Shown: positions 1 through 64,000 of the stretch, piece by piece | Layout: each line of letters starts with the position of its first letter | Numbering within the stretch: the stretch's first letter is position 1 | NCBI GenBank assembly: GCA_963793305.1 | Contig: CAWBZV010000002.1 | Coordinates: 64,001 to 128,000 of the forward strand | DNA from: an uncultured Gemmatimonadales bacterium | Lineage (GTDB): Bacteria > Gemmatimonadota > Gemmatimonadetes > Gemmatimonadales > Gemmatimonadaceae | Length of the DNA: 64,000 nt | Direction: 5' to 3' | The notes under the pieces: model-generated | Told to the model about the DNA's origin: nothing | Database searches by the model: none | Seen by the model: the letters and a program-made list of their open reading frames with translations, nothing else | Translations under genes and position numbers: made by a program

Positions 1-178
1 CGAGAATTATCTGACGATGACGTGCGAGTTGGTACCCGAAGGCGGGGGGACCAGGCTCGACATGAAGACCGGCGATTTCACGACGGTCGGTAACGGCGCG
101 ATCCGGTACCAGCACACCGTGGCCGGTGGCGACGGACTGTGGATCCAGCTCAAGGAAGTTGCCGAAAGCGGCAACTGA
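1..178 (+). CDS. 3' end of SRPBCC/START-like (Aha1-domain) protein, partial
   Basis: Frame 2 reads ENYLTMTCELVPEGGGTRLDMKTGDFTTVGNGAIRYQHTVAGGDGLWIQLKEVAESGN*; resembles SRPBCC C-termini; open at window edge. Confidence 0.55.
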   Translation, partial: ENYLTMTCELVPEGGGTRLDMKTGDFTTVGNGAIRYQHTVAGGDGLWIQLKEVAESGN

Positions 179-204
179 CAACGCAGCTGGGAGTTAGCCG
201 CGGA

Positions 205-411
205 CTACTTCATCTTGACGAGAAGTAGCCCGGGATCGACACCGAGCGCGACGGAGAGTCGATCGAGCACCTTCGCCGAGAACATCGCGACGCGTCCGTT
301 CTCGTAGCGGGAAATGGTTGTCACGGAGACGCGGCTTTCACTGGCGAGCTCCTGTTGCGTCCAGCGCCGCGCTTCGCGGAGCAACTTGACCCGGGTGGCG
401 AGATAGGACAT
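205..411 (-). CDS. XRE-family helix-turn-helix transcriptional regulator
   Basis: 68 aa; LREARRWTQQELA...TISRYENG...LSVALGV is a classic HTH_3 pattern; divergent from the cytochrome operon. Confidence 0.9.
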   Translation of the reverse strand: MSYLATRVKLLREARRWTQQELASESRVSVTTISRYENGRVAMFSAKVLDRLSVALGVDPGLLLVKMK

Positions 412-506
412 GGGTGCATCCTGCGCTCCGTGCAGCGCCTGCCCAAGGGATCTGGGGTGAATGACACGCTGCGCGGGGTCAAAACTGGTGCCCGCGAAGC
501 CAATGC

Positions 507-520
507 TGCCAGTAGTGGCA
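507..520. promoter_or_regulatory. Palindromic operator-like site, copy 1 (TGCCA-GTAG-TGGCA)
   Basis: Inverted repeat with the same core as 677-698. Confidence 0.55.
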
Positions 521-577
521 ACACGCCGGAAGCGCTAATACATGGATGTGATATGTCGGCGCGTGCCCTTCGGGCTA

Positions 578-597
578 CGCTAACTGCGCAGTTAGCG
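578..597. promoter_or_regulatory. Perfect 20-bp palindrome CGCTAACTGCGCAGTTAGCG
   Basis: Read directly in the XRE/cyc2 intergenic region; function unknown. Confidence 0.45.
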
Positions 598-676
598 AAC
601 AGCCTGCTGTGTAATGGCTTGCGAGCCAACAATACCAAGTGACCCGTCGAGCGACCTCGGCCGTCTAAGCCATTTG

Positions 677-698
677 CACTTGCCAATAGTGGCAAGTG
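677..698. promoter_or_regulatory. Palindromic operator-like site, copy 2 (CACTTGCCA-ATAG-TGGCAAGTG)
   Basis: Perfect 9-bp arms, 70 nt upstream of the cyc2-like start codon. Confidence 0.6.
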
Positions 699-768
699 TG
701 ACTATCCATCCCGCCGCTTGCACAGCTGATCTGACCGTCCGGCTTCACACGCACCCGGAGGCATCAGG

Positions 769-2176
769 ATGCTTTTGACTACGGGGATCCTCGGCGCGAT
801 CCTCACGGCCAATGTGGCCACGGGTACGACCGCGTTCCGCGCGTACACGGCCTCGCTGAACGCCAAGGCCCATGCGAGCAAGGTGATTCCCGCGTTTGCC
901 CGCAAGTACGGCCTCCGATGTTCGGCCTGTCACACCGCGTGGCCCGAGCTCAATGCCTTCGGGCAGGCGTTCCGCGACAACGGCTACCAGCTCGGCAACG
1001 ATCGCGACTCGCCGATTTTCAAGGACGCGAGCTATTTGCCGATCGCGCTGCGCATCACGCCGCAGTGGCACGAGGAGAGCACGACGAATCAAACCGTCGA
1101 CGCCGTGCCGGGCGACTCGTCGGTCAAAGTCGCGCGTCGCCTCACCACGCACGGGTTCGACCTCTCGGGCATGGACTTCTGGACCGCCGGCACGCTGTAC
1201 AAGAACATTCTCGTTCGTCCTGCTCTTCTCATCCGACCCGTTCGCGTCGTTCCACTTCGAATCCGCGTTCATCCGGTTCGACAACCTCGCGAACAGTCCG
1301 TGGCTCAACGTGAAGTTCGGAAAGTTCGAGCTGGACAACTTGATCTCCGAAAAACGGTTCCTGTTCCTGTCCGCCAACGGCGGCGTCTACCAGAGCTACC
1401 ATTTCGTTCCCGTCGGCGACAACACCGGGTTCGGTATCGGCGACAACCAGCTGGGCGTCGAGCTCGCGGGCCACAGCAAGAACAGCTATACCCGGTACAG
1501 CGCCTCGCTGCTGTCGTCGGTCGACGGCACACCGGGCACGCCGACCGGCAATAGCTACGACGCATTTTTCGCGGTCAGCCAAGGGTTCCAAGCCGGCGCA
1601 CTCGGGGTCGAGCGCATCGGCGCCTACTGGTACCTCGGGCAGCAGTCCTCGTTGTACCGGACATTGGGCGGGGCGCCGATCGCGGGCAGCGGGGTCGACA
1701 ACAAGACCTTCTATCGCGCCGGCCTCTCCGGCGATCTCTACGCCGGTCCGATCGAGTTCATGCCGTTCTACATGCACGGGCGCGACGATCCGTACCTCGG
1801 CACGAGCACGCCGGGGAATCAGGCGCTGCCGACCGGTGCCATCGGTCCGCAGTGGAACGCCGAGTTTCTCGAGACGCACGAGTACATGAATTCGCGCTTT
1901 GTGCTGCTGCAGCGGGCCGAGTTCGTGCGAATGTCCCAACAGGCGCTGCCGGGCACGCCGAGCACGCTGGGTGACATTGACGCCTACTCGTTCGGCGGCC
2001 GGTGGATGCCGTTCATGTTCAGCCGCGCGGGACTCGCGTTCCACGCGGAGTACTCGCTCACCCGAACCGTCGGCAACGTCCCGATCAGCGCCGATGGCGT
2101 GGGGCTTCCGCCGCTCAATCCAACGGCGAGCGTCTGGAGCAGCAGCTTGCTGTTCGCCTTCGACTTCGCCTTCTGA
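769..2176 (+). CDS. cyc2: Cyc2-like monoheme cytochrome c-porin fusion (one +1 frameshift near 1208)
   Basis: Signal peptide, then PAFARKYGLRCSACHTAWPELNAFGQAFRDNGY (PxFAR[Q/K][T/Y] plus CxxCH, the Cyc2 signature); joining ORFs 769..1554 and 896..2176 gives about 468 aa with amphipathic beta-strands ending in LFAFDFAF. Confidence 0.78.
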
Positions 2177-2185
2177 GGAGCCGAC

Positions 2186-2992
2186 ATGAGACTCGTATAT
2201 ATCGGTCTGCTCGTCTCGGCGGTCGCCGCCACCAGCGCGACGCAGGCGCAACCGTCGATCCTCGGCGGTACGCGAGAAGATTTTCGGCGGTACTGCGCCG
2301 GATGCCACGGCAATGCCGGCGATGGCCAGGGCGAGAACGCGGACTGGATCGACCCCAAGCCCCGCGACTTCACGCTGGCCACGTTCAAGTGCCGGTCGAC
2401 GCCGAGCGGCACGCTGCCGACCGACGACGATCTGTACAACACCGTGCGGCGCGGGCTCGTGAACTCGAACATGCCGTCGTGGCGGCCGCTGGCCGACGAT
2501 CAGATCCACCAGCTCGTCGAGTACATCAAGACGTTCTCGCCGCGGTGGAAGACGGAGAAGCCGGGAACGCCGATCACGGTACCGCCCGAGATTCCGGTGA
2601 CCGCGGACGACATTCTCGCCGGGCGCGCGCTCTTCCAGAAAATGGAATGCTGGAAGTGCCACGGTCCCGAAGGGCGTGGGAATGGCCCATTGGCATTGAC
2701 GCTCACCGACAGCAAGGATCAGCCGATCAAGCCGTTCAACTTCGCGGCCAGCTCGCGGTTCAAGTGCGGCACGACGAATCACGATCTCTACAAGATCTTC
2801 CTGACCGGGCTCGATGGGACGCCCATGCCGTCGTTCGCCGACAACTTCCATGGCGACGATGCCTGGCACCTCGTGCATTTCCTGCGGACGCTGCAGCAGG
2901 CCGAGTCGCCCGAGAAGGTGGTGTGGGAGCAATGGACGAGCACGCACCAAGGACAGTTGAAGCCAATCGGACCCGATGGGGGCGGACAATGA
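2186..2992 (+). CDS. Periplasmic diheme cytochrome c
   Basis: Signal peptide; CAGCH and CWKCH each followed by PxPxxF and MPSW/MPSF distal Met; GAGGAG RBS. Confidence 0.9.
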   Translation: MRLVYIGLLVSAVAATSATQAQPSILGGTREDFRRYCAGCHGNAGDGQGENADWIDPKPRDFTLATFKCRSTPSGTLPTDDDLYNTVRRGLVNSNMPSWRPLADDQIHQLVEYIKTFSPRWKTEKPGTPITVPPEIPVTADDILAGRALFQKMECWKCHGPEGRGNGPLALTLTDSKDQPIKPFNFAASSRFKCGTTNHDLYKIFLTGLDGTPMPSFADNFHGDDAWHLVHFLRTLQQAESPEKVVWEQWTSTHQGQLKPIGPDGGGQ

Positions 2993-3702
2993 CACGGACG
3001 ATCGCTGCACTTGGTGCAGTGCTTATCGGCACGACCGCGTGGGCGCCATCGGCGCCACGCGCCACGCTCGCAGGCTCAGTGACCGGGACGATCACGTTCA
3101 CCGGCACGCCGCCCAAAATGAAGCCGATCGACATGGCGAAGGAGCCTTCCTGCGCCAAGCAACATGCGACGCCAATCGAGACCGAGACGGTCGTCACGGG
3201 CCCGAACAACGCGCTGCAGTACGTCGTGGTCTACGTGTCGGCCGGCGATCAGGGATCAGAGACCCCGACGACGCCCGTGCATCTCGAGCAGAAGGGCTGC
3301 CAGTACATCCCGCACGTGGTCGTGCTGCACGCGGGCCAGTCGCTCGAAATCGCGAACGACGATCAGACCTCGCACAACATCGATCCGCTGCCGACGAAAA
3401 ACCCGGAGTGGAACAAGTCCCAGCCACCCGGATCGCCACCGATCGTCACCAAGTACGACAACCCGGACTTCATCCCGGTCAAGTGCAATGTCCATCCCTG
3501 GATGCACGGCTATCACATCGTGCTCGCCACGTCCCATTTCGGCGTCTCCGGCAATGACGGGACGTACACGATTACGGGACTTCCCCCGGGGAAGTACACG
3601 CTCACCGCGTGGCACGAGAAGTTCGGCACGATGACGCAGGACGTGACCGTGGGTGCACAACCAACCAAGGCCGACTTCCAGTTTAAAGCCACGCCGTACT
3701 GA
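2989..3702 (+). CDS. Secreted cupredoxin-like protein with carboxypeptidase-regulatory-like domain
   Basis: ATGA overlap; signal peptide; SHNI...KCNVHPWM (His-Cys-His-Met copper ligand set); C-terminal GTYTITGLPPGKYTLTAWHE. Confidence 0.8.
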   Translation: MTRTIAALGAVLIGTTAWAPSAPRATLAGSVTGTITFTGTPPKMKPIDMAKEPSCAKQHATPIETETVVTGPNNALQYVVVYVSAGDQGSETPTTPVHLEQKGCQYIPHVVVLHAGQSLEIANDDQTSHNIDPLPTKNPEWNKSQPPGSPPIVTKYDNPDFIPVKCNVHPWMHGYHIVLATSHFGVSGNDGTYTITGLPPGKYTLTAWHEKFGTMTQDVTVGAQPTKADFQFKATPY

Positions 3703-3704
3703 CC

Positions 3705-4508
3705 ATGGCCAAACTGTTCGCAGTCTTGGTCGCGGTCATCACGATCGTCTCGACGGGGATCTTCGTCGCGCGTACGTGGTGGCTCCCGCCCGACATCTCG
3801 GTGGTCGGCCCATTGATCGATAGTCAGTTGATGGAAACGATGGTCGCCGCGGGCGTGCTGTTCGTGGTCTCGCAGCTGTCGCTGGCGCTGTTCGTCTGGC
3901 GGGTCTCGGACGAGAAGAAGGAGCGGCCGCTCAGGCGATTTCCCGGTGGCGCGACGCCGTTGGTCGTCTTGGCGACGGCGCTGGTCGGCATCGAGGTCCT
4001 GACCCTGTCATTGGTGGGATCGAAGATCTGGTACAACACATTTCTTGCGCCCGCCCCCGCGAATGCGCTCAAGGTCGACGTTCAAGCAGGACAGTTCGCG
4101 TTCTATTTCCGGTATCCCGGGCCCGACGGCACGTTCGGCACGCCGCATCCGGACAAGATCGATGAGGGCGGGGGCAACTTCTTCGGGCTCGATCCGGCGA
4201 ATGACATCGACGCGCGAGATGACATCGTCACCGCGGAGCTCGCCGTTCCGGTCAATCGGCCGGTCCTGCTGACCATGCATGCCAAAAACGTCATTCATTC
4301 GTTCTACGTCCCCGAGCTGAGACTGCAGCAGGACTTCGTGCCGGGTCTCGTGATTCCGCTGCACTTCACGGCGACGCAGGTCGCGAAGACCGAAATCGTG
4401 TGCACGCAGCTGTGTGGGCTCGGGCACTATAACATGAAGACCTACCTCGAGGTCATGTCGCAAGCCGACTTCGACAAGTGGCTCAAGGACCAGGCGGCAG
4501 CGCAATGA
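3705..4508 (+). CDS. coxB: Cytochrome c oxidase subunit II (CuA)
   Basis: N-terminal TM helices; VIHSFYVP and CTQLCGLGHYNM CuA motif. Confidence 0.93.
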   Translation: MAKLFAVLVAVITIVSTGIFVARTWWLPPDISVVGPLIDSQLMETMVAAGVLFVVSQLSLALFVWRVSDEKKERPLRRFPGGATPLVVLATALVGIEVLTLSLVGSKIWYNTFLAPAPANALKVDVQAGQFAFYFRYPGPDGTFGTPHPDKIDEGGGNFFGLDPANDIDARDDIVTAELAVPVNRPVLLTMHAKNVIHSFYVPELRLQQDFVPGLVIPLHFTATQVAKTEIVCTQLCGLGHYNMKTYLEVMSQADFDKWLKDQAAAQ

Positions 4509-6241
4509 CGACGGTCTCGACACCACCAACGGTCGCGCACCACCACGGCCCGCCAACGACGTTCATCAGTAAGTACGTCTTTTCGACGGATCACAAGGTC
4601 ATCGGCAAGCAGTACCTGGGCCTGGCGCTCGTCGCGGTCACCACGGGGATGGTGCTCTCGTGGTATATGCGGTTTCATTTGGCATTCCCGGACGCCAAAG
4701 CGCCGGGGCTCGGCACGATCACGCCCGAGCAGTATCTGCAACTCATGACGATGCACGGCACGATCATGGTGTTTTTCGTGCTGACGACGGCGCCATTCGC
4801 GGGCTTCGGGAATTTCTTCCTGCCGCTGCACGTCGGCGCGGAAGACATGCCGTTCCCGCACTTCAACATGATGTCGTTCTGGGTCACGCTCACGGCGTTC
4901 CTCGTGCTCGTGGCCTCGTTCGTGGTCCCCGAAGGGCCGGCGCTCGCGGGATGGACGGCCTATGCGCCGTTGAGCGCGGTCGGGAGCGGATCCGGCCCGG
5001 GCGAAGGCCTCGGCCAGACGCTGTGGGCGATCTCGATCTTCATCTTCTGCATCGGGCAGCTGCTCGGCGCACTCAACTTCATCTGCACCGTGCTGGACAT
5101 GCGGACGAAGGGGTTGTCGCTCGCGCGCTTGCCGTACGTCACGTGGGCGTGGTTCATCACCTCGGTGATCGGGCTCATCGCGTTCTCCGTCCTGAGCTCG
5201 GCGTGTGTCCTGTTGATCCTGGATCGCGTGGCGGGCACCAGCTTCTTCATCCCGGCCGGCCTCGTGGTGAATGATCGCGTGCTCACCACCCATGCCGGTG
5301 GCTCGCCGCTCCTCTGGCAGCATCTCTTCTGGTTCTTCGGACACCCCGAAGTCTATATCGCGATCCTGCCGGGCTTCGGCATCATCTCGACGATTCTGCC
5401 GGCGTGCGCCCGGAAGCCGCTGCTCGGCCCACGGGTGATGATCGGGTGCATGGCCGCCATCGGGTTCTTGAGCTACACCGTGTGGGGCCATCACATGTTC
5501 TTGAGTGGGATGAACCCGACGTCGGCGATGGGGTTCTCCGTCCCGACGCTGATCATCACCATTCCGGCGACGATCGCGACGTTGCTGTGGCTTGGGACGC
5601 TCTATGGGTCCAAGTACCGGTTCACCACGGCGGGGCTGTTTTGTCTGGGATTCATCTCCGTGTTCATCACCGGCGGATTGAGCGGATTCTTTCTGGCGCA
5701 GCCGTCGATCGACACGTATCTCCACGCGACGTATTTCGTGGTCGCGCATTTCCACTTCGTCATGGCGGTCGCGGCGATATTCGGCATCTTCGCCGGCACG
5801 TACTTCTGGTTCCCGAAGATGTTCGGCCGCATGATGAACGAGACGCTCGGCAAGTGGCACTTCGCCTTGACGTTCATCGGCGTCTACGCCGTGTTCATGC
5901 CGATGCACTACCTCGGCTTGGCCGGCAACGTCAGACGCTATTCGTCGTTCCCCGCCGAGTACATGAGCCAGGCGCTGCCGCTGCACAAGTGGATCACGAT
6001 CGCCGCGCTGTTCACCGGCGCGGTGCAGCTCATCTTCCTCTACAACCTGATTCGGAGCCGGTTCGCCGGGGAGAAGGCTCCGGACAACCCGTGGGACGCC
6101 ACGAGCCTGGAGTGGTCGACGGAGTCTCCGCCGCCGTTTGACAATTTCGGCGGACGCCATCTCGTGGTGTCCCACGGGCCCGACGAGTATGGGGTCCAGA
6201 GTCCGCGCGGCGACTACGTCATGCAAACGGATCCGCCATGA
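4505..6241 (+). CDS. coxA: Cytochrome c oxidase subunit I, A1-type
   Basis: STDHKVIG, MHGTIM, WFFGHPEVY, VWGHHMF, VAHFHFV, VRRY motifs; ATGA overlap with coxB. Confidence 0.96.
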   Translation: MTTVSTPPTVAHHHGPPTTFISKYVFSTDHKVIGKQYLGLALVAVTTGMVLSWYMRFHLAFPDAKAPGLGTITPEQYLQLMTMHGTIMVFFVLTTAPFAGFGNFFLPLHVGAEDMPFPHFNMMSFWVTLTAFLVLVASFVVPEGPALAGWTAYAPLSAVGSGSGPGEGLGQTLWAISIFIFCIGQLLGALNFICTVLDMRTKGLSLARLPYVTWAWFITSVIGLIAFSVLSSACVLLILDRVAGTSFFIPAGLVVNDRVLTTHAGGSPLLWQHLFWFFGHPEVYIAILPGFGIISTILPACARKPLLGPRVMIGCMAAIGFLSYTVWGHHMFLSGMNPTSAMGFSVPTLIITIPATIATLLWLGTLYGSKYRFTTAGLFCLGFISVFITGGLSGFFLAQPSIDTYLHATYFVVAHFHFVMAVAAIFGIFAGTYFWFPKMFGRMMNETLGKWHFALTFIGVYAVFMPMHYLGLAGNVRRYSSFPAEYMSQALPLHKWITIAALFTGAVQLIFLYNLIRSRFAGEKAPDNPWDATSLEWSTESPPPFDNFGGRHLVVSHGPDEYGVQSPRGDYVMQTDPP

Positions 6242-6801
6242 CCCCCAAGGTCGGGTCGCCGCCCAGCGCGGCGCGCACCGGCGTGTGGGTCGGCATGGGC
6301 GCGATCGCCATGGTGTTCGCCGCCTATACGAGCGCGATGATGGTCCGGCGTGAAGGGGCGCCAGACTGGCATCACTTCCAACTGCCGTCGATTCTCTACG
6401 TCAATACGGTGATCTTGCTCGCCTCGAGCGTGGCGCTCGAAGCCGGTCGCCGCCGTATTGGCGATGATTACGAGGTGGGACGCGCTGCGCGCGCCTATCT
6501 GTCCCTGGCGCTCTTGCTCGGGGTCGCCTTCCTGGTGGGACAGGTCATCGCGTGGCGCGATTTGGCGGGGCAGGGACTCTTCCTGGCGACAAATCCAGCG
6601 AGCTCTTTCTTCTACGTGTTCACGGCGGCCCACGGGCTCCACCTCATTGGGGGCCTCGTCGCGCTGGCGTACGTGCTGCGGCGCGTACGCCTCGCGATCG
6701 GTCCTGGCACGTACGGCGCGCTCGGTGCGGTCGCGCTGTACTGGCACTTCATGGACGTGCTGTGGCTCTATCTCCTGGGGGTCTTGGCCGTATGGCTATG
6801 A
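6238..6801 (+). CDS. coxC: Heme-copper oxidase subunit III (short form, copy a)
   Basis: NTVILLASS, FFYVFTAAHGLHLIGG, LYWHFMDVLW. Confidence 0.9.
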   Translation: MTPKVGSPPSAARTGVWVGMGAIAMVFAAYTSAMMVRREGAPDWHHFQLPSILYVNTVILLASSVALEAGRRRIGDDYEVGRAARAYLSLALLLGVAFLVGQVIAWRDLAGQGLFLATNPASSFFYVFTAAHGLHLIGGLVALAYVLRRVRLAIGPGTYGALGAVALYWHFMDVLWLYLLGVLAVWL

Positions 6802-7388
6802 CGATGGAAGCGACGCCGTTCGGAATGCCGAGCCGGAAGTTCGCGATGTGGCTGTTCATCATCGCGGACGCGGCCACGTTCGCGGCGATTCTCTTTGCCT
6901 ACGGGTATGTGCGGTTCGCGAGTCCGAACTGGACCCGCCCCTTCGAGTTCTGGCCGACGATCGCCAACGGCCTCCTGATGACGGTCGTGCTGCTGACGAG
7001 CAGCTTCACCATGGTCGCCGCGACCGTCACGGCGCGCGACGGGAAACAGTCGCGGGCGTTGCAATGGCTGGCGGCCACGATCGTGCTCGGCACCGTGTTC
7101 GCGGTGCTGCATGTCACCGAGTGGGTCACGATGTTTCACGAAGGATGGTCGACCGCCACCAACCCGCTCGGTGGGTCGACGCTCGTCGGCGGCACGTTCT
7201 TTATCATCACGGGTCTGAGCCTGCTCCACGTGGTCGCGGGCGTCATTGCGCTCGTCGTCATCGCTGGCGGCTACCGGCGCGGACGCTGGGACGCCAGCTA
7301 CATCGAGACGACTGGCCTCTACTGGCAATTCGTGGACGTGGTCTGGATGTTCGTGTTCCCACTCGTCTACCTCCTCAACGCCAAATGA
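6798..7388 (+). CDS. coxC: Heme-copper oxidase subunit III (short form, copy b)
   Basis: KFAMWLFIIADAATF, FFIITG, GLYWQFVDVVWMFVFPLVYL; ATGA overlap. Confidence 0.9.
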   Translation: MTMEATPFGMPSRKFAMWLFIIADAATFAAILFAYGYVRFASPNWTRPFEFWPTIANGLLMTVVLLTSSFTMVAATVTARDGKQSRALQWLAATIVLGTVFAVLHVTEWVTMFHEGWSTATNPLGGSTLVGGTFFIITGLSLLHVVAGVIALVVIAGGYRRGRWDASYIETTGLYWQFVDVVWMFVFPLVYLLNAK

Positions 7389-7660
7389 GACTCTACCTGA
7401 TGGCCTGGATCGGCGCGATGCTCATCGTCGCGATCGAGGCGTGGCTCGCGTACGCGCACATGTCAATGGTCGTGCTGATGGCGTCGTTTCTGTTGCTGGC
7501 GATCGTCGAGTCGGCCATCGCGCTCCGGTACTTCATGAACCTCAAGTACGAGCCGCCGGGGCTCTTTTGGACCCTGATCCCGGGGTTCGTGTTCGCGCTG
7601 CTCATGCTGAACCACATCTGGCCCGACGCCGTCCGGGTGACCGCGCTCAGGTTCCCATGA
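7385..7660 (+). CDS. Cytochrome c oxidase subunit IV (prokaryotic COX4 type)
   Basis: 91 aa, three TM segments, YFMNLKYE motif; ATGA overlap. Confidence 0.8.
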   Translation: MRLYLMAWIGAMLIVAIEAWLAYAHMSMVVLMASFLLLAIVESAIALRYFMNLKYEPPGLFWTLIPGFVFALLMLNHIWPDAVRVTALRFP

Positions 7661-7755
7661 TCCACACGATGGTGCGAGCGATGTGGATCATGATGGTCCC
7701 TGCGTTCTGTCTCTGCACGCTCGTCACGATCCTCGCGATTCGCAAACGCCACTGA
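7657..7755 (+). CDS. Small single-TM protein at the end of the cox operon
   Basis: 32 aa MIHTMVRAMWIMMVPAFCLCTLVTILAIRKRH; ATGA-coupled to subunit IV. Confidence 0.4.
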   Translation: MIHTMVRAMWIMMVPAFCLCTLVTILAIRKRH

Positions 7756-7775
7756 TCCGGCACTAAATTCGGGGC

Positions 7776-8573
7776 ATGCTGCCCCATCTCGTGCTGGCCC
7801 TGCAGGTGGTCGCGCTCTGGCCGAACGGAGCGCCCGGATTTGAGCGCCTGAAGAATGAGCCGGAGCTCGCCCGCGATTACTGGGTCCGGCACATCAACAA
7901 TCCGTCGATCACCGTCTACTTGCCGCCGAAGGACAAAGCGACAGGCGCGGCGGTCGTCATCTGTCCGGGCGGCGGATTTCGCGAGCTCGTGTTTCAGGCC
8001 GAGGGGAATGACCCCGCGCGGTTCTTCAACACGCTCGGCATCGCTGCGTTCGTCCTGAAATACCGCCTCCCGCAGGAAGAAGGCTCACCCTACTCGCTCG
8101 ACAACGTGCGCCAGGACGGCATGCGCGCGATGCGCCTCGTTCGTTCCCGTGCGGCCGTGTGGGGAGTTGATCCGCATAAAATCGGGCTGATGGGCTTCTC
8201 GGCCGGTGGCAGCGTCGCATTGCTCGTCACGTTCACGCCAAACGCTGGCGATGCCACGGCGAGCGATCCCATAGAGCAGGCCAGTGCCCGGCCGGATTTC
8301 CTGATCATGATCTACCCCGGACCGCTCGGCATTCCGGACTCGCTTCCGCCGACCGCGCCACCGGCGTTTTTGCTCGCCGCCGACGATGATCCGTGCTGCT
8401 CGGAATCGACCGTCAACTTGCTGCGCCTCTATCGGGCCGCGAAGATCCCGGTCGAGGCCCATCTCTTCGTCCGCGGCGGGCACGGGTTCAACATGGGCTA
8501 TCGCTCGTCGCTGGCCACGATCAAGGGATGGCCGCAACGCCTCGCGGATTGGCTGGCGGACAACTCGCTCTGA
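7776..8573 (+). CDS. Alpha/beta hydrolase (acetyl-esterase-like)
   Basis: CPGGGF, GFSAGG nucleophile elbow, GGHGF catalytic His. Confidence 0.88.
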   Translation: MLPHLVLALQVVALWPNGAPGFERLKNEPELARDYWVRHINNPSITVYLPPKDKATGAAVVICPGGGFRELVFQAEGNDPARFFNTLGIAAFVLKYRLPQEEGSPYSLDNVRQDGMRAMRLVRSRAAVWGVDPHKIGLMGFSAGGSVALLVTFTPNAGDATASDPIEQASARPDFLIMIYPGPLGIPDSLPPTAPPAFLLAADDDPCCSESTVNLLRLYRAAKIPVEAHLFVRGGHGFNMGYRSSLATIKGWPQRLADWLADNSL

Positions 8574-8575
8574 GC

Positions 8576-9469
8576 GTGACTGGCATTCCGCCCCTCGTCT
8601 GCCCCGCCGAAGGCCTCCCGCCGATCGGCGTCGATCGCGGCCGCAAAGCATTGAGGACGACCTTCAGTATCATTCTCGGTGGCCTGTTCGGCACGCTGCT
8701 CGTCCTGGCTGCCCGGCATGCTCGAGTTCGACCTCCTACTCCTCGCCGGGTGGCTGTGCGCGGTCGCAGCAGGTCCGCGGGCCATCGTTGGCGCCTCGGT
8801 TTCCGACCTGTGCCCCTCGGGGGCATGGTCTACGCGGGGCCGCGGCGCTGGGAAGGCGACGACCGCTTTCGGCGGAACGTGTTCTGGTTCGTCGGTGCCG
8901 GCCCCGCGATGAGCCTCGCGACCGGCGCGATCGAGCTCATGCTCGGGGCTCCCATGACAATGCTCTGGTGCTGGGGGATCATCTCGTTGGTGATCGGCGT
9001 GGTGACGATCGTCCCGGCGCGCTATCCGACAGGCCTCACGACGGACGGCGAGAAATTGCTGCGTGCGTGGCGGTCCGAGCCTCGGGACATGCCGCTGACG
9101 GCCCTGCGTATGATGGCGGTCGCCATTCAGCCGCGTGACTGGGACCCGACGCTCCTCGCGGCCGCGCGCGCCGAGTCGGAGTCAGAGGGCAGTGACGCGA
9201 TCGATGCGACGTTCCTGCTGTACTATTGGGCGCTCGACTGCGGTGACATCGTCGGGGCGGGGGCGCTGCTGCAGCGAGTCATCGATTACGCGTGCGGGAC
9301 CACCCGATGGCCCCGCACGACGATCTCGCTCGAAGTCGGACTTGAGGCGACCCTATATGAGTCCGTCTGGCGTGGCGATGCCGCGGCCGCGGCGATCGCC
9401 AAGTTCGCGCGGACAACCTTCTGCCATCGCGCGACGATCGAGCGACTCAGTAGTTCAGGTTCGGGTTGA
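8576..9469 (+). pseudogene. Degenerate M50 metallopeptidase-like membrane protein
   Basis: PLGGMV, GAGPAMSL and TDG motifs present but no HExxH; 5' part appears split between frames; start uncertain. Confidence 0.35.
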
Positions 9470-11369
9470 GCAGGTGCCAGTGGAACAGGAACCAGAAGAA
9501 GAAGACGCAGGCGAGGGCGAGCAGCGTGTTCCAGATCTTCGCCCAGATCCAGCGCCCGCTGTCGCGCCAGGCGCCGATGCTCTGGTAGATCGCGACCAGT
9601 GAACCGAGGCCCACGAGCAGTCCCAGGAACTGCATGAGGTGGATCTCGAAGTCGCCGTTCTTCCCGAGACCGAAGTCGTTGGTGAACTTGTTCAAGAACG
9701 ACGCCAGCATCGCGACGATAATGAAGGCGACGATGCACGTGGCGTACACGAGCAGGCGGAGGCGTCGCGCGTCGCCTTCGAGCGCGAGTGTCTGGCCATA
9801 GTGCTTCCGGATCATGGCGCCGACGGGCCAGCCGAGGAGGCTCAGCGCCATCACGATGAGGCTCACGACCAGCAGTTGGACGTTGGTGGTCTTCTTGTCG
9901 AGCGTGTGATCGACCCGCTGGGCGAGCTCGAAGGGGAAGTCCAGGTACACGATGCGGCGTCCGGTCGAGTCGGTCGCGAAGGCGACCTGCTCGTGTCCGT
10001 CCACGTCACGGAAGCGCATCGGCGCGATCTCGCGGTAGCGAACCGGTTGTCCGTTGAGCTGCTTCTGGTCCGGAATGGTGAGGAGCGTCGAGTCTTTCGC
10101 ATCGCGCTGGACCCCGATCTCGCCGAGGAGACTCAGGGGCGAGAAGATATTCGTCTCGAAGCGCCGGCTGCCGAGGTAGAGACCCGAGACCGTGCGCGCA
10201 TTGGCGGCTGAGGTGGCGAGCGTCGGTGGCTGCGGCGTCGTCTCCGGGAAGTACCGATCCATGAACGCGTTGAACAGGTACGTGCGCGCGCCACCATCTT
10301 CGGGGCGCCCGGCGCTGTTGTACGACACGAAGAATCCGACGTTCTGATCGAGGATCAGGTGTAGGTCTGAGTGGAACCACTGCGTATCGCCGCCATGGCC
10401 GATGATGTGGTGGCCGTAGCGCGACTCTTCGTAGAACCCGAGATCCATCGCGTGCATGCCCTCGGGCCAGCCCGTCTGTGGGCTATGCATCATCTGAGCG
10501 GTCGCGGGTTGCAGGATCTGCGCGGTGCCGTATTTGCCATCCTGCAGATGCGCGATCATGAGGTGGCACATGTCCACGGCGGACGCTGACAGCGCGCCAG
10601 CCGGGGCGACCTCGACGAACTCGAAACCCTTCGCGCTGTCGGACCCCAGCTTGTAGCCATCGGACATCTGACTCTGGAGTGCAGGGGGAAGCGGTTGTCT
10701 AAACGTTGCGTGGTGCATGTCGAGGGGCTGGAAGATGTGTTGCTCGACATAGTCCTCGAATGGCTGACCGGAGACCCGCTCGACGATGTAGGCGGCCAAG
10801 GTCGTCGCGTAGTTCGAGTACGCCGGAACCTTGCCTGGCGGATAGATCCGTTTCGGCATGTGCTCGATCAGATACGAGCGGCGCGGCATCATCTCTGGAG
10901 CCGTCTTGACGAACAGTTGCTTGATCGTCTCCTCGAACCCGGCGCGATGCGTCATGATGTCGCGCAGGGTGATCGGCTTTCCGAACGCCGGCGGCACCGG
11001 GAAGTCGAGGTACGAATTGATGTCCTTATCGAGGTCGAGCTTCCCCTGCTCGACCTGCTGCATCACGGCCGTCCAGGTGAACAGCTTCGAGATCGAACCC
11101 GGTCGGAACAGCGTGCTCTCGGGAACGATCGGGCGCTTGTGGGCGACGTCCGAGTAGCCGTACCCTTTGGCGAACAAAACCTTGCCATCTTTGACCACCG
11201 CGATGACGGCACCGGCAATGTCACCGTGGTTGACCTGCAACGGCATGAATCCATCGAGGAAGGACTCGAGATCCGCCGTGGTCAGCGGGACGGGAGCTTT
11301 CGGCGTGGGAGCCTGCGCGAGCAGAGTCCCAGCGACGCCCAAGCCAAGCACGCACCAGCGGAAAGCCAT
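9447..11369 (-). CDS. Membrane-anchored serine hydrolase, beta-lactamase/PBP family
   Basis: Signal peptide MAFRWCVLGLG with GAGAGGA RBS; GSISKLF (SxxK), AYSN (YxN), IGHGGD; C-terminal TM helices. Confidence 0.9.
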   Translation of the reverse strand: MAFRWCVLGLGVAGTLLAQAPTPKAPVPLTTADLESFLDGFMPLQVNHGDIAGAVIAVVKDGKVLFAKGYGYSDVAHKRPIVPESTLFRPGSISKLFTWTAVMQQVEQGKLDLDKDINSYLDFPVPPAFGKPITLRDIMTHRAGFEETIKQLFVKTAPEMMPRRSYLIEHMPKRIYPPGKVPAYSNYATTLAAYIVERVSGQPFEDYVEQHIFQPLDMHHATFRQPLPPALQSQMSDGYKLGSDSAKGFEFVEVAPAGALSASAVDMCHLMIAHLQDGKYGTAQILQPATAQMMHSPQTGWPEGMHAMDLGFYEESRYGHHIIGHGGDTQWFHSDLHLILDQNVGFFVSYNSAGRPEDGGARTYLFNAFMDRYFPETTPQPPTLATSAANARTVSGLYLGSRRFETNIFSPLSLLGEIGVQRDAKDSTLLTIPDQKQLNGQPVRYREIAPMRFRDVDGHEQVAFATDSTGRRIVYLDFPFELAQRVDHTLDKKTTNVQLLVVSLIVMALSLLGWPVGAMIRKHYGQTLALEGDARRLRLLVYATCIVAFIIVAMLASFLNKFTNDFGLGKNGDFEIHLMQFLGLLVGLGSLVAIYQSIGAWRDSGRWIWAKIWNTLLALACVFFFWFLFHWHLLNPNLNY

Positions 11370-11430
11370 CGGAACCGTCCTCTCGGGAGGGGGTTGCGCC
11401 CCTACGGCGCATGGGGCAATATGTGGCATC

Positions 11431-13137
11431 ATGTATACAACTTGTATACGGCTTCTGCTAGCGGCGAGTTTCCTGACCGCCTGCGCCGCGCCCGCCCCGG
11501 CCCCTTCGGGATATGACCTGATCATTTCGGGTGGCCACGTCGTCGACGGGACCGGCAACCCATGGTTCACCGGCGATGTCGCCATTCAAGGCGACCGGAT
11601 CGTCAGAGTGGCGCCGGCGGGCACTCTCGCCAACGCGAGCGCCAAGCGCCGCATCGACGCCACCGGACTCGTTGTCGCGCCGGGATTTATCGACATTCAG
11701 GGCCAGTCTGATTCCGCCTTTCTCCTCGGCAATGGAAGAAACGTCAGCAAAGTCACGCAAGGGATTACGACCGAGATCCTCGGCGAGGGTGCGACGCCGG
11801 CGCCGGCCAACGCCCGGACGCTGGCGCTGGACTCGACGAGCGACACCACCTCGGCCCGCGTCGACACTACCTGGCGCGGGGAGCATGGATTCGGCAAGTG
11901 GCTCACCGCGATGGGGCAGCATGGCATCTCCGAGAACGTCGGCTCGTTCGTCGGCGCGGCCACGATCCGCATGTATGGCAAGGGCGCAGACACCGGCGCG
12001 CCGAGCGCCGCGCAGCTCGACACCATGCGCGCCGCGGTGCACCGCGCGATGGTCGACGGCGCCTTCGGTATGGCCAGCGCGCTCATCTACCCACCGGGTG
12101 CGTATGCCGGCACCGATGAGCTGATCGCCGAAGCGAAAGAGATGGCGCCCTATCACGGCGTCTACATCACCCACATGCGCTCGGAAGGAGACCATCTGGT
12201 CGATGGCGTGACCGAAGCCATGCGGATCGGGCGCGAGGGCGGGGTTCCCGTCGAGATCTATCATTTGAAGGCCGCGGGCGTACGAAACTGGCCCACCATG
12301 GCCAAGGTGATCGGGATGATCGATTCGGCCCGCGCCGCGGGACAGGATGTCGGGGCCGATATGTACCCATGGGAAGCCGGCGGGACCGCGCTCGCGGCCT
12401 GCCTTCCGCCGTGGAGCGCCGCCGGCGACAGCCTGCTGCAGCGCGTCGCCGCGCCCGCGACTCGCGCTCGCATCCGCGCCGATCTGCTCCGCACGAACAC
12501 CTCCTGGGAGAGCCTCTGCCAACTCGCGACGCCGCACGGTGTCATGGTCGTGGGTCTCAAAGATCCGGCGGACAAAGCGTATGAGGGTCTGCGCCTCGAC
12601 GAGATCGCCACTCGCGAGCACAAGGAGTGGCCTGACGCGCTCATGGATGTCGTGACGCGTGAAAAGGCGCAGGCCGCCGCCATGTTCTTCATTGCGAGCG
12701 AGAAGAACCTCGAGCTCCAGATGAGCCAGCCGTGGATCAAGTTCGGCACGGATGCGGATGGCTCGGATCCGGACTCGCTCAAGGGGCTGACCCACCCGCG
12801 CGCCTACGGAAACTATCCGCGGATTCTCGGACGCTACGTGCGCGAGAAGCACGTCCTCACGCTCGAGGACGCGATCCGTAAGATGACGTCAGCGGTCGCC
12901 GAGCGGCTCTCGATCCCGGATCGCGGGCTGGTGCGGGAGCAATACTACGCCGACGTGGTCGTCTTCGACCCGAACACGGTCATCGACAACGCGACGTACG
13001 ACAAGCCGAGTCAGATATCGTCGGGGATTCGCGAAGTATTCGTGAACGGCGTCGAGGTCGTGCACGATGAAAAGCACACAGGTGCCAAGCCCGGGCGCGT
13101 TATACGTGGCCCGGGCTATTCTGCAGGTGGCGGCTGA
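11431..13137 (+). CDS. N-acyl-D-amino-acid deacylase (D-aminoacylase) family lipoprotein
   Basis: Lipobox FLTAC; VVDGTGNPW, APGFID, THMRSE, YHLK, GTD, HPRAYGNYPRILG, EVFVNGV. Confidence 0.88.
   Translation: MYTTCIRLLLAASFLTACAAPAPAPSGYDLIISGGHVVDGTGNPWFTGDVAIQGDRIVRVAPAGTLANASAKRRIDATGLVVAPGFIDIQGQSDSAFLLGNGRNVSKVTQGITTEILGEGATPAPANARTLALDSTSDTTSARVDTTWRGEHGFGKWLTAMGQHGISENVGSFVGAATIRMYGKGADTGAPSAAQLDTMRAAVHRAMVDGAFGMASALIYPPGAYAGTDELIAEAKEMAPYHGVYITHMRSEGDHLVDGVTEAMRIGREGGVPVEIYHLKAAGVRNWPTMAKVIGMIDSARAAGQDVGADMYPWEAGGTALAACLPPWSAAGDSLLQRVAAPATRARIRADLLRTNTSWESLCQLATPHGVMVVGLKDPADKAYEGLRLDEIATREHKEWPDALMDVVTREKAQAAAMFFIASEKNLELQMSQPWIKFGTDADGSDPDSLKGLTHPRAYGNYPRILGRYVREKHVLTLEDAIRKMTSAVAERLSIPDRGLVREQYYADVVVFDPNTVIDNATYDKPSQISSGIREVFVNGVEVVHDEKHTGAKPGRVIRGPGYSAGGG
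11433..11449. promoter_or_regulatory. GntR-type operator box 1 (GTATAC-N5-GTATAC)
   Basis: GTATACaacttGTATAC in the serine hydrolase/D-aminoacylase divergon; one of four identically spaced copies. Confidence 0.75.
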
Positions 13138-15160
13138 GGTAATCGGCCGCCGCTGCGAAGAACCGCACCCAGCTCCGATAGAGGAACAGGTCATGCACCT
13201 CGTCGGGGATGATCATCTGCTCGAACTCGACGTTCTGCGCGCGGAGCGCGGTGATCAGCTCCGGCGCCTGCGCGTAGGGCACGTTCCGATCGTCATCCGC
13301 CTGCACGATCAGCACCGGTGAGCGCCAGCCATGGACCGCGGCCATCGGTGACGACTGATACGCCACGCGGGCCTCGTCGCGCGTCGTGTCGAACGGTGGT
13401 GCGAAGAGAAACGCGCGCCAGTCGTGGACACCAGCGTAGTCGACGCCGGCGGCGAACAGGTCGGAGTAGCGCGAGAGCGCCTGCGCGGTCATGAGCCCTC
13501 CGTAGCTACCGCCCCATACGCCAATGTGCGCGGGATCCACGTCCGCCCGGTTCCGCAGATACAGCCCGGCGCCTTGGATATCCTGATTCTCGCTCGCGCC
13601 GTTCGCGCCGAAGTTCGCCGGCTTGCGGAAATTGAGCCCGTAGCCAATGCCGCCACGGTAATTCACCGACAGCACGACAAACCCTCGGCTCGCGAGATAT
13701 TGGTTCATCGCGTACATGTAGCTGTACGCGTCCATCATGTGCCATCCGAGCAGCATCTGGCGAATCGGCCCGCCATGAAAGAACACGACCGCCGGATGAC
13801 GCCCGCTGCCCGACGGCGCGAAGAGCTGCGCGTGGATCATCATGCCGTCGCCCGATGAGAAGACGACTTGCTCGGGAACAACGAGCTTCGCCGCCGGAAA
13901 GTCGGCCGGGATCGCCTCCATTGCGAGATCGCGCACGGCGCTCGTGACGATCGCGGGATGCATCGGACGCCGCGCGTCCGAACGCAACACCGCCACGGTC
14001 TTCCCATCGCTCGCCACGACCGGATAGCTCTCGATCCCGGTGCCCGGCGTCAGCTCGACCGGCCGGCCGCCGCTGACCGCGACGCGCCATACGTGCTGGC
14101 GATCAATGTCGTTCTCGTTTCCGGCGTAGACCAAGTCTTGCCGGTTTGGGTTCATCGACGCCGTGAAAATCTCGAAGTCGCCTGGCGTCAACTCGGTCGT
14201 GGCGCCACCCCGCGCGGCAATACTATAGAGGTGGAGCCAGCCCGACTTCTCCCACGGAAAGACGATCCGGTCGCCCGCGCCCCAGAACAGCTGATGGTCG
14301 GCCACCAGCTGCTGGTACAGACTACCGGACCCCTGATCGGCGGTAAAGACGGCATGTCCGATCCCAGTGGCGGCATCAGCGACCCAGATCGACCACGGAC
14401 GACCGGTGCGCCCCTCGAGAAAGAAGTTAGGCCCTCCGGTGGGCACGCGCACAAATGCGAGGTGCGTCCCATCGGGCGACCACTCGGGGTCTCCATCGCG
14501 ATCGACACTCGGCGCGAGCCACACCACCGATTTCGCGGCGACATCATAGACGCCCACGAAGTCGTGGTCACCGCGCGCGCTCACGAACGCCAGCTTCGAT
14601 CCATCAGTTGACCAGCGGAGCGAACCACTGCGGCCCTTCTCGCTGATCAGCGATTCAGACTTGCCGCTGCCATCGAGATGCGCGGCCCAGATGTGGCCGC
14701 CCGACTCGTACGCTACGATATCGCCCTTCGGCGAGACCAATGCCCCGTGCCCGTCACCGAGTTTCCTTGGCGCGCCTCCATGGACGCTGACGGCGAATAG
14801 CTCTTGCCCGAGATCGCCCGACGGCAGACTGAGCGGATTCGTTCGCGAACCAGGACCGAGGCTGCCGCGGGCGTAGACGATGGTCTCGCCGTCCGGGCTC
14901 CAGGCCAACTCACCGAGCTCCTGGCCGTCGTCCCCCGTGTATGAGGTCACCGCCCGAGCCGCATATCCCCCATCGGCGCCGGGCTCGGCCACCCATACAT
15001 TGCGGCTGCCCCTGGCGTTGAACACCCAGGCGATACGTCCTTTCGCCGGGGCCGCCGTCAGCTCCGTGGGGAAGGGCGCACCGAGGGCCTGCTCGATCGT
15101 AAACGCGGGAGCTTGGGCAGCCAGAGGCGCGGCGAGCAGCACGACGAAAGCGAAGCGCAT
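13100..15160 (-). CDS. S9 family peptidase (prolyl oligopeptidase/dipeptidyl aminopeptidase-like)
   Basis: Signal peptide; PD40-like propeller; HGGP, GGSYGG, DDRNV, EVH catalytic triad. Confidence 0.92.
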   Translation of the reverse strand: MRFAFVVLLAAPLAAQAPAFTIEQALGAPFPTELTAAPAKGRIAWVFNARGSRNVWVAEPGADGGYAARAVTSYTGDDGQELGELAWSPDGETIVYARGSLGPGSRTNPLSLPSGDLGQELFAVSVHGGAPRKLGDGHGALVSPKGDIVAYESGGHIWAAHLDGSGKSESLISEKGRSGSLRWSTDGSKLAFVSARGDHDFVGVYDVAAKSVVWLAPSVDRDGDPEWSPDGTHLAFVRVPTGGPNFFLEGRTGRPWSIWVADAATGIGHAVFTADQGSGSLYQQLVADHQLFWGAGDRIVFPWEKSGWLHLYSIAARGGATTELTPGDFEIFTASMNPNRQDLVYAGNENDIDRQHVWRVAVSGGRPVELTPGTGIESYPVVASDGKTVAVLRSDARRPMHPAIVTSAVRDLAMEAIPADFPAAKLVVPEQVVFSSGDGMMIHAQLFAPSGSGRHPAVVFFHGGPIRQMLLGWHMMDAYSYMYAMNQYLASRGFVVLSVNYRGGIGYGLNFRKPANFGANGASENQDIQGAGLYLRNRADVDPAHIGVWGGSYGGLMTAQALSRYSDLFAAGVDYAGVHDWRAFLFAPPFDTTRDEARVAYQSSPMAAVHGWRSPVLIVQADDDRNVPYAQAPELITALRAQNVEFEQMIIPDEVHDLFLYRSWVRFFAAAADYLSRHLQNSPGHV

Positions 15161-15190
15161 AGTCTCGTGTGGTGTTATAGTAGAGGACTT

Positions 15191-16960
15191 ATGTATACAC
15201 TCTGTATACTTGTCGCCGCAACCGTAACCGGGTTATCCCCCCAAACCCCCAAGGGGCGTTCGCTGGCGCAGGCCGCCGATTCGAACGTCCAAGTCACGTG
15301 GGGCGTGCGGATTCCCATGCGGGACGGCGTCGTCCTGAACGCGACCGTCTACGGGCCGGCGGCGGTCACCGCTCAGCTCCCCGTGGTGTTCGAGCTCACG
15401 CCGTACATCTCCGACACGTATAACGATCGCGGGATGTACTTCGCCCGCCACGGCTACCGCTTCGCCATCGTCGACGTGCGCGGGCGCGGCAACTCCGCGG
15501 GCACGGCGCACTTCATGGCCGATGCAAAGAATGGCTACGACATCGTCGAGTGGCTCGCGCGCCAACCGTGGTGCAATGGCAAGGTCGCCATGTGGGGCGG
15601 CTCGTACGCGGGCGAGGACCAGTGGGCGACCGCGAAGGAGCACCCGCCGCATCTCGCCACCATCGTGCCCGCGGCAGCGGCGTATCCCAGTGTCGATTTT
15701 CCGTTCTACGCCAACGTGTTCGGCTCGTACGATACCCAGTGGCTGACACTCGTGAGCGGCGTGACGCCGCAAGACCATCTGTTCGGCGAGAGCAACTACT
15801 GGATCGACCGGTTCCACGCGCTCTATGCGCGCCACCTCCCGTTCGCGTCGCTCGATAGCGTCGTCGGGAATCACGAGACGGCATTTCACGAGTGGCTCGC
15901 GCATCCCATTCCCGATGCGCATTGGGACTCGCTGGTGCCGACGCCGGACCAGTACGCGGCCATTCGCATGCCGGTGTTGACGATCACCGGGCACTACGAT
16001 GGCGATCAGCGCGGAGCGCTCGAGTACTACCGCCGCCACATGCAGTCCGGCGCCGCCGACCACTATCTCATCATCGGACCATGGGATCACGCCGGGACTC
16101 GCACGCCGCGGGATGAGGTCGGCGGGCTCAAGTTCGGCCCGGCATCCCTCGTGGATCTCCCCGCGCTACACGTCGCGTGGTACGACTGGACAATGAAAGG
16201 CGGTCCGAAGCCCGAGTTTCTCAAAAAACGCGTCGCCTACTATCTGCCGGGCACCGGCGCCGAGGTCTGGAAGTACGCCGATAGCCTCGGCGGTATCGGA
16301 GCGCACCCGGAGGCGCTCTATCTCGGCGGCCATTCGATCGACGCCTTCTCGTCGGGTACACTCGGTGCTGAGAAGGGAAGCGGCGCACCGGATCGTTGGA
16401 CCTACGACCCCTTGGACACGCGACCCGGCGATGAGCTGGAGCGCGGGGACATCGACAATACGACGACCGATCAACGCTACGCGTTGAACCTGTACGGCGC
16501 CGGCGTCGTCTATCACACCGCGCCATTTGCCGAAGCCACGGAAGTCACCGGGTGGCTGCACCTGACGCTCTGGCTCGCCATGGATGTGCCGGATGCGGAT
16601 CTCAGCGTAACGGTATCAGAGATCGAGCCAGACGGCCGGAGTATTGCGCTCACCGACGCGATGCTGCGGGCCCGATATCGCGAGTCACCTCGTCGTGAAG
16701 CCCTCGTCAAGTCGGGTGAAATACAGCGATACGACTTCAGTAATTTCCAGTTCTTCTCGCGACGCATCGCGAAGGGCAGCCGGCTGCGTCTCGTGATCAG
16801 CTCGCCGAACTCGATCTACGTCGAAAAGAATTACAACTCGGGCGGAGTCGTCGCGAATGAGAGCGGGAAGGATGCCCGCACCGCGCACATCACGCTCTAT
16901 CACGACGCGGAACACCCGAGTGCGCTAGAGATACCGGTCGTTCGACCGGTGGTACAGTAA
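15191..16960 (+). CDS. CocE/NonD family hydrolase (S15 X-Pro dipeptidyl peptidase-like)
   Basis: IPMRDGV, TPY, DVRGRGNS, GGSYAG, IGPWDH; GAGGA RBS before ATG 15191. Confidence 0.92.
   Translation: MYTLCILVAATVTGLSPQTPKGRSLAQAADSNVQVTWGVRIPMRDGVVLNATVYGPAAVTAQLPVVFELTPYISDTYNDRGMYFARHGYRFAIVDVRGRGNSAGTAHFMADAKNGYDIVEWLARQPWCNGKVAMWGGSYAGEDQWATAKEHPPHLATIVPAAAAYPSVDFPFYANVFGSYDTQWLTLVSGVTPQDHLFGESNYWIDRFHALYARHLPFASLDSVVGNHETAFHEWLAHPIPDAHWDSLVPTPDQYAAIRMPVLTITGHYDGDQRGALEYYRRHMQSGAADHYLIIGPWDHAGTRTPRDEVGGLKFGPASLVDLPALHVAWYDWTMKGGPKPEFLKKRVAYYLPGTGAEVWKYADSLGGIGAHPEALYLGGHSIDAFSSGTLGAEKGSGAPDRWTYDPLDTRPGDELERGDIDNTTTDQRYALNLYGAGVVYHTAPFAEATEVTGWLHLTLWLAMDVPDADLSVTVSEIEPDGRSIALTDAMLRARYRESPRREALVKSGEIQRYDFSNFQFFSRRIAKGSRLRLVISSPNSIYVEKNYNSGGVVANESGKDARTAHITLYHDAEHPSALEIPVVRPVVQ
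15193..15209. promoter_or_regulatory. GntR-type operator box 2 (GTATAC-N5-GTATAC)
   Basis: GTATACactctGTATAC in the S9/CocE divergon. Confidence 0.75.
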
Positions 16961-16962
16961 TC

Positions 16963-18291
16963 GTGACGCGCACGCTGGCACGCGTTCTCCGCCTCGGCGA
17001 TCTCGTCTACATCGTACTCGGCACGGTCATCGGCTCGGGGATCTTCCTGCTGCCCGGCCCCGTGCTGCAGGAAACCGGCGGCCACGTCGGTCTCGCGCTC
17101 GGCGTCTGGGTGGCCGGTGGCCTCCTGTCGTTTCTGGGCGCGATTACGTACGCCGAGCTCGGCGCGATGATGCCGCAAGCTGGTGGCATTTACATTTACA
17201 TTCGCGACGCGTTCGGTCGCCCCAGCGCATTTCTCTTCGGCTGGATGCTGTTCACCGTCATCGCGCCGGCGTCCGTCGCCACGCTGGCCGTGGGATCCAC
17301 GGCATATCTCCAAGAGCTCGTGCCCCTCTCCAGTATCGCGTCGCGGGCCGTCGCGCTCGGCATGATCGTCGTACTTGCCCTGCTCAACATCCGCGGCACC
17401 AAGGAGAGCGCGCGGGTGCAGGACTGGACCACGGCGGTGAAAGTCGGTGCGATCGTACTCATGAGCGTCGCGCTCCTCGCCGTCGGTCGCGTCGCCGGGC
17501 CGGCCACCGCGGCCACCGCGCCGGTCGCGCCCGGGCCCGGACTCCTGACCGGCATCGGCGTCGCGATGGTCGCGGTCCTGTGGGCGTACGAGGGTTGGAC
17601 CTACGTCACGTTCTCCGCCGGAGAGACGCTCGAGCCGCAGCGCACGTTCCCGCGCGCGATCGCGATCGGCACCGGTGCCTTGATCGCGTTGTATCTCCTG
17701 GCGAACCTCGGCTATCTCGCCGTGCTCGGACCGGCCACGGTCGCCAAATCCGACCGCGTGGCCTCGGAAGCGGTCCGCGCGGCGTTCGGTCCCGCGGCCG
17801 GCCGCGCGATCGCCGTGGTCGTGCTGCTGTCGATGTTCAGTGCCGTGAACGCGATTCTCTTGACCGCCCCGCGCGTGTTCTACGCGATGGCCAAAGACGG
17901 CCTTTTCTTCCGCAAGCTCGCCGAGATACACCCTCGGCTCGGCACGCCCGCCATCGCGATCGCCGCCACGGCCCTATGGTCGATGGTCCTGGCGGCGAGC
18001 GGCACGTACACGCAGCTCCTGACCTACGTGGTGTTCACAGCGTGGATCTTCTACGGCCTCGGGGCCGTCAGCGTATTTGTCTTCCGGCGCACGCGGCCCG
18101 ACGCGCCGCGTCCATTCCGGGTGCCTGGCTATCCGTGGACGCCGGCCCTCTTCGTCTTAGCGGCGCTCGGCATTGTCATCGCGACGCTGGTCGGTCAGCC
18201 CGCGCGCGCGATAGCCGGCTTGGCCGCGCTCGCGCTCGGGATGCCCGCCTATCTCATTTGGCGGCGGTCAGCACCTGTCGGCGAGCCGTAA
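16963..18291 (+). CDS. APC-family amino acid permease (LAT-like)
   Basis: VIGSGIF, YAELGAMMPQAGG, WAYEGW, RPFRVPGYP; about 12 TM. Confidence 0.93.
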   Translation: MTRTLARVLRLGDLVYIVLGTVIGSGIFLLPGPVLQETGGHVGLALGVWVAGGLLSFLGAITYAELGAMMPQAGGIYIYIRDAFGRPSAFLFGWMLFTVIAPASVATLAVGSTAYLQELVPLSSIASRAVALGMIVVLALLNIRGTKESARVQDWTTAVKVGAIVLMSVALLAVGRVAGPATAATAPVAPGPGLLTGIGVAMVAVLWAYEGWTYVTFSAGETLEPQRTFPRAIAIGTGALIALYLLANLGYLAVLGPATVAKSDRVASEAVRAAFGPAAGRAIAVVVLLSMFSAVNAILLTAPRVFYAMAKDGLFFRKLAEIHPRLGTPAIAIAATALWSMVLAASGTYTQLLTYVVFTAWIFYGLGAVSVFVFRRTRPDAPRPFRVPGYPWTPALFVLAALGIVIATLVGQPARAIAGLAALALGMPAYLIWRRSAPVGEP

Positions 18292-19372
18292 GATCGTCCA
18301 CGCGGTCGACATCGACCGTGACGCCAAGGCCCGGTGACTCGCGCGGCACCTTCACCATCCCGTCGGCGTCCATCGTCCACTCGGGCGTGACGATGTCGCG
18401 GTCCCAGTAGCGCGCGCTCGGGCTCAGGTCGCCCGGGAGTGTGAAGTTCGGCAGCGACGCCAACGCGACGTTGTACGCCCGGCCGATGCCACTCTCCAAC
18501 ATGCCCCCGCACCACACCGGAACGCCCAGATCATGAATGGCGCGCGCGGCGGCGAATCCTCCCACCCGGCCGGGCTTGATGTTGATGATCTTCCCCGAGC
18601 CGAGCGTCAGCATGTCCTGGGCGCGCTCGAGGCTGGTGATCGATTCGTCGAGGCAAATTGGCGTCGCCAGTCGTCGCTGTAGCGCGGCATGACGCACGAG
18701 GTCATCCTCGCCCAGCGGCTGCTCTATCATGATGAGATTGAACGCGTCCAGCTTCGCGAGGTGGTCCGCCTGGGCGAGCGTGTACGCCGAGTTGGCATCG
18801 GCCATGATGCTGACGTCGGCCCCTAGCGCCTTCCGGACGGCGGCCACGTACTCGACGTCTTTGCCCGGCATGATCTTGACTTTGATCTTGCGATAGCCGG
18901 CGGCCAGCGCGTCTTTCGCGCGCGTCACCAGCGCGTCGGGCGTCGCCTGGATGCCGAGCGAGATACCCGTGACGACGCGATCGCGCGTCCCGCCGAGGAT
19001 CTCCGCCAAAGGCTTGCCCGCGCGCAGCGCCGAAAGGCCCCAGATGCCCATCTCGACGGCGGCCTTGGCCATGTTGTGCCCCCGGAGATCGTCGTCGAGC
19101 GCCGGCTTGACTTGAGAGGGTGAGCCGAACGCAATGCCGAGTACGCGAGGCGCCAGCCACGACGTGATCGCCATCCACGCGGTATCAATAGTCTCGGGGG
19201 AATAGATGGGGTTTTGAAACGCCACGCACTCGGACCACGCGACGTTGCCGTCGGAGTCCCGCAACTCCAGCAGCAGGATGCGCCGATCGCTCATGACGCC
19301 CGACGAGATGCGGAATGGCTCGCGCAGCGTCAGTCGGATCTCGCGGAGCGCGAGCTCAGCGACCCGGATCAT
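18254..19372 (-). CDS. menC: o-succinylbenzoate synthase / N-succinylamino acid racemase (NSAR/OSBS subfamily, enolase superfamily)
   Basis: KIKVK, DANSAY, IEQPL, LDESI, NIKPGRVGG, WCGGMLESGIGR, PGDLSPS. Confidence 0.9.
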   Translation of the reverse strand: MIRVAELALREIRLTLREPFRISSGVMSDRRILLLELRDSDGNVAWSECVAFQNPIYSPETIDTAWMAITSWLAPRVLGIAFGSPSQVKPALDDDLRGHNMAKAAVEMGIWGLSALRAGKPLAEILGGTRDRVVTGISLGIQATPDALVTRAKDALAAGYRKIKVKIMPGKDVEYVAAVRKALGADVSIMADANSAYTLAQADHLAKLDAFNLIMIEQPLGEDDLVRHAALQRRLATPICLDESITSLERAQDMLTLGSGKIINIKPGRVGGFAAARAIHDLGVPVWCGGMLESGIGRAYNVALASLPNFTLPGDLSPSARYWDRDIVTPEWTMDADGMVKVPRESPGLGVTVDVDRVDDLTARRQVLTAAK

Positions 19373-20120
19373 GCGTCAAGATGTAGTAGCCGAGTTGCGC
19401 TTGCGTGTCGCGCGCAAAGCCGTCGACGCGATACCCGTTCTCGAGTGCCCACAGGAATGCGGGTCGCGTCCGCATGCGCCACGTCGCGCCCGCGGACGGG
19501 TCCGTGCGCAGCAGCGCACCGATGTCGAGCGGGACGGCGACCTTGAGTCGCGGCGGACAGTCGGTCGGCGTGCCATCGAGCAGCGGAATGCCGTCGGGGA
19601 TTGCCAGAGGCCGCGGCGTGGGGCGATCGAGCTCCCACGATGCGATGAACCGGTCCGTGCCTTTGAGGCCACGGAAGAGAATCGAATCCGAGGCCCCGTA
19701 CATATCGGGGACGTAGTCGAGGACGTCGACGCCGAGGCGGTTCAGGTTCAGGTGCGCGTTCTTGGCTTGCAGCGGATCGAACGTCCAGCGCATGCGCTTG
19801 ACGCCCAGGCCGCGAAGCACTTCGCGCTGGTACTCCTTGAGATGCCGGCCGATACCGGCGTTCCGCTCGCTCTCGCGGACGCCAAGCTGGTGCGACCAGT
19901 GGACGAGCTCACCGTTGTCGACACCGGTGATGCCGAACACGAATCCAATGAGGGCGCCGTCCGTGTCGAATGCGCCGACGGCGATGCCCCCGACTTTTTG
20001 GACGATCTTGAGGATCGCCGGCGGCACGGTATCAGAATAGTCCGCGCCCCACACCTCGTGCTGAATCGCGACACACGCGCGGTAGTCCTCGGCGGACTCC
20101 AGAGATCGGATCGTGGTCAT
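19356..20120 (-). CDS. GNAT acyltransferase, likely D-amino acid N-succinyltransferase
   Basis: HWSHQLGV, GIGRHLK, WTFDPLQAKNAHLNLNRLG, DMYG, TDRF; directly upstream of NSAR/OSBS. Confidence 0.85.
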   Translation of the reverse strand: MTTIRSLESAEDYRACVAIQHEVWGADYSDTVPPAILKIVQKVGGIAVGAFDTDGALIGFVFGITGVDNGELVHWSHQLGVRESERNAGIGRHLKEYQREVLRGLGVKRMRWTFDPLQAKNAHLNLNRLGVDVLDYVPDMYGASDSILFRGLKGTDRFIASWELDRPTPRPLAIPDGIPLLDGTPTDCPPRLKVAVPLDIGALLRTDPSAGATWRMRTRPAFLWALENGYRVDGFARDTQAQLGYYILTHDPGR

Positions 20121-20152
20121 GCCAGGGCGGGGTAAGTAAATGTGCGCATATT

Positions 20153-20169
20153 GTATACAGCCAGTATAC
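20153..20169. promoter_or_regulatory. GntR-type operator box 3 (GTATAC-N5-GTATAC)
   Basis: GTATACagccaGTATAC upstream of the GNAT-NSAR pair. Confidence 0.75.
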
Positions 20170-20269
20170 CATTGGAAAAGGCCCCAGGCCATACGGAAGC
20201 GCCCGCCCGCAGGTTTCACGGCACCCTTGTGCGCGAGCCGTTCCGCGCGTATCGTCGCGAGCACGGAAT

Positions 20270-20286
20270 GTATACACTAGGTATAC
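20270..20286. promoter_or_regulatory. GntR-type operator box 4 (GTATAC-N5-GTATAC)
   Basis: GTATACactagGTATAC upstream of the susC RBS (GGAGGT). Confidence 0.75.
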
Positions 20287-20311
20287 CGGCGGCCTTCCAG
20301 GAGGTGGGCGA

Positions 20312-23281
20312 ATGCATGAGCGTGGTCGGTGGTGGCTCGTTGCTCTCGCGTGGGTCGGGCTGGCGGGGGTAGCGGGAGCGCAGGGACCCGGAGGCACGGT
20401 CTCCGGCTCTGTCGTCAGGGCAAGCGGGTCCGCCCCGATCGAGGCGGCGCAGGTTGGCGTCGAGGGGCGCACGATTGGCGCCGTCACCAATGTCCGGGGC
20501 CGCTTCGTCATCAACGGCCTCACCGGCGATTCCGTGACGCTCGTCGTCCGGCGCCTGGGATTCAGCTCCGCACGCCGCACCGTCGCGGTCGGCGCCCGCA
20601 ATGTGGAGGTCGCGCTCGACGAAACGGCCGTGAAGCTCGACGAGATCGTCACCACCGGTACCCCGGGCGAAGTGCAGCAGCGCTCACTGGGGAATGCGGT
20701 GTCGACGATCGACGCGGCACCGGCGCTCCAACAGTCCGGTTCTCCCGATCTCGGCAATTTGATACAAGGACGGGCCGCCGGCGTGTCGATCATCCCCGGC
20801 AGCGCGATGGTCGGCGCCGGTCCGGCGATCCAGATCCGTGGCGTGAACACGATATCATTGCACTCCCAGCCGTTGCTCTACATCAATGGCGTCCGCGTGG
20901 CCAACGACGCCGGCACGGGTCCCCAAGGTCCGAACGTCCAGGGCAACCAGGTCACGTCGCGGCTCGACGACATCAACCCGGAAGAGATCGAGAGCATTCA
21001 GATCATCAAGGGCCCGGCCGCCGCCACGATCTATGGAACGGAAGCGTCCAACGGCGTGATCCAAGTCATCACGAAGCGCGGTGTGGCCGGGAAACCCGCG
21101 TTCGACATCCAGGCGCGTCAGGGTGCCATGTGGTTTCCGGATCAAGCTGGTCGGATGCCCACGAACTATTTCATCAACCCCTCAACCAGTAAGCTCGACT
21201 CGTGGAACGGCGCCGCGGTGGCCGACGCATCCGGCACCCCGCTCTTTCGCACGGCCGACCAGGTCGGGCTCTCGGGTTCGGTCGCCGGCGGCACGCAACA
21301 AGTGACCTACCGCATCGGCGCCGACTACGACTATGACAATGGCGTCGACCGCACCAATGCACAGCGGCGTCTCGCGGCCACGAGCAACGTGCTGTACCAT
21401 GCGACGCAGACGCTCGATGTTGGTTCCACGCTGTATATCGTTCATAACCATGCGGCCCTGGGTCAGGAGAACGGGCTCAGCCCGATGTTCGGAGCGCTCT
21501 TTGGCTCACCGGCCTTTTTCCCCAACAGCGATGGCTACTATCAAGCGCCGCCGTCGGCCGAGAATTCTGGGGTGTTCTCCAATACCCAGGACTTGAACGG
21601 GTTCACGGGGACGGCGACGGTCACGAACCGTCCGACCAGTTGGTTCAGTCATCGATTGATCGTCGGGTATGACCAGCGCAACGAGACCAATCAGGGACTG
21701 ATCAACTTCATGCCGGCGTCGGTCGCTCAGTACTTCCCTCCGGTGACGGCGGAGGGGTCGAACAGCGTGCAGAATCGCAACACGCAGACCACGACGTTCG
21801 ATTACGCGGGCACGTTTTCGCTGCCGCTCCTCGCGTCCCTGAAATCCAACACATCGCTCGGCGCGCAATGGTATTCACGCCACATCGATTCGACCGACGT
21901 CGACGCCTCTGAGTTCCCGGGTCCAGGCGTGTCAGCGATATCGGGCGCGGCGGTGATCCGGACCGATGGCGATTTCGTCACCAACAACACGCTCGGCTTC
22001 TACGGCCAGCAAACGTTCAACTGGCGCGACCGGCTGTTCATTACGGGCGCGGTCCGCGTCGACAACAACAGCGCGTTCGGCTCGAATTTCAAATGGGTCA
22101 CCTATCCCAAGGTCGCAGGCAGTTGGGTGGTCAGCGACGAGAGCTTCTGGGGGATTCACGCGATCGACAAGCTCCAACTCCGCGCGGCCTACGGCGAGTC
22201 CGGCAATCAGCCGCCGAATTTCGCCGCGCTCCCCTTGTATGTGTCGGCGGCCGGCCCGAACGGCTCGGTGGTCGCGACACCATTCGCGCCAGGCAACCCG
22301 AACCTGCAACCCGAGCGCGGCCAGGAGATCGAGGTCGGATTTACGGCCAGCGTGCTCACGCGCATCGGCATCGACTTCACGTACTACTCCCGGAACACGA
22401 CCAACGAGATTCTCTCCGAGAATCTGCCCCCGTCCAAGGGTTCCCCCGGCGTGGAATTCATCAACGCCGGCAAGGTGTACAGTCACGGATTCGAGATTCA
22501 GGCCACGGCGCAGGTGCTGCGCGATGGACCGGTCGGCCTCGACCTCTTCGCGAACACGTCGACGGACGCCAACGAGATCACCAATTTCGGCGGCCTGCCG
22601 CCATTTAACCCGTCCCCCTCGCTGCCAATCACGTACGACGAGCAAGGGTTGCCGCTCAACACCTACTTCTCGAAGAAGGTCCTGAGCGCCACGCTCTCGA
22701 GCGGCGTAGCGACCAATCTCATGTGCGATGGCGGCGCGAAGGCGGGTCACGCGCCGGTGCCGTGCGCCAGCGCGCCGCTCGTGCCGGTCGGGCAGCCGGT
22801 GCCGAAGTTCGTGGGATCGGGCGGCTTCGACCTCACGCTGTTCCGAAAACTCCGGATTCACACGCTCGTCGACGCGCGGACCGGCTGGCAACTCTTCGAC
22901 GCCGACAACTATCTCCGCTGCATCGACTTCGGCTACTGCCTCGCCTCGTACAAGCCGCAGAACTACGATCCGCGCTATGTGGCGGCGCTGCAGAGCGATC
23001 ACGGCAGCCTGACATACATTCAGCCGTGGATCGAGAACGCCGACTTCGCCAAGCTGCGCGAGATCTCGGGCACGTTATCGCTGCCCGACGAGTGGGCGCG
23101 CTCAGTCCGCGCGAGCCACATCAGCGTGACGGTCGGTGGTCGCAATCTCCATACGTGGACGAGCTACAAAGGGCTCGATCCGGAGACGCGCGTCGACATC
23201 ACCGATTCGTTCGTACCGTTCAGCCAAGCCCTCGTCCCTCTGCCATCGCAGCTCTTCACCACGGTCAACCTGACGTTCTAA
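20312..23281 (+). CDS. SusC/RagA-family TonB-dependent outer membrane receptor
   Basis: N-terminal carboxypeptidase-regulatory-like domain; plug DINPEEIESIQIIKGPAAATIYGTEASNGVIQVITKRG; C-terminal Phe. Confidence 0.95.
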   Translation: MHERGRWWLVALAWVGLAGVAGAQGPGGTVSGSVVRASGSAPIEAAQVGVEGRTIGAVTNVRGRFVINGLTGDSVTLVVRRLGFSSARRTVAVGARNVEVALDETAVKLDEIVTTGTPGEVQQRSLGNAVSTIDAAPALQQSGSPDLGNLIQGRAAGVSIIPGSAMVGAGPAIQIRGVNTISLHSQPLLYINGVRVANDAGTGPQGPNVQGNQVTSRLDDINPEEIESIQIIKGPAAATIYGTEASNGVIQVITKRGVAGKPAFDIQARQGAMWFPDQAGRMPTNYFINPSTSKLDSWNGAAVADASGTPLFRTADQVGLSGSVAGGTQQVTYRIGADYDYDNGVDRTNAQRRLAATSNVLYHATQTLDVGSTLYIVHNHAALGQENGLSPMFGALFGSPAFFPNSDGYYQAPPSAENSGVFSNTQDLNGFTGTATVTNRPTSWFSHRLIVGYDQRNETNQGLINFMPASVAQYFPPVTAEGSNSVQNRNTQTTTFDYAGTFSLPLLASLKSNTSLGAQWYSRHIDSTDVDASEFPGPGVSAISGAAVIRTDGDFVTNNTLGFYGQQTFNWRDRLFITGAVRVDNNSAFGSNFKWVTYPKVAGSWVVSDESFWGIHAIDKLQLRAAYGESGNQPPNFAALPLYVSAAGPNGSVVATPFAPGNPNLQPERGQEIEVGFTASVLTRIGIDFTYYSRNTTNEILSENLPPSKGSPGVEFINAGKVYSHGFEIQATAQVLRDGPVGLDLFANTSTDANEITNFGGLPPFNPSPSLPITYDEQGLPLNTYFSKKVLSATLSSGVATNLMCDGGAKAGHAPVPCASAPLVPVGQPVPKFVGSGGFDLTLFRKLRIHTLVDARTGWQLFDADNYLRCIDFGYCLASYKPQNYDPRYVAALQSDHGSLTYIQPWIENADFAKLREISGTLSLPDEWARSVRASHISVTVGGRNLHTWTSYKGLDPETRVDITDSFVPFSQALVPLPSQLFTTVNLTF

Positions 23282-23283
23282 CT

Positions 23284-24540
23284 ATGAAGACACCTATAGT
23301 TATCGCGCTCGCTCTGGTTGCCGCCGGGTGTGGCAGCCTCACGGAAACATCGGCCAGCCAGGTTCTGGCGAGCAGCCTGCTTCAACCGGCCAACGCGCCG
23401 CTGATCGCCAACAGCGTGGTCGCCGATTTTGAGTGCGCGTACGCCGACTACGCTACAGCGACGGGTCTCGTCAGCGATGAGCTGGCGGACGCGCAGCTGT
23501 TCGCCCTCGGGTGGGATTACGACCGCCGCACCATGGCCGCGACCAGCCCCATCCTCGATTACACCTGCGCGCCGATCGGCAACAATCCGGGCAGCCAACA
23601 AAATCCCGGCGTCTGGGCGCCACTGTCGACGGCCCGGTTCGACGGCGATACCCTGCTCAGCCTCTTGAATGGATGGACCGCCACGCAAGTGCCGAATCGC
23701 GTCCAGCTGATCGGCCAGACCGCCGCGTACACCGGGTACACGCTGACGCTCATGGGTGAGACGATGTGCGCCGGCGCCATCGACGGTGGACCCAAGATCA
23801 CGTCCGACTCGCTGCTGGGGCTCGCCGAGGTGCACTACGGCATCGCCATCACGAACGCCACAGCCGCGCATGACACCGTATCGCTCAACATGGCGCTCCT
23901 GGGCCGCGCGCGCGAGCGGCTCGATCGAGGCCAAAGTGTCAACGCCGCCGCCGACGCGGCGCTGATCCCGGCAGGGTTCCTTAAGGTCGCCACCTACGAC
24001 GGCGGCAGTACACGGCGTGAGAACCGGCTGTACACCGTCATGTTCCGTGACTTGTTCTATTCAGTCGACGTGCCGTTCCAGCATTTCATGACCAACGGTG
24101 CGCAAGATCCACGAGTGCTGGTCGACTCCACCGGCATCCTGGGACAGGACCAAGTGACCCATGTCTGGGCAGCCGAGAAGTATCCGACGATCGGCACGCC
24201 TATTCCTATCGCTCATTGGTCGGAGGCGCAGCTGATTCAGGCCGAAGCGGCGAATGACGCTAGCAACCCATCGGACGCGATCGGGTTCATCAACGCGATC
24301 CGTGCCAGCGAAGGACTGCCTGCGTACGCCGGGGCCACGGACCAGGCGAGCGTGCAAGTGGCCATTGTCCACGAGCGTGCGGCCGAGTTGTGGCTGGAGG
24401 GACACCGCCTGGCCGACATGATTCGGTATGGCCAGGCGCTCATCCCGTACTATCCACCCGTGGGGGCGCCATTTAAAGACGGGGGGAACTTCGGGACGCA
24501 GCTCTGCTTCCCGTTGCCGACGGTGGAGAACGGCACGTAA
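23284..24540 (+). CDS. SusD/RagB-family nutrient-binding lipoprotein
   Basis: Lipobox AAGC; EAQLIQAEA, INAIR, HERAAELWLEGHRLADMIR. Confidence 0.92.
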   Translation: MKTPIVIALALVAAGCGSLTETSASQVLASSLLQPANAPLIANSVVADFECAYADYATATGLVSDELADAQLFALGWDYDRRTMAATSPILDYTCAPIGNNPGSQQNPGVWAPLSTARFDGDTLLSLLNGWTATQVPNRVQLIGQTAAYTGYTLTLMGETMCAGAIDGGPKITSDSLLGLAEVHYGIAITNATAAHDTVSLNMALLGRARERLDRGQSVNAAADAALIPAGFLKVATYDGGSTRRENRLYTVMFRDLFYSVDVPFQHFMTNGAQDPRVLVDSTGILGQDQVTHVWAAEKYPTIGTPIPIAHWSEAQLIQAEAANDASNPSDAIGFINAIRASEGLPAYAGATDQASVQVAIVHERAAELWLEGHRLADMIRYGQALIPYYPPVGAPFKDGGNFGTQLCFPLPTVENGT

Positions 24541-24549
24541 CATTGAGCG

Positions 24550-25281
24550 GTGAGCGCTCAGGTACGGGGAAAGGCCGCGGCCAAGACGACGGGTGGCCGC
24601 GGCGATCGAACGGCGCAGGCCTATAAGCAGCTGCGCGAGATGATCGTCCACGGGCGGCTCGCCCCGGGCGTTCGGGTGATCGAGAACGACATCGCCGAAC
24701 GCCTGGGCGTGAGCCGCACACCCGTCCGAAGCGCGCTCCACCGGCTGGAGCAAGAGGGGTACATCGTGAGCGCCGGCTGGGACAACGAACGCCGGCTCCT
24801 CGTCGCTCCCATGACCGAGGACAACGTCCGCGAGCTGTTCCAGATCATCGCCGAGATCGAAGGGTTGGCAGCCAGGCTCGCGGCCAAGCGTCCGGCGAAG
24901 CAGCGGACGGCGCTCACCAGCCGGCTGCATCGGATCAACGAGGAGATCGCGGCCACCGGACGGTCAGCGCGTCCGGACCCCTCCCGGTACTTCGAGCTCG
25001 ACATGTCGTTTCATCGCACGTACGTCGAATTCGGCGCCGGGCCCCGCCTGAGGGCGCTGCACGATGCGATCAAACCGCAAGCCGAGCGCTATAACCACCT
25101 GTATACCACGGCTTTAACGGCCGCCGCCGATCGCTCGGTCGTCGAGCACGAGGCGATCGTGCGCGCCATCGAGGCCGGCAAGGGCGCCGCGGCCGACGCG
25201 GCCGTCCAGCGCAATTGGTGGAACGCCGCCGATCGGCTGAGTACCGTCATTTTGTCGCTCAACGAGCGGGGACTCTGGTAA
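24550..25281 (+). CDS. GntR-family (FadR/FCD) transcriptional regulator
   Basis: IAERLGVSRTPVRSALHRLEQEG; FCD domain with FH and EH. Confidence 0.93.
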   Translation: MSAQVRGKAAAKTTGGRGDRTAQAYKQLREMIVHGRLAPGVRVIENDIAERLGVSRTPVRSALHRLEQEGYIVSAGWDNERRLLVAPMTEDNVRELFQIIAEIEGLAARLAAKRPAKQRTALTSRLHRINEEIAATGRSARPDPSRYFELDMSFHRTYVEFGAGPRLRALHDAIKPQAERYNHLYTTALTAAADRSVVEHEAIVRAIEAGKGAAADAAVQRNWWNAADRLSTVILSLNERGLW

Positions 25282-25785
25282 TGGCGAAGACCCTGACGGA
25301 TCGTTTGTTGACTGAGTTGGAAAACGAAGCGGCCATCACCAGGCGTGTGTTGGAAAGGGTTCCGGAGAATAGAGGCGACTGGAAACCCCACGAGAAGTCG
25401 ATGCCGATGGGTCGCCTCGCGGGGCTCGTGGCCAACATGCCGGGGTGGATCGCCATGATGCTCACCCAGGACGAGTTCGAACGTCGCCGCTGGCCCGCCA
25501 CTACCGCCAGTCAAGTCGAATCAGGATCTCCTCGCCGCCTTCGACGCCAACGTCGCGAGATCGAAGGACGCGCTCAAAAAGACGAACGACGCGCATCTCG
25601 AGACGAAGTGGCGGATGCTCGCGCGCGGCCACGTCGTCAGCGAGACCTCACGATACGAGAACCTGCGGTCGGGCGTGCTCAATCACCTGGCCCACCACCG
25701 CGGACAGCTCACGGTGTATTTGAGGCTCAACGACGTGCCGGTGCCATCGATCTACGGGCCGACGGCGGACGAAGCGGCGTTCTAA
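25281..25785 (+). CDS. DinB/YfiT-family protein (one +1 frameshift near 25480)
   Basis: TRRVLERVP, WKPHEKSM; after removing one A: NHLAHHRGQLTVYLRLNDVPVPSIYGPTADE. Confidence 0.85.
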
Positions 25786-25824
25786 CACTTCGGCAGGCGT
25801 TTTGCTATTCGAGGCAATTGCCTC

Positions 25825-27039
25825 GTGTCAAACCCAAACCAGCCTCGAGTATATAGCGGCGATCGAATCGACACGCTGGATGGTGTCCGAGGGCTCGCCA
25901 TGCTGGCGGTGCTCGTCGACCACTCGGCGATGTGGATCACGCCCACCACCACGGTCGATCGCGCCGTACAAGCCGTTACCGGCAGCACCTGGTCGGGAGT
26001 CGACCTCTTCTTCGTCCTGTCGGGTTTTCTCATCACCGGCATCCTGCTCGACGCCCGAGGTGGACAGCACTACTTCCGGAATTTCTACGCCCGGCGCGTG
26101 CTGCGGATCTTTCCGATCTACTACCTCAGTATCGCGCTGGTCATCCTGGCGTCCTCCATTCCGGTCATTGCGAACCATTTTCCGGATGCGGCTCGCGAGA
26201 TCCGCCACGTGCAGCCGTGGTACTGGACGTACACGACGAACTACCTGATCGCCTTGCACGGCTGGCCGGCCGCGGCCATGCGTACGGCGCATCTCTGGTC
26301 GCTCGCGGTCGAAGAGCAATTCTATTTGATCTGGCCCGCGCTGGTGCTCCTCGTCGACCGCCGCACGCTGACGCGGATCTGTATCGGTTTGCTGATCGTG
26401 TGCCCGCTGTTGCGTATCGCGCTCTTTCTCACCGGCACGCCACCGCGCGACCTCGTGGTAATGACGCCGACCCGCATTGATACGCTTGCGCTGGGCGCCC
26501 TCCTGGCGATCGCCGCCCGGTCCGACGGCGGACTGGCCCGCTGGCGTCGCCCGCTCGCGTATGTCGCGATCCCGAGTGTCATCTTGCTGGCTTCGACACT
26601 CACGGTCCGGATACGGGTCGCGAACGAGTCCCCGGAAATCGCGACGATCGGCTTCTCGCTGATCGCGGTGATCGCCGGTACGTTCGTCACGTTTGCCGCG
26701 ACAACGCCAGCGGGCAGTCTCGCGCACCGCGTCCTCGCGCACCCCGCGCTCCGCGCCGTCGGACGCTATAGCTACGCGATGTACATCTTCCACCTGGCCG
26801 TGGTCGGCCTCCTCCACGCGCGCGGTCTGGCGCCGGATGCGATGCCCACCGTGCTCGGCTCACACCTCCCGGCGCAATTCGCGTTCACGGTCCTGTGCTT
26901 CGCGATCACGTACGCGATCGCCTTCGTCAGTTGGCGTCTCGTCGAGCACCCAATCCTCAAGCTCAAACGGTACTTCCCCTACGACCGGGAGCCGGCGTCC
27001 GTTTCTGTCCGCTACGTGTCCGATCGCCGTATAGCGTAG
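25825..27039 (+). CDS. Acyltransferase-3 family (OafA-like) O-acyltransferase
   Basis: LDGVRGLA, GVDLFFVLSGFLI, FYARRVLRIFP, HLWSLAVEEQFY, SYAMYIFH. Confidence 0.93.
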   Translation: MSNPNQPRVYSGDRIDTLDGVRGLAMLAVLVDHSAMWITPTTTVDRAVQAVTGSTWSGVDLFFVLSGFLITGILLDARGGQHYFRNFYARRVLRIFPIYYLSIALVILASSIPVIANHFPDAAREIRHVQPWYWTYTTNYLIALHGWPAAAMRTAHLWSLAVEEQFYLIWPALVLLVDRRTLTRICIGLLIVCPLLRIALFLTGTPPRDLVVMTPTRIDTLALGALLAIAARSDGGLARWRRPLAYVAIPSVILLASTLTVRIRVANESPEIATIGFSLIAVIAGTFVTFAATTPAGSLAHRVLAHPALRAVGRYSYAMYIFHLAVVGLLHARGLAPDAMPTVLGSHLPAQFAFTVLCFAITYAIAFVSWRLVEHPILKLKRYFPYDREPASVSVRYVSDRRIA

Positions 27040-27067
27040 GGGCCGCGCCAGGGCCATTTTCACTGGC

Positions 27068-27613
27068 ATGACAAACACCGCACTCTTAGTCGTGGACGCT
27101 CAGGAATCGTTCAGGCAGCGTCCGTATTGGACCGACGCCGATTTCCCGGTCTTTCGGGATCGTTTGCAGACTCTGATCAACGGCTGCGCCGAGCGGCAGG
27201 TGCCCGTCCTGCAAATCTTTCACGTCGAAGACGAAGGTGTCTTTTCGCTCGCCTCGGGTCACGTTCGGACTCTGGACCCGATCGCCATCAAGCCCGACCT
27301 CATCGTCCACAAGCGCATGCACAGCGCGCTCGCTGGAACGCCGATCGCCGGCTGGCTGACCGAGCGCGGCATCCGTCGCGTCATCGTCACCGGCATTCGC
27401 ACCGAGCAGTGCTGCGAGACGACGACGCGGCATGCCTCGGATTCCGGATGGAAGGTCGACTATGTCACCGAGGCGACGTTGACGTTTCCGATGGTGCATC
27501 CGCGGACCGGGCGGCGCTTCAGCACCGAGGAGATCCAGGAGCGCACGGAGCTCGTGCTCGCCGATCGGTTCGCGCGCATCGTCACCGCCGAGCAGGCGCT
27601 CAACGATCTGTGA
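27068..27613 (+). CDS. Isochorismatase-family cysteine hydrolase
   Basis: ALLVVDAQESF, K..HSA, GIRTEQCCETT. Confidence 0.9.
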   Translation: MTNTALLVVDAQESFRQRPYWTDADFPVFRDRLQTLINGCAERQVPVLQIFHVEDEGVFSLASGHVRTLDPIAIKPDLIVHKRMHSALAGTPIAGWLTERGIRRVIVTGIRTEQCCETTTRHASDSGWKVDYVTEATLTFPMVHPRTGRRFSTEEIQERTELVLADRFARIVTAEQALNDL

Positions 27614-28599
27614 CGCAGCCCGTCTACTTCGTACTCCTCCCAGGCACGCTGCTGGTCGATCTCGCCGGGCCGGCGGACGCCGTGCGTCTCGCGAATCGCT
27701 ATCAGCGTACCGTGCGATTCACGTCGACGTTCGTCGGTCCGACGCCGTCGGTGACCTCGTCGGTCGGCATTGATCTCGCTGGCCTCGGTCCGTTACCCAC
27801 CGACGTTCCGAGTAGCGCGATGATCGTGGTGTGCGGCACGGTCACGGACATGTCTTCACGGACAGCCAGACTCACGGTGGCGAACTGGATCCGTCGCGTC
27901 GCCCGGCCGTCGCACAAGCTCGTATTTATCTGTGCGGGCGCTCTCGTTGCGGCGGATGCGGGCTTACTCGACGGCCGCGCGTGCACGACGCACCATGAAG
28001 ATTGCGACGAGCTACGGCATCTCGCGCCGAAGGCGCGGGTGCTCGATAACAGACTCTACGTGTCCGATGGCAACGTATACACGAGCGCAGGTGTGACGGC
28101 GGGCCTCGACCTGATGTTGGCGCTCATCGCCGACATCGCCGGACCGAAGTGTTCCGTCGGCATCGCCCGCCACATGGTGGTCTATGCGCGACGCACAGGC
28201 GCTGATCCGCAACTGTCGCCTTGGTTAGAGGGAAGAAACCACATCCACCCCGGCCTCCATCGCGTGCAGGACGCGATCGCGGCCGACCCCGCGCGCGCGT
28301 GGACGGCCGCCGCGCTGGCGGCCGTCGCCCACACGAGCGCGCGTCACCTCACCCGGCTGTTCCAGTCACACACCGCGATGAGCCCACTGGACTACGTGCA
28401 TCTCCTGCGCGTTGCCCTCGCCCGTGAGCTGCTGACCAACTCGACGCTCGATCTCGAGCGCGTGGCCGAGCGTTCGGGATTCGCTTCCAGCCGCCAGTTG
28501 CGCCGCGTCTGGAACAAGTACAACGCGCTGCCACCGGGCCAGTCCCGTCAGACTTTCGGCCACAGCCAGCCGAAGGTGCCGGCCGTCACACACCCATAG
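27610..28599 (+). CDS. GlxA-family AraC regulator (DJ-1/PfpI plus HTH)
   Basis: ICAGA, GLLDGRACTTHH, TSAGVTAGLDL, SARHLTRLF, VAERSGF; GTGA overlap. Confidence 0.9.
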   Translation: MTQPVYFVLLPGTLLVDLAGPADAVRLANRYQRTVRFTSTFVGPTPSVTSSVGIDLAGLGPLPTDVPSSAMIVVCGTVTDMSSRTARLTVANWIRRVARPSHKLVFICAGALVAADAGLLDGRACTTHHEDCDELRHLAPKARVLDNRLYVSDGNVYTSAGVTAGLDLMLALIADIAGPKCSVGIARHMVVYARRTGADPQLSPWLEGRNHIHPGLHRVQDAIAADPARAWTAAALAAVAHTSARHLTRLFQSHTAMSPLDYVHLLRVALARELLTNSTLDLERVAERSGFASSRQLRRVWNKYNALPPGQSRQTFGHSQPKVPAVTHP

Positions 28600-29111
28600 A
28601 TGAGACCATCGATAATGTCTTTGGTGGTCACCGCCCACGGCTCGCCCTGCCAGATCGCGCTCTGGGCTCTGGCGCCCGCGTAGGCCAGGAAGGCGACCGC
28701 CCCGACGACGCGGAACACGGCGAGATACGGCGTGCCCGGCGCGACCGTGTGCGCGGCGATGTACGCCACGAAGAACGACACCACGAGGAGGTAGGTGAAC
28801 CACTGCCCGAGCAGGGGGCCGATGCTCGGCATGCCCGGCTTGCGCAAGAACGCCAGTCCCACGGGTCCCTGCTTGAACTTCTCGATCAACGCCGGATCCT
28901 TCATCGCATTGGGTCCCAATGCGTAGAGCAAGAGATACTGGCCAGGCGCCGGATTGCCTTTCTGAATCGCCGCGCGCACTTCGTCTTCGTTCGGAAATTT
29001 GTGGTAATCCGCATTATGGTACTTCAGCACCATATGCAGGATCGAGCTGGCCACGAACACCAGAACCGCTGACACGACGATCGGCATCCACAGCGAGACA
29101 AGTGGTACCAT
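28548..29111 (-). CDS. Conserved hypothetical membrane protein
   Basis: MVPLVSLWMPIVVSAVLVFVASSILHM; four TM segments; GAGGA RBS. Confidence 0.75.
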   Translation of the reverse strand: MVPLVSLWMPIVVSAVLVFVASSILHMVLKYHNADYHKFPNEDEVRAAIQKGNPAPGQYLLLYALGPNAMKDPALIEKFKQGPVGLAFLRKPGMPSIGPLLGQWFTYLLVVSFFVAYIAAHTVAPGTPYLAVFRVVGAVAFLAYAGARAQSAIWQGEPWAVTTKDIIDGLIYGCVTAGTFGWLWPKV

Positions 29112-29793
29112 GACGTCCTCCGGGTTGATAGACATCGGCATCATCGGCGCCGGTCGATTCGGCACATACTTCGCCGGGCAACTGGAGCGCGTCGGCTATC
29201 GGGTAGCGCTCGGCAACCCGACGGCGCCCTTGGTGATGTTCGCCGTCCCGATCCGCAGCCTACAGCAGGCGCTTCTCGAACGCCGCGACGCACTCGGCCC
29301 CGACACGATCGTCGCCGACGTGTGCTCCGTCAAGATGATTCCGTGTGACGTGCTCACTCAGATGTTGCCGGGACGGCCCGTCGTCGGCACCCATCCGTTG
29401 TTTGGACCCGACTCGGCGCCCGTGAGCTGCGCCGGCCAACGCGCGGCGATCTGCGCGCTGCCCGGCGGCGAACGCGCCGCCGCGTGCGTCGAGGAGGTCT
29501 ATCGGCGCCTAGGGCTCACCATCGTGCGCTGCACGCCCGAAGAGCACGACGCCCAGGTCGCGCGGTCGCAGTTCTTGACTCACTACATCGGCCGCGGTGC
29601 CACGCGGGCCGGCATCGAACGCCTCGCGCTGTCGACACGGACGCACGAGGCGCTCATGGACATTGTCGATGTCGTCGGCCACGACACGATGGAATTGTTC
29701 GAGGACATGGCCGCGTTCAACCCCAAGGTTCCCGAGGTCCGAGCCGCGTTCTTGGCCGCGCTGTTAGAACTTGTACCCGAGAGTCGCCGATAG
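29110..29793 (+). CDS. tyrA: Prephenate/arogenate dehydrogenase-like protein
   Basis: GAGRFG, DVCSVK, GTHPLFGP, EEHD..VA.SQ.LTH; true start may be TTG at 29125. Confidence 0.82.
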   Translation: MTSSGLIDIGIIGAGRFGTYFAGQLERVGYRVALGNPTAPLVMFAVPIRSLQQALLERRDALGPDTIVADVCSVKMIPCDVLTQMLPGRPVVGTHPLFGPDSAPVSCAGQRAAICALPGGERAAACVEEVYRRLGLTIVRCTPEEHDAQVARSQFLTHYIGRGATRAGIERLALSTRTHEALMDIVDVVGHDTMELFEDMAAFNPKVPEVRAAFLAALLELVPESRR

Positions 29794-30663
29794 CCAGCTC
29801 AGCGCCGCGAGCAAGATGATGAACGTGCCGAGCGTCGAGGGGTCACGCTCGGTTGGCGCGTTTTTCTGGAACGCCCGCCAGATGGCGATCACGCCGGGCA
29901 GCAGGATGAAACGCTGCTGCGTGAGCCAGAAGACGACCCCGATCACGATGATGATGAGCCACCGTTCCTCTCGCGAGAGAGCATTGAACCCGCGGCCGCC
30001 GTCGAGCTGCCAGATCGGTGTGAGGTTGAACAGGTTCATGAGCGCCGTGAACCCGGCGATCTGCCCCCAGACCGGCGCTTTCGTTGCCAGGAACAGGCCA
30101 TAGGTGGCGACTGCGGCGCCGAGTCCCCACATCGGCCCGGCGAGTCCCACGTGCGCGTCCGCGTGCGGCGTAGATGGCGACTGCTTGAGGATCACTACGG
30201 CACCCAAGCCCGGGATGAATAGCGGAGGGCTCGCCGGAAGGCCGAGCTGTCGCAGCACGTACACGTGACCCATCTCGTGGATGTAGATGCAGACGATGAT
30301 GCCGAGCGCGACCTGCCACTTGCTAAAGAGCGCGATGTAGAACAGAAAGGACACGAACGCCGACACCACGGTCCTTCGCTCTCCGAGGCCCAGGATCAGC
30401 ATCTGGGCCTTGCCCGGAGTCGAGCGGCGCGTCAGGTCGGCGATACGCGCCTCGATCACCTTGAACTGCTCGCTCTCAGGCGGCAGAAGAGCGAGCGCCG
30501 CCTGCCACTTCTCCATGGCCGGCGTGAGCGCACCGGCGTTCTCCGCCGACTCGGCCTCGCTCGCGAGCTGCTTCAGCCGCTCGGCGTGCACGAGCGCGTG
30601 GCAACTCGGGCAGCTGAGCAACGCCGGCGCCAGCTCCGTATCACACCGCGCGCACGTGGTCAC
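29764..30663 (-). CDS. Site-2 protease (M50) with N-terminal zinc ribbon
   Basis: CARC/CPSC; HEMGH, LAGP, NLFNLTPIWQLDGGR. Confidence 0.9.
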   Translation of the reverse strand: MTTCARCDTELAPALLSCPSCHALVHAERLKQLASEAESAENAGALTPAMEKWQAALALLPPESEQFKVIEARIADLTRRSTPGKAQMLILGLGERRTVVSAFVSFLFYIALFSKWQVALGIIVCIYIHEMGHVYVLRQLGLPASPPLFIPGLGAVVILKQSPSTPHADAHVGLAGPMWGLGAAVATYGLFLATKAPVWGQIAGFTALMNLFNLTPIWQLDGGRGFNALSREERWLIIIVIGVVFWLTQQRFILLPGVIAIWRAFQKNAPTERDPSTLGTFIILLAALSWLSATLGYKF

Positions 30664-31253
30664 GCCTGTGCGGTGAACCGAAATGGGCCCTGAAACGCCG
30701 GTCGACCGGGGTCACGGTTCATGTACCAGGCCTGCCGCAATCCGACCGCGATGATGATCGCGGTGAGGATAGACGACGGCAGGTCGCCGACGCTCTCGAT
30801 GATCGGCAAGGTGATCACGGTCTGGAGTGTCACCGTCCCGCCGAGCTTGACCAGCTCGGCCGTCATGCCCACCGCGATGCCCAGATAGGTCAGTATGAGC
30901 GCGATGATCTGGAATGGCCGGCCGCGCTGGCCACCCGCGCCGAGTTGCATGGCTCGTCCAACGAGCCAGCCGACGGCAATCGCCACCAGTCCGATCTCAG
31001 CATGAATCAACGCCAGGACGCCGTAGTACACGGCCGCGCCGGCAATCGCGCCGCCGATGCCGAACACGGTCGCGCGAACGATGTGTGCCGGCGTCGTGAC
31101 CGGCCGTGGCGTAGTCTCGATCCGCGTTTTGCAACTCTCGCAGACGATCGCCTTGCCGGCCGTGTAGTACGAGTCCCCGATCGGCCGCTTGCACGCGACA
31201 CAATTACTGGCCGGCGTTCCCGAGGGAACCGCCGTATCGAACTGAAGCGCCAT
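30660..31253 (-). CDS. Hypothetical membrane protein with N-terminal CxxC...CxxC
   Basis: CVAC/CESC then four TM segments; overlaps the S2P start by 4 nt. Confidence 0.75.
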   Translation of the reverse strand: MALQFDTAVPSGTPASNCVACKRPIGDSYYTAGKAIVCESCKTRIETTPRPVTTPAHIVRATVFGIGGAIAGAAVYYGVLALIHAEIGLVAIAVGWLVGRAMQLGAGGQRGRPFQIIALILTYLGIAVGMTAELVKLGGTVTLQTVITLPIIESVGDLPSSILTAIIIAVGLRQAWYMNRDPGRPAFQGPFRFTAQA

Positions 31254-31262
31254 GTTGGAAAG

Positions 31263-33569
31263 TTACTGCATTTGTTCCAACAGTGCTGTCAGCGCGTCGA
31301 ACTCGAAAGGTTTCTCCAGGAACGGCTTCCCGGACCGCGCGCGGAACGACACGACGGTGTCGGAAATCGTCTCGCCGGTGGAGATGATGAGCCGCGCGCA
31401 GAGGTCCGGACGCGCGGCGGCGAGCGTGTCGTGGAGCTGAATACCGGTGACATCCGGCATCGTGAGGTCGGTGATCACCGCGCGATATCGGTCCGGGGGC
31501 GCCGTGAGCAGCATCGCCAGCGCCGCGCGGCCACTCTCCGCTTCCTCGACGCGCCATCCGCTGCGCTCGAGAAAGAGCCGGAGCGCCGCTCGGATCGACT
31601 CCTCATCGTCGATCACCATCACCGTCCCGGTTCTGACCCGCGTCGCGGCTGCGTTCCCGTTCGTGCGCGCCGCTCGCCCGCGAACCTCGGCCGCGGCCGC
31701 CGTTTGATCCGAGTGTACCGGGAGGTCGAACGTGAAACGGGCGCCGCCTCCCGGGAGATTCTCGGCCGCGAGCTGTCCGCCGTGCTGCTGGACGATGCCA
31801 AGCGAGACCGAGAGGCCGAGCCCTGTTCCCTTGCCAGGTCCCTTCGTCGTGAAGAACGGCTCGAAGATCCGCGGCAGGACATTGTCGGAAATCCCTGGTC
31901 CCGAATCGTTCACCGAGAGACGAACGTGGTCGCCGGCGCTCGTGACGATGACCTCGACGGTCCCGCCCGCGCCAGCGGCTTGTGCGCCGTTGACGATGAG
32001 ATTCGTGAGGACTTGCTCGATGCCGACTTCGTCGATCAGGACGTATGGGATCTCCTCCGTCTGAAACTCGACCGACACGATCGCGCCGGTCTCGGCTTCC
32101 ACCGGAGCGACAGCCTCCTCGGCATGGCGGACCACATCCCGGATATCCGCGGCCTCCTCGTTCTGCGTGCGGGCGCGCACGAACGACAGCAGGTCCCGCA
32201 CGATGGCTCGCGCGCGGCGCGCTTGGGTCGCCACCGAGAGCAGCATCTCGCGATCGGCGGCCGATTGCGTATCCTCGTTCAGGAGGTTCTCGGCGAAATG
32301 CAAGATCGCGGCGAGCGGGTTGTTCAACTCGTGCGCGACGCCCGAGACGACTCGGCCGACCGCCGAGAGCTTCTCGGACTGGACGAGTTTCGCTTCATCA
32401 TCTCGGACGCGGGCGGCCATCGTGTCGAATTGGCGCGTGAGCGCGGTGATCTCGTCGTTCCCTATGGCGGCGACGGCCGCGACGTTGCGCTCGCCCCGGG
32501 CCATCGCGCCCGTCGCGTGCTGCAGCCGCCGCAACGGATCGACGAGGCTGCGGGCGAACAGGAACGCGATGAGAAAGGCAACCGTCAGCGCCGCGAGACA
32601 CAAAGCGATCGCGCTCGTGGACGACTTCAGGAGCGGCTGTCCGTAGTCGAGCAACGGCGATACGGCGACCAGCAACACGCCGTTGGCGCGGCGGAACGCA
32701 ACGACGCGGTGTCGGTCGAACCGGCTGACGAACCATCCCGACGTGCCACGCATCAGCGAGTCGGACGCGTCGAGCATCACCTCGCCCACGCGCACGACGG
32801 TCGCTTGCCGTGTGCGGCTGAAGGGAACGGGTACGCCAGCGTGCGTGGGAGTGACGCTCCGCACCACATACATCATAGTATGGGCGCCGAACCCGGGCAT
32901 GGGCGTGATCGAATCGGCCGGCGATTGCGCCGGCAGCGCTCGGAGGAGCGCGGCGCCGCGAGTCTCTTCCAGATAGCGCTGCTGCTCCGTGCGCCCAATG
33001 AGCAAGACCGGCATCGCGGCGCCAAGCGCGATCGTGCACGTGATGTAGCGGATTTTCTTGGCCAGTGTGTGCCGGATCGGCTCCGCCGAAGCCGCGAGTC
33101 GCGCTTCGTCAGTCAGCCTCAGCGAGCGCACGGCCTGCTCGGCTTCCAAGAAGAGCACAGCGCCGAGCATCGCGCCCAGGAGCGCGCCTTGGACACAGAT
33201 CCTGACGTCTTCCAGATAGGGGAGGTGGGCGAACGCGATGAGCTGGCCTGCGCCGAGGGCGTATCCAAGCGTGCTCGTGACGATCGCACAGATCGCCACG
33301 AATCGAGGGTAGAGGGAGATCGAGCGGACGGAGTCGATGCGGCGCCAGCGCAGCCATGGAATGAGAACGACGCCGGTCCAGCCGACGAGGGGTACTTCCC
33401 ATGCGTAGCAGGTGACGATCCAAGCGAGCTGGTGCCGATTGGTTAGCCACCAGAGGTTCGACAGCGCGATGCCGAACCCCCACCAGCAGAGGCTCGACAG
33501 GACCAGCATGCGGCCAGCGAGTCGCCGACCGCACGTGTTGAATGCCTCGGCGTTCGAGACGACACGCAT
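31263..33569 (-). CDS. Hybrid sensor histidine kinase (TM-HAMP-HisKA-HATPase-REC)
   Basis: HELNNPL, NLIVNG, DSGPG, FEPFFTTK, GTGLGL, VIDDE, TDLTMP, KPF. Confidence 0.92.
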   Translation of the reverse strand: MRVVSNAEAFNTCGRRLAGRMLVLSSLCWWGFGIALSNLWWLTNRHQLAWIVTCYAWEVPLVGWTGVVLIPWLRWRRIDSVRSISLYPRFVAICAIVTSTLGYALGAGQLIAFAHLPYLEDVRICVQGALLGAMLGAVLFLEAEQAVRSLRLTDEARLAASAEPIRHTLAKKIRYITCTIALGAAMPVLLIGRTEQQRYLEETRGAALLRALPAQSPADSITPMPGFGAHTMMYVVRSVTPTHAGVPVPFSRTRQATVVRVGEVMLDASDSLMRGTSGWFVSRFDRHRVVAFRRANGVLLVAVSPLLDYGQPLLKSSTSAIALCLAALTVAFLIAFLFARSLVDPLRRLQHATGAMARGERNVAAVAAIGNDEITALTRQFDTMAARVRDDEAKLVQSEKLSAVGRVVSGVAHELNNPLAAILHFAENLLNEDTQSAADREMLLSVATQARRARAIVRDLLSFVRARTQNEEAADIRDVVRHAEEAVAPVEAETGAIVSVEFQTEEIPYVLIDEVGIEQVLTNLIVNGAQAAGAGGTVEVIVTSAGDHVRLSVNDSGPGISDNVLPRIFEPFFTTKGPGKGTGLGLSVSLGIVQQHGGQLAAENLPGGGARFTFDLPVHSDQTAAAAEVRGRAARTNGNAAATRVRTGTVMVIDDEESIRAALRLFLERSGWRVEEAESGRAALAMLLTAPPDRYRAVITDLTMPDVTGIQLHDTLAAARPDLCARLIISTGETISDTVVSFRARSGKPFLEKPFEFDALTALLEQMQ

Positions 33570-33645
33570 GGAGGCGAGTAGGAGAGTCCGAAGTCAGGCG
33601 TTTGTCAACGAACAGCAAAAGCTGCAACGGGATAGACGCCACGCC

Positions 33646-33651
33646 TATAAT
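33646..33651 (+). promoter_or_regulatory. -10 box TATAAT for probable leaderless tag transcript
   Basis: Consensus TATAAT with 6 nt before ATG 33658 and no SD. Confidence 0.6.
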
Positions 33652-33657
33652 TGACCC

Positions 33658-34233
33658 ATGGATCTCGTGCGCTGTCCCTGGGCGAAGAGCGATCAGATGA
33701 TCGCTTACCACGACAAAGAGTGGGGCGTACCGGTGCACGACGACCGGGTGCACTTCGAGTTCTTGATCTTAGAAGGCGCCCAGGCCGGCCTCACGTGGGA
33801 GTTGATCTTGAAGCGACGTGATGGCTATCGAAAGGCGTTCGCCGAGTTCGACGCCGCGAAAGTCGCGCGCTACACGCCCGCGCGTCTGGCGAAGATCCTG
33901 ACCGATCCGGGGGTCATACGCAATCGCCAAAAAATCGCCTCGGCCGTCACGAACGCGAAGGCATTTCTGGCGATTCAGAAAGAATTTGGATCGTTCGACG
34001 CCTATGTCTGGCGCTTCGTGGATGGCCATCCGATCGACGGGCGGCGAAAGGCAATAGGAGACGTACCCGCGAAGACGCCAGCGTCTGACGCCCTGTCGAA
34101 GGATCTGAAAAAGCGCGGGTTTTCGTTCGTCGGGTCGACGATCTGCTACGCCCACATGCAGGCGACGGGCCTGGTGAACGACCACCTGGTGCGCTGCTTT
34201 CGCCACGCACCAGACGGTCCCCGGGGGCGTTAG
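33658..34233 (+). CDS. tag: DNA-3-methyladenine glycosylase I
   Basis: [38 protein letters not shown]. Confidence 0.96.
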
Positions 34234-34442
34234 CGCCCCAGCTTCGTTACGTTCTCGGCCGCGGGCCCTTTCGCGCCCTGGACCACGTCGAACTCCACGC
34301 GTTCACCTTCAGCGAGCGACTTGAAGCCGCTGCCCTTGATCGCGGAGTGATGAACGAAACAATCCTTCTGGCCGCCCTCGGGCGTGATAAACCCAAAACC
34401 CTTGGCGTCGTTGAACCACTTGACCGTGCCGGTCGTACGCAT
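34230..34442 (-). CDS. cspA: Cold-shock protein
   Basis: [30 protein letters not shown]. Confidence 0.95.
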
Positions 34443-34510
34443 TTGTTCGGTACCTAATACTGAGTGTTGTCGGACATGAGCGAAAATCAGCCCAAAAGGT
34501 AATTTGTTCC

Positions 34511-35269
34511 ATGATCGATCTCAACCAAAAAGTGGTGCTCGTCACGGGCGGATCGCGCGGCATTGGCGCGTATATCGTGCGGACGTTGGCCCAAGCGGGC
34601 GCCCAAGTGGTGCTCCATTACAGCGCGAGCGGGACGCAGGCCGAGCAGATCGTCGCCGACCTCGGAACCGACCGCGTCGTCTCCGTGCGCACGCCGCTCG
34701 ATGCGGATGGTGCCGGCACCCAGCTGTGGTCCGACGCGGTTGCGTGGCGTGGACATATCGACGTCCTCGTGAACAATGCCGGCGTCGCGATCGAGGCCAG
34801 CATCGACGATTCGCTCGACGCCTGGCGCGCGGCGTGGGACACCACGTGGCGCGTCAACGTGGTTGCCCTCGCCGATCTCTGCCGGGAGGCGATTCTGCAT
34901 TTTCGTGGACGCGGCGGAGGAACGATTATCAACGTCTCGAGCCGCGCCGCGTTCCGTGGAGACTCGCCGCATTACATGCACTACGCGGCCTCGAAGGGCG
35001 CCGTCGTCGCGCTCACCAAGAGCATCGCGAGAGGCTATGCCCGTGACGGCGTGCTGGCCTACGGGGTCGCGCCGGGGTGGGTCGCGACGGATATGGCGCG
35101 GCAGTCTATCCAGATGGTCGGGCTGGAGAAGCTGGTGCAGGACATTCCCATGGGAACGATGGCGCCTCCCCAGGACGTCGCGAACGTCGTGGCCTTTCTG
35201 GCGTCGGGACTTGCGCCACACGCCACAGGGACAACGATCGACATCAACGGGGCTTCGTACGTACGCTGA
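34511..35269 (+). CDS. SDR family oxidoreductase
   Basis: [17 protein letters not shown]. Confidence 0.93.
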
Positions 35270-35272
35270 GTT

Positions 35273-35310
35273 GGGGGGTCCGGGGGGCGTCGTTGGGGTT
35301 TGCCCCCCGG
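35273..35310. repeat. G/C-rich REP-like hairpin
   Basis: CCGGGGGGC (35280-35288) pairs with GCCCCCCGG (35302-35310), just after the SDR stop. Confidence 0.4.
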
Positions 35311-35437
35311 AGGAGAACCGACCAGTCGAGCAGCGCAAAGCGCTGCATCGACGCGCCGCGGAGCGGCGCCTTGCGGCGACCTCGGCTTGTGATAATTTTC
35401 ACAAGCTGTACCCCGACTCTTCAGCCCCCGACTCGAT

Positions 35438-37001
35438 ATGGCCTCCGATACAACGCTCCGTCCTGGTGAGATCAAGGACATTCTCCTCCGCGAAATCGAG
35501 GCGGCCGACCTGCATGAGCTCGACGTTGAGGAGGTTGGTAGCGTACTGGAGGTGAAGGACGGCATCGCCCGCATCTATGGTTTGGAGAAGGCGATGTCTG
35601 GCGAGATGCTCGAGATCACGGCGTCCGAGAGCGGCGAGGTGATCACCGCGCTGGCGCTGAACCTGGAAGAGGACAATATCGGCGCGGTCATCCTCGGGAA
35701 CTACCTCGTGCTTCGCGAGGGCGACGAGGTGCGCCGCACGTCCCGCGTGCTCGAAGTTCCGGTCGGACCCGAGATGGTCGGCCGCGTCGTCGACGCCCTG
35801 GGCCGGCCCCTCGACGGACTCGGTGCGATCAACACGAAATTCTCGCGGAAGGTCGAGTCCGACGCCCCTGGCATCATCGTTCGCCAACCGGTCAAAGAGC
35901 CGTTGCAGACCGGTATCAAGGCCGTCGACTCCATGATCCCGATCGGTCGCGGCCAGCGCGAGCTCATCATCGGCGACCGCGGCATCGGTAAGACGGCGAT
36001 CGCGATCGACACGATTATCAACCAGAAAGGCACGGGCGTCATCTGCGTCTACGTCGCCATCGGCCAGAAAGCCTCCACGGTCCGCGCCGTGGAAGCCAAG
36101 CTTCGCGAGACGGGGGCGATGGAGTACACGATCATCGTCAACGCGTCCGCCTCCGACCCGGCGCCGATGCAGTACATCGCGCCGTACTCGGGGTGCGCGA
36201 TGGCCGAGTACTTCATGTATTACGAGGGGAAGCCGACGCTGTGCGTGTACGATGACCTGTCGAAGCAAGCGCAGGCCTATCGTTCCCTCTCACTCGTGTT
36301 GCGTCGTCCGCCTGGCCGCGAAGCGTATCCGGGCGACGTGTTCTATCTCCACTCGCGCTTGCTCGAGCGCGCCGCGAAGCTCTCGGATGATCCGACGATC
36401 GTCGACAATAAAACGATCTTCAAGACCGGCGGTTCGCTCACCGCGCTCCCGATCATCGAGACGCAAGCGGGCGACGTCTCGGCCTATATCCCGACGAACG
36501 TCATCTCGATTACCGACGGCCAGATATTTTTGGACTCTGACCTCTTCTTCGCCAACGTGCGTCCGGCGATCAACGTCGGTATCTCGGTTTCTCGCGTGGG
36601 TGGCTCGGCGCAGATCAAAGCCATGAAGGCGGTTGCCGGACGACTGCGGCTCGATCTCGCCCAGTACCGTGAGCTCGAGGCCTTCTCGGCGTTCGCGTCG
36701 GATCTCGACGCCACGACGCGCCGTCAACTGGACCGCGGTGCACGCACCGTCGAGATCCTCAAGCAACCGCAGTACCGGCCGATGCCGGTCGCCCAACAGG
36801 TCATGTCGATCTTTGCGGTGACCCAGGGACTGCTCGATAGCATTCCCGTGGCGAACATCAGGGATTGGGAAACCAAGTTCCATCCGTACATGGCCGCTCA
36901 GTTCCCCCAGGTCGCCGATCGGATTACGAAAGAAAAAGCGATCTCCAAGGAGACCGAGGCCGATCTGAGACGGGGCATCGAGACGTTTACCAAGCAATTC
37001 C

Positions 37002-37009
<8 letters not shown>
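35438..37009 (+). CDS. atpA: F1 ATP synthase subunit alpha
   Basis: [41 protein letters not shown]. Confidence 0.98.
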
Positions 37010-39302
<2,293 letters not shown>

Positions 39303-39303
<1 letters not shown>

Positions 39304-39545
39304 TGCCACTGCACGTCTCGGTCGTGTCGCCGGAGCGTGTCGTCTTCGAGGGCGACGTCGAATCCGTCCGCGCGCCCGCGTTCGACGGCGATCTCGGCAT
39401 CCTGCCCCGTCACGCCCCGATGGTCACGCTGCTGGGAACCGGTACGCTCCGCTTGGGGAGCCACCGGTTCACCGTGCGGGGCGGCGTCTTGCAGGTGGTC
39501 GACGATCAGGTACGGGTCATCACCGATCACGCCGACGAAGCCTGA
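39303..39545 (+). CDS. atpC: F1 ATP synthase subunit epsilon (N-terminal domain only)
   Basis: VVSPE, GILPRHAP, GG..QV; 80 aa. Confidence 0.93.
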
Positions 39546-39658
39546 ACCACGCTCGCCTCGCGGCCGCGGCACGCAGTATGCCGCCACGTATGGGGTCCGG
39601 CCCTAAAATGACCAATATTCCCCCTAAGTCCCCCGGGGGATTTTCCGGAGAAATTTGC

Positions 39659-40315
39659 ATGATCGATCGTGTCCGTCTGGTTACGTGCTTGTTCGCCATT
39701 GTCCTGTGCGCGAGCGTCGCGAGCGAAGCGAGCGCGCAAGCGTGGAACTATCCCGAATTCCAAGCCCCTCGCGTCGTCAGCCGAGAATTCAACTTCGCCG
39801 TATTCTCGAGCGGTGACGGCGGCACCGGCCTGCTCGCGCAGTGGCGCGAAGGCATCGCCCCCGATTTCATCCTCGAGCTCGAGGGCGGCTTCACGAGCCC
39901 GCCACATCATCTTGACACCCACGGCCTGATCGGCGGCTCGATCGGTTACCAGTTGGCGCGTGAATCCAAGGACATTCCGCTCGACTTCCTGCTGACGGGA
40001 GGATTCTACGACGCGTTCGGCAGCCCGAACGAGTTCCGGATCCCGTTCGGGATCTCGATCGGCCATCGATTCCCGATCCAGGGGAGCGCCATGGCGATCA
40101 CCCCGTACATCGAACCACGGCTGTCGATCGACAATTCGCCGGGTAACACAAAGCTCGGCGTCGAGTTCGACATCGGTGGCAGCATGGAATTGACGCCGCA
40201 GATATCCGTACGACTGCTCGGCACGTTCGGCGGGTCGAACGCGATGCCAAATGACCCAGGTATCGGCTTCTCCGTGGCGTGGACGCCGCTCGGATTGACG
40301 GGGGCTCGGAAGTAG
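39659..40315 (+). CDS. Secreted small beta-barrel outer membrane protein, unknown function
   Basis: Signal peptide ending ASAQ; alternating hydrophobic strands. Confidence 0.65.
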   Translation: MIDRVRLVTCLFAIVLCASVASEASAQAWNYPEFQAPRVVSREFNFAVFSSGDGGTGLLAQWREGIAPDFILELEGGFTSPPHHLDTHGLIGGSIGYQLARESKDIPLDFLLTGGFYDAFGSPNEFRIPFGISIGHRFPIQGSAMAITPYIEPRLSIDNSPGNTKLGVEFDIGGSMELTPQISVRLLGTFGGSNAMPNDPGIGFSVAWTPLGLTGARK

Positions 40316-40317
40316 CG

Positions 40318-41502
40318 GTGCCCGCGTTACCCACCGTGCTCGACGCGCGCGAGGCCCTGCGGGCGCTCGCGCGCGATCGCGGTGATCTCGCCGTGCTCTA
40401 TCTCAACTTCGTTCGGGGCTCGAAGGTCGAGGAGATCTACGGTTGGGAAAAGTTCGATGCAGTCATGGACACGGTCGCGGCGGCCCTGCTCGACCTCGTC
40501 CCCGGCGACGCGCTGGCACTGTCCCTCCATCCCTTCGACGATAACTTCGCGATCGTCCACACATCCGCTCGCGATGCATTGGACGTCGAGTCCCGCGTGG
40601 TCGGCCGGATCGAGGCGGCCCACGGAGAAGAGATTGCGGCCTTGTGCGAGATTGTCGCCGGGCGTTCCGAGGTGCGCGCCGATCCCCGCATTCGGTTCGA
40701 GCGAATCATCTATCGCGCCATTCGCGAGGCGGCGGGTGCCGCGAGAAGCGTGGAGCAACAGGAGCGCTTGCGCCGCATCGCCGAGCTCAAGGAGAGCATC
40801 CGCGAGCGCGCGATCTATATCGATTATCACCCCATCGTCGTCGCGGCCAGCGGAGCCGTCTTTGGATACGAGGCGCTCGCGCGCGGAACCCGACGTGGGC
40901 TGCGGCGTCCCGAGCTCATGTTCGAGATCGCGGCCGAGGCCAATCTCATCTGGGAATTGAGCCGCCTGTGTCGGACGACGGCCCTCGATGGCCTCGATCG
41001 GTTGGGCCCGGGCGAGCTGCTGTTCCTGAACGTCGACCCACACGACTTCGCCGACCCGGATTTCGACTTGCCGGGCGATCCCCATCGCTTGGTCATCGAG
41101 ATCACCGAGCGGATCGCGATCAAAGACTATCCCCGGTTCCGCGAGCGCCTCGCCGCGTTCCGCGCTCGGGGGATCCGCGTGGCGGTGGACGACGCCGGGA
41201 GCGGCTTCGCGGGACTGGGGTCGATCGCGAATCTCGAGCCCAATTTTATCAAGTTGGATCTCTCACTGATCACCGGCATCAATGCGAGCTCGACCAAGCG
41301 ACACCTGGTCGAGACGATGGTCCGGTTCGCGAACGAGCAGGGCGCGATGGTGATCGCCGAGGGAGTCGAGCGCGCCGAGGAGTTTGCCGAGGTGCAGCGG
41401 CTCGGCGTGCATCTCGTGCAAGGGTTCTTTGTCGATCACTCCGGTCCGACCATCAGCCGGTCGACGAGGGCGAGCGACCGTCTGGCCGCGCCGAGTCCCT
41501 GA
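40318..41502 (+). CDS. EAL-domain c-di-GMP phosphodiesterase with degenerate GGDEF-like N-terminus
   Basis: YEALAR, FLNV, EITE, VDDAGSG, IKLD, AEGVE, QGF. Confidence 0.88.
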   Translation: MPALPTVLDAREALRALARDRGDLAVLYLNFVRGSKVEEIYGWEKFDAVMDTVAAALLDLVPGDALALSLHPFDDNFAIVHTSARDALDVESRVVGRIEAAHGEEIAALCEIVAGRSEVRADPRIRFERIIYRAIREAAGAARSVEQQERLRRIAELKESIRERAIYIDYHPIVVAASGAVFGYEALARGTRRGLRRPELMFEIAAEANLIWELSRLCRTTALDGLDRLGPGELLFLNVDPHDFADPDFDLPGDPHRLVIEITERIAIKDYPRFRERLAAFRARGIRVAVDDAGSGFAGLGSIANLEPNFIKLDLSLITGINASSTKRHLVETMVRFANEQGAMVIAEGVERAEEFAEVQRLGVHLVQGFFVDHSGPTISRSTRASDRLAAPSP

Positions 41503-42659
41503 CGGACGGTCTCTCGGGCGGCTTCGCCGGCTTGCTCGTTGGCGTGCAGTCTCGCGCGAAACTCCGTCGGCGACCGCACGATAAAGCCGCCCCCAGCGGC
41601 GAGCAGGAGGCCTGCGTCACGGCTCGCATAGTGCCGGGGTCCGAAGAGCACGGGGACACCGAAAGCAGCAGGCTCCAAGACCGAATGCAGCCCCGCGCGG
41701 CCAAACCCGCCGCCCACGTAGGCCACAGTCGCGCGAGAGTAGAGTCGCGCCAAGACACCGACGCTGTCGACGATGATGAGATCCGCCGCGGTCGCGCCGG
41801 ATGATAACCGGCTCGACGGCACTTTGTGGGATGCGGCCCACGTCTCAATGTAATGCACGTGTGTCGGGGTCGGCTCGTGCGGAGCCACGATGAGTCGCAT
41901 CCCACTGCCGAGCCATCCCTCGAGGACGACGCGCTCGTCGGGTGGCCATGTCGAGCCTGCGACGCATATGGATCGCCCCGCGAGCTCCGGGAACGCGCCC
42001 GCCGCGTCGGCGGCCATTCGCCAGACTTGATCGTAGCGCGTGTCACCTGTGATCTCGATCACATCCGGACGGACGCCGATCTCGACGAGGCGCCGCGCAT
42101 CGGCCGAGTCGATGGCGCCAACGGCGTCGAGCCTGGCATATGCATCATGGAGAACGGCTCTCGCGAAGATCGACCGTCGGGACGACCGGGCGCTGAGCGT
42201 CGCGCTCAGGAGTCCGAGTCGCACCCCTCGGAGAGACGCGCGCTCGACAAGCACGGGCCACACGTCGAGCTTGCTGAATACGAGCGCCGAAGGCATGAGT
42301 GCATCCAGCGCCGCGTCAATGTCGCTCGCGCGGTCGAATGGGAGGTAGTCCGTGAAATCGACGGGGAGCGAACGAGAGAACCGTTCAGCACTCGGAGAGT
42401 AGTACGTGAACGCGATCTGGACCGCGGGTCGCTCGGAACGGATGAGCTCGACGATAGGTCGTGCTTGCAGCGCTTCGCCGACCGACGGAGCGTGGATCCA
42501 GAGCAGCGGACGGCTCGTATCTCGATGAACAGTCGCCCACGCGCGGTAGCGGTCGATGAGACCGGCGCGAGCTCCGAGTGCTCTCAGCCACTTGGCCTCG
42601 GAGAGCGTCGCCGCTACTCTGGCTATACCGGCGTACGCGGGGCGGAGAAGGGGATGCAA
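41436..42659 (-). CDS. waaA: 3-deoxy-D-manno-octulosonic acid (Kdo) transferase
   Basis: WIHAPSVGE, YLPFD, GDTRYD, AGSTW, APHEP, GGGF, HSVLEPAAFG. Confidence 0.92.
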   Translation of the reverse strand: MHPLLRPAYAGIARVAATLSEAKWLRALGARAGLIDRYRAWATVHRDTSRPLLWIHAPSVGEALQARPIVELIRSERPAVQIAFTYYSPSAERFSRSLPVDFTDYLPFDRASDIDAALDALMPSALVFSKLDVWPVLVERASLRGVRLGLLSATLSARSSRRSIFARAVLHDAYARLDAVGAIDSADARRLVEIGVRPDVIEITGDTRYDQVWRMAADAAGAFPELAGRSICVAGSTWPPDERVVLEGWLGSGMRLIVAPHEPTPTHVHYIETWAASHKVPSSRLSSGATAADLIIVDSVGVLARLYSRATVAYVGGGFGRAGLHSVLEPAAFGVPVLFGPRHYASRDAGLLLAAGGGFIVRSPTEFRARLHANEQAGEAARETVRQGLGAARRSLALVDRLMVGPE

Positions 42660-42662
42660 CCG

Positions 42663-43334
42663 CTACTTGGCAGCCAATGCGGCGTCCAGTGCGCGCCGGA
42701 AGTTGTCCGTCGGCTGGGCGCCGGCGATCAGTTTGCTCCCGATGATGATCGTGGGGGTCGATTGCACACCCGCTCGTTCGGCCCGATCCTGATCGGCCCG
42801 GATCATGGCCAGTGTGGCGTGCGTCGAACGGCAGGCATTGAACGAACGGGCATCCAGGCCCACTTTCGTCCCAAGGGAATCGAAGACCGGCGAAGGATCT
42901 TTGAGGCCCGCCCACGTTGCCTGAGAGGCGAACAACGCGTCGTGCATCGGCCAGAACTTGTTCTGCGCGCCCGCACACATCGCCGCCTCGGCTGCCGGGA
43001 CGGCGTTGGGATGGATGGTCAGCGGGAAATTGTAGTACGCGAGACGGACCTTCCCGTTCTCGACGTATTCGCGACGCAGAGCGGCAAACGACTCGTCATG
43101 CCATTGTTTACAGTAGGGGCACTGGAAATCACTGACCATGATCATCCAGACTTTCGCCGTCGAGTCGCCGCTGATGCGTGCGGCGTCGATGCGTTGCGTG
43201 AAGCTGTCCGCCGGGACAGCCGCTCGCGCCGCGACGATGGCTCCCGCGGTCGCACCGTCAAAAGTGGTCGTGGCGCCGCTCGAAGAATTGCAGGCAATTA
43301 GCGCGAGGAGCGCGGTGTGCAGTTGACGATTCAT
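42663..43334 (-). CDS. DsbA/BdbD-family thioredoxin lipoprotein
   Basis: Lipobox LIAC; SDFQCPYC; GVQSTPT; GAQP. Confidence 0.9.
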   Translation of the reverse strand: MNRQLHTALLALIACNSSSGATTTFDGATAGAIVAARAAVPADSFTQRIDAARISGDSTAKVWMIMVSDFQCPYCKQWHDESFAALRREYVENGKVRLAYYNFPLTIHPNAVPAAEAAMCAGAQNKFWPMHDALFASQATWAGLKDPSPVFDSLGTKVGLDARSFNACRSTHATLAMIRADQDRAERAGVQSTPTIIIGSKLIAGAQPTDNFRRALDAALAAK

Positions 43335-43406
43335 GGTTTTCGAATGAGTTTCGATCAAAAATCATATCCGTCTTGCGCTTACCCCAGCAAGGGAGCACGA
43401 GGACCT

Positions 43407-44534
43407 GTGCGATCAACGCTCGCGGTTGCTCTCTTGTGTGCGAGTCTTGGCGGCGCGGCCCGCGCTCAAGAGACATTCTCGCCTACCATGCAGTTCGGCA
43501 CCGGGTTGATCAACGCGCCGACCGCCTGGATCTCGCCGTCGACGGCGGACTTCTGGATCGACTACTCCGGCCAGCGGATCCCGTCGACCAACCAGCCCCT
43601 GAGCTTCGCGCACGGATGGAACGGGAACGGTGCAATCGAGACCCAGTGGCTCGGCCGCTTCTCGCTGGGCTTCTCGCTCTACAGCAACAATCCGGAATAC
43701 GGGTTCTTCGGATCGCTGCTGGCCCTCAAGGACGGACAGTTCTCGCCACTGCTGCCGGCGATCGCCGTCGGCTTCCGGAACCTCGGGCCCTTCGACCACG
43801 AGGACCGGTTCCTGATCGGGCACGACGTCACGGTCGATACGGTCGGCAACACGCACGGGTTCACGCCGTCGTATTTCGCCCATTTCCATACCAGCCCGAC
43901 GCTCTACATCGTAGCGACGAAGTCGATCAACTTCACGCCGCTGTTCTCCGCGAGCCTCACCCTTGGCGGCGGCGACGGGTTGTTCAGCGACGACGGCGGC
44001 CTGGGGCAGATCTATGACCGGCACGGACAAACGGTCAAAGGCATGTTCTTCGGGACGCAGCTCCAGTTCCACCCGACCAGCGTGGCCAGCATCTCGTTCG
44101 TGGCCGAGAACGACGCGTGGAACTACAATGCCGGGATCCGTGGCGAGTTCCATGGGATCGGCATCGGGATCTATGGCACGGAGCTCGAGGAAGGGAGCAC
44201 GAAGCGGCCGAGCGACTTTCTGATCTACAATTACACCAAAGCCAACTTTGTCGTCTATTATCACGCGAATTTCCGCGACGTTGGCCGGGGCGTATTCCTG
44301 CGCAGTGAGATCACGCAGCTCGAGCACGAACAGACCGAGCTCAAAGCCGAGATGGCGCGGCGCGAGCGGCGCATCCACGATCTCCAAGTCTCCCTCGGCA
44401 AGCTCCAGGGGTCGGCCTTGAGTGACGTGGAACGCCAGCGCCAGGAGCTCGAGGCGCAGCTCAAGGAAGAGCAGGATCAGATTCGTCGGGCCAATGAGCG
44501 GTTGCAGCAACTGCAGGGTGGGAAACCCCAATGA
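43407..44534 (+). CDS. YjbH-like outer membrane beta-barrel with C-terminal coiled coil (paralogue 1)
   Basis: GAGGA RBS then GTG; signal peptide; GTGLINAPTAW; amphipathic strands; about 70-aa heptad tail. Confidence 0.65.
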   Translation: MRSTLAVALLCASLGGAARAQETFSPTMQFGTGLINAPTAWISPSTADFWIDYSGQRIPSTNQPLSFAHGWNGNGAIETQWLGRFSLGFSLYSNNPEYGFFGSLLALKDGQFSPLLPAIAVGFRNLGPFDHEDRFLIGHDVTVDTVGNTHGFTPSYFAHFHTSPTLYIVATKSINFTPLFSASLTLGGGDGLFSDDGGLGQIYDRHGQTVKGMFFGTQLQFHPTSVASISFVAENDAWNYNAGIRGEFHGIGIGIYGTELEEGSTKRPSDFLIYNYTKANFVVYYHANFRDVGRGVFLRSEITQLEHEQTELKAEMARRERRIHDLQVSLGKLQGSALSDVERQRQELEAQLKEEQDQIRRANERLQQLQGGKPQ

Positions 44535-45733
44535 AATTGACGTCAGCACTGGTCGCGGGTCTGGCTTTGACCGCTGCTGTGGCGAGTGGGCAAGAGGAGT
44601 TCGGCCAAACGCGCTTCTGGGGATCGGGATTGATCGACATCCCCACCGCCTGGGTCGAGCCGGTCTCGGGTGACTTCTCGTTCAACTACAGTGGTTCGTC
44701 CTACCAGACCTCGTCCCAATTCCCCCAGTACAACTCGTCGCTGAACTCGAAGCTCAGCCTCAACACGTCGCTGTTCAGCCGCCTGCAACTCGGCGTCTCG
44801 CTGTTCTCGACCAACCCCGAGCAGGCGTTCTATGGCCAGCTCGTGGCGCTCCGGGAAGCCGACACGAAGGGGGGACCGCTCGCATTCCTCCCGTCGCTCG
44901 CGATCGGGGTCCGGAACATCGGGCCATACAGCAAGATCGACCGGTTCGGCCTCGGCTACTCGAACGAGATCAACCCGGCCGGCGGCACCGCTCCGGTGAT
45001 CCGCGCCGACTCCACCCATCAGTCGTTCTCGACGGGCAACACGGTCTACGGAGTCGCGACCAAGAACGTCTCACTCCAGGATCTCATAGCGACGGCGCCG
45101 CCTGTGAACCTCAGCGCCACGGTCGGCTACGGGAATGGCTTATTCAGCAATCACGGAAACCTGCCAACGAAGTACTATGCCGCGGATGCGACCGGTGGCC
45201 TGTTTTATGGTCTCGCCGCGACGTGGCGCCCGTCGACAAACGTCCTGTTTTCCGTCATGGGCGAGAACAACGCCTGGGACTTCAACGCGGGTGCGTCGGT
45301 CGACTGGCGCGGGCTCCGCGCCGGGATCGACGTGATCGACCTCGGCGGCGGCAGTCAAAAGATCAATCCCGCGATCCCGGCCACCGCGCTCTATCATTAC
45401 ACGAAATTCGCCTTCACCCTCGGCTGGCACAGCAACGTCTTTGCGCTCCTCGGCGGGCATCTCCTGGAGGATCGCGCGGCTGCCCTGAAAAAGGAGCGGG
45501 ATGGGCTCCTGGCCGATATCTCCAAGCGGCAAACCCGTATCGCCGAGTTGCAGGGGCTCGTCAAGCAGTACGAAGCTCAGAATCTCCTGGAGCTCGAGCA
45601 GCGGAGAGCCGCGGCTCAGACCCAGTTACAACAGGAAACCGAGGCGCTGCGGCGGCTCGAGGATCGGCTGAAGCGTATCGAATCGCAACAAGGCTCGACC
45701 CCTCCTCCTCCGCAAACGTCGACCCCTCAATGA
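44531..45733 (+). CDS. YjbH-like outer membrane beta-barrel with C-terminal coiled coil (paralogue 2)
   Basis: GSGLIDIPTAW, AIGVRNIGP, ENNAWDFNAG shared with paralogue 1; coiled-coil tail. Confidence 0.65.
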   Translation: MKLTSALVAGLALTAAVASGQEEFGQTRFWGSGLIDIPTAWVEPVSGDFSFNYSGSSYQTSSQFPQYNSSLNSKLSLNTSLFSRLQLGVSLFSTNPEQAFYGQLVALREADTKGGPLAFLPSLAIGVRNIGPYSKIDRFGLGYSNEINPAGGTAPVIRADSTHQSFSTGNTVYGVATKNVSLQDLIATAPPVNLSATVGYGNGLFSNHGNLPTKYYAADATGGLFYGLAATWRPSTNVLFSVMGENNAWDFNAGASVDWRGLRAGIDVIDLGGGSQKINPAIPATALYHYTKFAFTLGWHSNVFALLGGHLLEDRAAALKKERDGLLADISKRQTRIAELQGLVKQYEAQNLLELEQRRAAAQTQLQQETEALRRLEDRLKRIESQQGSTPPPPQTSTPQ

Positions 45734-46431
45734 CACGGGCGATAATTTGGAGCGTCGCGCTGCTGCTCGGCCTGGCCAGTCGCCAGGCCCGGGCGCAGGA
45801 TACGACGAATACCCAAACCTACCCGGAGCGTCGCAAGGCGATCCTCGACGACATCAAGTCATCGCAGCGCAAGCTCGATGACCTTCGGGTCGAGCGGCTG
45901 CAGCTCGAGTCACGGGTCGAAGCCGTGGCGGGCAAAGTCGCCGAGCAGCGCGTCAATGCGCTGCTCATGAGCCGGGAGACGTACGCGCTTCGGCAGCTGG
46001 ACTCGCTGTTGACCGTCTCACAGGATGTCCTGCTCGCCCAGCGCGACCGGTTCCTGACGCTCGGCGACGCCGTCCGCCGGCGGGCGGGTGCCGAGCTGGT
46101 GATCGTGTTCCGAGCGGATTCGGCGTCGACCCTGACCCAGCGCATCGACAGCGCGTCGGTCAGGATCGACGACGGCGCCGGCTCCTCCCGCGTGTACTCG
46201 CTGCTCGCCAACTCGGCGTTGGCGTCGGGCGCCGTGGACGAGCTCTATCGGTCGAACGTGCTCCCGTCTCCCCACACCATTTCGGTGACCGTGGGGCTCA
46301 ACGGCGGAACGCAAACGCAGTCCGTCCGCGTCGACGCCGCCGCTGGCGCCTCGACCTACGTGCAGTTCGCCGTCCGGAATGGACAGTTGGTACAGACGAC
46401 GTGGTCGAACAAAGACGCCTCTTCGCACTAG
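45730..46431 (+). CDS. Secreted coiled-coil plus beta-sandwich protein of Glt-like clusters
   Basis: Signal peptide; coiled coil; IDSASVRIDD...ALASGAVDELYRSNV...HTISV; ATGA overlap. Confidence 0.65.
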   Translation: MTRAIIWSVALLLGLASRQARAQDTTNTQTYPERRKAILDDIKSSQRKLDDLRVERLQLESRVEAVAGKVAEQRVNALLMSRETYALRQLDSLLTVSQDVLLAQRDRFLTLGDAVRRRAGAELVIVFRADSASTLTQRIDSASVRIDDGAGSSRVYSLLANSALASGAVDELYRSNVLPSPHTISVTVGLNGGTQTQSVRVDAAAGASTYVQFAVRNGQLVQTTWSNKDASSH

Positions 46432-48569
46432 GGCTCGCGCTCATCGCGCGAGTCGTCGTTCCAGCGCCGGTCGTCGCGCAGCAACCCGCGACGCCGGCGC
46501 CGGTGCCTGCCGTCCCGAGAGATACCACCGTCATTCCGCCGCTGGACAAAGGCCGCGCGGTCGACGCTGAGATCCGATCGGCACTCTATGCGCTCATGAC
46601 TGGCGACGCGATCGCCGCGCTCAGCCGACTGAGGCCACTGGATCCAGGCACCGAGTCGGCCGAGCGCCACTTCCTGATCGCGGAGTGCTACTACCGCCTG
46701 GGAATGGACGACAGCCTCCGGACAGAGGCGGCGACATTGGCGGCGATGCCGGAAGCCGCGCGCTTCCAGCCGCTTCTGCATGCGCAGCTGCTGCTCGCCG
46801 ATTATCGCGATGGCGACTACGCGCGGGCCGTCGATCAGGCGCGCACGCTCGGACCCGACCAGAGCGGCATCACGTCGCTGCTCGCCGGACTCGCGGCCTA
46901 TCGCCTCGGCCAGGAGCCGGCCGCGAGAAGCGCCTTCGAGGCGGCCCAGGCGACGAGCGGTCCGTACAAGACGTATGCGCAGTACATGTTGACGCTGATG
47001 AGTCTCAAGGCCGACACGGCCCATGGTGTCGCGACGGCTATGCTGGCGCTCGACTCACTCGTCCCCACGGCCCAGAGCCCCTCGTCCGATCAGTTGCACC
47101 TGACGCTCGCGCAACTCGCCTACGAGGGCACCCAGTACGACCGCTCCGCGACCGAGGCCGGCCTTGTGACCGCGACGAGCGGGCTGCGAGCGCCGGCCCT
47201 GCTGACTGGCGCGTGGGCGGCCTATCGCGCCGGCAAGCCGCAGCAGGCCGGCGATCTCTTCGCGACGTACGCGCACGACTATCCGGAGCTGCCCACGCGC
47301 GACGAAGGCCGCCTGATGCACGCCCAAGTCGCTCTCCAGTTGCACCAGGATGACTCGGCCGCGCGCGCCTTCAAGGCGGTCGCCGATTCGGTGTCCGCCG
47401 AGGCCCAGGGTCTTGGCGCCAATGCCTCCGGACTGCGCGGCGGCGCGCGTCTCCTGGTCAATGCGCGCGTCGCCGACGTGCTGCTGCTCGGCGACGTGGC
47501 GGGCGGCAAGGCGGTGAGGTTCCCGGACCTCGCGGTGGGCGGCATCAATGCGTTGCGCATCGCCGTTGGGGATGCCCCGACCCCGACCGTTCCGAGTCCG
47601 ACCCCCGTCTCGGTCGAGACGCTCTCGCAGCGTCTCGACGCCGCCGGCATTGACTCGGCCGGCGCGGCGAAGGGTGGCGTGACGGCCGGAGCACCGCTCC
47701 TCCGGCGCGCCGTGTTCATGCCAACGTCCGATGCCTCACGCGGGGATCTCGCCAAAGGGCTGGCGACGTTGCGCGACGCCGATGTCGGCGTGGCCACGGC
47801 CGATCAGGCCGTGCGATCCGAGAACTCGAACATCCTGCTGCAGGTCGCGAACCTCAAGCGCATGCGCGAGATGATCCAAGGGGCGCAAGACAGCTTGCGC
47901 ACCGGGTTTGGACCGCTCGCCATTGCCGAAGACTCGCTGGCGCGGGTGACCTCGAATGTGGATACGGCCTACTTCACGCTGCATCGGCTGATCGGCGCGA
48001 CGGTCACGGATCTCCGCGACCTGGCGAACGAGAATGCGACAAAGCTCGATAGCGTGCAGCACTCGCTGCAGGCATTGGCTTCGACGGCGGATCTCGCGTA
48101 TCTCCAGCAGGAGCGTGAGACGAACGCCATCTACCGGCGCATCGCCGACGAGGTCGACGCCGGCCTCGACTCCGCGATCGCCCACAATCCCGCGTTCGCC
48201 CTGCGCGACACGGTGCGCCAGCGTGGCGAGCGCACGCGCGCCCTCATCGTGCAGACGCGTGCCGCCGGTGCGGTGGCCGCCGCCGCGGTCGACAGCGCGC
48301 AGGCGCGGGTGGAGCGCGGGCCGTCCGAGACACGCCTCGCACTGCGCGCGGCTCTCGTGGCCGCCCAGGCCCGCCGCGACGCAGCCGCCACGGCGCTCGT
48401 CGTGACCGTCGATCGCGAGCTCACCGCTCGCGGCATCGCGCTCGCCGCGGCCATGCGTCGCGATCTCGAGGCCGCGGAGTTCGGCTCGGCGACCGCCTCG
48501 TTCTTCCGCGCGGTCGCGGCCGATAGCACGGCAAGCCCGGCGGCGGCCCCCTCGGGAAGCGCGCCATGA
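46401..48569 (+). CDS. Secreted TPR plus coiled-coil protein (GltC-like)
   Basis: Signal peptide, Pro-rich linker, TPR-like repeats (FLIAECYYRLG, LLTGAWAAYRAG), helical C-terminal half. Confidence 0.7.
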   Translation: MVEQRRLFALGLALIARVVVPAPVVAQQPATPAPVPAVPRDTTVIPPLDKGRAVDAEIRSALYALMTGDAIAALSRLRPLDPGTESAERHFLIAECYYRLGMDDSLRTEAATLAAMPEAARFQPLLHAQLLLADYRDGDYARAVDQARTLGPDQSGITSLLAGLAAYRLGQEPAARSAFEAAQATSGPYKTYAQYMLTLMSLKADTAHGVATAMLALDSLVPTAQSPSSDQLHLTLAQLAYEGTQYDRSATEAGLVTATSGLRAPALLTGAWAAYRAGKPQQAGDLFATYAHDYPELPTRDEGRLMHAQVALQLHQDDSAARAFKAVADSVSAEAQGLGANASGLRGGARLLVNARVADVLLLGDVAGGKAVRFPDLAVGGINALRIAVGDAPTPTVPSPTPVSVETLSQRLDAAGIDSAGAAKGGVTAGAPLLRRAVFMPTSDASRGDLAKGLATLRDADVGVATADQAVRSENSNILLQVANLKRMREMIQGAQDSLRTGFGPLAIAEDSLARVTSNVDTAYFTLHRLIGATVTDLRDLANENATKLDSVQHSLQALASTADLAYLQQERETNAIYRRIADEVDAGLDSAIAHNPAFALRDTVRQRGERTRALIVQTRAAGAVAAAAVDSAQARVERGPSETRLALRAALVAAQARRDAAATALVVTVDRELTARGIALAAAMRRDLEAAEFGSATASFFRAVAADSTASPAAAPSGSAP

Positions 48570-51500
48570 GACGCCTCGCGCTGGCCCTCGCGCTCCTCGC
48601 CGCTACTCGCATACTGGCGCAGACGCCGACCGCCACTCCCGTCCGACCGGTCGTCGCGAGAACGCGGCCGGCGACGATCGCGGACTCGGCGATCGTGCAG
48701 CTCGAGTCGCTCCTGCAGCGCTATCCGGATAGCCCGCTCAGACCGGGCGCGTTGTACGAGCTCGGCGAGCTGTTGACCCGTCGGGCCGACGAACGATTCG
48801 CGGCGTCCCAGCGCGTCGACACGACGTCCTCCGGCGCATCGCACCCCGACTATACCGACGCGATCGCGCGCTACGAGGAGATCGTTAAGCGTTTTCCAAC
48901 GTTCGATCAGATCGACGGCGCCGCCTACACCCTGGGCACGCTGTACTCGTTCGACCAGCGCTACGCCGACGCCGTCCCGATGTTCGAGCTCGTGGCCTCG
49001 AAGGACCAGTCGCCGCACAAGCCGGAGGCGCTGTTCCGCCTGGGCGATGCCGAGTTCGAAATCGCGGCGAATCAGAAGGGCGACGCGCGTCTGGCATCGT
49101 TCGGCAAAGCCGCCTCGGCGTACGAGCGCGCCTCGGCTGCATCTCCAGCCAATGGCGATGTCTACTTTCTGTCGCTGTACAAGCTCGGCTGGGCGTACTA
49201 CAACACGGCAACGCCGCAGAACCCCGCCGGGTACAATCAAGCCGTCGAGGTCTTCGGCCGTCTGGTCGATGCGTACGACAAGCTGACACCCGAGCGCCAG
49301 CAACGACTCGGCTTGCGGGAAGAGGCGATCGAGTACATGGCCGTGTCGTTCACGCAAGTCGGCGGCGCGGCCGCGGCCGATAAGTTCTTCGCGGCTCGCT
49401 CGGACAGCGCGTCGCTCAAGATCCCGGTCTTGCGGCGAGTCGCGGCACGGCTGCGTGACCAAGGCGACTTCGCGAAGGCGGTCGACGCGTATCAGGAGCT
49501 TTTGGTCGAAGCACCGGACGACTCATCCGCGCTGAGTACGTCGCGCGAAGTCATCGATATCTACCAGAACCGCACGCTCGAGCCGGAGAAGGCCCAGGCC
49601 GCGCGTATCGCGCTGGTGCAGAAATTCTCGCCGGGCTCGTCGTGGACGGCCGCCAATCCCACGCACGCGAAGGATGTCGAGGCCGCGCGCGAGGAAGTGC
49701 TGCGCCAGAGTGCCCAGTACGAGCTCGCCAAGGCGCAGGGCACCCCCACGCAGCTCGCGCAGGCGCCCAAGCGGCGCACCAAGGGGAAGACGGGCGCGAC
49801 ACCGGCGCAGGAGGCGGTCGCCGTCACGCCGGCGGCGCGCGAGCACTACACCGAGGCCGCGCGTCTCTACGCGATCTATATGTCGGACTACGGCCAGTCC
49901 GACAGCGCCCGCGAGGTGGACATTCACTACGCGGACGCGCTCTATGGCTCCGGCGATTTCCGGAAGGCCGGCACCGAGTACACGCGCGCGGCATTCAATT
50001 TCCCCGCGGATACGTTCCAGACGAGCATCAAGGCGGCCAACCAGCAGTCGGCCCAGAACGCGATCGTCGCCTGGGACTCGGTCACGGCTCACGACACGAC
50101 GGACCGTGCGTCGCAGGACTCGCTCTTCGCCGCGGTCGACAACTATGCGACTCGCTACCCACACAGCGACGTCGCGAAGAAGGCGTTGATCGAGAAGGGT
50201 CGTCGCGCGGCGCAAGGCGGACGGTGGGACGTTGAGGCGCAGACCTTCCGGATCTACGCGTTGCAGTATCCGAACGATCCGTACGCCGCGACCGCCGCCA
50301 AGCAAGTCGGCGACGCGCTCTACAAACAGGGCAAATACGCCGACGCCCAGCTGCAATGGGATTCGGCCGCCGCCACGGCGCGGGCCACGGGCCGGCGCAC
50401 GTTCGCCGACTCGATCAACGGCGTCCAGCAAGGCGCGGCATCGTCGTATGCCGACTCGTTGATCAAGGCCGGCGCGTACGACAAGGCCGCGAAAGAGGTG
50501 TACATCGCGCTCGCCGACAAGAATCCGTCGAGCGAGAAAGCGCCGGATGCGCTCCGCAACGCGATCGAGACGTATATGCTGGCCGATAGCGCCGCGCGCG
50601 CGAAGAGTGACCAGAACGGGTCGCAGGCCGCCCGCGTGCAAGCCGCGAGCTTGTCGAATCGCCTGATTACCGAGTACCCGCTCTATCGCTATCGGCTGCA
50701 GTATCAGACGCTGCACGCGGATCTGCTCGAGGAGATCGGCCAGGGCGATCAGTCGGTGACCGCGTTGCGTCAGATCATCGCCGACAATCCGTCCTGGCGC
50801 GGTCGCGCGGACGCGGAGATCAAAGTCGCCGTGCGGCTCGACTCATTGGGGAAGGGCAAGGAAGCCGCCGCGGCGTACCAGCAGTTCGCGGCCGACTATC
50901 GCCAGGATCCTCGCGCGGCGGACGCGCTGTACAACGCGGCGGTGACCTACGTCCAGGCGCGAGACACGCTGGCGGGCGCCGCGGCCTACGGGACCTTTGT
51001 GGATCGATTCCCGAAAGACTCGCGAGCCGCGCAGGCGCGCGTGTATCGGGTGCAACTGTTGAGGGCTGGCGGGGACAATGCGACGGCGGACGCGGATCTC
51101 AACAGACTCTGCAGTCTGCTTAATCCGCCGGCGGAGTTGAAGGGTGATTGCGCCGCGAGGGCAGGGCGCTCCGCGTTCGATGCCGGCCTGGCCGAGTTCT
51201 TGAGGTATCGCAATGTCAAGCTCGTGATCGCGACGAGGGCGCAGCTCACCGCGGCCGGCGTCAAGCGAGCGGCGGCGTTGAAGCAAAAGAATGCTCGGGA
51301 CGGTCACGGGTGATTTCACGAAAGCCATCGAATCGGGTGATCCCCAGTACCTGGCGGCCGGCTCGTACTACGTCGGTTACGCGCAGTGGGAGTACGGCAA
51401 CTTCTTGAAGAACGTGCAACTGCCCAAGTCTTTGAGTGACGCCGAACGCACGGCTGCCGCCGCGGGAGCCGGGCAGCAGGCGCAGGCGTACTACACGCAG

Positions 51501-51635
51501 GCCGAGAAGACGTGGACCGCGCTGGTCGACAAGGCCACGCAGGACGGCATCACGAATGCGTGGATCGACCTCGCACGCGATGGCACAACTGGCAAGGTAC
51601 CCGATCTGCCTCCAACGCCCGGTGGTCTCAAATGA
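48566..51635 (+). CDS. Large periplasmic TPR protein (GltD/AgmU-like; one +1 frameshift near 51290)
   Basis: Many TPRs (ALYELGEL, EALFRLGD, LYKLGWAYY, LREEAIEYMAVSF, DALYNAAV); ORFs 48566..51313 and 51291..51635 join by removing one A. Confidence 0.75.
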
Positions 51636-51976
51636 CGCTGCCGCGCGCGGTGTTCATTTTGTTACTTACGCTCGCGTCTGCTACAATCGCATCGGCGCAG
51701 GTAACGAAAAAAAAGCGCCCACCAGCCGTCGCGGCTGCGCAAACGGTCGAAATTCGCGGACAGGTGCCGACGCCGCAGGTCGTCACGGTGCGGCCGAGAG
51801 CCGTTCCCGATTATTCGCGGGGCGTCTTGGTTCCCGCGTTCTATGACCAGCACTTCTGGCCGTCAATTCTGGCGCCGTATCGCGTGGTCCCGACGTTGCC
51901 GAGCGAGTCGGGTCATCGTCCACCGGAGGCGGCGCCGGACACGGCCGCCGCGTCTCCCCCTCCCTCGAGAGAATAG
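51632..51976 (+). CDS. Small secreted protein, GltF/CglF-like
   Basis: Signal peptide; VEIRGQVPTPQVVTVRPR...FWPSI resembles the GltF IxGxxxxP...R...F pattern; position between TPR gene and motor genes. Confidence 0.55.
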   Translation: MTLPRAVFILLLTLASATIASAQVTKKKRPPAVAAAQTVEIRGQVPTPQVVTVRPRAVPDYSRGVLVPAFYDQHFWPSILAPYRVVPTLPSESGHRPPEAAPDTAAASPPPSRE

Positions 51977-51979
51977 GCA

Positions 51980-52621
51980 ATGGACGCATTTCTGAAGTGG
52001 TTCCGCGATGGCGGCCCGATCATGTACCCGATTCTGATCGTCGCCCTCTCGGGGTTGGCGATCTTTCTCGAGCGGCTGTACGTGATCGTCTTGCGGTCGC
52101 GCATCAACGGCCCGGCGTTCATCGATCGGGTGATGCAGCTCGTGCGCGCGGGCCGGATCGATGAAGCGATTCGCCTCTGCACGCAATCCAAGGCGACGCT
52201 GCCCGACATGGGTTTGCTCATCCTGCGCTCGAAGAGCCATGACGAGGGCGAGCTCCAGAACGTGGCGGACGCGGCGTCCCTGGCCGTGATCCCGCGGCTC
52301 ACGCGGCGCCTGCAGTATCTCCCGATGCTCGCCAACGTCGCGACGCTGATCGGTCTGTTCGGCACGATCTACGGTCTCCGAGGCGCGTTCGCGTCCGTCG
52401 CGCTCGCCTCGGCAGCCGAGCGCTCGGAGAAGCTGGCGGCCGGTATCGCGATCGCGCTCAACGCGACGGGCTTCGGGCTGCTGACGGCCATCCCGCTGAC
52501 CGTGGGCCACTCGTATCTCTCGGCCCAGGCCGAGCAGATTATCGAGCAGGTCGACGAGTTCTCGGTGCGGCTGATCAACGCGCTCGTCGAACGTCCGGAT
52601 GTCCGCATAGCGACTCGCTAA
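51980..52621 (+). CDS. MotA/TolQ/ExbB proton channel (AglR-like)
   Basis: GGPIMYPI, ANVATLIGLFGTIYG, GIAIALNATGFGL. Confidence 0.92.
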   Translation: MDAFLKWFRDGGPIMYPILIVALSGLAIFLERLYVIVLRSRINGPAFIDRVMQLVRAGRIDEAIRLCTQSKATLPDMGLLILRSKSHDEGELQNVADAASLAVIPRLTRRLQYLPMLANVATLIGLFGTIYGLRGAFASVALASAAERSEKLAAGIAIALNATGFGLLTAIPLTVGHSYLSAQAEQIIEQVDEFSVRLINALVERPDVRIATR

Positions 52622-52645
52622 TCGAACCCAAGCGGAGCGACCGCC

Positions 52646-53158
52646 ATGGTCACTCGCTTTCATCGAGCGAAAGTCCGTCGCCGCGAGCTCAGTCAGGGCC
52701 AGCTCGGGCACGGCAGCATCAATCTCGTGCCACTGGTCGACATTCTGACGTCGATCGTGTTCTTCTCGCTGGTCACCTATCAAGGCCTCGTTGCAGTTCT
52801 GACCAGCTATGACCTCAGTTTGCCGCCTGTAGTTATCAATGCCCCGCAGGAGGCCTCGAAGCCGGACAACGCGCAGTTGAATCTGCTCCTCGCGGTGCGC
52901 GTGTCGAACGACGGCCTGCTGGTCGAGCACTCGGAAGAGGGCGGGTTCCGCCGTCAAATCAAGGGACTGGACTCGACCTCACTCGACACGCTGCAGGCGC
53001 TCATGGTCGACATCAAGGCGAAGTATCCGCAGAACAACAATGTGATCGTGATCCCGAACGACAATGTCGCCTACGATGATGTGATCCACGTGCTGGAGCG
53101 ATTGAAGGTGGCCAAGTATCCCAACGTGGCGCTCGGCACGAAAGCGCGACAGACCTGA
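52646..53158 (+). CDS. ExbD/TolR-family protein (AglQ/S-like), copy 1
   Basis: INLVPLVDILTSIVFF with conserved Asp; YDDVIHVL. Confidence 0.88.
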   Translation: MVTRFHRAKVRRRELSQGQLGHGSINLVPLVDILTSIVFFSLVTYQGLVAVLTSYDLSLPPVVINAPQEASKPDNAQLNLLLAVRVSNDGLLVEHSEEGGFRRQIKGLDSTSLDTLQALMVDIKAKYPQNNNVIVIPNDNVAYDDVIHVLERLKVAKYPNVALGTKARQT

Positions 53159-53160
53159 TC

Positions 53161-53703
53161 ATGGCCAAGACGAGTCGATTCCAACAGTCGCGAGAGGCGC
53201 GCCGCGGCGCCCAGTTCTCCAAGTTCAAGCTGGCCGAGCTGAACCTCGTCCCGCTCGTCGACACGCTGGTGTCGATCGTGTTCTTCGCACTGGTGACGGC
53301 GGTCGTCGGTGAGCTCGCGCCGGTCGTGGCCGGCGTCACGCTGCCGGAATCGAGCGTCGGCGGGAATGCGCTGCAGCAACTCACCCTCGGCGTCGGCGCC
53401 CAGGTCACGGTGGCGAATACGCCGGTCATGAGCACGGTCGACGCGGCCCAGGCCCAGTCGAACATGCCGGGCCAGCCGCTCTTGATTCCGCAGCTCTACG
53501 CGGTGCTCAAGGAGAGAGCGGATTCACTTCGCTCCCAGCGCGGCACGCCCGGGACCGATCCCGTCGACCAGCCGCTGGCGATCCAGGGCGACAAGACGAT
53601 GCACTATGATCTCTTGTCGCGGATCATGCAGACGGCCCGGCTGGCTGGATTCAAGAACATCTCGCTGCAGGTCAAGCGCGTCGGGGGCGCCGGCAACACG
53701 TGA
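53161..53703 (+). CDS. ExbD/TolR-family protein (AglQ/S-like), copy 2
   Basis: LNLVPLVDTLVSIVFF; IQGDK..YDLLSRIMQTARLAGF. Confidence 0.88.
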   Translation: MAKTSRFQQSREARRGAQFSKFKLAELNLVPLVDTLVSIVFFALVTAVVGELAPVVAGVTLPESSVGGNALQQLTLGVGAQVTVANTPVMSTVDAAQAQSNMPGQPLLIPQLYAVLKERADSLRSQRGTPGTDPVDQPLAIQGDKTMHYDLLSRIMQTARLAGFKNISLQVKRVGGAGNT

Positions 53704-54707
53704 CGGCGCCTCAAGGGCCTCGGCCCTCGGGAGCGAGCGCTCAGCCGCCCAAGCGGCGCACCGGCCGCGTCCGCGCGCCGGTCGACGAGACGAGCTTCAC
53801 ACGCGAGCTGCGCCACGAGCTGGCGAGCAGCGAAGGCCGCGCGCTCGTTGTCTCGTCGAGCATCTCGGCCGGCATCGGCTTTATCTGGATCCTACTCGTG
53901 ATCTTCGGTCCACGGACCGAGACCGCTCACCTGTTGTCGGCGGACGAGCGGCCGATCAACGTGACATTCGAGTCGCCGCCGCCCGAGGAGCCCAAAGTCG
54001 CGCCCACGCCGGCCGCGCCAACCGTGTCGAAGCCGACGCCGAAACCCGCCGCTGCCGCCGCCGCTCCGAAACCGTCGGGGCCGACATTGGCGGAAAAGCG
54101 CGCGGCCGCCGCGGCCGCCGCGTTCGGCGCACCGGCTGCGTCGAACGGACCCGTGGGCAATGTCTCGAACGTGCTCCGTGGCGTATCGGTCGCGTCCAAC
54201 TCGCCGGCCACTCCGGGTGCGGCGACGGGCGGGAAGCAGGTGCTCGCGTATGGTCAGGGTGGCGCGGGCTCGCGCACGCCGGGCCGCGACGCCGGCGCTG
54301 GCAGCGGTACCGGGTCGATTGGCGCGGTCCAGGGCACCGGCGGGTTCGGCGCGCAGGCCGTGCGCATCTCGGCGCCGAAGGTGATCGACGCGCCGAGCCT
54401 CGGCGGGCCCTCGCGCGACGTTGGCGAGCTTGGCACGCAGGTGCGCGACCACGAGTCGCAGCTCCGGTTCTGCTACGACGAGTTCGGCTTGAAGGTGAAT
54501 CCGGCACTCGCGGGCAGCGTGACGATCGCGCTGACGCTGACCGGTGGTGGCGCCGTGACGGACGCCAAGATCACCGGCCGCACGTGGAGCGGCCCGGGCG
54601 CCGACGCCACCGAAGCGTGCATCCTGCAGCGCGCGCGCGGGTGGCACTTCCCGGCCTCATCGGCGGGCGGCGGCACCTACGAGTTCAGCTTCAACTTTAC
54701 GAAGTGA
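53700..54707 (+). CDS. TonB-like protein with AgmX/PglI C-terminal domain (GltG-like)
   Basis: One TM, Pro/Ala/Gly linker, LRFCYDEFGLKVNPALAGSV...CILQRARGWHFP. Confidence 0.85.
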   Translation: MTAPQGPRPSGASAQPPKRRTGRVRAPVDETSFTRELRHELASSEGRALVVSSSISAGIGFIWILLVIFGPRTETAHLLSADERPINVTFESPPPEEPKVAPTPAAPTVSKPTPKPAAAAAAPKPSGPTLAEKRAAAAAAAFGAPAASNGPVGNVSNVLRGVSVASNSPATPGAATGGKQVLAYGQGGAGSRTPGRDAGAGSGTGSIGAVQGTGGFGAQAVRISAPKVIDAPSLGGPSRDVGELGTQVRDHESQLRFCYDEFGLKVNPALAGSVTIALTLTGGGAVTDAKITGRTWSGPGADATEACILQRARGWHFPASSAGGGTYEFSFNFTK

Positions 54708-54902
54708 GTCGAAGCGGGCCGCGTAGGCCGGCGTGAACCGCGCCGCCTGCGGGAGTGTATCCATCGCTCTCGCCTCGGCGTTGATTTTCTCCACGTCAGT
54801 AGCGGTGTCCGGCTGCGCGGTGGGCGTCGCCGCTGGTAGCTTTTGCTCTGGCGGCTTGGAGCATGCCGAAGCGACCGCTACCAGGAGTACGACTCGCCAC
54901 AT
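54657..54902 (-). CDS. Small lipoprotein, unknown function
   Basis: MWRVVLLVAVASAC lipobox then Pro/Ala linker; 81 aa. Confidence 0.55.
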   Translation of the reverse strand: MWRVVLLVAVASACSKPPEQKLPAATPTAQPDTATDVEKINAEARAMDTLPQAARFTPAYAARFDSLRKVEAELVGAAARR

Positions 54903-55695
54903 GCTCGGAAATCTGATAGCGATCGCGTTCCTCGTGCAGCAGATCCCGCCACCCGTCGGGGTTGTCAACGATTTCGCGCACGTGCTGACCCCGAGCGCGT
55001 CGGCGCACATCGAGCAGATCGCGAGCAATGTTCGGAACAAGTCGCGGGGCGAGATCGCCGTCGTCACGCTCCGTGACATTGGCGACCAGGATCCGGCTCA
55101 GGTCGCACTCCTGATCGGACGCCAGTGGAAAGTCGGCAAGATCGGGAATCCAGGCGATCCGACGCGGAACGCCGGCGCGGTCATTCTCCTCGTACCGAAG
55201 GAGACGTCGGGCGACGGGCGAGGGCATTGCTTCATCGCCACGGGACAGGGCACCGAAGGGTTCATCACCGACGGCGACGCCGGCGATATCTGCCGCGAGG
55301 CGACACCGGATTTCCGCGATCGCGACTACTCCGACGGACTCGACCTCGTCACGTATCGGACGGCCCAGCGTTTCGCCGATGAGTTTCACTTCACGCTCGA
55401 CACCGCCCTCGCTGTGGCTCGAGGCCCCGAGTCTGGCGGCGGCTCGGCGGCGCCATTTCAGATCACGCCAACTGAGCTCTTCGTTGGCTTCATCGTCATC
55501 TTCTTTCTTCTGCGCCTCCTGGTCGGGAGAGGCGGGCGTGGGTGTGGGTGCGTTCCGATACCGCTTTTCTTCGGAGGAGGCGGCGGCGGTGGTGGCTGGT
55601 CCGGTGGGGGCGGGGGCGGGGGTGGAGGGGGTGGCTTCGGTGGATTCGGCGGTGGAGGAGGATTCGGTGGTGGCGGTGGCGGCTCTAGCTGGTAA
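54901..55695 (+). CDS. TPM-domain protein with Gly-rich tail
   Basis: VNDFAHVL, EIAVVT, IATGQGTEGFITD, GGFGGFGGGGGFGGGGGGSSW. Confidence 0.92.
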   Translation: MLGNLIAIAFLVQQIPPPVGVVNDFAHVLTPSASAHIEQIASNVRNKSRGEIAVVTLRDIGDQDPAQVALLIGRQWKVGKIGNPGDPTRNAGAVILLVPKETSGDGRGHCFIATGQGTEGFITDGDAGDICREATPDFRDRDYSDGLDLVTYRTAQRFADEFHFTLDTALAVARGPESGGGSAAPFQITPTELFVGFIVIFFLLRLLVGRGGRGCGCVPIPLFFGGGGGGGGWSGGGGGGGGGGGFGGFGGGGGFGGGGGGSSW

Positions 55696-55703
55696 GATTC
55701 GGC

Positions 55704-56426
55704 GTGCCTGCAAAGACTGACGCCGAGACGGCGCTCGCTGATCTCGTTCAGCAGATGGAGCGCGTCTGGGAGCGCGGCCTGTCTGCTGTGCTCCTTTACG
55801 GCTCAGGAGCAGGCGGCGAGCACATTGCTGGCCGGTCCGACTACAACGTGCTCGTTCTAGTCGACTCGGCCCCGCTCGAAAAGCTGCGAGGGGCCGAGGC
55901 GGCGCTTCGTGGCTGGAGGGCGGCGGGGCATTCGCCGCCGCAGGTCATGACGGTCGAAGAGTGGCGGACAGGCGCCGACGCGTTCCCGATGGAGTACGCG
56001 GATATCCTGGCTCGGCATCGTGTGCTAACCGGTGAACCGCCTTTCGCCGGTATCGCGGTCCGCGCGACGGATCTCCGGCTGCAGCTCGAACACCAGGCCA
56101 GGTCGACGCTCCAGCGTCTGCGCCGGCGGCTCCTGGGGACGTCAGCCGAAACGCATCGTGACGTTTTGGCCGATAGCGTGAGAGAGGTGATGATCGTCTT
56201 CCGTGCGAGCGAACGTTTGCATGGGGCGACGCCGCCAACGGAGAACGACGCGTTGGCGAATGCGGTGGCGGGGCGGGTGGGATTCGACCCCGGGCCGTTC
56301 CTGCGCGCCGTGCAGCACGTCCGCTCCGCTCCGAAGCTCTCCGCTCGCGAAGCGACGGATGTGCTCTCCGGCTATCTGGTCGGGCTGGAGCGCCTGGTCA
56401 CTTATCTCGACGCCTACGAAGCATGA
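55704..56426 (+). CDS. Nucleotidyltransferase-domain protein
   Basis: LYGSGAGG...SDYNVLV; DAFPMEY. Confidence 0.82.
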   Translation: MPAKTDAETALADLVQQMERVWERGLSAVLLYGSGAGGEHIAGRSDYNVLVLVDSAPLEKLRGAEAALRGWRAAGHSPPQVMTVEEWRTGADAFPMEYADILARHRVLTGEPPFAGIAVRATDLRLQLEHQARSTLQRLRRRLLGTSAETHRDVLADSVREVMIVFRASERLHGATPPTENDALANAVAGRVGFDPGPFLRAVQHVRSAPKLSAREATDVLSGYLVGLERLVTYLDAYEA

Positions 56427-56929
56427 AAAAGGTTCTGTTTCTCGCCCTGACAGCCGCCCTCGCCTGTCACAAAGACAAGCAGCCGCCCGCGACTGCGTCC
56501 GTACCACCGGTCGACACCACACCGGTTGACCTGTCCAAGGTGCAGACCGCGCTGCCCAAAGCAGCACCCGATACGTTCACGCCGCCTCCAAAGCCGAAGA
56601 GCGACGTCGTCCAGGCGCCGGATTTTCCACCCGCGCCCGAGCCGCTGATGGCGTCCGTCAATCGCGAATCGGCGTTCTCCCGGTTTTGTTTCGAGGAGTA
56701 CGGAGAGAAGTTGGATCCGACGCTCCGTGGCGGGGTGGCGATGCTCGTGACGGTCAGCGCCCAAGGCGTGAGCGATGCGAAAGTCGCGAACTCGCGTTGG
56801 TCGTCGAAGCAGCCCGGCGCCGGCGTCGATCAGTGTCTCAACGAGAAAGCCAAGCTCGCGTGGAAGCTGGAACCTGGTGAAGTCCGCTCGGGCCAATACG
56901 TCGTGCAGATGAGTTTCCGGGGGAGTTAA
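56423..56929 (+). CDS. Lipoprotein with TonB-C/AgmX-like C-terminal domain
   Basis: Lipobox ALAC; Pro linker; RFCFEEYGEKLDPTLRGGV...QCLNEKAKLAW, similar to the C-terminus of 53700..54707. Confidence 0.65.
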   Translation: MKKVLFLALTAALACHKDKQPPATASVPPVDTTPVDLSKVQTALPKAAPDTFTPPPKPKSDVVQAPDFPPAPEPLMASVNRESAFSRFCFEEYGEKLDPTLRGGVAMLVTVSAQGVSDAKVANSRWSSKQPGAGVDQCLNEKAKLAWKLEPGEVRSGQYVVQMSFRGS

Positions 56930-57498
56930 TGAAAGCGTCGCGCATGGTCGTCGCCGGTTTGATGCTGTCACTCACAGGCTGCGGATACAATCAGATCCAG
57001 CAGTTGGATGAGTCGGCGGCGCAGGCGCAGAAGAACATCGAGGTGCAGCTCCAACGCCGGTCGGATCTGATCGGAAACCTCGTCGAGACCGTGAAGGGAC
57101 AGTCGAAGCAGGAGCTCGCCGTGTACACGGACGTGGCGAAGGCGCGCGCCGGAGTGACGGATGCTATCTCGAGTCACGACCCGGCGCGCGAGGCCGACGC
57201 GAACCTGCAATTGTCATCACAATTGACGATCCTGAATCGCTCTGTAACGGAAGCGTACCCGCAGTTGAAGTCGGATCAGGCGTACCTTCGGCTTATGGAT
57301 GAGCTGACGGGTACGGAGAACCGCATCGCGACGGCCCGGACCGACTACAATCAAGCGGTTGAGACGTACAATGCGTATATCCGGCAGTTCCCGCAGGTCG
57401 TCACCGCACGTCTCTCCGGGTCCAAGCCGCGTGCGTACTTCACGGCAACTGCTGCCGCGCAGGAAGCACCCAAGGTCGACTTCTCGACGAAGCCGTAG
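56929..57498 (+). CDS. lemA: LemA family protein
   Basis: GCGYN, LQRRSDLIGNLVETVKG, EAYPQLK, GTENRIATARTDYN. Confidence 0.94.
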   Translation: MKASRMVVAGLMLSLTGCGYNQIQQLDESAAQAQKNIEVQLQRRSDLIGNLVETVKGQSKQELAVYTDVAKARAGVTDAISSHDPAREADANLQLSSQLTILNRSVTEAYPQLKSDQAYLRLMDELTGTENRIATARTDYNQAVETYNAYIRQFPQVVTARLSGSKPRAYFTATAAAQEAPKVDFSTKP

Positions 57499-57499
57499 C

Positions 57500-59009
57500 C
57501 TTCTCTTTTTCGTCACGCCGATCCTCGCGGCGTGCCACGACGTCACCGGCACCAGAATCTTCCAGCCGCCTCCCGACACGGCGACGGTGCGCGTGTTGGC
57601 CGAGACGTACCAGAGTCTCGAGAACGATCAGATGCAGGAGTGGGAGGGGACGCTCGGGATGCCCGTCGGCCTCTACACCCAGCAGATGGCGGGGATCGCG
57701 GCGCAGCCCGAGGCGTTCGATCTGTATCGATTCCTCGCGGTCGACGCCGATCCGGGGTTCCAGGCGATTCTCGCGTCGGCGATGAGCGCGCGGACCATCC
57801 AGACGCTCGGGCACAAGATCAACGACTCGCTGTGGGTCGGCATCGGCAAAGTCTGGGAGGCCGCGGCGGTCGGCGATGCCGCATTCGATCTGGGGCGCGA
57901 TCCCGTACACGCAGGCGTTTGATCGGGCGCACTACCCCGATCCCGAGTTCGACCCGCAGCCTACCGTCTATCAGATGGTCGATGCGCAACTCGACTCGGC
58001 GATCCGGTACTATCTCGCGGCTCGAAACGCATTGCCGCGCGGACCGGACACGGCGGAGCTCATCTATCGTGGGCAGCCACCGGAGTCGTTGGCCACGATC
58101 TATACGGAAGTCGCGCACACCCTGCGCGCGCGATACGATCTCCATCGCTCGGGCAGCGATCCGTCATTCTACGCGCTGGCGCTCCAGGAAGCGCAGCAGG
58201 GGATCTCCGATCCGCGGCACGACTGGAATTGGTACAACGACGGCACCGAGCCGCAGAACAACGCGACGTACACGCTCGTGACCGGCCATAGCGCCGGACA
58301 GCTCGCGCCCTCGGCCACGCTGATCAATCTCATGCACCAGCGGATGGCCGAAGGGCTCGACGCGAATCAGGATCGACTCGATTTCTACTTCGTGAGCCTG
58401 GTCAATGCGTCGCTTTCGTGCGACTCGACGTGTGTGGGATTCCGGCCGGGCGGCAATGTGGCCGAGCCGGGGGGTGCCGGGACGTCCGATTTCGACCTGC
58501 TGAATTTCGGCGCCGGATTCCGGCAGCCGTATGTCACGTGGACTGAGACGCAGTTGATCGTGGCCGAGGCGGCGCTGGCGACGGGGAATGCGCTGCTCGC
58601 GGAGCGGGCGCTGACAGCGGTGCGAGCGCACGAGGTGTATGGTGCCGACGTGAGTGGAGACCGGCTCGCGTCCGGTTCCGTCGCCTGTGGTGGCCCGTGT
58701 ACGTTCGTCACACAACGGCCGGTCCCGGCGACGCTTCGCAACATTATAGAAGAGAAGTACATTGACTTGTTTCTGAGCGCCGAGGTCTGGTCGGACTTCA
58801 GACGCACGTGTTTGCCGTACATCGCGGCGGCGCCGGCGACCGTGACGGATTCGGTCCCGCGCGCCGGGAGCTTGCCCGAGCGATTCCCGTACGGGGAGAC
58901 GATAGCGGCCGATCCCAACACGCCGATCGTCGCCCCGACCGCCCACAACGCGGATTCTCCGCGGATGTGTCCGTCGTATTCTTTCTTCGGGACTCCGGCA
59001 GCGTACTGA
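57500..59009 (+). CDS. SusD-like lipoprotein (frameshift near 57885; start codon unclear), paralogue of 62515..64000
   Basis: Lipobox LAAC; WGAIPYTQAF, AHTLRARY, ETQLIVAEA, IIEEKYIDLF, EVWSDFRRT, PERFPY. Confidence 0.7.
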
Positions 59010-59043
59010 CTAGACTGTATTCTGTCAGTTTGCTAACCACTTC

Positions 59044-59072
59044 TTGACACAGTCGGCTGCCGCCCGTAACGT
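59044..59072 (+). promoter_or_regulatory. Sigma70 promoter of second susC/susD locus
   Basis: TTGACA (59044-59049), 17-nt spacer, TAACGT (59067-59072). Confidence 0.65.
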
Positions 59073-59190
59073 GGCGCACCGCCAACGACTACGTCCGTAG
59101 TACTACGCAGTTAGTACTAGGGAAATAGTAGTCGCCCACCAGGCGGGGTCATTCGCTCCTCCACTCTTACTGCGAGGTGCCGCGAGACCC

Positions 59191-62100
59191 ATGTCCAGTC
59201 AGCGAGGTAGGTTGTTCAATCCAGGCGTCCTATTCATGGTCGCCGCCGCCAGTGTGCTCTCGTTGCCCACAGAGCTCACTGCGCAGCAACCGGTGACGAT
59301 CACCGGTGATGTGACGAGCGATGCGGGCACACCGCTCCCCGATGCCAGCGTGTTCATCCAAACGATGAACTTGGCGACTCAGACTCGGGGAGACGGCAAG
59401 TACACGATCGTCATTCCCTCGGCACGCGTTGCCGGGCAGACGGTCACGCTGTCCGTTCGTCTCGTCGGCTACACCAGCGCGTCGGCCCAGATCACGCTCA
59501 CCGGTGGCACGGTCACCCAGCCGTTCAAGCTCGTCTTGAATCCCTTCCAGCTGGGCACCGTGGTCGTGACCGGTGCGGGCACGCAGGCCACCGTCGAGCA
59601 GCTCGGTACGACGCGGAGCTACGTCACGCCCGAGGAAATCCAGCGCAGCAACGAGTCAAACCTGGTCACGGCGTTGGCGGCGAAGGCGCCGAGTGTCCAG
59701 GTCACATTGAGCTCGGGTCAGCCCGGCACGTCCACGTACATCCAGTTGCGCGGTCTCACGACGCTGACGGCGTCCGACGGCCAACCGCTGATCGTGGTCG
59801 ATGGGTTGCCGATCGACAACTCGAACGTGATGTTCGCGGGAAACGCGCCGGGCTCGGCCGCCGCCGGGAATGGCGGCGCCGAGACGGTGAACCGCGCGAT
59901 GGATCTCAACCCGGATGACATTGAGAACGTCGAGATCCTCAAGGGTCCGTCGGCCGGCGCCATCTACGGATCGCGGGCCGGTCAGGGCGTCATCCTGATC
60001 ACGACGAAACGCGGTCGCTCGGGACAGACCCACTACTCGGGGAAGAGCTCGAACGTCGTGGGACAATGTCTCGAACCTGCCGGCCAATCAGACCATGTAC
60101 AACCTGGGCCAGGACGGCCAGACGTTCTCTTGCGCCGGCGTCGTCAACTGCGCGCCACCGGGCCGCGGTTCGTCATGGGGCGCCGTGATTCCGGCCGGCA
60201 CGCCGGAATACAACAACTACAACAACATGTTCACGACCGGCCACGTGTACGACGAAGCGATCACGGCGTCGGGCGGGAACGATCGCACCACCTTCTACGT
60301 GTCCGGTGCGTACAATCTCAATCGCGGCATGCTGACCGGGCCGAACGACAGCTATGGCCGCACGGCGCTGCGATTCAACGGCGCACAGCAGGTGAACTCC
60401 GATCTGCGCCTGTCGGCGAACGTCGCGTTCTCGGCGTCGAACGGCGACTACCTGGAGAGCAGCAACAGCACGTCCAGCTTGCTCCTCGGCGCCTGGCGCA
60501 CGCCAGCGACGTTCAACAACGCGGCGTATCTGGCCCCGAACGGCGAGCCCGTGTCGACGCGCTTCGAGAACCCCGCGCCGGGCACGGACGAGATCTCGCG
60601 CGTGTACGACAATCCGTTCTTCGTCGCCAACAACCAGAAGAACACCTCCAACGTGGCGCGCACGCTCGGCAACGTCACCGCGGACTATCAGGCGCTGTCG
60701 TGGCTGCGGTTCAGCGAGAACATCGGCGCCGACTACTCGAACGATGAGCGTCTGACGTCGGAGCCGTGGACCTCCGGCAACAGCGCGGGCGAGAATCCGA
60801 TCAGCTCGAGGCTCGCGACGGGCAATGTCAACCAGGGCTACATCAAGCAGTGGTCGATTGACCAAACGATCACCGCGACGGCGACGCATACGTTCTCCAA
60901 GAGCTTCGACGGGTCACTCACCCTCGGCAACAACGAGAACGTGAAGCAATTCAACACCGAATTGACGACCGGCCTCGTGCTCCCATCGCCGCAGCCGTAC
61001 GTCCTGTCGAATACGGCGCTGCCCCAGTCGCCGGGCGTCTACACGTCGGCGATTCGGCTGGCGTCATTCTTCGGGCAGGCGCAGGCCAGCCTGTTCCACC
61101 AACTGACCCTGACCGGTGCGCTGCGCGACGACGGTGCGTCGACGTTCGGTATCAACCAGCAGTTCAGCTGGTTCCCGAAGGTGAGCGCGGCGTGGCAGGT
61201 GATCCGGCAAGGCGACAACAGCAACAACTGGCTCACGAGCGTGAAACTCCGCACGGCGTACGGCGAGAGCGGCACGCAACCGCGTCCGTACACGCTGTCG
61301 AATTCGTTCGGCGCGGGGCTTTTCGGTGACGGATTCACCACCATCAGCACGGCGAGCGTCAATGGCCAGGGTGGCGTCGTCACGCAGGCCATCGAGCCGA
61401 ACCCGAACCTCGCCACGGAACGCCAGAAGGAGTTCGAGATCGGAACGGACATCGGGTTCCTGAAGAACTTCGGCGATCTCAGCTTCTCGTATTATCGGGA
61501 GAACACGACGGGCGCCATCTTCCCGGTGCCGGTCGCGTCGTTCACCGGCTACAGCGAACAGTATCAGAACGCGGCCAATTTCTGGAACCACGGCTTCGAG
61601 GTCGCGTTGAACCTCCGGCCCATCCAGACGAAGCTGCTCTCGTGGGATGTCGGCGTGAACTGGTCCCGCAACCGTAGCGATGTCACGAGCCTGCCGAAAG
61701 GCGTGCAGTTCGTCGACATGGGTGGCACCGGTGGGCTGGGTGGGATTACCGGCGCGGCGCTGGTGGGCCAGCAGGTCGGCATCTGATTACGGCACCGACG
61801 TTGTGCGCTGCGGCCACAATTCGATACTCAACGGCGTCAACCTCGACCAGACCGCGGGCGCGTGCAAAGGCGCGAAGGCCGGTTCGGTGTACCTCGACGC
61901 CACTGGGCTGCCGCAGGTCGATGCAACGGGCTCATACGTCATCGGCGACCCGAACCGCAATTGGATCGGATCCCTGCACACGGGTTTCCATATCCTCAAG
62001 TTCACGGTCACGGCACTGCTCGACGTACAGAACGGCGGCGACAGCTACAACGGCACCGCCGGCGCCCTGAACTATTTCGGCACGTCGGCGGTGACCCTCT

Positions 62101-62498
62101 TGCGTGGCCACAACGTCGTGTACGGATCGAATTACATGCCGGGCCCAGTCGCCGGTCCGGGCGCTGGCAAGTCGGTCACGCTCGATCAGTCTTGGTTCCA
62201 GAATACCGACGGGATCTATACCGGCGCGACCTCGCTGTTCATTCAACCGTCCGGGTTCGCCAAGCTGCGCGAGGTCTCGGTCGGCTACACCCTCGACATG
62301 CCGGCGATTCAGCGGGTGACGAGTTTCTCGAGCATCGAGCTCCGTCTCTCGGGCCGCAACCTCCACACGTGGACGAGCTACACCGGCATCGATCCGGAGA
62401 CCAGCATCCTGGGCTCCGCCTCGCCGATCCGCGGGATCGACTACTTCAACATTCCGCAAGATCGGTCCTATGTCATTACCGTCACCCTCAACCGCTGA
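59191..62498 (+). CDS. SusC/RagA-family TonB-dependent receptor (two +1 frameshifts near 60052 and 61784)
   Basis: Plug [61 protein letters not shown]; GIDPE; three ORF pieces join. Confidence 0.9.
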
Positions 62499-62514
62499 CA
62501 GGACACCGACACTC

Positions 62515-64000
62515 ATGCGCATTGCACACGCGATCGCACTCGGCGCCGCTGTACTGATCGGCGCGACCGGGTGCAAAGATTACCTGTCCGGCCCGAGCCT
62601 GGGCGGGAACAACCCGAATGCCGTCCAGGGTCTCAAGGACGCGACCTCGCTGTACGTCGGTCTCGAGGCGGCACAAGCTCAGAACTTCGTCTCGCAGTTC
62701 TCGCGGTGGATGGGCGAGTACACGCAACAGACCGCGGGAGTCTCGCGGCAGCAAGCGGGGTACGATATCTACGTGGTCGGCCCCACCGACGCCGACGGCG
62801 TGTTCGCGGCGTTCTGGGCCGGCAACGGCGAAGGCGGCGGCGGCGCCGCCGACGCGCGGAACATCCAGATATTCGCCGCGGCCGCTCATGACTCGCTGTT
62901 CAAAGGCATCGCTATGGTCTGGGAAGCCATGATCATCGGCGAGGCCGCCTCGATCTGGGGCGCCGTACCGTACAGCCAGGCGTTCAATCCGACGACATAT
63001 CCGACGCCGAAGTACGACGATCAGATCACGGTGTTCAAGGAAGTCGAGACCACGCTCGATAGCGCGTTGTTCTACCTCAGGAGCACACCGAACGACGTGA
63101 ATCCGGCCAGCACGAACATCGGACCGACTGGTCAAATCGCGGGTGTCGCGCGCGCCGCCGAGATCATCTATGCCGGGCGGACGCCGTCGCAGCTCAAGGC
63201 GGTCTATACGGCGGTCGCGCACACGCTCAAGGCGCGGTTCTACATGGATCAAGCCACCGTGAACGCGTCGGCCTATGCGAGCGCGCTGGCCGAGGCGCAG
63301 CTGGGGATCGATTCGACCGGCGATGATTGGAACTGGTACGCGAACGCGGCCCTCGTTCCGAACGCGTGGTTTGCGTTCATGGGTGCGCGCGCGGACAACA
63401 ACCCCGGGTCCGCGATGATCCATCTCATGAAGTCGCGGATCGCGGCGGGCCTCGATGTCGACAACGGGCGCTTCGGCTTTTATTTCGCGGATCCGGCGGG
63501 CACGCCCTGCGTCCTGAACGTCGCCGATAGCTTGGCGGCCAACGCAGGCTGCACGGGCAACCGGCCGGGTGCCAACAGCGTCCTGCCGGATGGAAGCGGC
63601 AACTCGAGTTTCTACGCCTTCAACAATCTCGGGTCGCTCAATGCGCCCGGGGTGACGTTCGCCGAAACCTGGTTGATCGTCGCCGAAGCCGCGTTCCAGA
63701 CCGGGAATGCCGGGCTCGCGCAGACCGCGTTGAACAAGGTGCGCGCTAATGAAGTGTATGGCGCCGACGCGATCGATGGCACACCCCTCTGTTCGCCGAA
63801 GTGCGCGTTCACCGCGCAGCCTCCCGTGGCGGCGACGCTCCAGAACATCATGGAGGAGGGCTACATCGACCTCCTCGCCACACCAGAGGTCTACAACAAC
63901 TACAAGCGCACGTGCTTCCCGTGGCTCGCGGCCGCCCCAGCCAGCCTGTCGTCCGCGGTGACACGGGCGAACCTCCCGGGTCGGTTGCCCTACGGATTGA
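62515..64000 (+). CDS. SusD-like lipoprotein, partial at window edge
   Basis: MRIAHAIALGAAVLIGATGC lipobox, NNPN, WGAVPYSQAF, AHTLKARF; open reading frame to 64000. Confidence 0.9.
   Translation, partial: MRIAHAIALGAAVLIGATGCKDYLSGPSLGGNNPNAVQGLKDATSLYVGLEAAQAQNFVSQFSRWMGEYTQQTAGVSRQQAGYDIYVVGPTDADGVFAAFWAGNGEGGGGAADARNIQIFAAAAHDSLFKGIAMVWEAMIIGEAASIWGAVPYSQAFNPTTYPTPKYDDQITVFKEVETTLDSALFYLRSTPNDVNPASTNIGPTGQIAGVARAAEIIYAGRTPSQLKAVYTAVAHTLKARFYMDQATVNASAYASALAEAQLGIDSTGDDWNWYANAALVPNAWFAFMGARADNNPGSAMIHLMKSRIAAGLDVDNGRFGFYFADPAGTPCVLNVADSLAANAGCTGNRPGANSVLPDGSGNSSFYAFNNLGSLNAPGVTFAETWLIVAEAAFQTGNAGLAQTALNKVRANEVYGADAIDGTPLCSPKCAFTAQPPVAATLQNIMEEGYIDLLATPEVYNNYKRTCFPWLAAAPASLSSAVTRANLPGRLPYGL

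What the first reader, a model, noticed from the sequence alone, without database searches (positions are those of the whole stretch)
769..7755. rus-operon-like surface-to-O2 electron uptake module (Cyc2-like porin-cytochrome, diheme cyt c, cupredoxin, cox) in a probable Gemmatimonadota genome
Seen: eight genes plus a small ORF, joined by ATGA overlaps or gaps under 10 nt, encode an outer-membrane monoheme cytochrome-porin, a periplasmic diheme cytochrome c, a His-Cys-His-Met copper protein and oxidase subunits II, I, IIIa, IIIb, IV. Established: the Acidithiobacillus ferrooxidans Fe(II)-oxidation rus operon runs cyc2-cyc1-cup(acoP)-coxBACD-rus, and several Cyc2 proteins are demonstrated iron oxidases. 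Inference: this is a self-contained chain taking electrons from an extracellular donor (Fe(II), Mn(II) or reduced humics) to O2, in a lineage I know mainly as heterotrophic. The diheme and copper proteins look analogous to, not orthologous with, Cyc1 and AcoP, so the assembly may be convergent. Not all Cyc2 homologues are proven Fe oxidases.
Basis: partly seen in the sequence, partly recalled or inferred. Interest (0 to 1): 0.9.

Follow-up and report, generated by a model that had tools for sequence, protein, structure and literature searches.

The report
Soil-bacterial Cyc2-to-oxygen respiratory operon
A common group of soil bacteria carries a tightly packed gene set that likely passes electrons from a dissolved substance outside the cell, most plausibly ferrous iron, to oxygen; a 2020 preprint noted such clusters, but their parts look independently assembled and their oxidase lacks a normally conserved proton-channel lysine.

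Summary
Eight genes plus a conserved 32-residue ORF encode a Cyc2-family cytochrome-porin, a diheme cytochrome c, a type-1 copper protein and an A1 heme-copper oxidase (II, I, IIIa, IIIb, IV) in a Gemmatimonadota genome. The frameshift is one extra base, absent from the best-matching public contigs: most likely an assembly error. In 301 genomes of the phylum, the same 28 carry both this Cyc2 and this oxidase; the operon also occurs in Acidobacteriota. It works like the Acidithiobacillus rus operon but is not a member: the Cyc2 is closer to Leptospirillum Cyt572 (cluster-3-like), the diheme to anammox Kustc0457, and the oxidase sits among CoxMNOP-like A1 enzymes. All 95 distinct Cyc2-linked subunits I lack the K-channel lysine, which 16 of 16 closest unlinked relatives keep. 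Acidithiobacillus reportedly lacks it too, suggesting convergence. Best reading: extracellular electron uptake to O2 as supplementary energy; the donor is untested. A 2020 bioRxiv preprint reported rus-like clusters in Gemmatimonadetes, and this scan found the operon before in another genome.

The parts
769..2176 (+). Cyc2-family monoheme cytochrome-porin (468 aa in the intact relative P0001), cluster-3/Cyt572-like. One extra base at 1207-1208 breaks the frame in this assembly.
   Evidence: Motif; intact homologue 93% identical over the C-terminal part; barrel model pLDDT 82.5, pTM 0.81, matching OprP/OprO/Omp38 porins; 382 aligned columns to Cyt572; extra base absent from contigs of 3 of 4 runs
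2186..2992 (+). Periplasmic diheme cytochrome c with a candidate axial Met for each heme (M96, M214), Kustc0457-like
   Evidence: Pfam; PDB 6H5L_B, E 1.3e-57; both CxxCH and both Met kept in 102 of 105 homologues; both halves also match the monoheme cytochrome downstream of Cyt572, best E 3e-8
2989..3702 (+). Type-1 copper protein: a cupredoxin domain (H129, C166, H169, M172) inserted in a split transthyretin-like sandwich, with a likely C55-C104 disulfide
   Evidence: Ligands kept in 104 of 104 homologues and the Cys pair in 102 of 104; model pLDDT 95.3; plastocyanin Z 10.4, rmsd 1.6, 85 aligned; carboxypeptidase D domain Z 11.7, rmsd 1.8, 79 aligned
3705..4508 (+). Oxidase subunit II with a CuA site (CTQLCGLGHYNM; Gln in place of the usual Glu)
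4505..6241 (+). Oxidase subunit I, type A1 (GHPEVY). Metal His ligands, the Tyr and the D-channel residues are kept; K-channel Lys and Thr are both Ala (A358, A355) and the Mg-site Asp is Ala (A408).
   Evidence: Alignment to solved structures; residue tallies
6238..6801 (+). Oxidase subunit IIIa (split subunit III, CoxMNOP-like)
   Evidence: same layout in annotated plasmid operons
6798..7388 (+). Oxidase subunit IIIb
7385..7660 (+). Oxidase subunit IV
   Evidence: Pfam COX4_pro
7657..7755 (+). Conserved 32-aa hydrophobic ORF, likely a small membrane subunit
   Evidence: tblastn homologues at the same place in 3 of 7 relatives and 7 of 22 further loci
677..698 (.). 9-bp inverted repeat upstream of gene 1, a candidate operator
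   Evidence: Read from the sequence; largely conserved in two same-genus genomes; no dyad stood out across 103 upstream regions
205..411 (-). Divergent Cro/C1-type HTH gene, a candidate local regulator
   Evidence: Pfam HTH_3; adjacent in G001 and G005 only, 2 of 7 relatives

Best explanation
The operon likely encodes a dedicated chain that takes electrons from a small dissolved reductant outside the cell, most plausibly Fe(II), and passes them to oxygen. Inferred route: the heme of the outer-membrane Cyc2, then the diheme cytochrome, the type-1 copper protein, CuA, heme a and the a3-CuB site. With the K-channel lysine gone, protons would have to enter through the intact D-channel. No RuBisCO was found, and the genome has a separate ordinary caa3 oxidase, a bd oxidase and a likely alternative complex III, so the module would supply extra proton-motive force to a heterotroph. 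Shown: genes, cofactor ligands, predicted folds, linkage and residue losses. Inferred: direction, order of carriers and proton route. Untested: the donor. About 0.7 for uptake-to-O2 with any donor; 0.45 with Fe(II) as the main donor.
For: Cyc2 motif, length and predicted barrel. Full-length likeness to Cyt572, a verified iron oxidase per PMC7029218. The same 28 of 301 genomes hold both the close Cyc2 and the close CoxII, with none discordant; 66 of 80 named loci carry the oxidase downstream. In 2 loci the same three-gene front end leads into cbb3-type ccoN/ccoO-like genes instead, so it pairs with two different oxidase types. All redox ligands are conserved. Cyc2-diheme complex prediction gave weak support: score 0.52, best control 0.00, at least 23% of contacts agreeing, partner pLDDT at least 78; only 18 of 157 solved complexes and both mismatches that passed scored in this band. 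Housekeeping caa3 with intact K; bd and NrfD hits. One soil RNA run holds contigs of relatives over genes 1-3 and IIIb-IV (weak, DNA carry-over not excluded).
Against: No biochemical or physiological test exists. Cluster-3 function is the least certain and Cyt572 may not represent it. Identity to Cyt572 is only about 28%. Nine of 75 loci with room downstream lack this oxidase, and 7 of these showed no adjacent oxidase. Cyc2 also occurs in Mn oxidizers and nitrifying Nitrospirales (PMC9040806). The heme domain is low-confidence in the model (residues 1-57 under pLDDT 50). No shared Fur-like or FNR motif upstream. Co-occurring genomes are kin, and the K-less clade has a single origin.
Confidence: 0.45

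Rival explanations
1. The same surface-to-O2 chain, but the main donor is not Fe(II): reduced humic quinones, Mn(II) or another dissolved reductant.
For: The best public holders are soil and peat runs (most shares are small). Cyc2 is a candidate in Mn(II) lithotrophs. Cluster-3 function is uncertain.
Against: All three characterised Cyc2 proteins oxidise Fe(II), and the monoheme plug is predicted to suit dissolved Fe2+. The Mn(II) couple (about +466 mV) leaves little driving force into a heme c (inference).
Confidence: 0.27
2. The oxidase is an alternative terminal oxidase fed from the quinol pool through the diheme and copper proteins, and Cyc2 exports or buffers electrons (for example to Fe(III) or humics) when O2 is short.
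For: A related diheme-plus-cupredoxin pair sits between a bd-like membrane cytochrome and an oxidase without Cyc2 in 2 genomes. In anammox bacteria a Kustc0457-plus-cupredoxin pair serves an HAO-like enzyme (PMC12053348). The genome encodes NrfD-type and cytochrome b complexes.
Against: No quinol-oxidising gene lies in the operon. Cyc2 and this oxidase co-occur strictly in 28 of 301 genomes. The genome has a separate 16/17/8-heme cluster better suited to export.
Confidence: 0.14
3. The K-less enzyme is not an energy-conserving oxidase but a slow O2 or peroxide sink, and the module removes Fe(II) and O2 at the surface to limit Fenton damage.
For: The K pathway delivers protons for the first two reduction steps (PMC8361435). 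Lys, Thr and the Mg-site Asp are lost together. That K362M is nearly inactive with O2 is recalled; only a cited title on inhibition by K362M was seen.
Against: The D-channel, the His-Tyr pair and all metal ligands are conserved at high identity across two phyla. Acidithiobacillus respires with an enzyme reported to lack the same Lys.
Confidence: 0.09
4. In this strain gene 1 is a true pseudogene and the operon is decaying.
For: The frame is broken in the assembly. One laid run did not show the missing base.
Against: Near-identical contigs lack the extra base. The other genes are intact and 96-100% identical to G001. A second lone +1 insertion hits an unrelated gene of the same assembly.
Confidence: 0.05

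Closest known systems
[quoted passage not shown]
   Same: Described as rus-operon variants with other cytochromes c, a duplicated COX3 and no CtaA in the cluster. Very probably this system.
   Different: The preprint infers transfer from ancestors of acidophilic iron oxidizers; the parts here point to separate origins. The text read does not mention Acidobacteria, the Cyc2 cluster or K-channel loss in these clusters.
Acidithiobacillus ferrooxidans rus operon (cyc2-cyc1-cup-coxBACD-rus-ctaT-ctaB-ctaA; PMC10654088, passages)
   Same: Order of functions: porin-cytochrome, diheme c, copper protein, cox II-I-III-IV. K-channel Lys and CuA Glu are reported lost there too.
   Different: Cluster-3-like rather than cluster-2 Cyc2; diheme not c4-like; copper protein 13% identical to AcoP with an extra domain; A1 rather than A2 oxidase; split subunit III; no rus, ctaA or ctaB in the operon; the subunit II K-entry Glu appears to be kept.
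Leptospirillum Cyt572-Cyt579 pair
   Same: FARKY-type Cyc2 alignable over 382 columns, followed by a cytochrome that matches both halves of gene 2.
   Different: About 28% identity; diheme instead of monoheme partner; copper protein and aa3-type oxidase in the same operon.
CoxMNOP-type alternative A1 oxidases (plasmid records annotated coxN/ctaD; stand-alone Acidobacteriota copies)
   Same: II-I-IIIa-IIIb-IV layout; 46-60% subunit I identity; the Cyc2-linked clade nests among the Acidobacteriota copies.
   Different: They keep the K-channel Lys and have no Cyc2 upstream.
Kuenenia Kustc0457 diheme (PDB 6H5L) with cupredoxin Kustc0456
   Same: Diheme homologous at E 1e-57, next to a type-1 copper gene.
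   Different: Serves an HAO-like enzyme in anammox; homology of gene 3 to Kustc0456 was not tested.

Membership tests
Cyc2 family | PXFAR[Q/K][T/Y] just upstream of a single CXXCH, and PXL downstream (bioRxiv 10.1101/228056) | tested here: met
   PAFARKYGLRCSACHTAWPEL; the consensus's leading Ala is Val here; 118 of 120 homologues have exactly one CxxCH
Cyc2 family | At least 365 aa with a C-terminal beta-barrel porin like OprO/OprP | tested here: met
   Intact relative is 468 aa; barrel model with Foldseek hits 2O4V (E 1.8e-11) and 4RJW
Cyc2 family | Cleavable signal peptide | tested here: inconclusive
   Hydrophobic N-terminus but no basic n-region; several homologues read A-x-A before IPAF; no predictor available
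Cyc2 family | Passes a FeGenie Cyc2 HMM | not testable with these tools
   HMMs not held; NCBIfam has no hit for P0001
Cyc2 family | Oxidises Fe(II) | not testable with these tools
   Needs an assay
Cyc2 cluster 3 | Groups with Leptospirillum Cyt572 rather than clusters 1 or 2 | tested here: inconclusive
   Closer to 4 Cyt572 sequences (HMM E 6e-29 to 2e-25; 382 columns) than to 2 FARQT-type plasmid proteins (E about 1e-17; 139 columns); no cluster-1 or Acidithiobacillus reference and no Cyc2 tree
rus operon | Order cyc2 - diheme c - copper protein - coxB - coxA - III - IV | tested here: met
rus operon | Cyc1 is a cytochrome c4 and Cup is AcoP | tested here: not met
   No c4 among 7 PDB hits, best is 6H5L_B; no AcoP sequence hit; AcoP only rank 47 by fold, 13% identity
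rus operon | rus, ctaB and ctaA within the operon | tested here: not met
   The operon ends at 7755 and an esterase follows; ctaA lies on another contig
rus operon | A2-type CoxA lacking the K-channel Lys | tested here: not met
   Lys is absent, but the motif is A1 (GHPEVY)
A1 heme-copper oxygen reductase | XGHPEVY, His ligands of the hemes and CuB, D-channel Asp/Asn/Glu, CuA site | tested here: met
   (five His positions tallied; the heme a His in MTMHG read from the alignment)
A1 heme-copper oxygen reductase | K-channel Lys and Thr | tested here: not met
   0 of 95 distinct Cyc2-linked subunits I have Lys: V39, I24, M13, A9, L8, T2
CoxMNOP-type oxidase | Two subunit III genes plus IV after II-I; nearest annotated relatives are coxN | tested here: met
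   linking the name CoxMNOP to this layout is partly recalled

The most novel reading that the evidence does not exclude
Soil Acidobacteriota and Gemmatimonadota independently built an iron-oxidising respiratory chain from a cluster-3 Cyc2, an anammox-type diheme, a new two-domain cupredoxin and a CoxMNOP oxidase. On being wired to Cyc2 that oxidase lost its K-channel, as the unrelated Acidithiobacillus enzyme did. K-channel loss would then be a repeated adaptation to electrons arriving from outside the cell, and these abundant 'heterotrophs' would be overlooked soil iron oxidizers.
Probability: 0.3. Interest if true: 0.82.

Novelty: new variant of a known kind. Interest (0 to 1): 0.58.

Why it matters
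About 9% of sampled Gemmatimonadota genomes (28 of 301) and about 2% of sampled Acidobacteriota genomes (4 of 250 besides the centre genome) carry the module. If it oxidises Fe(II) or humics, dominant soil heterotrophs gain energy from extracellular electrons, which affects soil iron and carbon budgets. It gives cluster-3 Cyc2, the least understood group, a complete and conserved context in which to test function. It also supplies a natural A1 oxidase without the K-channel lysine, with K-intact relatives at 55-60% identity: a direct comparison for asking what the K-channel is needed for.

Tried and rejected
No Pfam or NCBIfam family covers gene 1, and no solved structure matches by sequence. 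The ESM Atlas gave unnamed clusters, mostly Acidobacteriota, and one Porin_O_P lead at 20% of members. A true pseudogene was rejected. Descent of the whole operon from the rus operon was judged unlikely, but no Acidithiobacillus sequence was in my trees. 'K-loss marks Cyc2 linkage exclusively' was rejected: 3 Gemmatimonadota oxidases of another clade have Phe/Leu at these sites with no Cyc2 nearby. 'CuA Glu-to-Gln is specific to the module' was rejected: 5 K-intact relatives also have it. A shared upstream regulator motif was not found: FNR 2, CRP 1 and Fur-like 1 of 103, and the sigma-70 scan found no promoter. Autotrophy: RuBisCO was not found in a 92%-complete genome; other fixation routes were not searched. 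The first tree fell back to the quick method; both trees have SH-aLRT support only, and one search used 46 chosen rows. No cultured carrier was identified: all 80 named loci are MAGs. The Ralstonia plasmid hits were not examined. The look-up of earlier findings by sequence was blank.
Full report
OBSERVATION. Pfam and NCBIfam identify a diheme cytochrome c, oxidase subunits II, I, III (twice) and IV, and a protein with a carboxypeptidase-regulatory domain and a weak cupredoxin hit; gene 1 hits nothing. RecA identity places the host in Gemmatimonadota, probably Gemmatimonadaceae: 88% to a MAG of that family, 82-83% to two Gemmatimonadales MAGs and 65% to an Acidobacteriota MAG.

FRAMESHIFT. Gene 1 has one extra T at 1207-1208 relative to G001, G005 and G022. 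A database relative, P0001, is intact at 468 aa and 93% identical over the C-terminal part. Contigs from 3 of 4 laid runs lack the base. One spans 500-3918 with 6 substitutions and may be the source sample; two of the three share a study; the fourth run, at depth 2.2, did not show the deletion. The assembly has a second lone +1 insertion in a diheme paralogue on contig C5. An assembly error is the likeliest cause.

GENE 1 IS A CYC2. It carries the motif that bioRxiv 10.1101/228056 (passages read) calls defining, one CxxCH (118 of 120 listed homologues) and a terminal aromatic residue. AlphaFold2 of P0001 with 101 sequences gives a barrel (pLDDT 82.5, pTM 0.81; residues 1-57 under 50) whose best matches are Omp38, OprP and OprO. 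I retrieved Cyt572-type proteins using the N-terminal motif printed in PMC13741234 (passages). The family profile scores four of them at E 6e-29 to 2e-25 and aligns 382 columns at 28% identity. Two FARQT-type plasmid proteins score about 1e-17, and the one compared by profile aligns over 139 columns. So it is cluster-3-like; no formal tree was possible.

THE CARRIERS. Gene 2 matches PDB 6H5L chain B at E 1.3e-57; that this chain is Kuenenia Kustc0457 is recalled. PMC12053348 (passages) describes kustc0457 beside a type-1 cupredoxin gene. Both heme motifs and both candidate axial Met are kept in 102 of 105 homologues, and both halves match the monoheme protein downstream of Cyt572. Gene 3 keeps His/Cys/His/Met in 104 of 104 homologues. 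Its model (pLDDT 95.3) shows a plastocyanin-like domain inserted in a split transthyretin-like sandwich; AcoP ranks 47th at 13% identity. The Cyc2-diheme complex prediction gave weak support: score 0.52, best control 0.00, at least 23% contact agreement, partner pLDDT at least 78; only 18 of 157 solved complexes and both passing mismatches scored in that band.

THE OXIDASE. Subunit I is type A1, with metal ligands, the active-site Tyr and the D-channel intact, but Ala at the K-channel Lys and Thr and at the Mg-site Asp. K354 and D124 numbering is; the other Paracoccus numbers are recalled. Of 113 Cyc2-linked loci given, 95 distinct subunits I could be read at that site and none has Lys; the Mg Asp is Ala or Gly in 93 of 93 read. 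As controls, I fetched 16 of 22 intermediate Acidobacteriota oxidases (55-60% subunit I identity): all 16 keep Lys, 15 keep the Asp, and none has a Cyc2 or diheme hit upstream. Three plasmid CoxN-like enzymes, two Gemmatimonadota enzymes with diheme and cupredoxin but a bd-like cytochrome instead of Cyc2, and the genome's own caa3 also keep Lys. Against exclusivity, three enzymes of another clade lack Lys without Cyc2 nearby. In a quick 46-row tree the Cyc2-linked enzymes form one clade (SH-aLRT 100) inside K-intact Acidobacteriota enzymes (99), with Gemmatimonadota nested (100). This suggests one loss and a later transfer into Gemmatimonadota (direction inferred, midpoint root, no clade test).

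DISTRIBUTION. 3,633 proteins match gene 1's C-terminal part. The 80 best GTDB loci are 69 Acidobacteriota, 10 Gemmatimonadota and 1 unnamed, all MAGs. The diheme follows in 79 of 80 and this oxidase in 66 of 80; 5 loci are cut by contig ends, 2 have cbb3-type ccoN/ccoO-like genes after the same front end, and 7 showed no adjacent oxidase. In 301 genomes of the host phylum, 28 have a CoxII at 60% identity or more and the same 28 have the close Cyc2, one of them in fragments. Gene 1 lies upstream in 21 of 22 newly fetched loci, the other ending at a contig edge. In 251 Acidobacteriota genomes 5 have the close CoxII, including the centre genome, and the 4 new ones are Cyc2-linked. Kin are not independent. 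G012, flagged unpublished, enters only denominators.

GENOME CONTEXT. The host also has a caa3 oxidase, a bd oxidase, NrfD and cytochrome b hits, and ctaA elsewhere; RuBisCO was not found at 92% completeness. One soil RNA run has contigs of relatives over genes 1-3 and across IIIb-IV; contigs show neither strand nor level.

MECHANISM. Most likely electrons flow from an extracellular donor through Cyc2, the diheme, the copper protein, CuA and heme a to a3-CuB and O2, with protons entering by the D-channel, giving supplementary energy to a heterotroph. Parts and linkage are shown; direction, order and proton route are inferred; the donor is untested. I put 0.45 on Fe(II), 0.27 on another donor, 0.14 on export or quinol feeding, 0.09 on a non-conserving sink and 0.05 on a pseudogene.

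PRIOR ART. bioRxiv 10.1101/2020.03.01.968255 (passages and sections 7-8) reports rus-operon variants in Gemmatimonadetes MAGs with other cytochromes c and a duplicated COX3, and K-less A2 oxidases in acidophilic iron oxidizers. Its Fig. 1d and Table S1 were not seen and may list more. The journal version, PMC8239418, has no 'cyc2' in its main text. PMC11316326 mentions Cyc2 in marine Gemmatimonadota (passage). PMC7029218, PMC10654088, PMC9040806 and PMC8361435 were read as passages. Seven searches of the open-access library (listings only unless named above) showed no paper linking K-channel loss in an A1 oxidase to this module; subscription journals are not covered. This scan reported the same operon in another genome (e1-7105103); I had found the preprint before reading that note.

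VERDICT. A real, conserved module that works like the rus operon but is not a member of it, and already noted in outline. The new points are the separate origin of its parts, its spread in Acidobacteriota, the swap to cbb3 and the K-channel loss. New variant of a known kind; interest 0.58.

Noticed in passing
G000:C10:70899-88377 (L111): A FSRQT-type (cluster-2-like) Cyc2 beside a monoheme cytochrome, a multicopper oxidase, a NiFe hydrogenase, a 16/17/8-heme cytochrome cluster with a possible porin, and a cytochrome b: a second candidate extracellular electron transfer island.
   Followed up: partly
G000:C5:1282196-1284159 (L020): A third Cyc2 (FARKY-type, 416 aa, 29% to P0001) with a diheme partner but no oxidase nearby; also present in G001 and G005. 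The diheme has a lone +1 insertion in this assembly.
   Followed up: partly
L034:11422-15988 and L080:11363-15893: The same Cyc2-diheme-cupredoxin front end leading into ccoN-like and triheme ccoO-like genes, both below the NCBIfam cut-offs, in two Acidobacteriota.
   Followed up: partly
L136:978-11436 and L137:2-8977: Gemmatimonadota operon with radical SAM, bd-like cytochrome, c-type cytochromes, diheme, cupredoxin and a K-intact A1 oxidase: the same relay genes without Cyc2.
   Followed up: partly
L139-L141: A separate A1 oxidase clade in Gemmatimonadota with Phe/Leu at the K-channel Thr/Lys and no Cyc2 nearby.
   Followed up: no
window 677-698 and 205-411 (-): Inverted repeat upstream of gene 1, conserved in the genus, with a divergent HTH gene; a possible operator-regulator pair.
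   Followed up: partly
L069 and L097: Rearranged order cupredoxin-Cyc2-diheme followed by response-regulator-like genes; L069 also has a 28-heme cytochrome nearby.
   Followed up: no
L108:4857-8627 and L109:3927-6944: Plasmid-borne FARQT-type Cyc2: with three c-type cytochromes in Methylocystis sp. MJC1, and with a HiPIP and a cytochrome c in Caballeronia sp. SBC1; cultured hosts for Cyc2 tests.
   Followed up: no
window 7776-8573: Alpha/beta-hydrolase gene 20 nt after the operon, not found in the seven relatives' loci.
   Followed up: partly

Follow-up and report, generated by a model that had tools for sequence, protein, structure and literature searches.

The Agl-Glt core described by Luciano et al. 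in 2011 consists of gltC, gltD, gltE, gltG, aglR, aglQ, aglS and one additional gene (PMC3169522). The role of this core outside Myxococcus and Bdellovibrio has been an open question since that year, and passages of PMC3858216 view such cores as basal surface transporters. Judging by the loci tabulated in the literature, GltE-less forms and FHA-less or short-GltG forms are already known, from Fibrobacter and from gamma cores. The core of Fibrobacter succinogenes S85 (Fisuc_1892-1897), for example, is listed in Table S3 of PMC3169522 with GltC, GltD, AglR, AglS and a GltG of 308 aa, GltE being absent; its likeness to the locus described here rests on that listing.

Here we analysed a 64,000-nt stretch of DNA (the window) from a Gemmatimonadaceae metagenome-assembled genome (MAG) that is 92% complete, in which a first-pass annotation had proposed an Agl-Glt-like machine outside the myxobacteria. 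The tree of the TolQ-like subunit, position-by-position profile comparisons and the conserved gene order identify the block, on sequence grounds, as a relative of the Luciano 2011 core. The proposed kinship therefore holds, but the occurrence of a core outside the myxobacteria is not new, as such cores have been known since 2011. Shared with the core are the operon order GltC-GltD-small gene-AglR-AglQ-AglS-GltG, an AglR-clade motor with two different ExbD-type subunits, and a short GltG (335 aa here, 321-371 aa in the gamma cores listed in PMC3169522 Table S3). In contrast to the core, the cluster has no GltE, and two dedicated predicted barrels with coiled coils and a lipoprotein with an AgmX/PglI domain are added. 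Since GltE is missing from the cluster, as it is from the Fibrobacter core, the locus is best described as a variant and not as a seven-gene member. What is new is the phylum (0 hits for Gemmatimonas in the text and the searched supplements of PMC3169522), the twin predicted 12-stranded barrels with coiled coils, the lipoprotein and the scarcity of flagella in carriers. This variant is compact, at eleven genes, and includes a candidate for the output end at the outer membrane; it offers a lead on the job, outside the known gliders, of the proton-driven core that gave rise to the gliding machine of Myxococcus.

The Agl-Glt and Agl-Nfs systems of Myxococcus xanthus share with the cluster the motor clade, the GltD/GltC/GltG-type scaffold, a barrel pair and a second TonB-type C-terminal domain, whereas no GltE, GltJ, FHA domain or CglB was found here. 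As far as NCBIfam has models of them, GltA, GltB, GltH, GltK, GltI and AglZ were likewise absent from the families matched by the proteins of the window. The barrels also differ, being predicted as 12-stranded with coiled-coil tails, while Myxococcus GltA is described as OmpA-like. Two further cores, L168 and L174, are the best outside matches to g5 (2e-73) and g7 (1e-58; gene names as in Table 1). They likewise have no GltE and contain a barrel-like gene with a charged C-terminal helix, GltC, GltD, a small gene, the motor and GltG, but there is only one barrel-like gene, g3 has no match, and GltG, at ~450 aa, has a long N-terminal part. Their barrel-like genes were rejected as kin of g1 and g2, with no sequence link detected (hhalign 0.3%).

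Gene content and occurrence of the cluster

Table 1. Genes of the Agl-Glt-like cluster, in positions of the window
Gene	Coordinates	Strand	Description
g1	43407..44534	+	secreted, predicted outer-membrane barrel with C-terminal coiled coil; paralogue of g2
g2	44531..45733	+	predicted 12-stranded outer-membrane barrel with C-terminal helical hairpin
g3	45730..46431	+	secreted; 88-residue helix followed by a transthyretin-like beta sandwich
g4	46401..48569	+	secreted TPR/helical protein in the GltC position; start codon uncertain
g5	48566..51635	+	GltD-like TPR scaffold; two frames here, 48566-51313 and 51291-51635
g6	51632..51976	+	small secreted protein in the position of the core's 'additional gene'
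g7	51980..52621	+	TolQ/ExbB-type motor subunit, AglR clade
g8	52646..53158	+	ExbD/TolR-type subunit, AglQ position, transmembrane Asp32
g9	53161..53703	+	ExbD/TolR-type subunit, AglS position, transmembrane Asp34
g10	53700..54707	+	GltG-like transducer: one membrane helix, Pro/Ala/Gly-rich linker, AgmX/PglI C-terminal domain, no FHA
g11	56423..56929	+	lipoprotein with a second AgmX/PglI-type C-terminal domain; outside the first-pass coordinates

The ten packed, co-directional ORFs reported by the first-pass annotation are all in place at 43407..54707 on the plus strand. Neighbours overlap by 4 nt or lie 2-24 nt apart, except that g3 and g4 overlap by 31 nt if the latter starts at GTG 46401. 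The list of ten genes stands; its extent does not, as the lipoprotein gene g11 was missed and one TPR gene is split across two frames. The break in this gene, g5, goes back to a single additional base near 51290. In 39/39 relatives covering that spot the junction forms a single open frame, and near-identical contigs from two runs of one study have one base fewer there, so the extra base, and with it the split, is likely an assembly error.

The carriers are uncultured soil Gemmatimonadaceae, and all of the named ones seen (44/44) are MAGs. Among 44 loci examined, 26 spanned the region from g3 to g10, and all eight genes occurred in the same order in 25 of these, which shows that the cluster is not a chance arrangement. 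It was not found in 54 of the 69 family genomes sampled, and those genomes keep the flanking genes. Such clean presence and absence within one family, at one chromosomal site, provides natural pairs with and without the system. Promoter and terminator scans of the locus remained at chance level, a plasmid search with g5 gave no match, and only 8-12% of the words were present in six RNA runs.

The site adjoins waaA-like, DsbA-like and LemA/TPM envelope genes. LemA itself was rejected as a part of the system, as it is found in 38/40 genomes and is not tied to the cluster, and so was a small barrel-like gene at 39578-40315, which is present in 17/20 carriers but also in 12/20 non-carriers. Downstream neighbours vary between carriers, and no cargo gene accompanies the cluster. 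SusC-like receptors are frequent among these neighbours, and SusC/D-like blocks also fill the empty site in non-carriers.

Motor subunits and transducer

Pfam/NCBIfam searches assigned g7 to MotA/TolQ/ExbB (6.7e-22) and found two ExbD matches in the block (4.6e-12 and 2.8e-16). In both ExbD-like proteins, the transmembrane Asp lines up with its counterpart in E. coli ExbD/TolR, and the N-x-x-P-x-x-D motif is kept in 38/38 and 34/34 relatives. This is in agreement with the earlier description of one TolQ-like and two ExbD-like proteins with the essential Asp. E. coli TolQRA and ExbBD-TonB belong to the same motor superfamily, and the channel Asp and two aligned Thr motifs are kept here, but the E. 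coli proteins fall in a separate clade, and the block contains no fixed TolB/Pal or receptor. In g7, Ile or Val takes the place of the Glu in the GIAEAL motif, a feature shared with gamma-type cores.

In a tree of 31 rows, g7 falls in the AglR clade with support of 100/99, the anchors of this clade being metagenome loci, some with a Sorangium-type divergent motor pair (Table S3), and not M. xanthus AglR itself; a tree grouping g7 with TolQ/ExbB was rejected (p-AU 0.0008). The same split was seen in a 100-row quick tree. For each of g3, g4, g5, g7, g8, g9 and g10, the best-matching profile was that of the core family in the corresponding place, these families having been defined from the order of genes in metagenome loci that a motif had picked out, and not from M. 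xanthus sequences. The hhalign values were 99% for g8 (AglQ position), 99.7% for g9 (AglS position) and 98% for g10 (GltG). The C-terminus of g10 scored 53.9 bits against NF033768 (AgmX/PglI C-terminal domain; cut-off 40), which bears out the TonB-like protein of the first reading, and the absence of an FHA domain was confirmed; the score against NF033760 was 44 bits, far below the cut-off of 650. The tree and these comparisons identify g7-g9 as subunits of the AglR/Q/S type, both channel aspartates included, and g10 as a short form of GltG.

The AU test with the g7 tree, the position-by-position profiles and the strict gene order refute in the main the very improbable alternative of an ordinary ExbBD/TolQR locus beside unrelated TPR genes, although databases label relatives of g7 'ExbB' or 'ExbB/TolQ' and the M. 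xanthus GltC, GltE and CglF models miss the cluster. A PDB sequence search with g7 returned TolQ/ExbB matches only. The host holds a separate complete Tol-Pal locus plus a TonB-ExbB-ExbD-ExbD locus. Profile searches with g7 found close relatives only (71-97% identical) among the best 120 of 2123 matches. Four genomes of the phylum with g7 matches near 1e-31, and matches in Planctomycetes, were rejected as further carriers: neither group had Glt-type neighbours other than generic TPR, and both lie outside the AglR clade.

Periplasmic proteins and predicted barrels

The g5 protein aligned over 860 columns with the core GltD family (hhalign 100%, E 5.5e-69), which was assigned by position and size, as no curated GltD model was present in any scan. 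When the core GltD profile was run on the genome, g5 scored 1e-67 and the next protein 2e-9. Relatives of g5 have ~1020 aa, and TPR repeats were found in it by Pfam/NCBIfam; of the two TPR proteins of the first reading, this one is thus backed, but it reads as two frames here. g4 aligned with core GltC over 290 columns (hhalign 98%, E 1.3e-13; GltD 83%, GltE 58%), and its position in the cluster fits GltC. On the genome, the core GltC profile placed an unrelated TPR protein (3.8e-11) ahead of g4 (6.8e-8), and the NF033756 model matched g4 in none of 26 members. The link of g4 to GltC is weak.

The g6 protein matches three small proteins at 76% (E 2.2e-5; score 28.3, compared with 16.5 for the best of 40 shuffles), and these in turn match the small gene of gamma-type cores at 95.6%. 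Compared directly with that small gene, g6 reached 22%, and 0.6% after trimming, and it did not match the CglF model; its matches in the Atlas, all <0.9, are leads only. Through these three intermediates, g6 appears weakly and indirectly GltF-like, and the core's 'additional gene' may be a GltF of distant kinship. Core families are thus matched by both the TPR proteins and the small protein, and the motor lies outside ordinary ExbB/TolQ, the opposite of what the first-pass annotation said would refute it. The links to GltC and GltF are nevertheless weak and indirect, and M. xanthus models miss these proteins directly (nothing above cut-off on the genome for GltC, GltE, CglF or GltJ).

The reported absence of a GltE-type gene from the cluster is upheld, as in 41 loci only g6 lies between g5 and g7 (317-925 nt). 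The best NF033758 (GltE) score in the genome was 56.6, with a cut-off of 225. The core GltE profile matched 39 TPR proteins elsewhere in the genome, the best (2e-61) in a chemotaxis/MglA cluster, and an unlinked GltE stand-in may exist.

g3 is homologous to the gene upstream of gltC in gamma-type cores (hhalign 96%, E 3.7e-9, 101 columns), which suggests that a coiled-coil/beta-sandwich gene in this position recurs across phyla; a fold search reached Z 8.3 at best, which points only to a common sandwich fold. The helix of g3 has a shortened N-terminal part in 7/8 barrel-less loci (six of these seven are close kin) and in 0/23 others; the barrel-less locus L069 retains the full helix.

The two barrel/coiled-coil proteins first noted are backed by an AlphaFold model of g2 (mean pLDDT 78), with an N-terminal segment, a barrel at residues ~48-302 and a helical hairpin at 310-386, and by the 33% identity of its paralogue g1, which is accordingly predicted as an outer-membrane barrel with a C-terminal coiled coil. 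This agrees with the different outer-membrane module that had been proposed. The barrels are always paired (17/20 carriers, 0/20 non-carriers). Both are missing in 3/20 carriers, one of them a single-contig genome, so the rest of the system can persist without them. A PDB sequence search with the barrels gave no barrel match, only coiled-coil noise. An assignment to the GltG family was rejected, as the hhalign match (88.5%) spans 32 columns and is likely due to the coiled coil. Longer, fused forms of the barrel were not found among 8000 candidates, which is weak evidence. g11 has a strong match in 20/20 carriers and 0/20 non-carriers, and it is lost along with the cluster although other genes lie between. 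Its AgmX/PglI-type domain was detected with E 3.4e-4, and a lipobox-like motif is present in 26/27.

The best fold matches of g2 are 12-stranded channels, namely KdgM (Z 17.8, rmsd 2.1, 159 aligned), the amyloid exporter FapF (Z 16.9, rmsd 2.9, 198 aligned, 9% identity) and COG4313 (Z 15.2), with FapF and COG4313 matching at the level of the fold only. This fold is shared with gated transporters, and a conserved N-terminal segment precedes the first strand, so that the motor could serve dedicated TonB-like transport, opening the barrels via this segment or the coiled coils so that a particular substrate could pass in or out. We consider this doubtful. A shared barrel fold shows no function, and the Z values are near those of autotransporter barrels. 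The SusC-like receptors downstream fit such transport, but SusC/D blocks occupy the site without the cluster and the genome has its own TonB system. The third-ranked Atlas cluster for the barrel contains YjbH in 21% of members, a lead only; Pfam YjbH (PF06082) did not match the two barrels of the window, and YjbH is not among 25 of the 41 families listed for 36 barrel sequences. Moreover, passages of PMC3858216 describe the Myxococcus Agl-Glt/Nfs machines as moving polymers after export and not through the membrane.

A C-terminal OmpA peptidoglycan-binding domain was found in 3/22 distant barrel relatives scanned, as would suit an anchor whose tail lies in the periplasm. Together with the envelope genes beside the site and the scores of the TPR proteins against CpoB/BamD models, it could point to envelope maintenance of the Tol-Pal type, in which the outer membrane is tethered or remodelled with no moving cargo. 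This is quite improbable given the complete Tol-Pal locus elsewhere in the genome, the generic TPR nature of the CpoB/BamD matches, and the many family genomes that keep the flanking genes without the cluster.

Proposed mechanism and the case for gliding

The reading that we favour, with a probability of about 0.5, is a proton-driven motor that drags the predicted barrels and a surface cargo via a periplasmic TPR scaffold. By comparison with a published AlphaFold model of the machine in Myxococcus (PMC11761067), the motor would consist of five copies of g7 and one each of g8 and g9, g10 would span the peptidoglycan and wrap g5 (GltD), and g6 would bridge the C-terminal domain of g10 to g4 (GltC). 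We further propose that g1 and g2 would substitute for GltA/B/H, with their C-terminal coiled coils hanging into the periplasm and pairing with the long g3 helix, while the g3 beta sandwich would dock on g4. The membrane-anchored g11 would supply a second TonB-type domain, the part played by GltJ in Myxococcus. By analogy with Agl-Nfs, the cargo might be a polymer or a protein of the cell surface, which the machine would spread or hold there. The machine would have no cytoplasmic steering platform, which directed gliding needs.

Gliding itself, by a stripped-down engine whose barrels hold a surface adhesin and whose motor, substituting for flagella, propels the cell across soil surfaces, is unlikely. 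The two-barrel module and second TonB-type domain parallel GltA/B and GltJ, but GltJ reached at best 23 bits against a cut-off of 450 in this 92% complete genome, CglB had no match (the same search gave no signal in any control genome), and g10 is without FHA. MglA-like GTPases are encoded beside MglB-like genes; however, MglA is found in 40/40 genomes, cluster present or not, and is not tied to the system. Luciano et al. considered the core alone unlikely to drive motility (PMC3169522), and a literature search found no paper on gliding in this group. The distribution of flagella speaks for movement: FlhA is present in 2/21 carriers and 11/20 non-carriers (Fisher p 0.0025 by genome, kin not being independent) or, by genus, in 2/15 and 9/16 (p 0.023, with the same dependence), although it is also missing in 9/20 non-carriers. 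FlhA was found in only 1/18 carriers with the barrels, and also in a member of the window's genus that lacks them. It is conceivable, with low confidence, that flagella-less soil Gemmatimonadaceae glide with the barrel pair in place of GltA/B/H and the lipoprotein in place of the periplasmic end of GltJ, without GltE or a known cytoplasmic platform, in which case an ancient core would have become a motility machine a second time, independently. Surface movement or surface transport is what the inverse relation to flagella predicts for this soil lineage, of whose behaviour little is known.

The gene block and its relation to the Agl-Glt core

The ten genes encode a pair of predicted barrels (g1, g2), a coiled-coil/beta-sandwich protein (g3), two TPR proteins (g4, g5), a small secreted protein (g6), a TolQ-like protein (g7), two ExbD-like proteins (g8, g9) and a GltG-like protein (g10). 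Family scans of the window's proteins returned one MotA/TolQ/ExbB protein, two ExbD proteins and TPR repeats, and the AgmX/PglI C-terminal domain scored over its cut-off in the block, whose GC content is the same as that of the remainder of the window. One extra base splits g5. The split is likely an assembly error, because the junction is a single open frame in 39/39 relatives covering it and near-identical contigs have one base fewer (two runs of one study that may include the source sample, hence not independent). Comparisons of g5 used the intact ORF of a relative (98% identical).

Features of the window, of its own genome (G000) and of fetched comparison loci (L numbers)
Location	Feature	Remarks
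Window 39578-40315	Secreted protein, alternating beta-strand patterns, after ATP synthase genes	No Pfam or NCBIfam match; in 29/40 family genomes, cluster or no cluster
Window 43407-54707	g1-g10	Co-directional; neighbours overlap or lie 2-24 nt apart
Window near 51290	Extra base in g5	
Window 56423-56929	g11, lipoprotein gene	1.7 kb downstream of the block
Window 57532-60747	SusD-like and SusC-like genes, downstream of the cluster	Apparently broken into several ORFs; suggests further assembly frameshifts
Window 59191	SusC-like ORF	Stops after 518 aa; counterparts in L033 and L052 about 1100 aa
G000:C14:80453-97737	Chemotaxis-like cluster: CheW, CheY, CheA, CheR, CheB-like; two roadblock-like genes, MglA-like GTPase, TPR proteins	Read from translations
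G000:C2:655475-656653	Second MglB-MglA pair	Read from translations
G000:C5:663102-663707	AgmX/PglI-type C-terminal domain	Third such domain in the genome
L105:530-7147, L158:2217-7178	Giant DUF11/SdrD-B repeat proteins	Directly after gamma-type cores
L113:9-2662, L153:16611-19907	OMP barrels, TlpA-like gene, DUF3570	Ahead of cores
L101:1621-12496	Long-branched AglR-clade motor, two ExbD-like genes, TonB-like gene, outer-membrane barrel, Ig-like proteins	Vibrio alginolyticus plasmid NZ_CP013488.1; mobile, divergent, core-like
L102:9391-10575	AglR-type motif, myxobacterial kind	407,634-base contig of a viral collection; possibly host DNA

Comparison loci were caught by a metagenome scan with a short AglR-type motif, which biases the set; 128 stretches were found and DNA was fetched for 80 loci. 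Families were assigned by gene position and length in these loci, not from named Glt sequences; five rows (L158 small gene, L152 X, L152 GltE, L160 GltE and L102) were left out as mis-called or outlying, as were AglR fragments <190 aa. Many loci have the order X, GltC, GltD, GltE, small gene, AglR, AglQ, AglS, GltG, and their protein sizes resemble those in the accessible part of Table S3 of Luciano 2011 (PMC3169522). Myxococcus models matched them below cut-off (GltC, 1e-18 in L152 and 2e-6 in L174; GltE, 2e-20 in L152; GltG, 2e-28 in L168).

In all-against-all hhalign comparisons, g5 matched GltD over 860 columns (100%, 5.5e-69), and GltC and GltE at about 93% over short TPR stretches alone. 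The best pairs of the motor and GltG-like proteins were g7-AglR (100%), g8-AglQ (99%), g9-AglS (99.7%) and g10-GltG (98%), while g3 matched X (96%, 3.7e-9). Core profiles of X, GltD, AglR, AglQ, AglS and GltG all put the window's genes first in its own genome. The g4 protein matched GltC (98%, 1.3e-13), GltD (83%) and GltE (58%); the core GltC profile put a different TPR protein of the genome ahead of it, and NF033756 (GltC) matched none of 26 g4 proteins. The core small-gene profile had no match in the genome, and trimmed g6 gave none directly against the gamma-type small gene. The link runs through three small proteins, from L168, L174 and L152, which match g6 at 76% (score 28.3, against 16.5 for the best of 40 shuffles) and the gamma-type small gene at 95.6%. 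The sole NCBIfam match of the L152 protein is CglF/GltF (E 0.018), CglF being presumably GltF. Taken together, the profile and model matches make the GltD, GltG and motor assignments firm and g4 a probable GltC, and connect g6 to GltF by a weak chain.

The proposed homology to the Agl-Glt core is borne out, with g7 in the AglR group. The novelty claimed by the first-pass annotation proved narrower: the different outer-membrane module stands, but the accessible part of Luciano 2011 (PMC3169522, Table S3) lists a Fibrobacter core without GltE, as here, and gamma-type GltG proteins of 321–371 aa, short like g10, so neither trait is new and the novelty lies at the outer membrane. The g5–g7 interval is 317–925 nt and contains g6 in 41 loci, leaving no room for GltE; no protein of the genome reached the GltE cut-off, although the core GltE profile does pick up TPR proteins of a generic kind. 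Gene X, the g3 homologue, lies ahead of gltC in many gamma-type cores (L104, L105, L111, L113, L122, L141, L143, L153, L155, L158 and L160). It is not one of the seven core genes listed in the accessible text of Luciano 2011, and may have been overlooked as a component of the core. Table S2 there is titled for Proteobacteria and Fibrobacteres, the accessible part of PMC12505986 draws no link between AglR and Gemmatimonadetes, and literature on Gemmatimonad* with Agl-Glt, AglR or gliding, or on the core, contained no account of such a cluster (most subscription journals being outside coverage). The cluster is a real, conserved system, a new form of a known yet unexplained core.

Motor phylogeny, distribution and chromosomal site

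In a quick tree (100 rows) and a careful one (31 of these rows), g7 and its relatives formed a long-branched clade within the AglR group (support 99 and 100/99, respectively); the support applies to membership of the group, not to a position within it. The clade was separate from the TolQ and ExbB proteins of both E. coli and the window's genome, and a tree forcing g7 with TolQ/ExbB was rejected (p-AU 0.0008). The genome's Tol-Pal and TonB-ExbB-ExbD-ExbD loci, read from translated genes, are both separate from the cluster. In Planctomycete loci L075–L081, TPR proteins (about 1065 aa) are encoded ahead of ExbB-like genes that fall outside the AglR clade.

Among the matches listed, the closest loci came from Gemmatimonadaceae and Gemmatimonadales MAGs, which account for 44 of the 52 confirmed loci. 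Strong g7 matches occurred in 11/30 relatives, all within the window's family, and matches at E≤1e-30 in 20/301 genomes of the phylum, counts that include the unpublished G012, on which the conclusions do not depend. Sixteen of these 20 were strong (the own genome and 15/69 of the family); the other four, near 1e-31, were other ExbB-like genes and not this cluster. The g3–g10 stretch was spanned by 26/44 loci, with all eight genes in order in 25. At the site in six non-carrier loci, dsbA directly adjoins TPM-nucleotidyltransferase-LemA in four and a SusC/D-like block is present in two; this indicates that the cluster comes and goes as one unit at a single site.

Outer-membrane parts and the lipoprotein

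The g2 protein is predicted to form a barrel, with 12 long strands by a count from the secondary structure, and to have a helical hairpin after it. Its nearest folds are KdgM, FapF, NalP and COG4313 (identity 7–11%, Foldseek TM-scores ≤0.32). The barrel family is a small one, with 194 representatives at E≤0.001; an OmpA domain lies at the C-terminal end in 3/22 distant relatives scanned, and an organism name, Longimicrobiales, was obtained for 2/10 barrel clusters looked up. Within the family, both barrels occur in 17/20 carriers of the cluster and 0/20 non-carriers. For g3, an 88-residue helix and a transthyretin-like sandwich are predicted; the first part of the helix is shortened in 7/8 barrel-less loci (six of the seven being close kin, and L069 the exception among the eight) and in 0/23 others. 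The g11 lipoprotein carries a second AgmX/PglI-type domain, and 26/27 g11 proteins have a lipobox-like motif. It matched strongly in 20/20 carriers and was absent from 19/20 non-carriers, the remaining one giving a weak match (2.6e-9).

Proposed force path and output

In the Myxococcus machine model, as given in the accessible part of PMC11761067 and itself an AlphaFold prediction, GltG wraps GltD, on which the C-terminal domain of GltJ also sits; GltF bridges GltG and GltC, and GltC lies beneath the barrels. The cluster offers a candidate for every position of that machine but GltE and the cytoplasmic platform. By analogy, force would pass from g7–g9 via g10, g5, g6, g4 and g3 to g1/g2, and g11 would provide a second, membrane-anchored hold on g5. 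The most likely output, to which we give a probability of about one half, would be movement of the barrels along with surface cargo, for which Agl-Nfs is a precedent (PMC3858216, accessible part). No cargo gene was found in the cluster neighbourhoods of the compared loci.

Gliding is considerably less probable as the output. In its favour, FlhA is present in only 2/21 carriers against 11/20 non-carriers, but kin among the genomes counted are not independent, GltJ was not found in the genome, and MglA occurs throughout the family, with the cluster or without it. A CglB search had no match in the genome, and control genomes likewise gave none. We consider gated transport rather unlikely and envelope upkeep improbable as the role of the motor, and prefer barrel and cargo movement. 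In the gamma-type cores, the DUF11/SdrD-B repeat proteins are possible adhesin cargo; L160, L178 and L111 have long ORFs at the position that these proteins occupy in L105 and L158.
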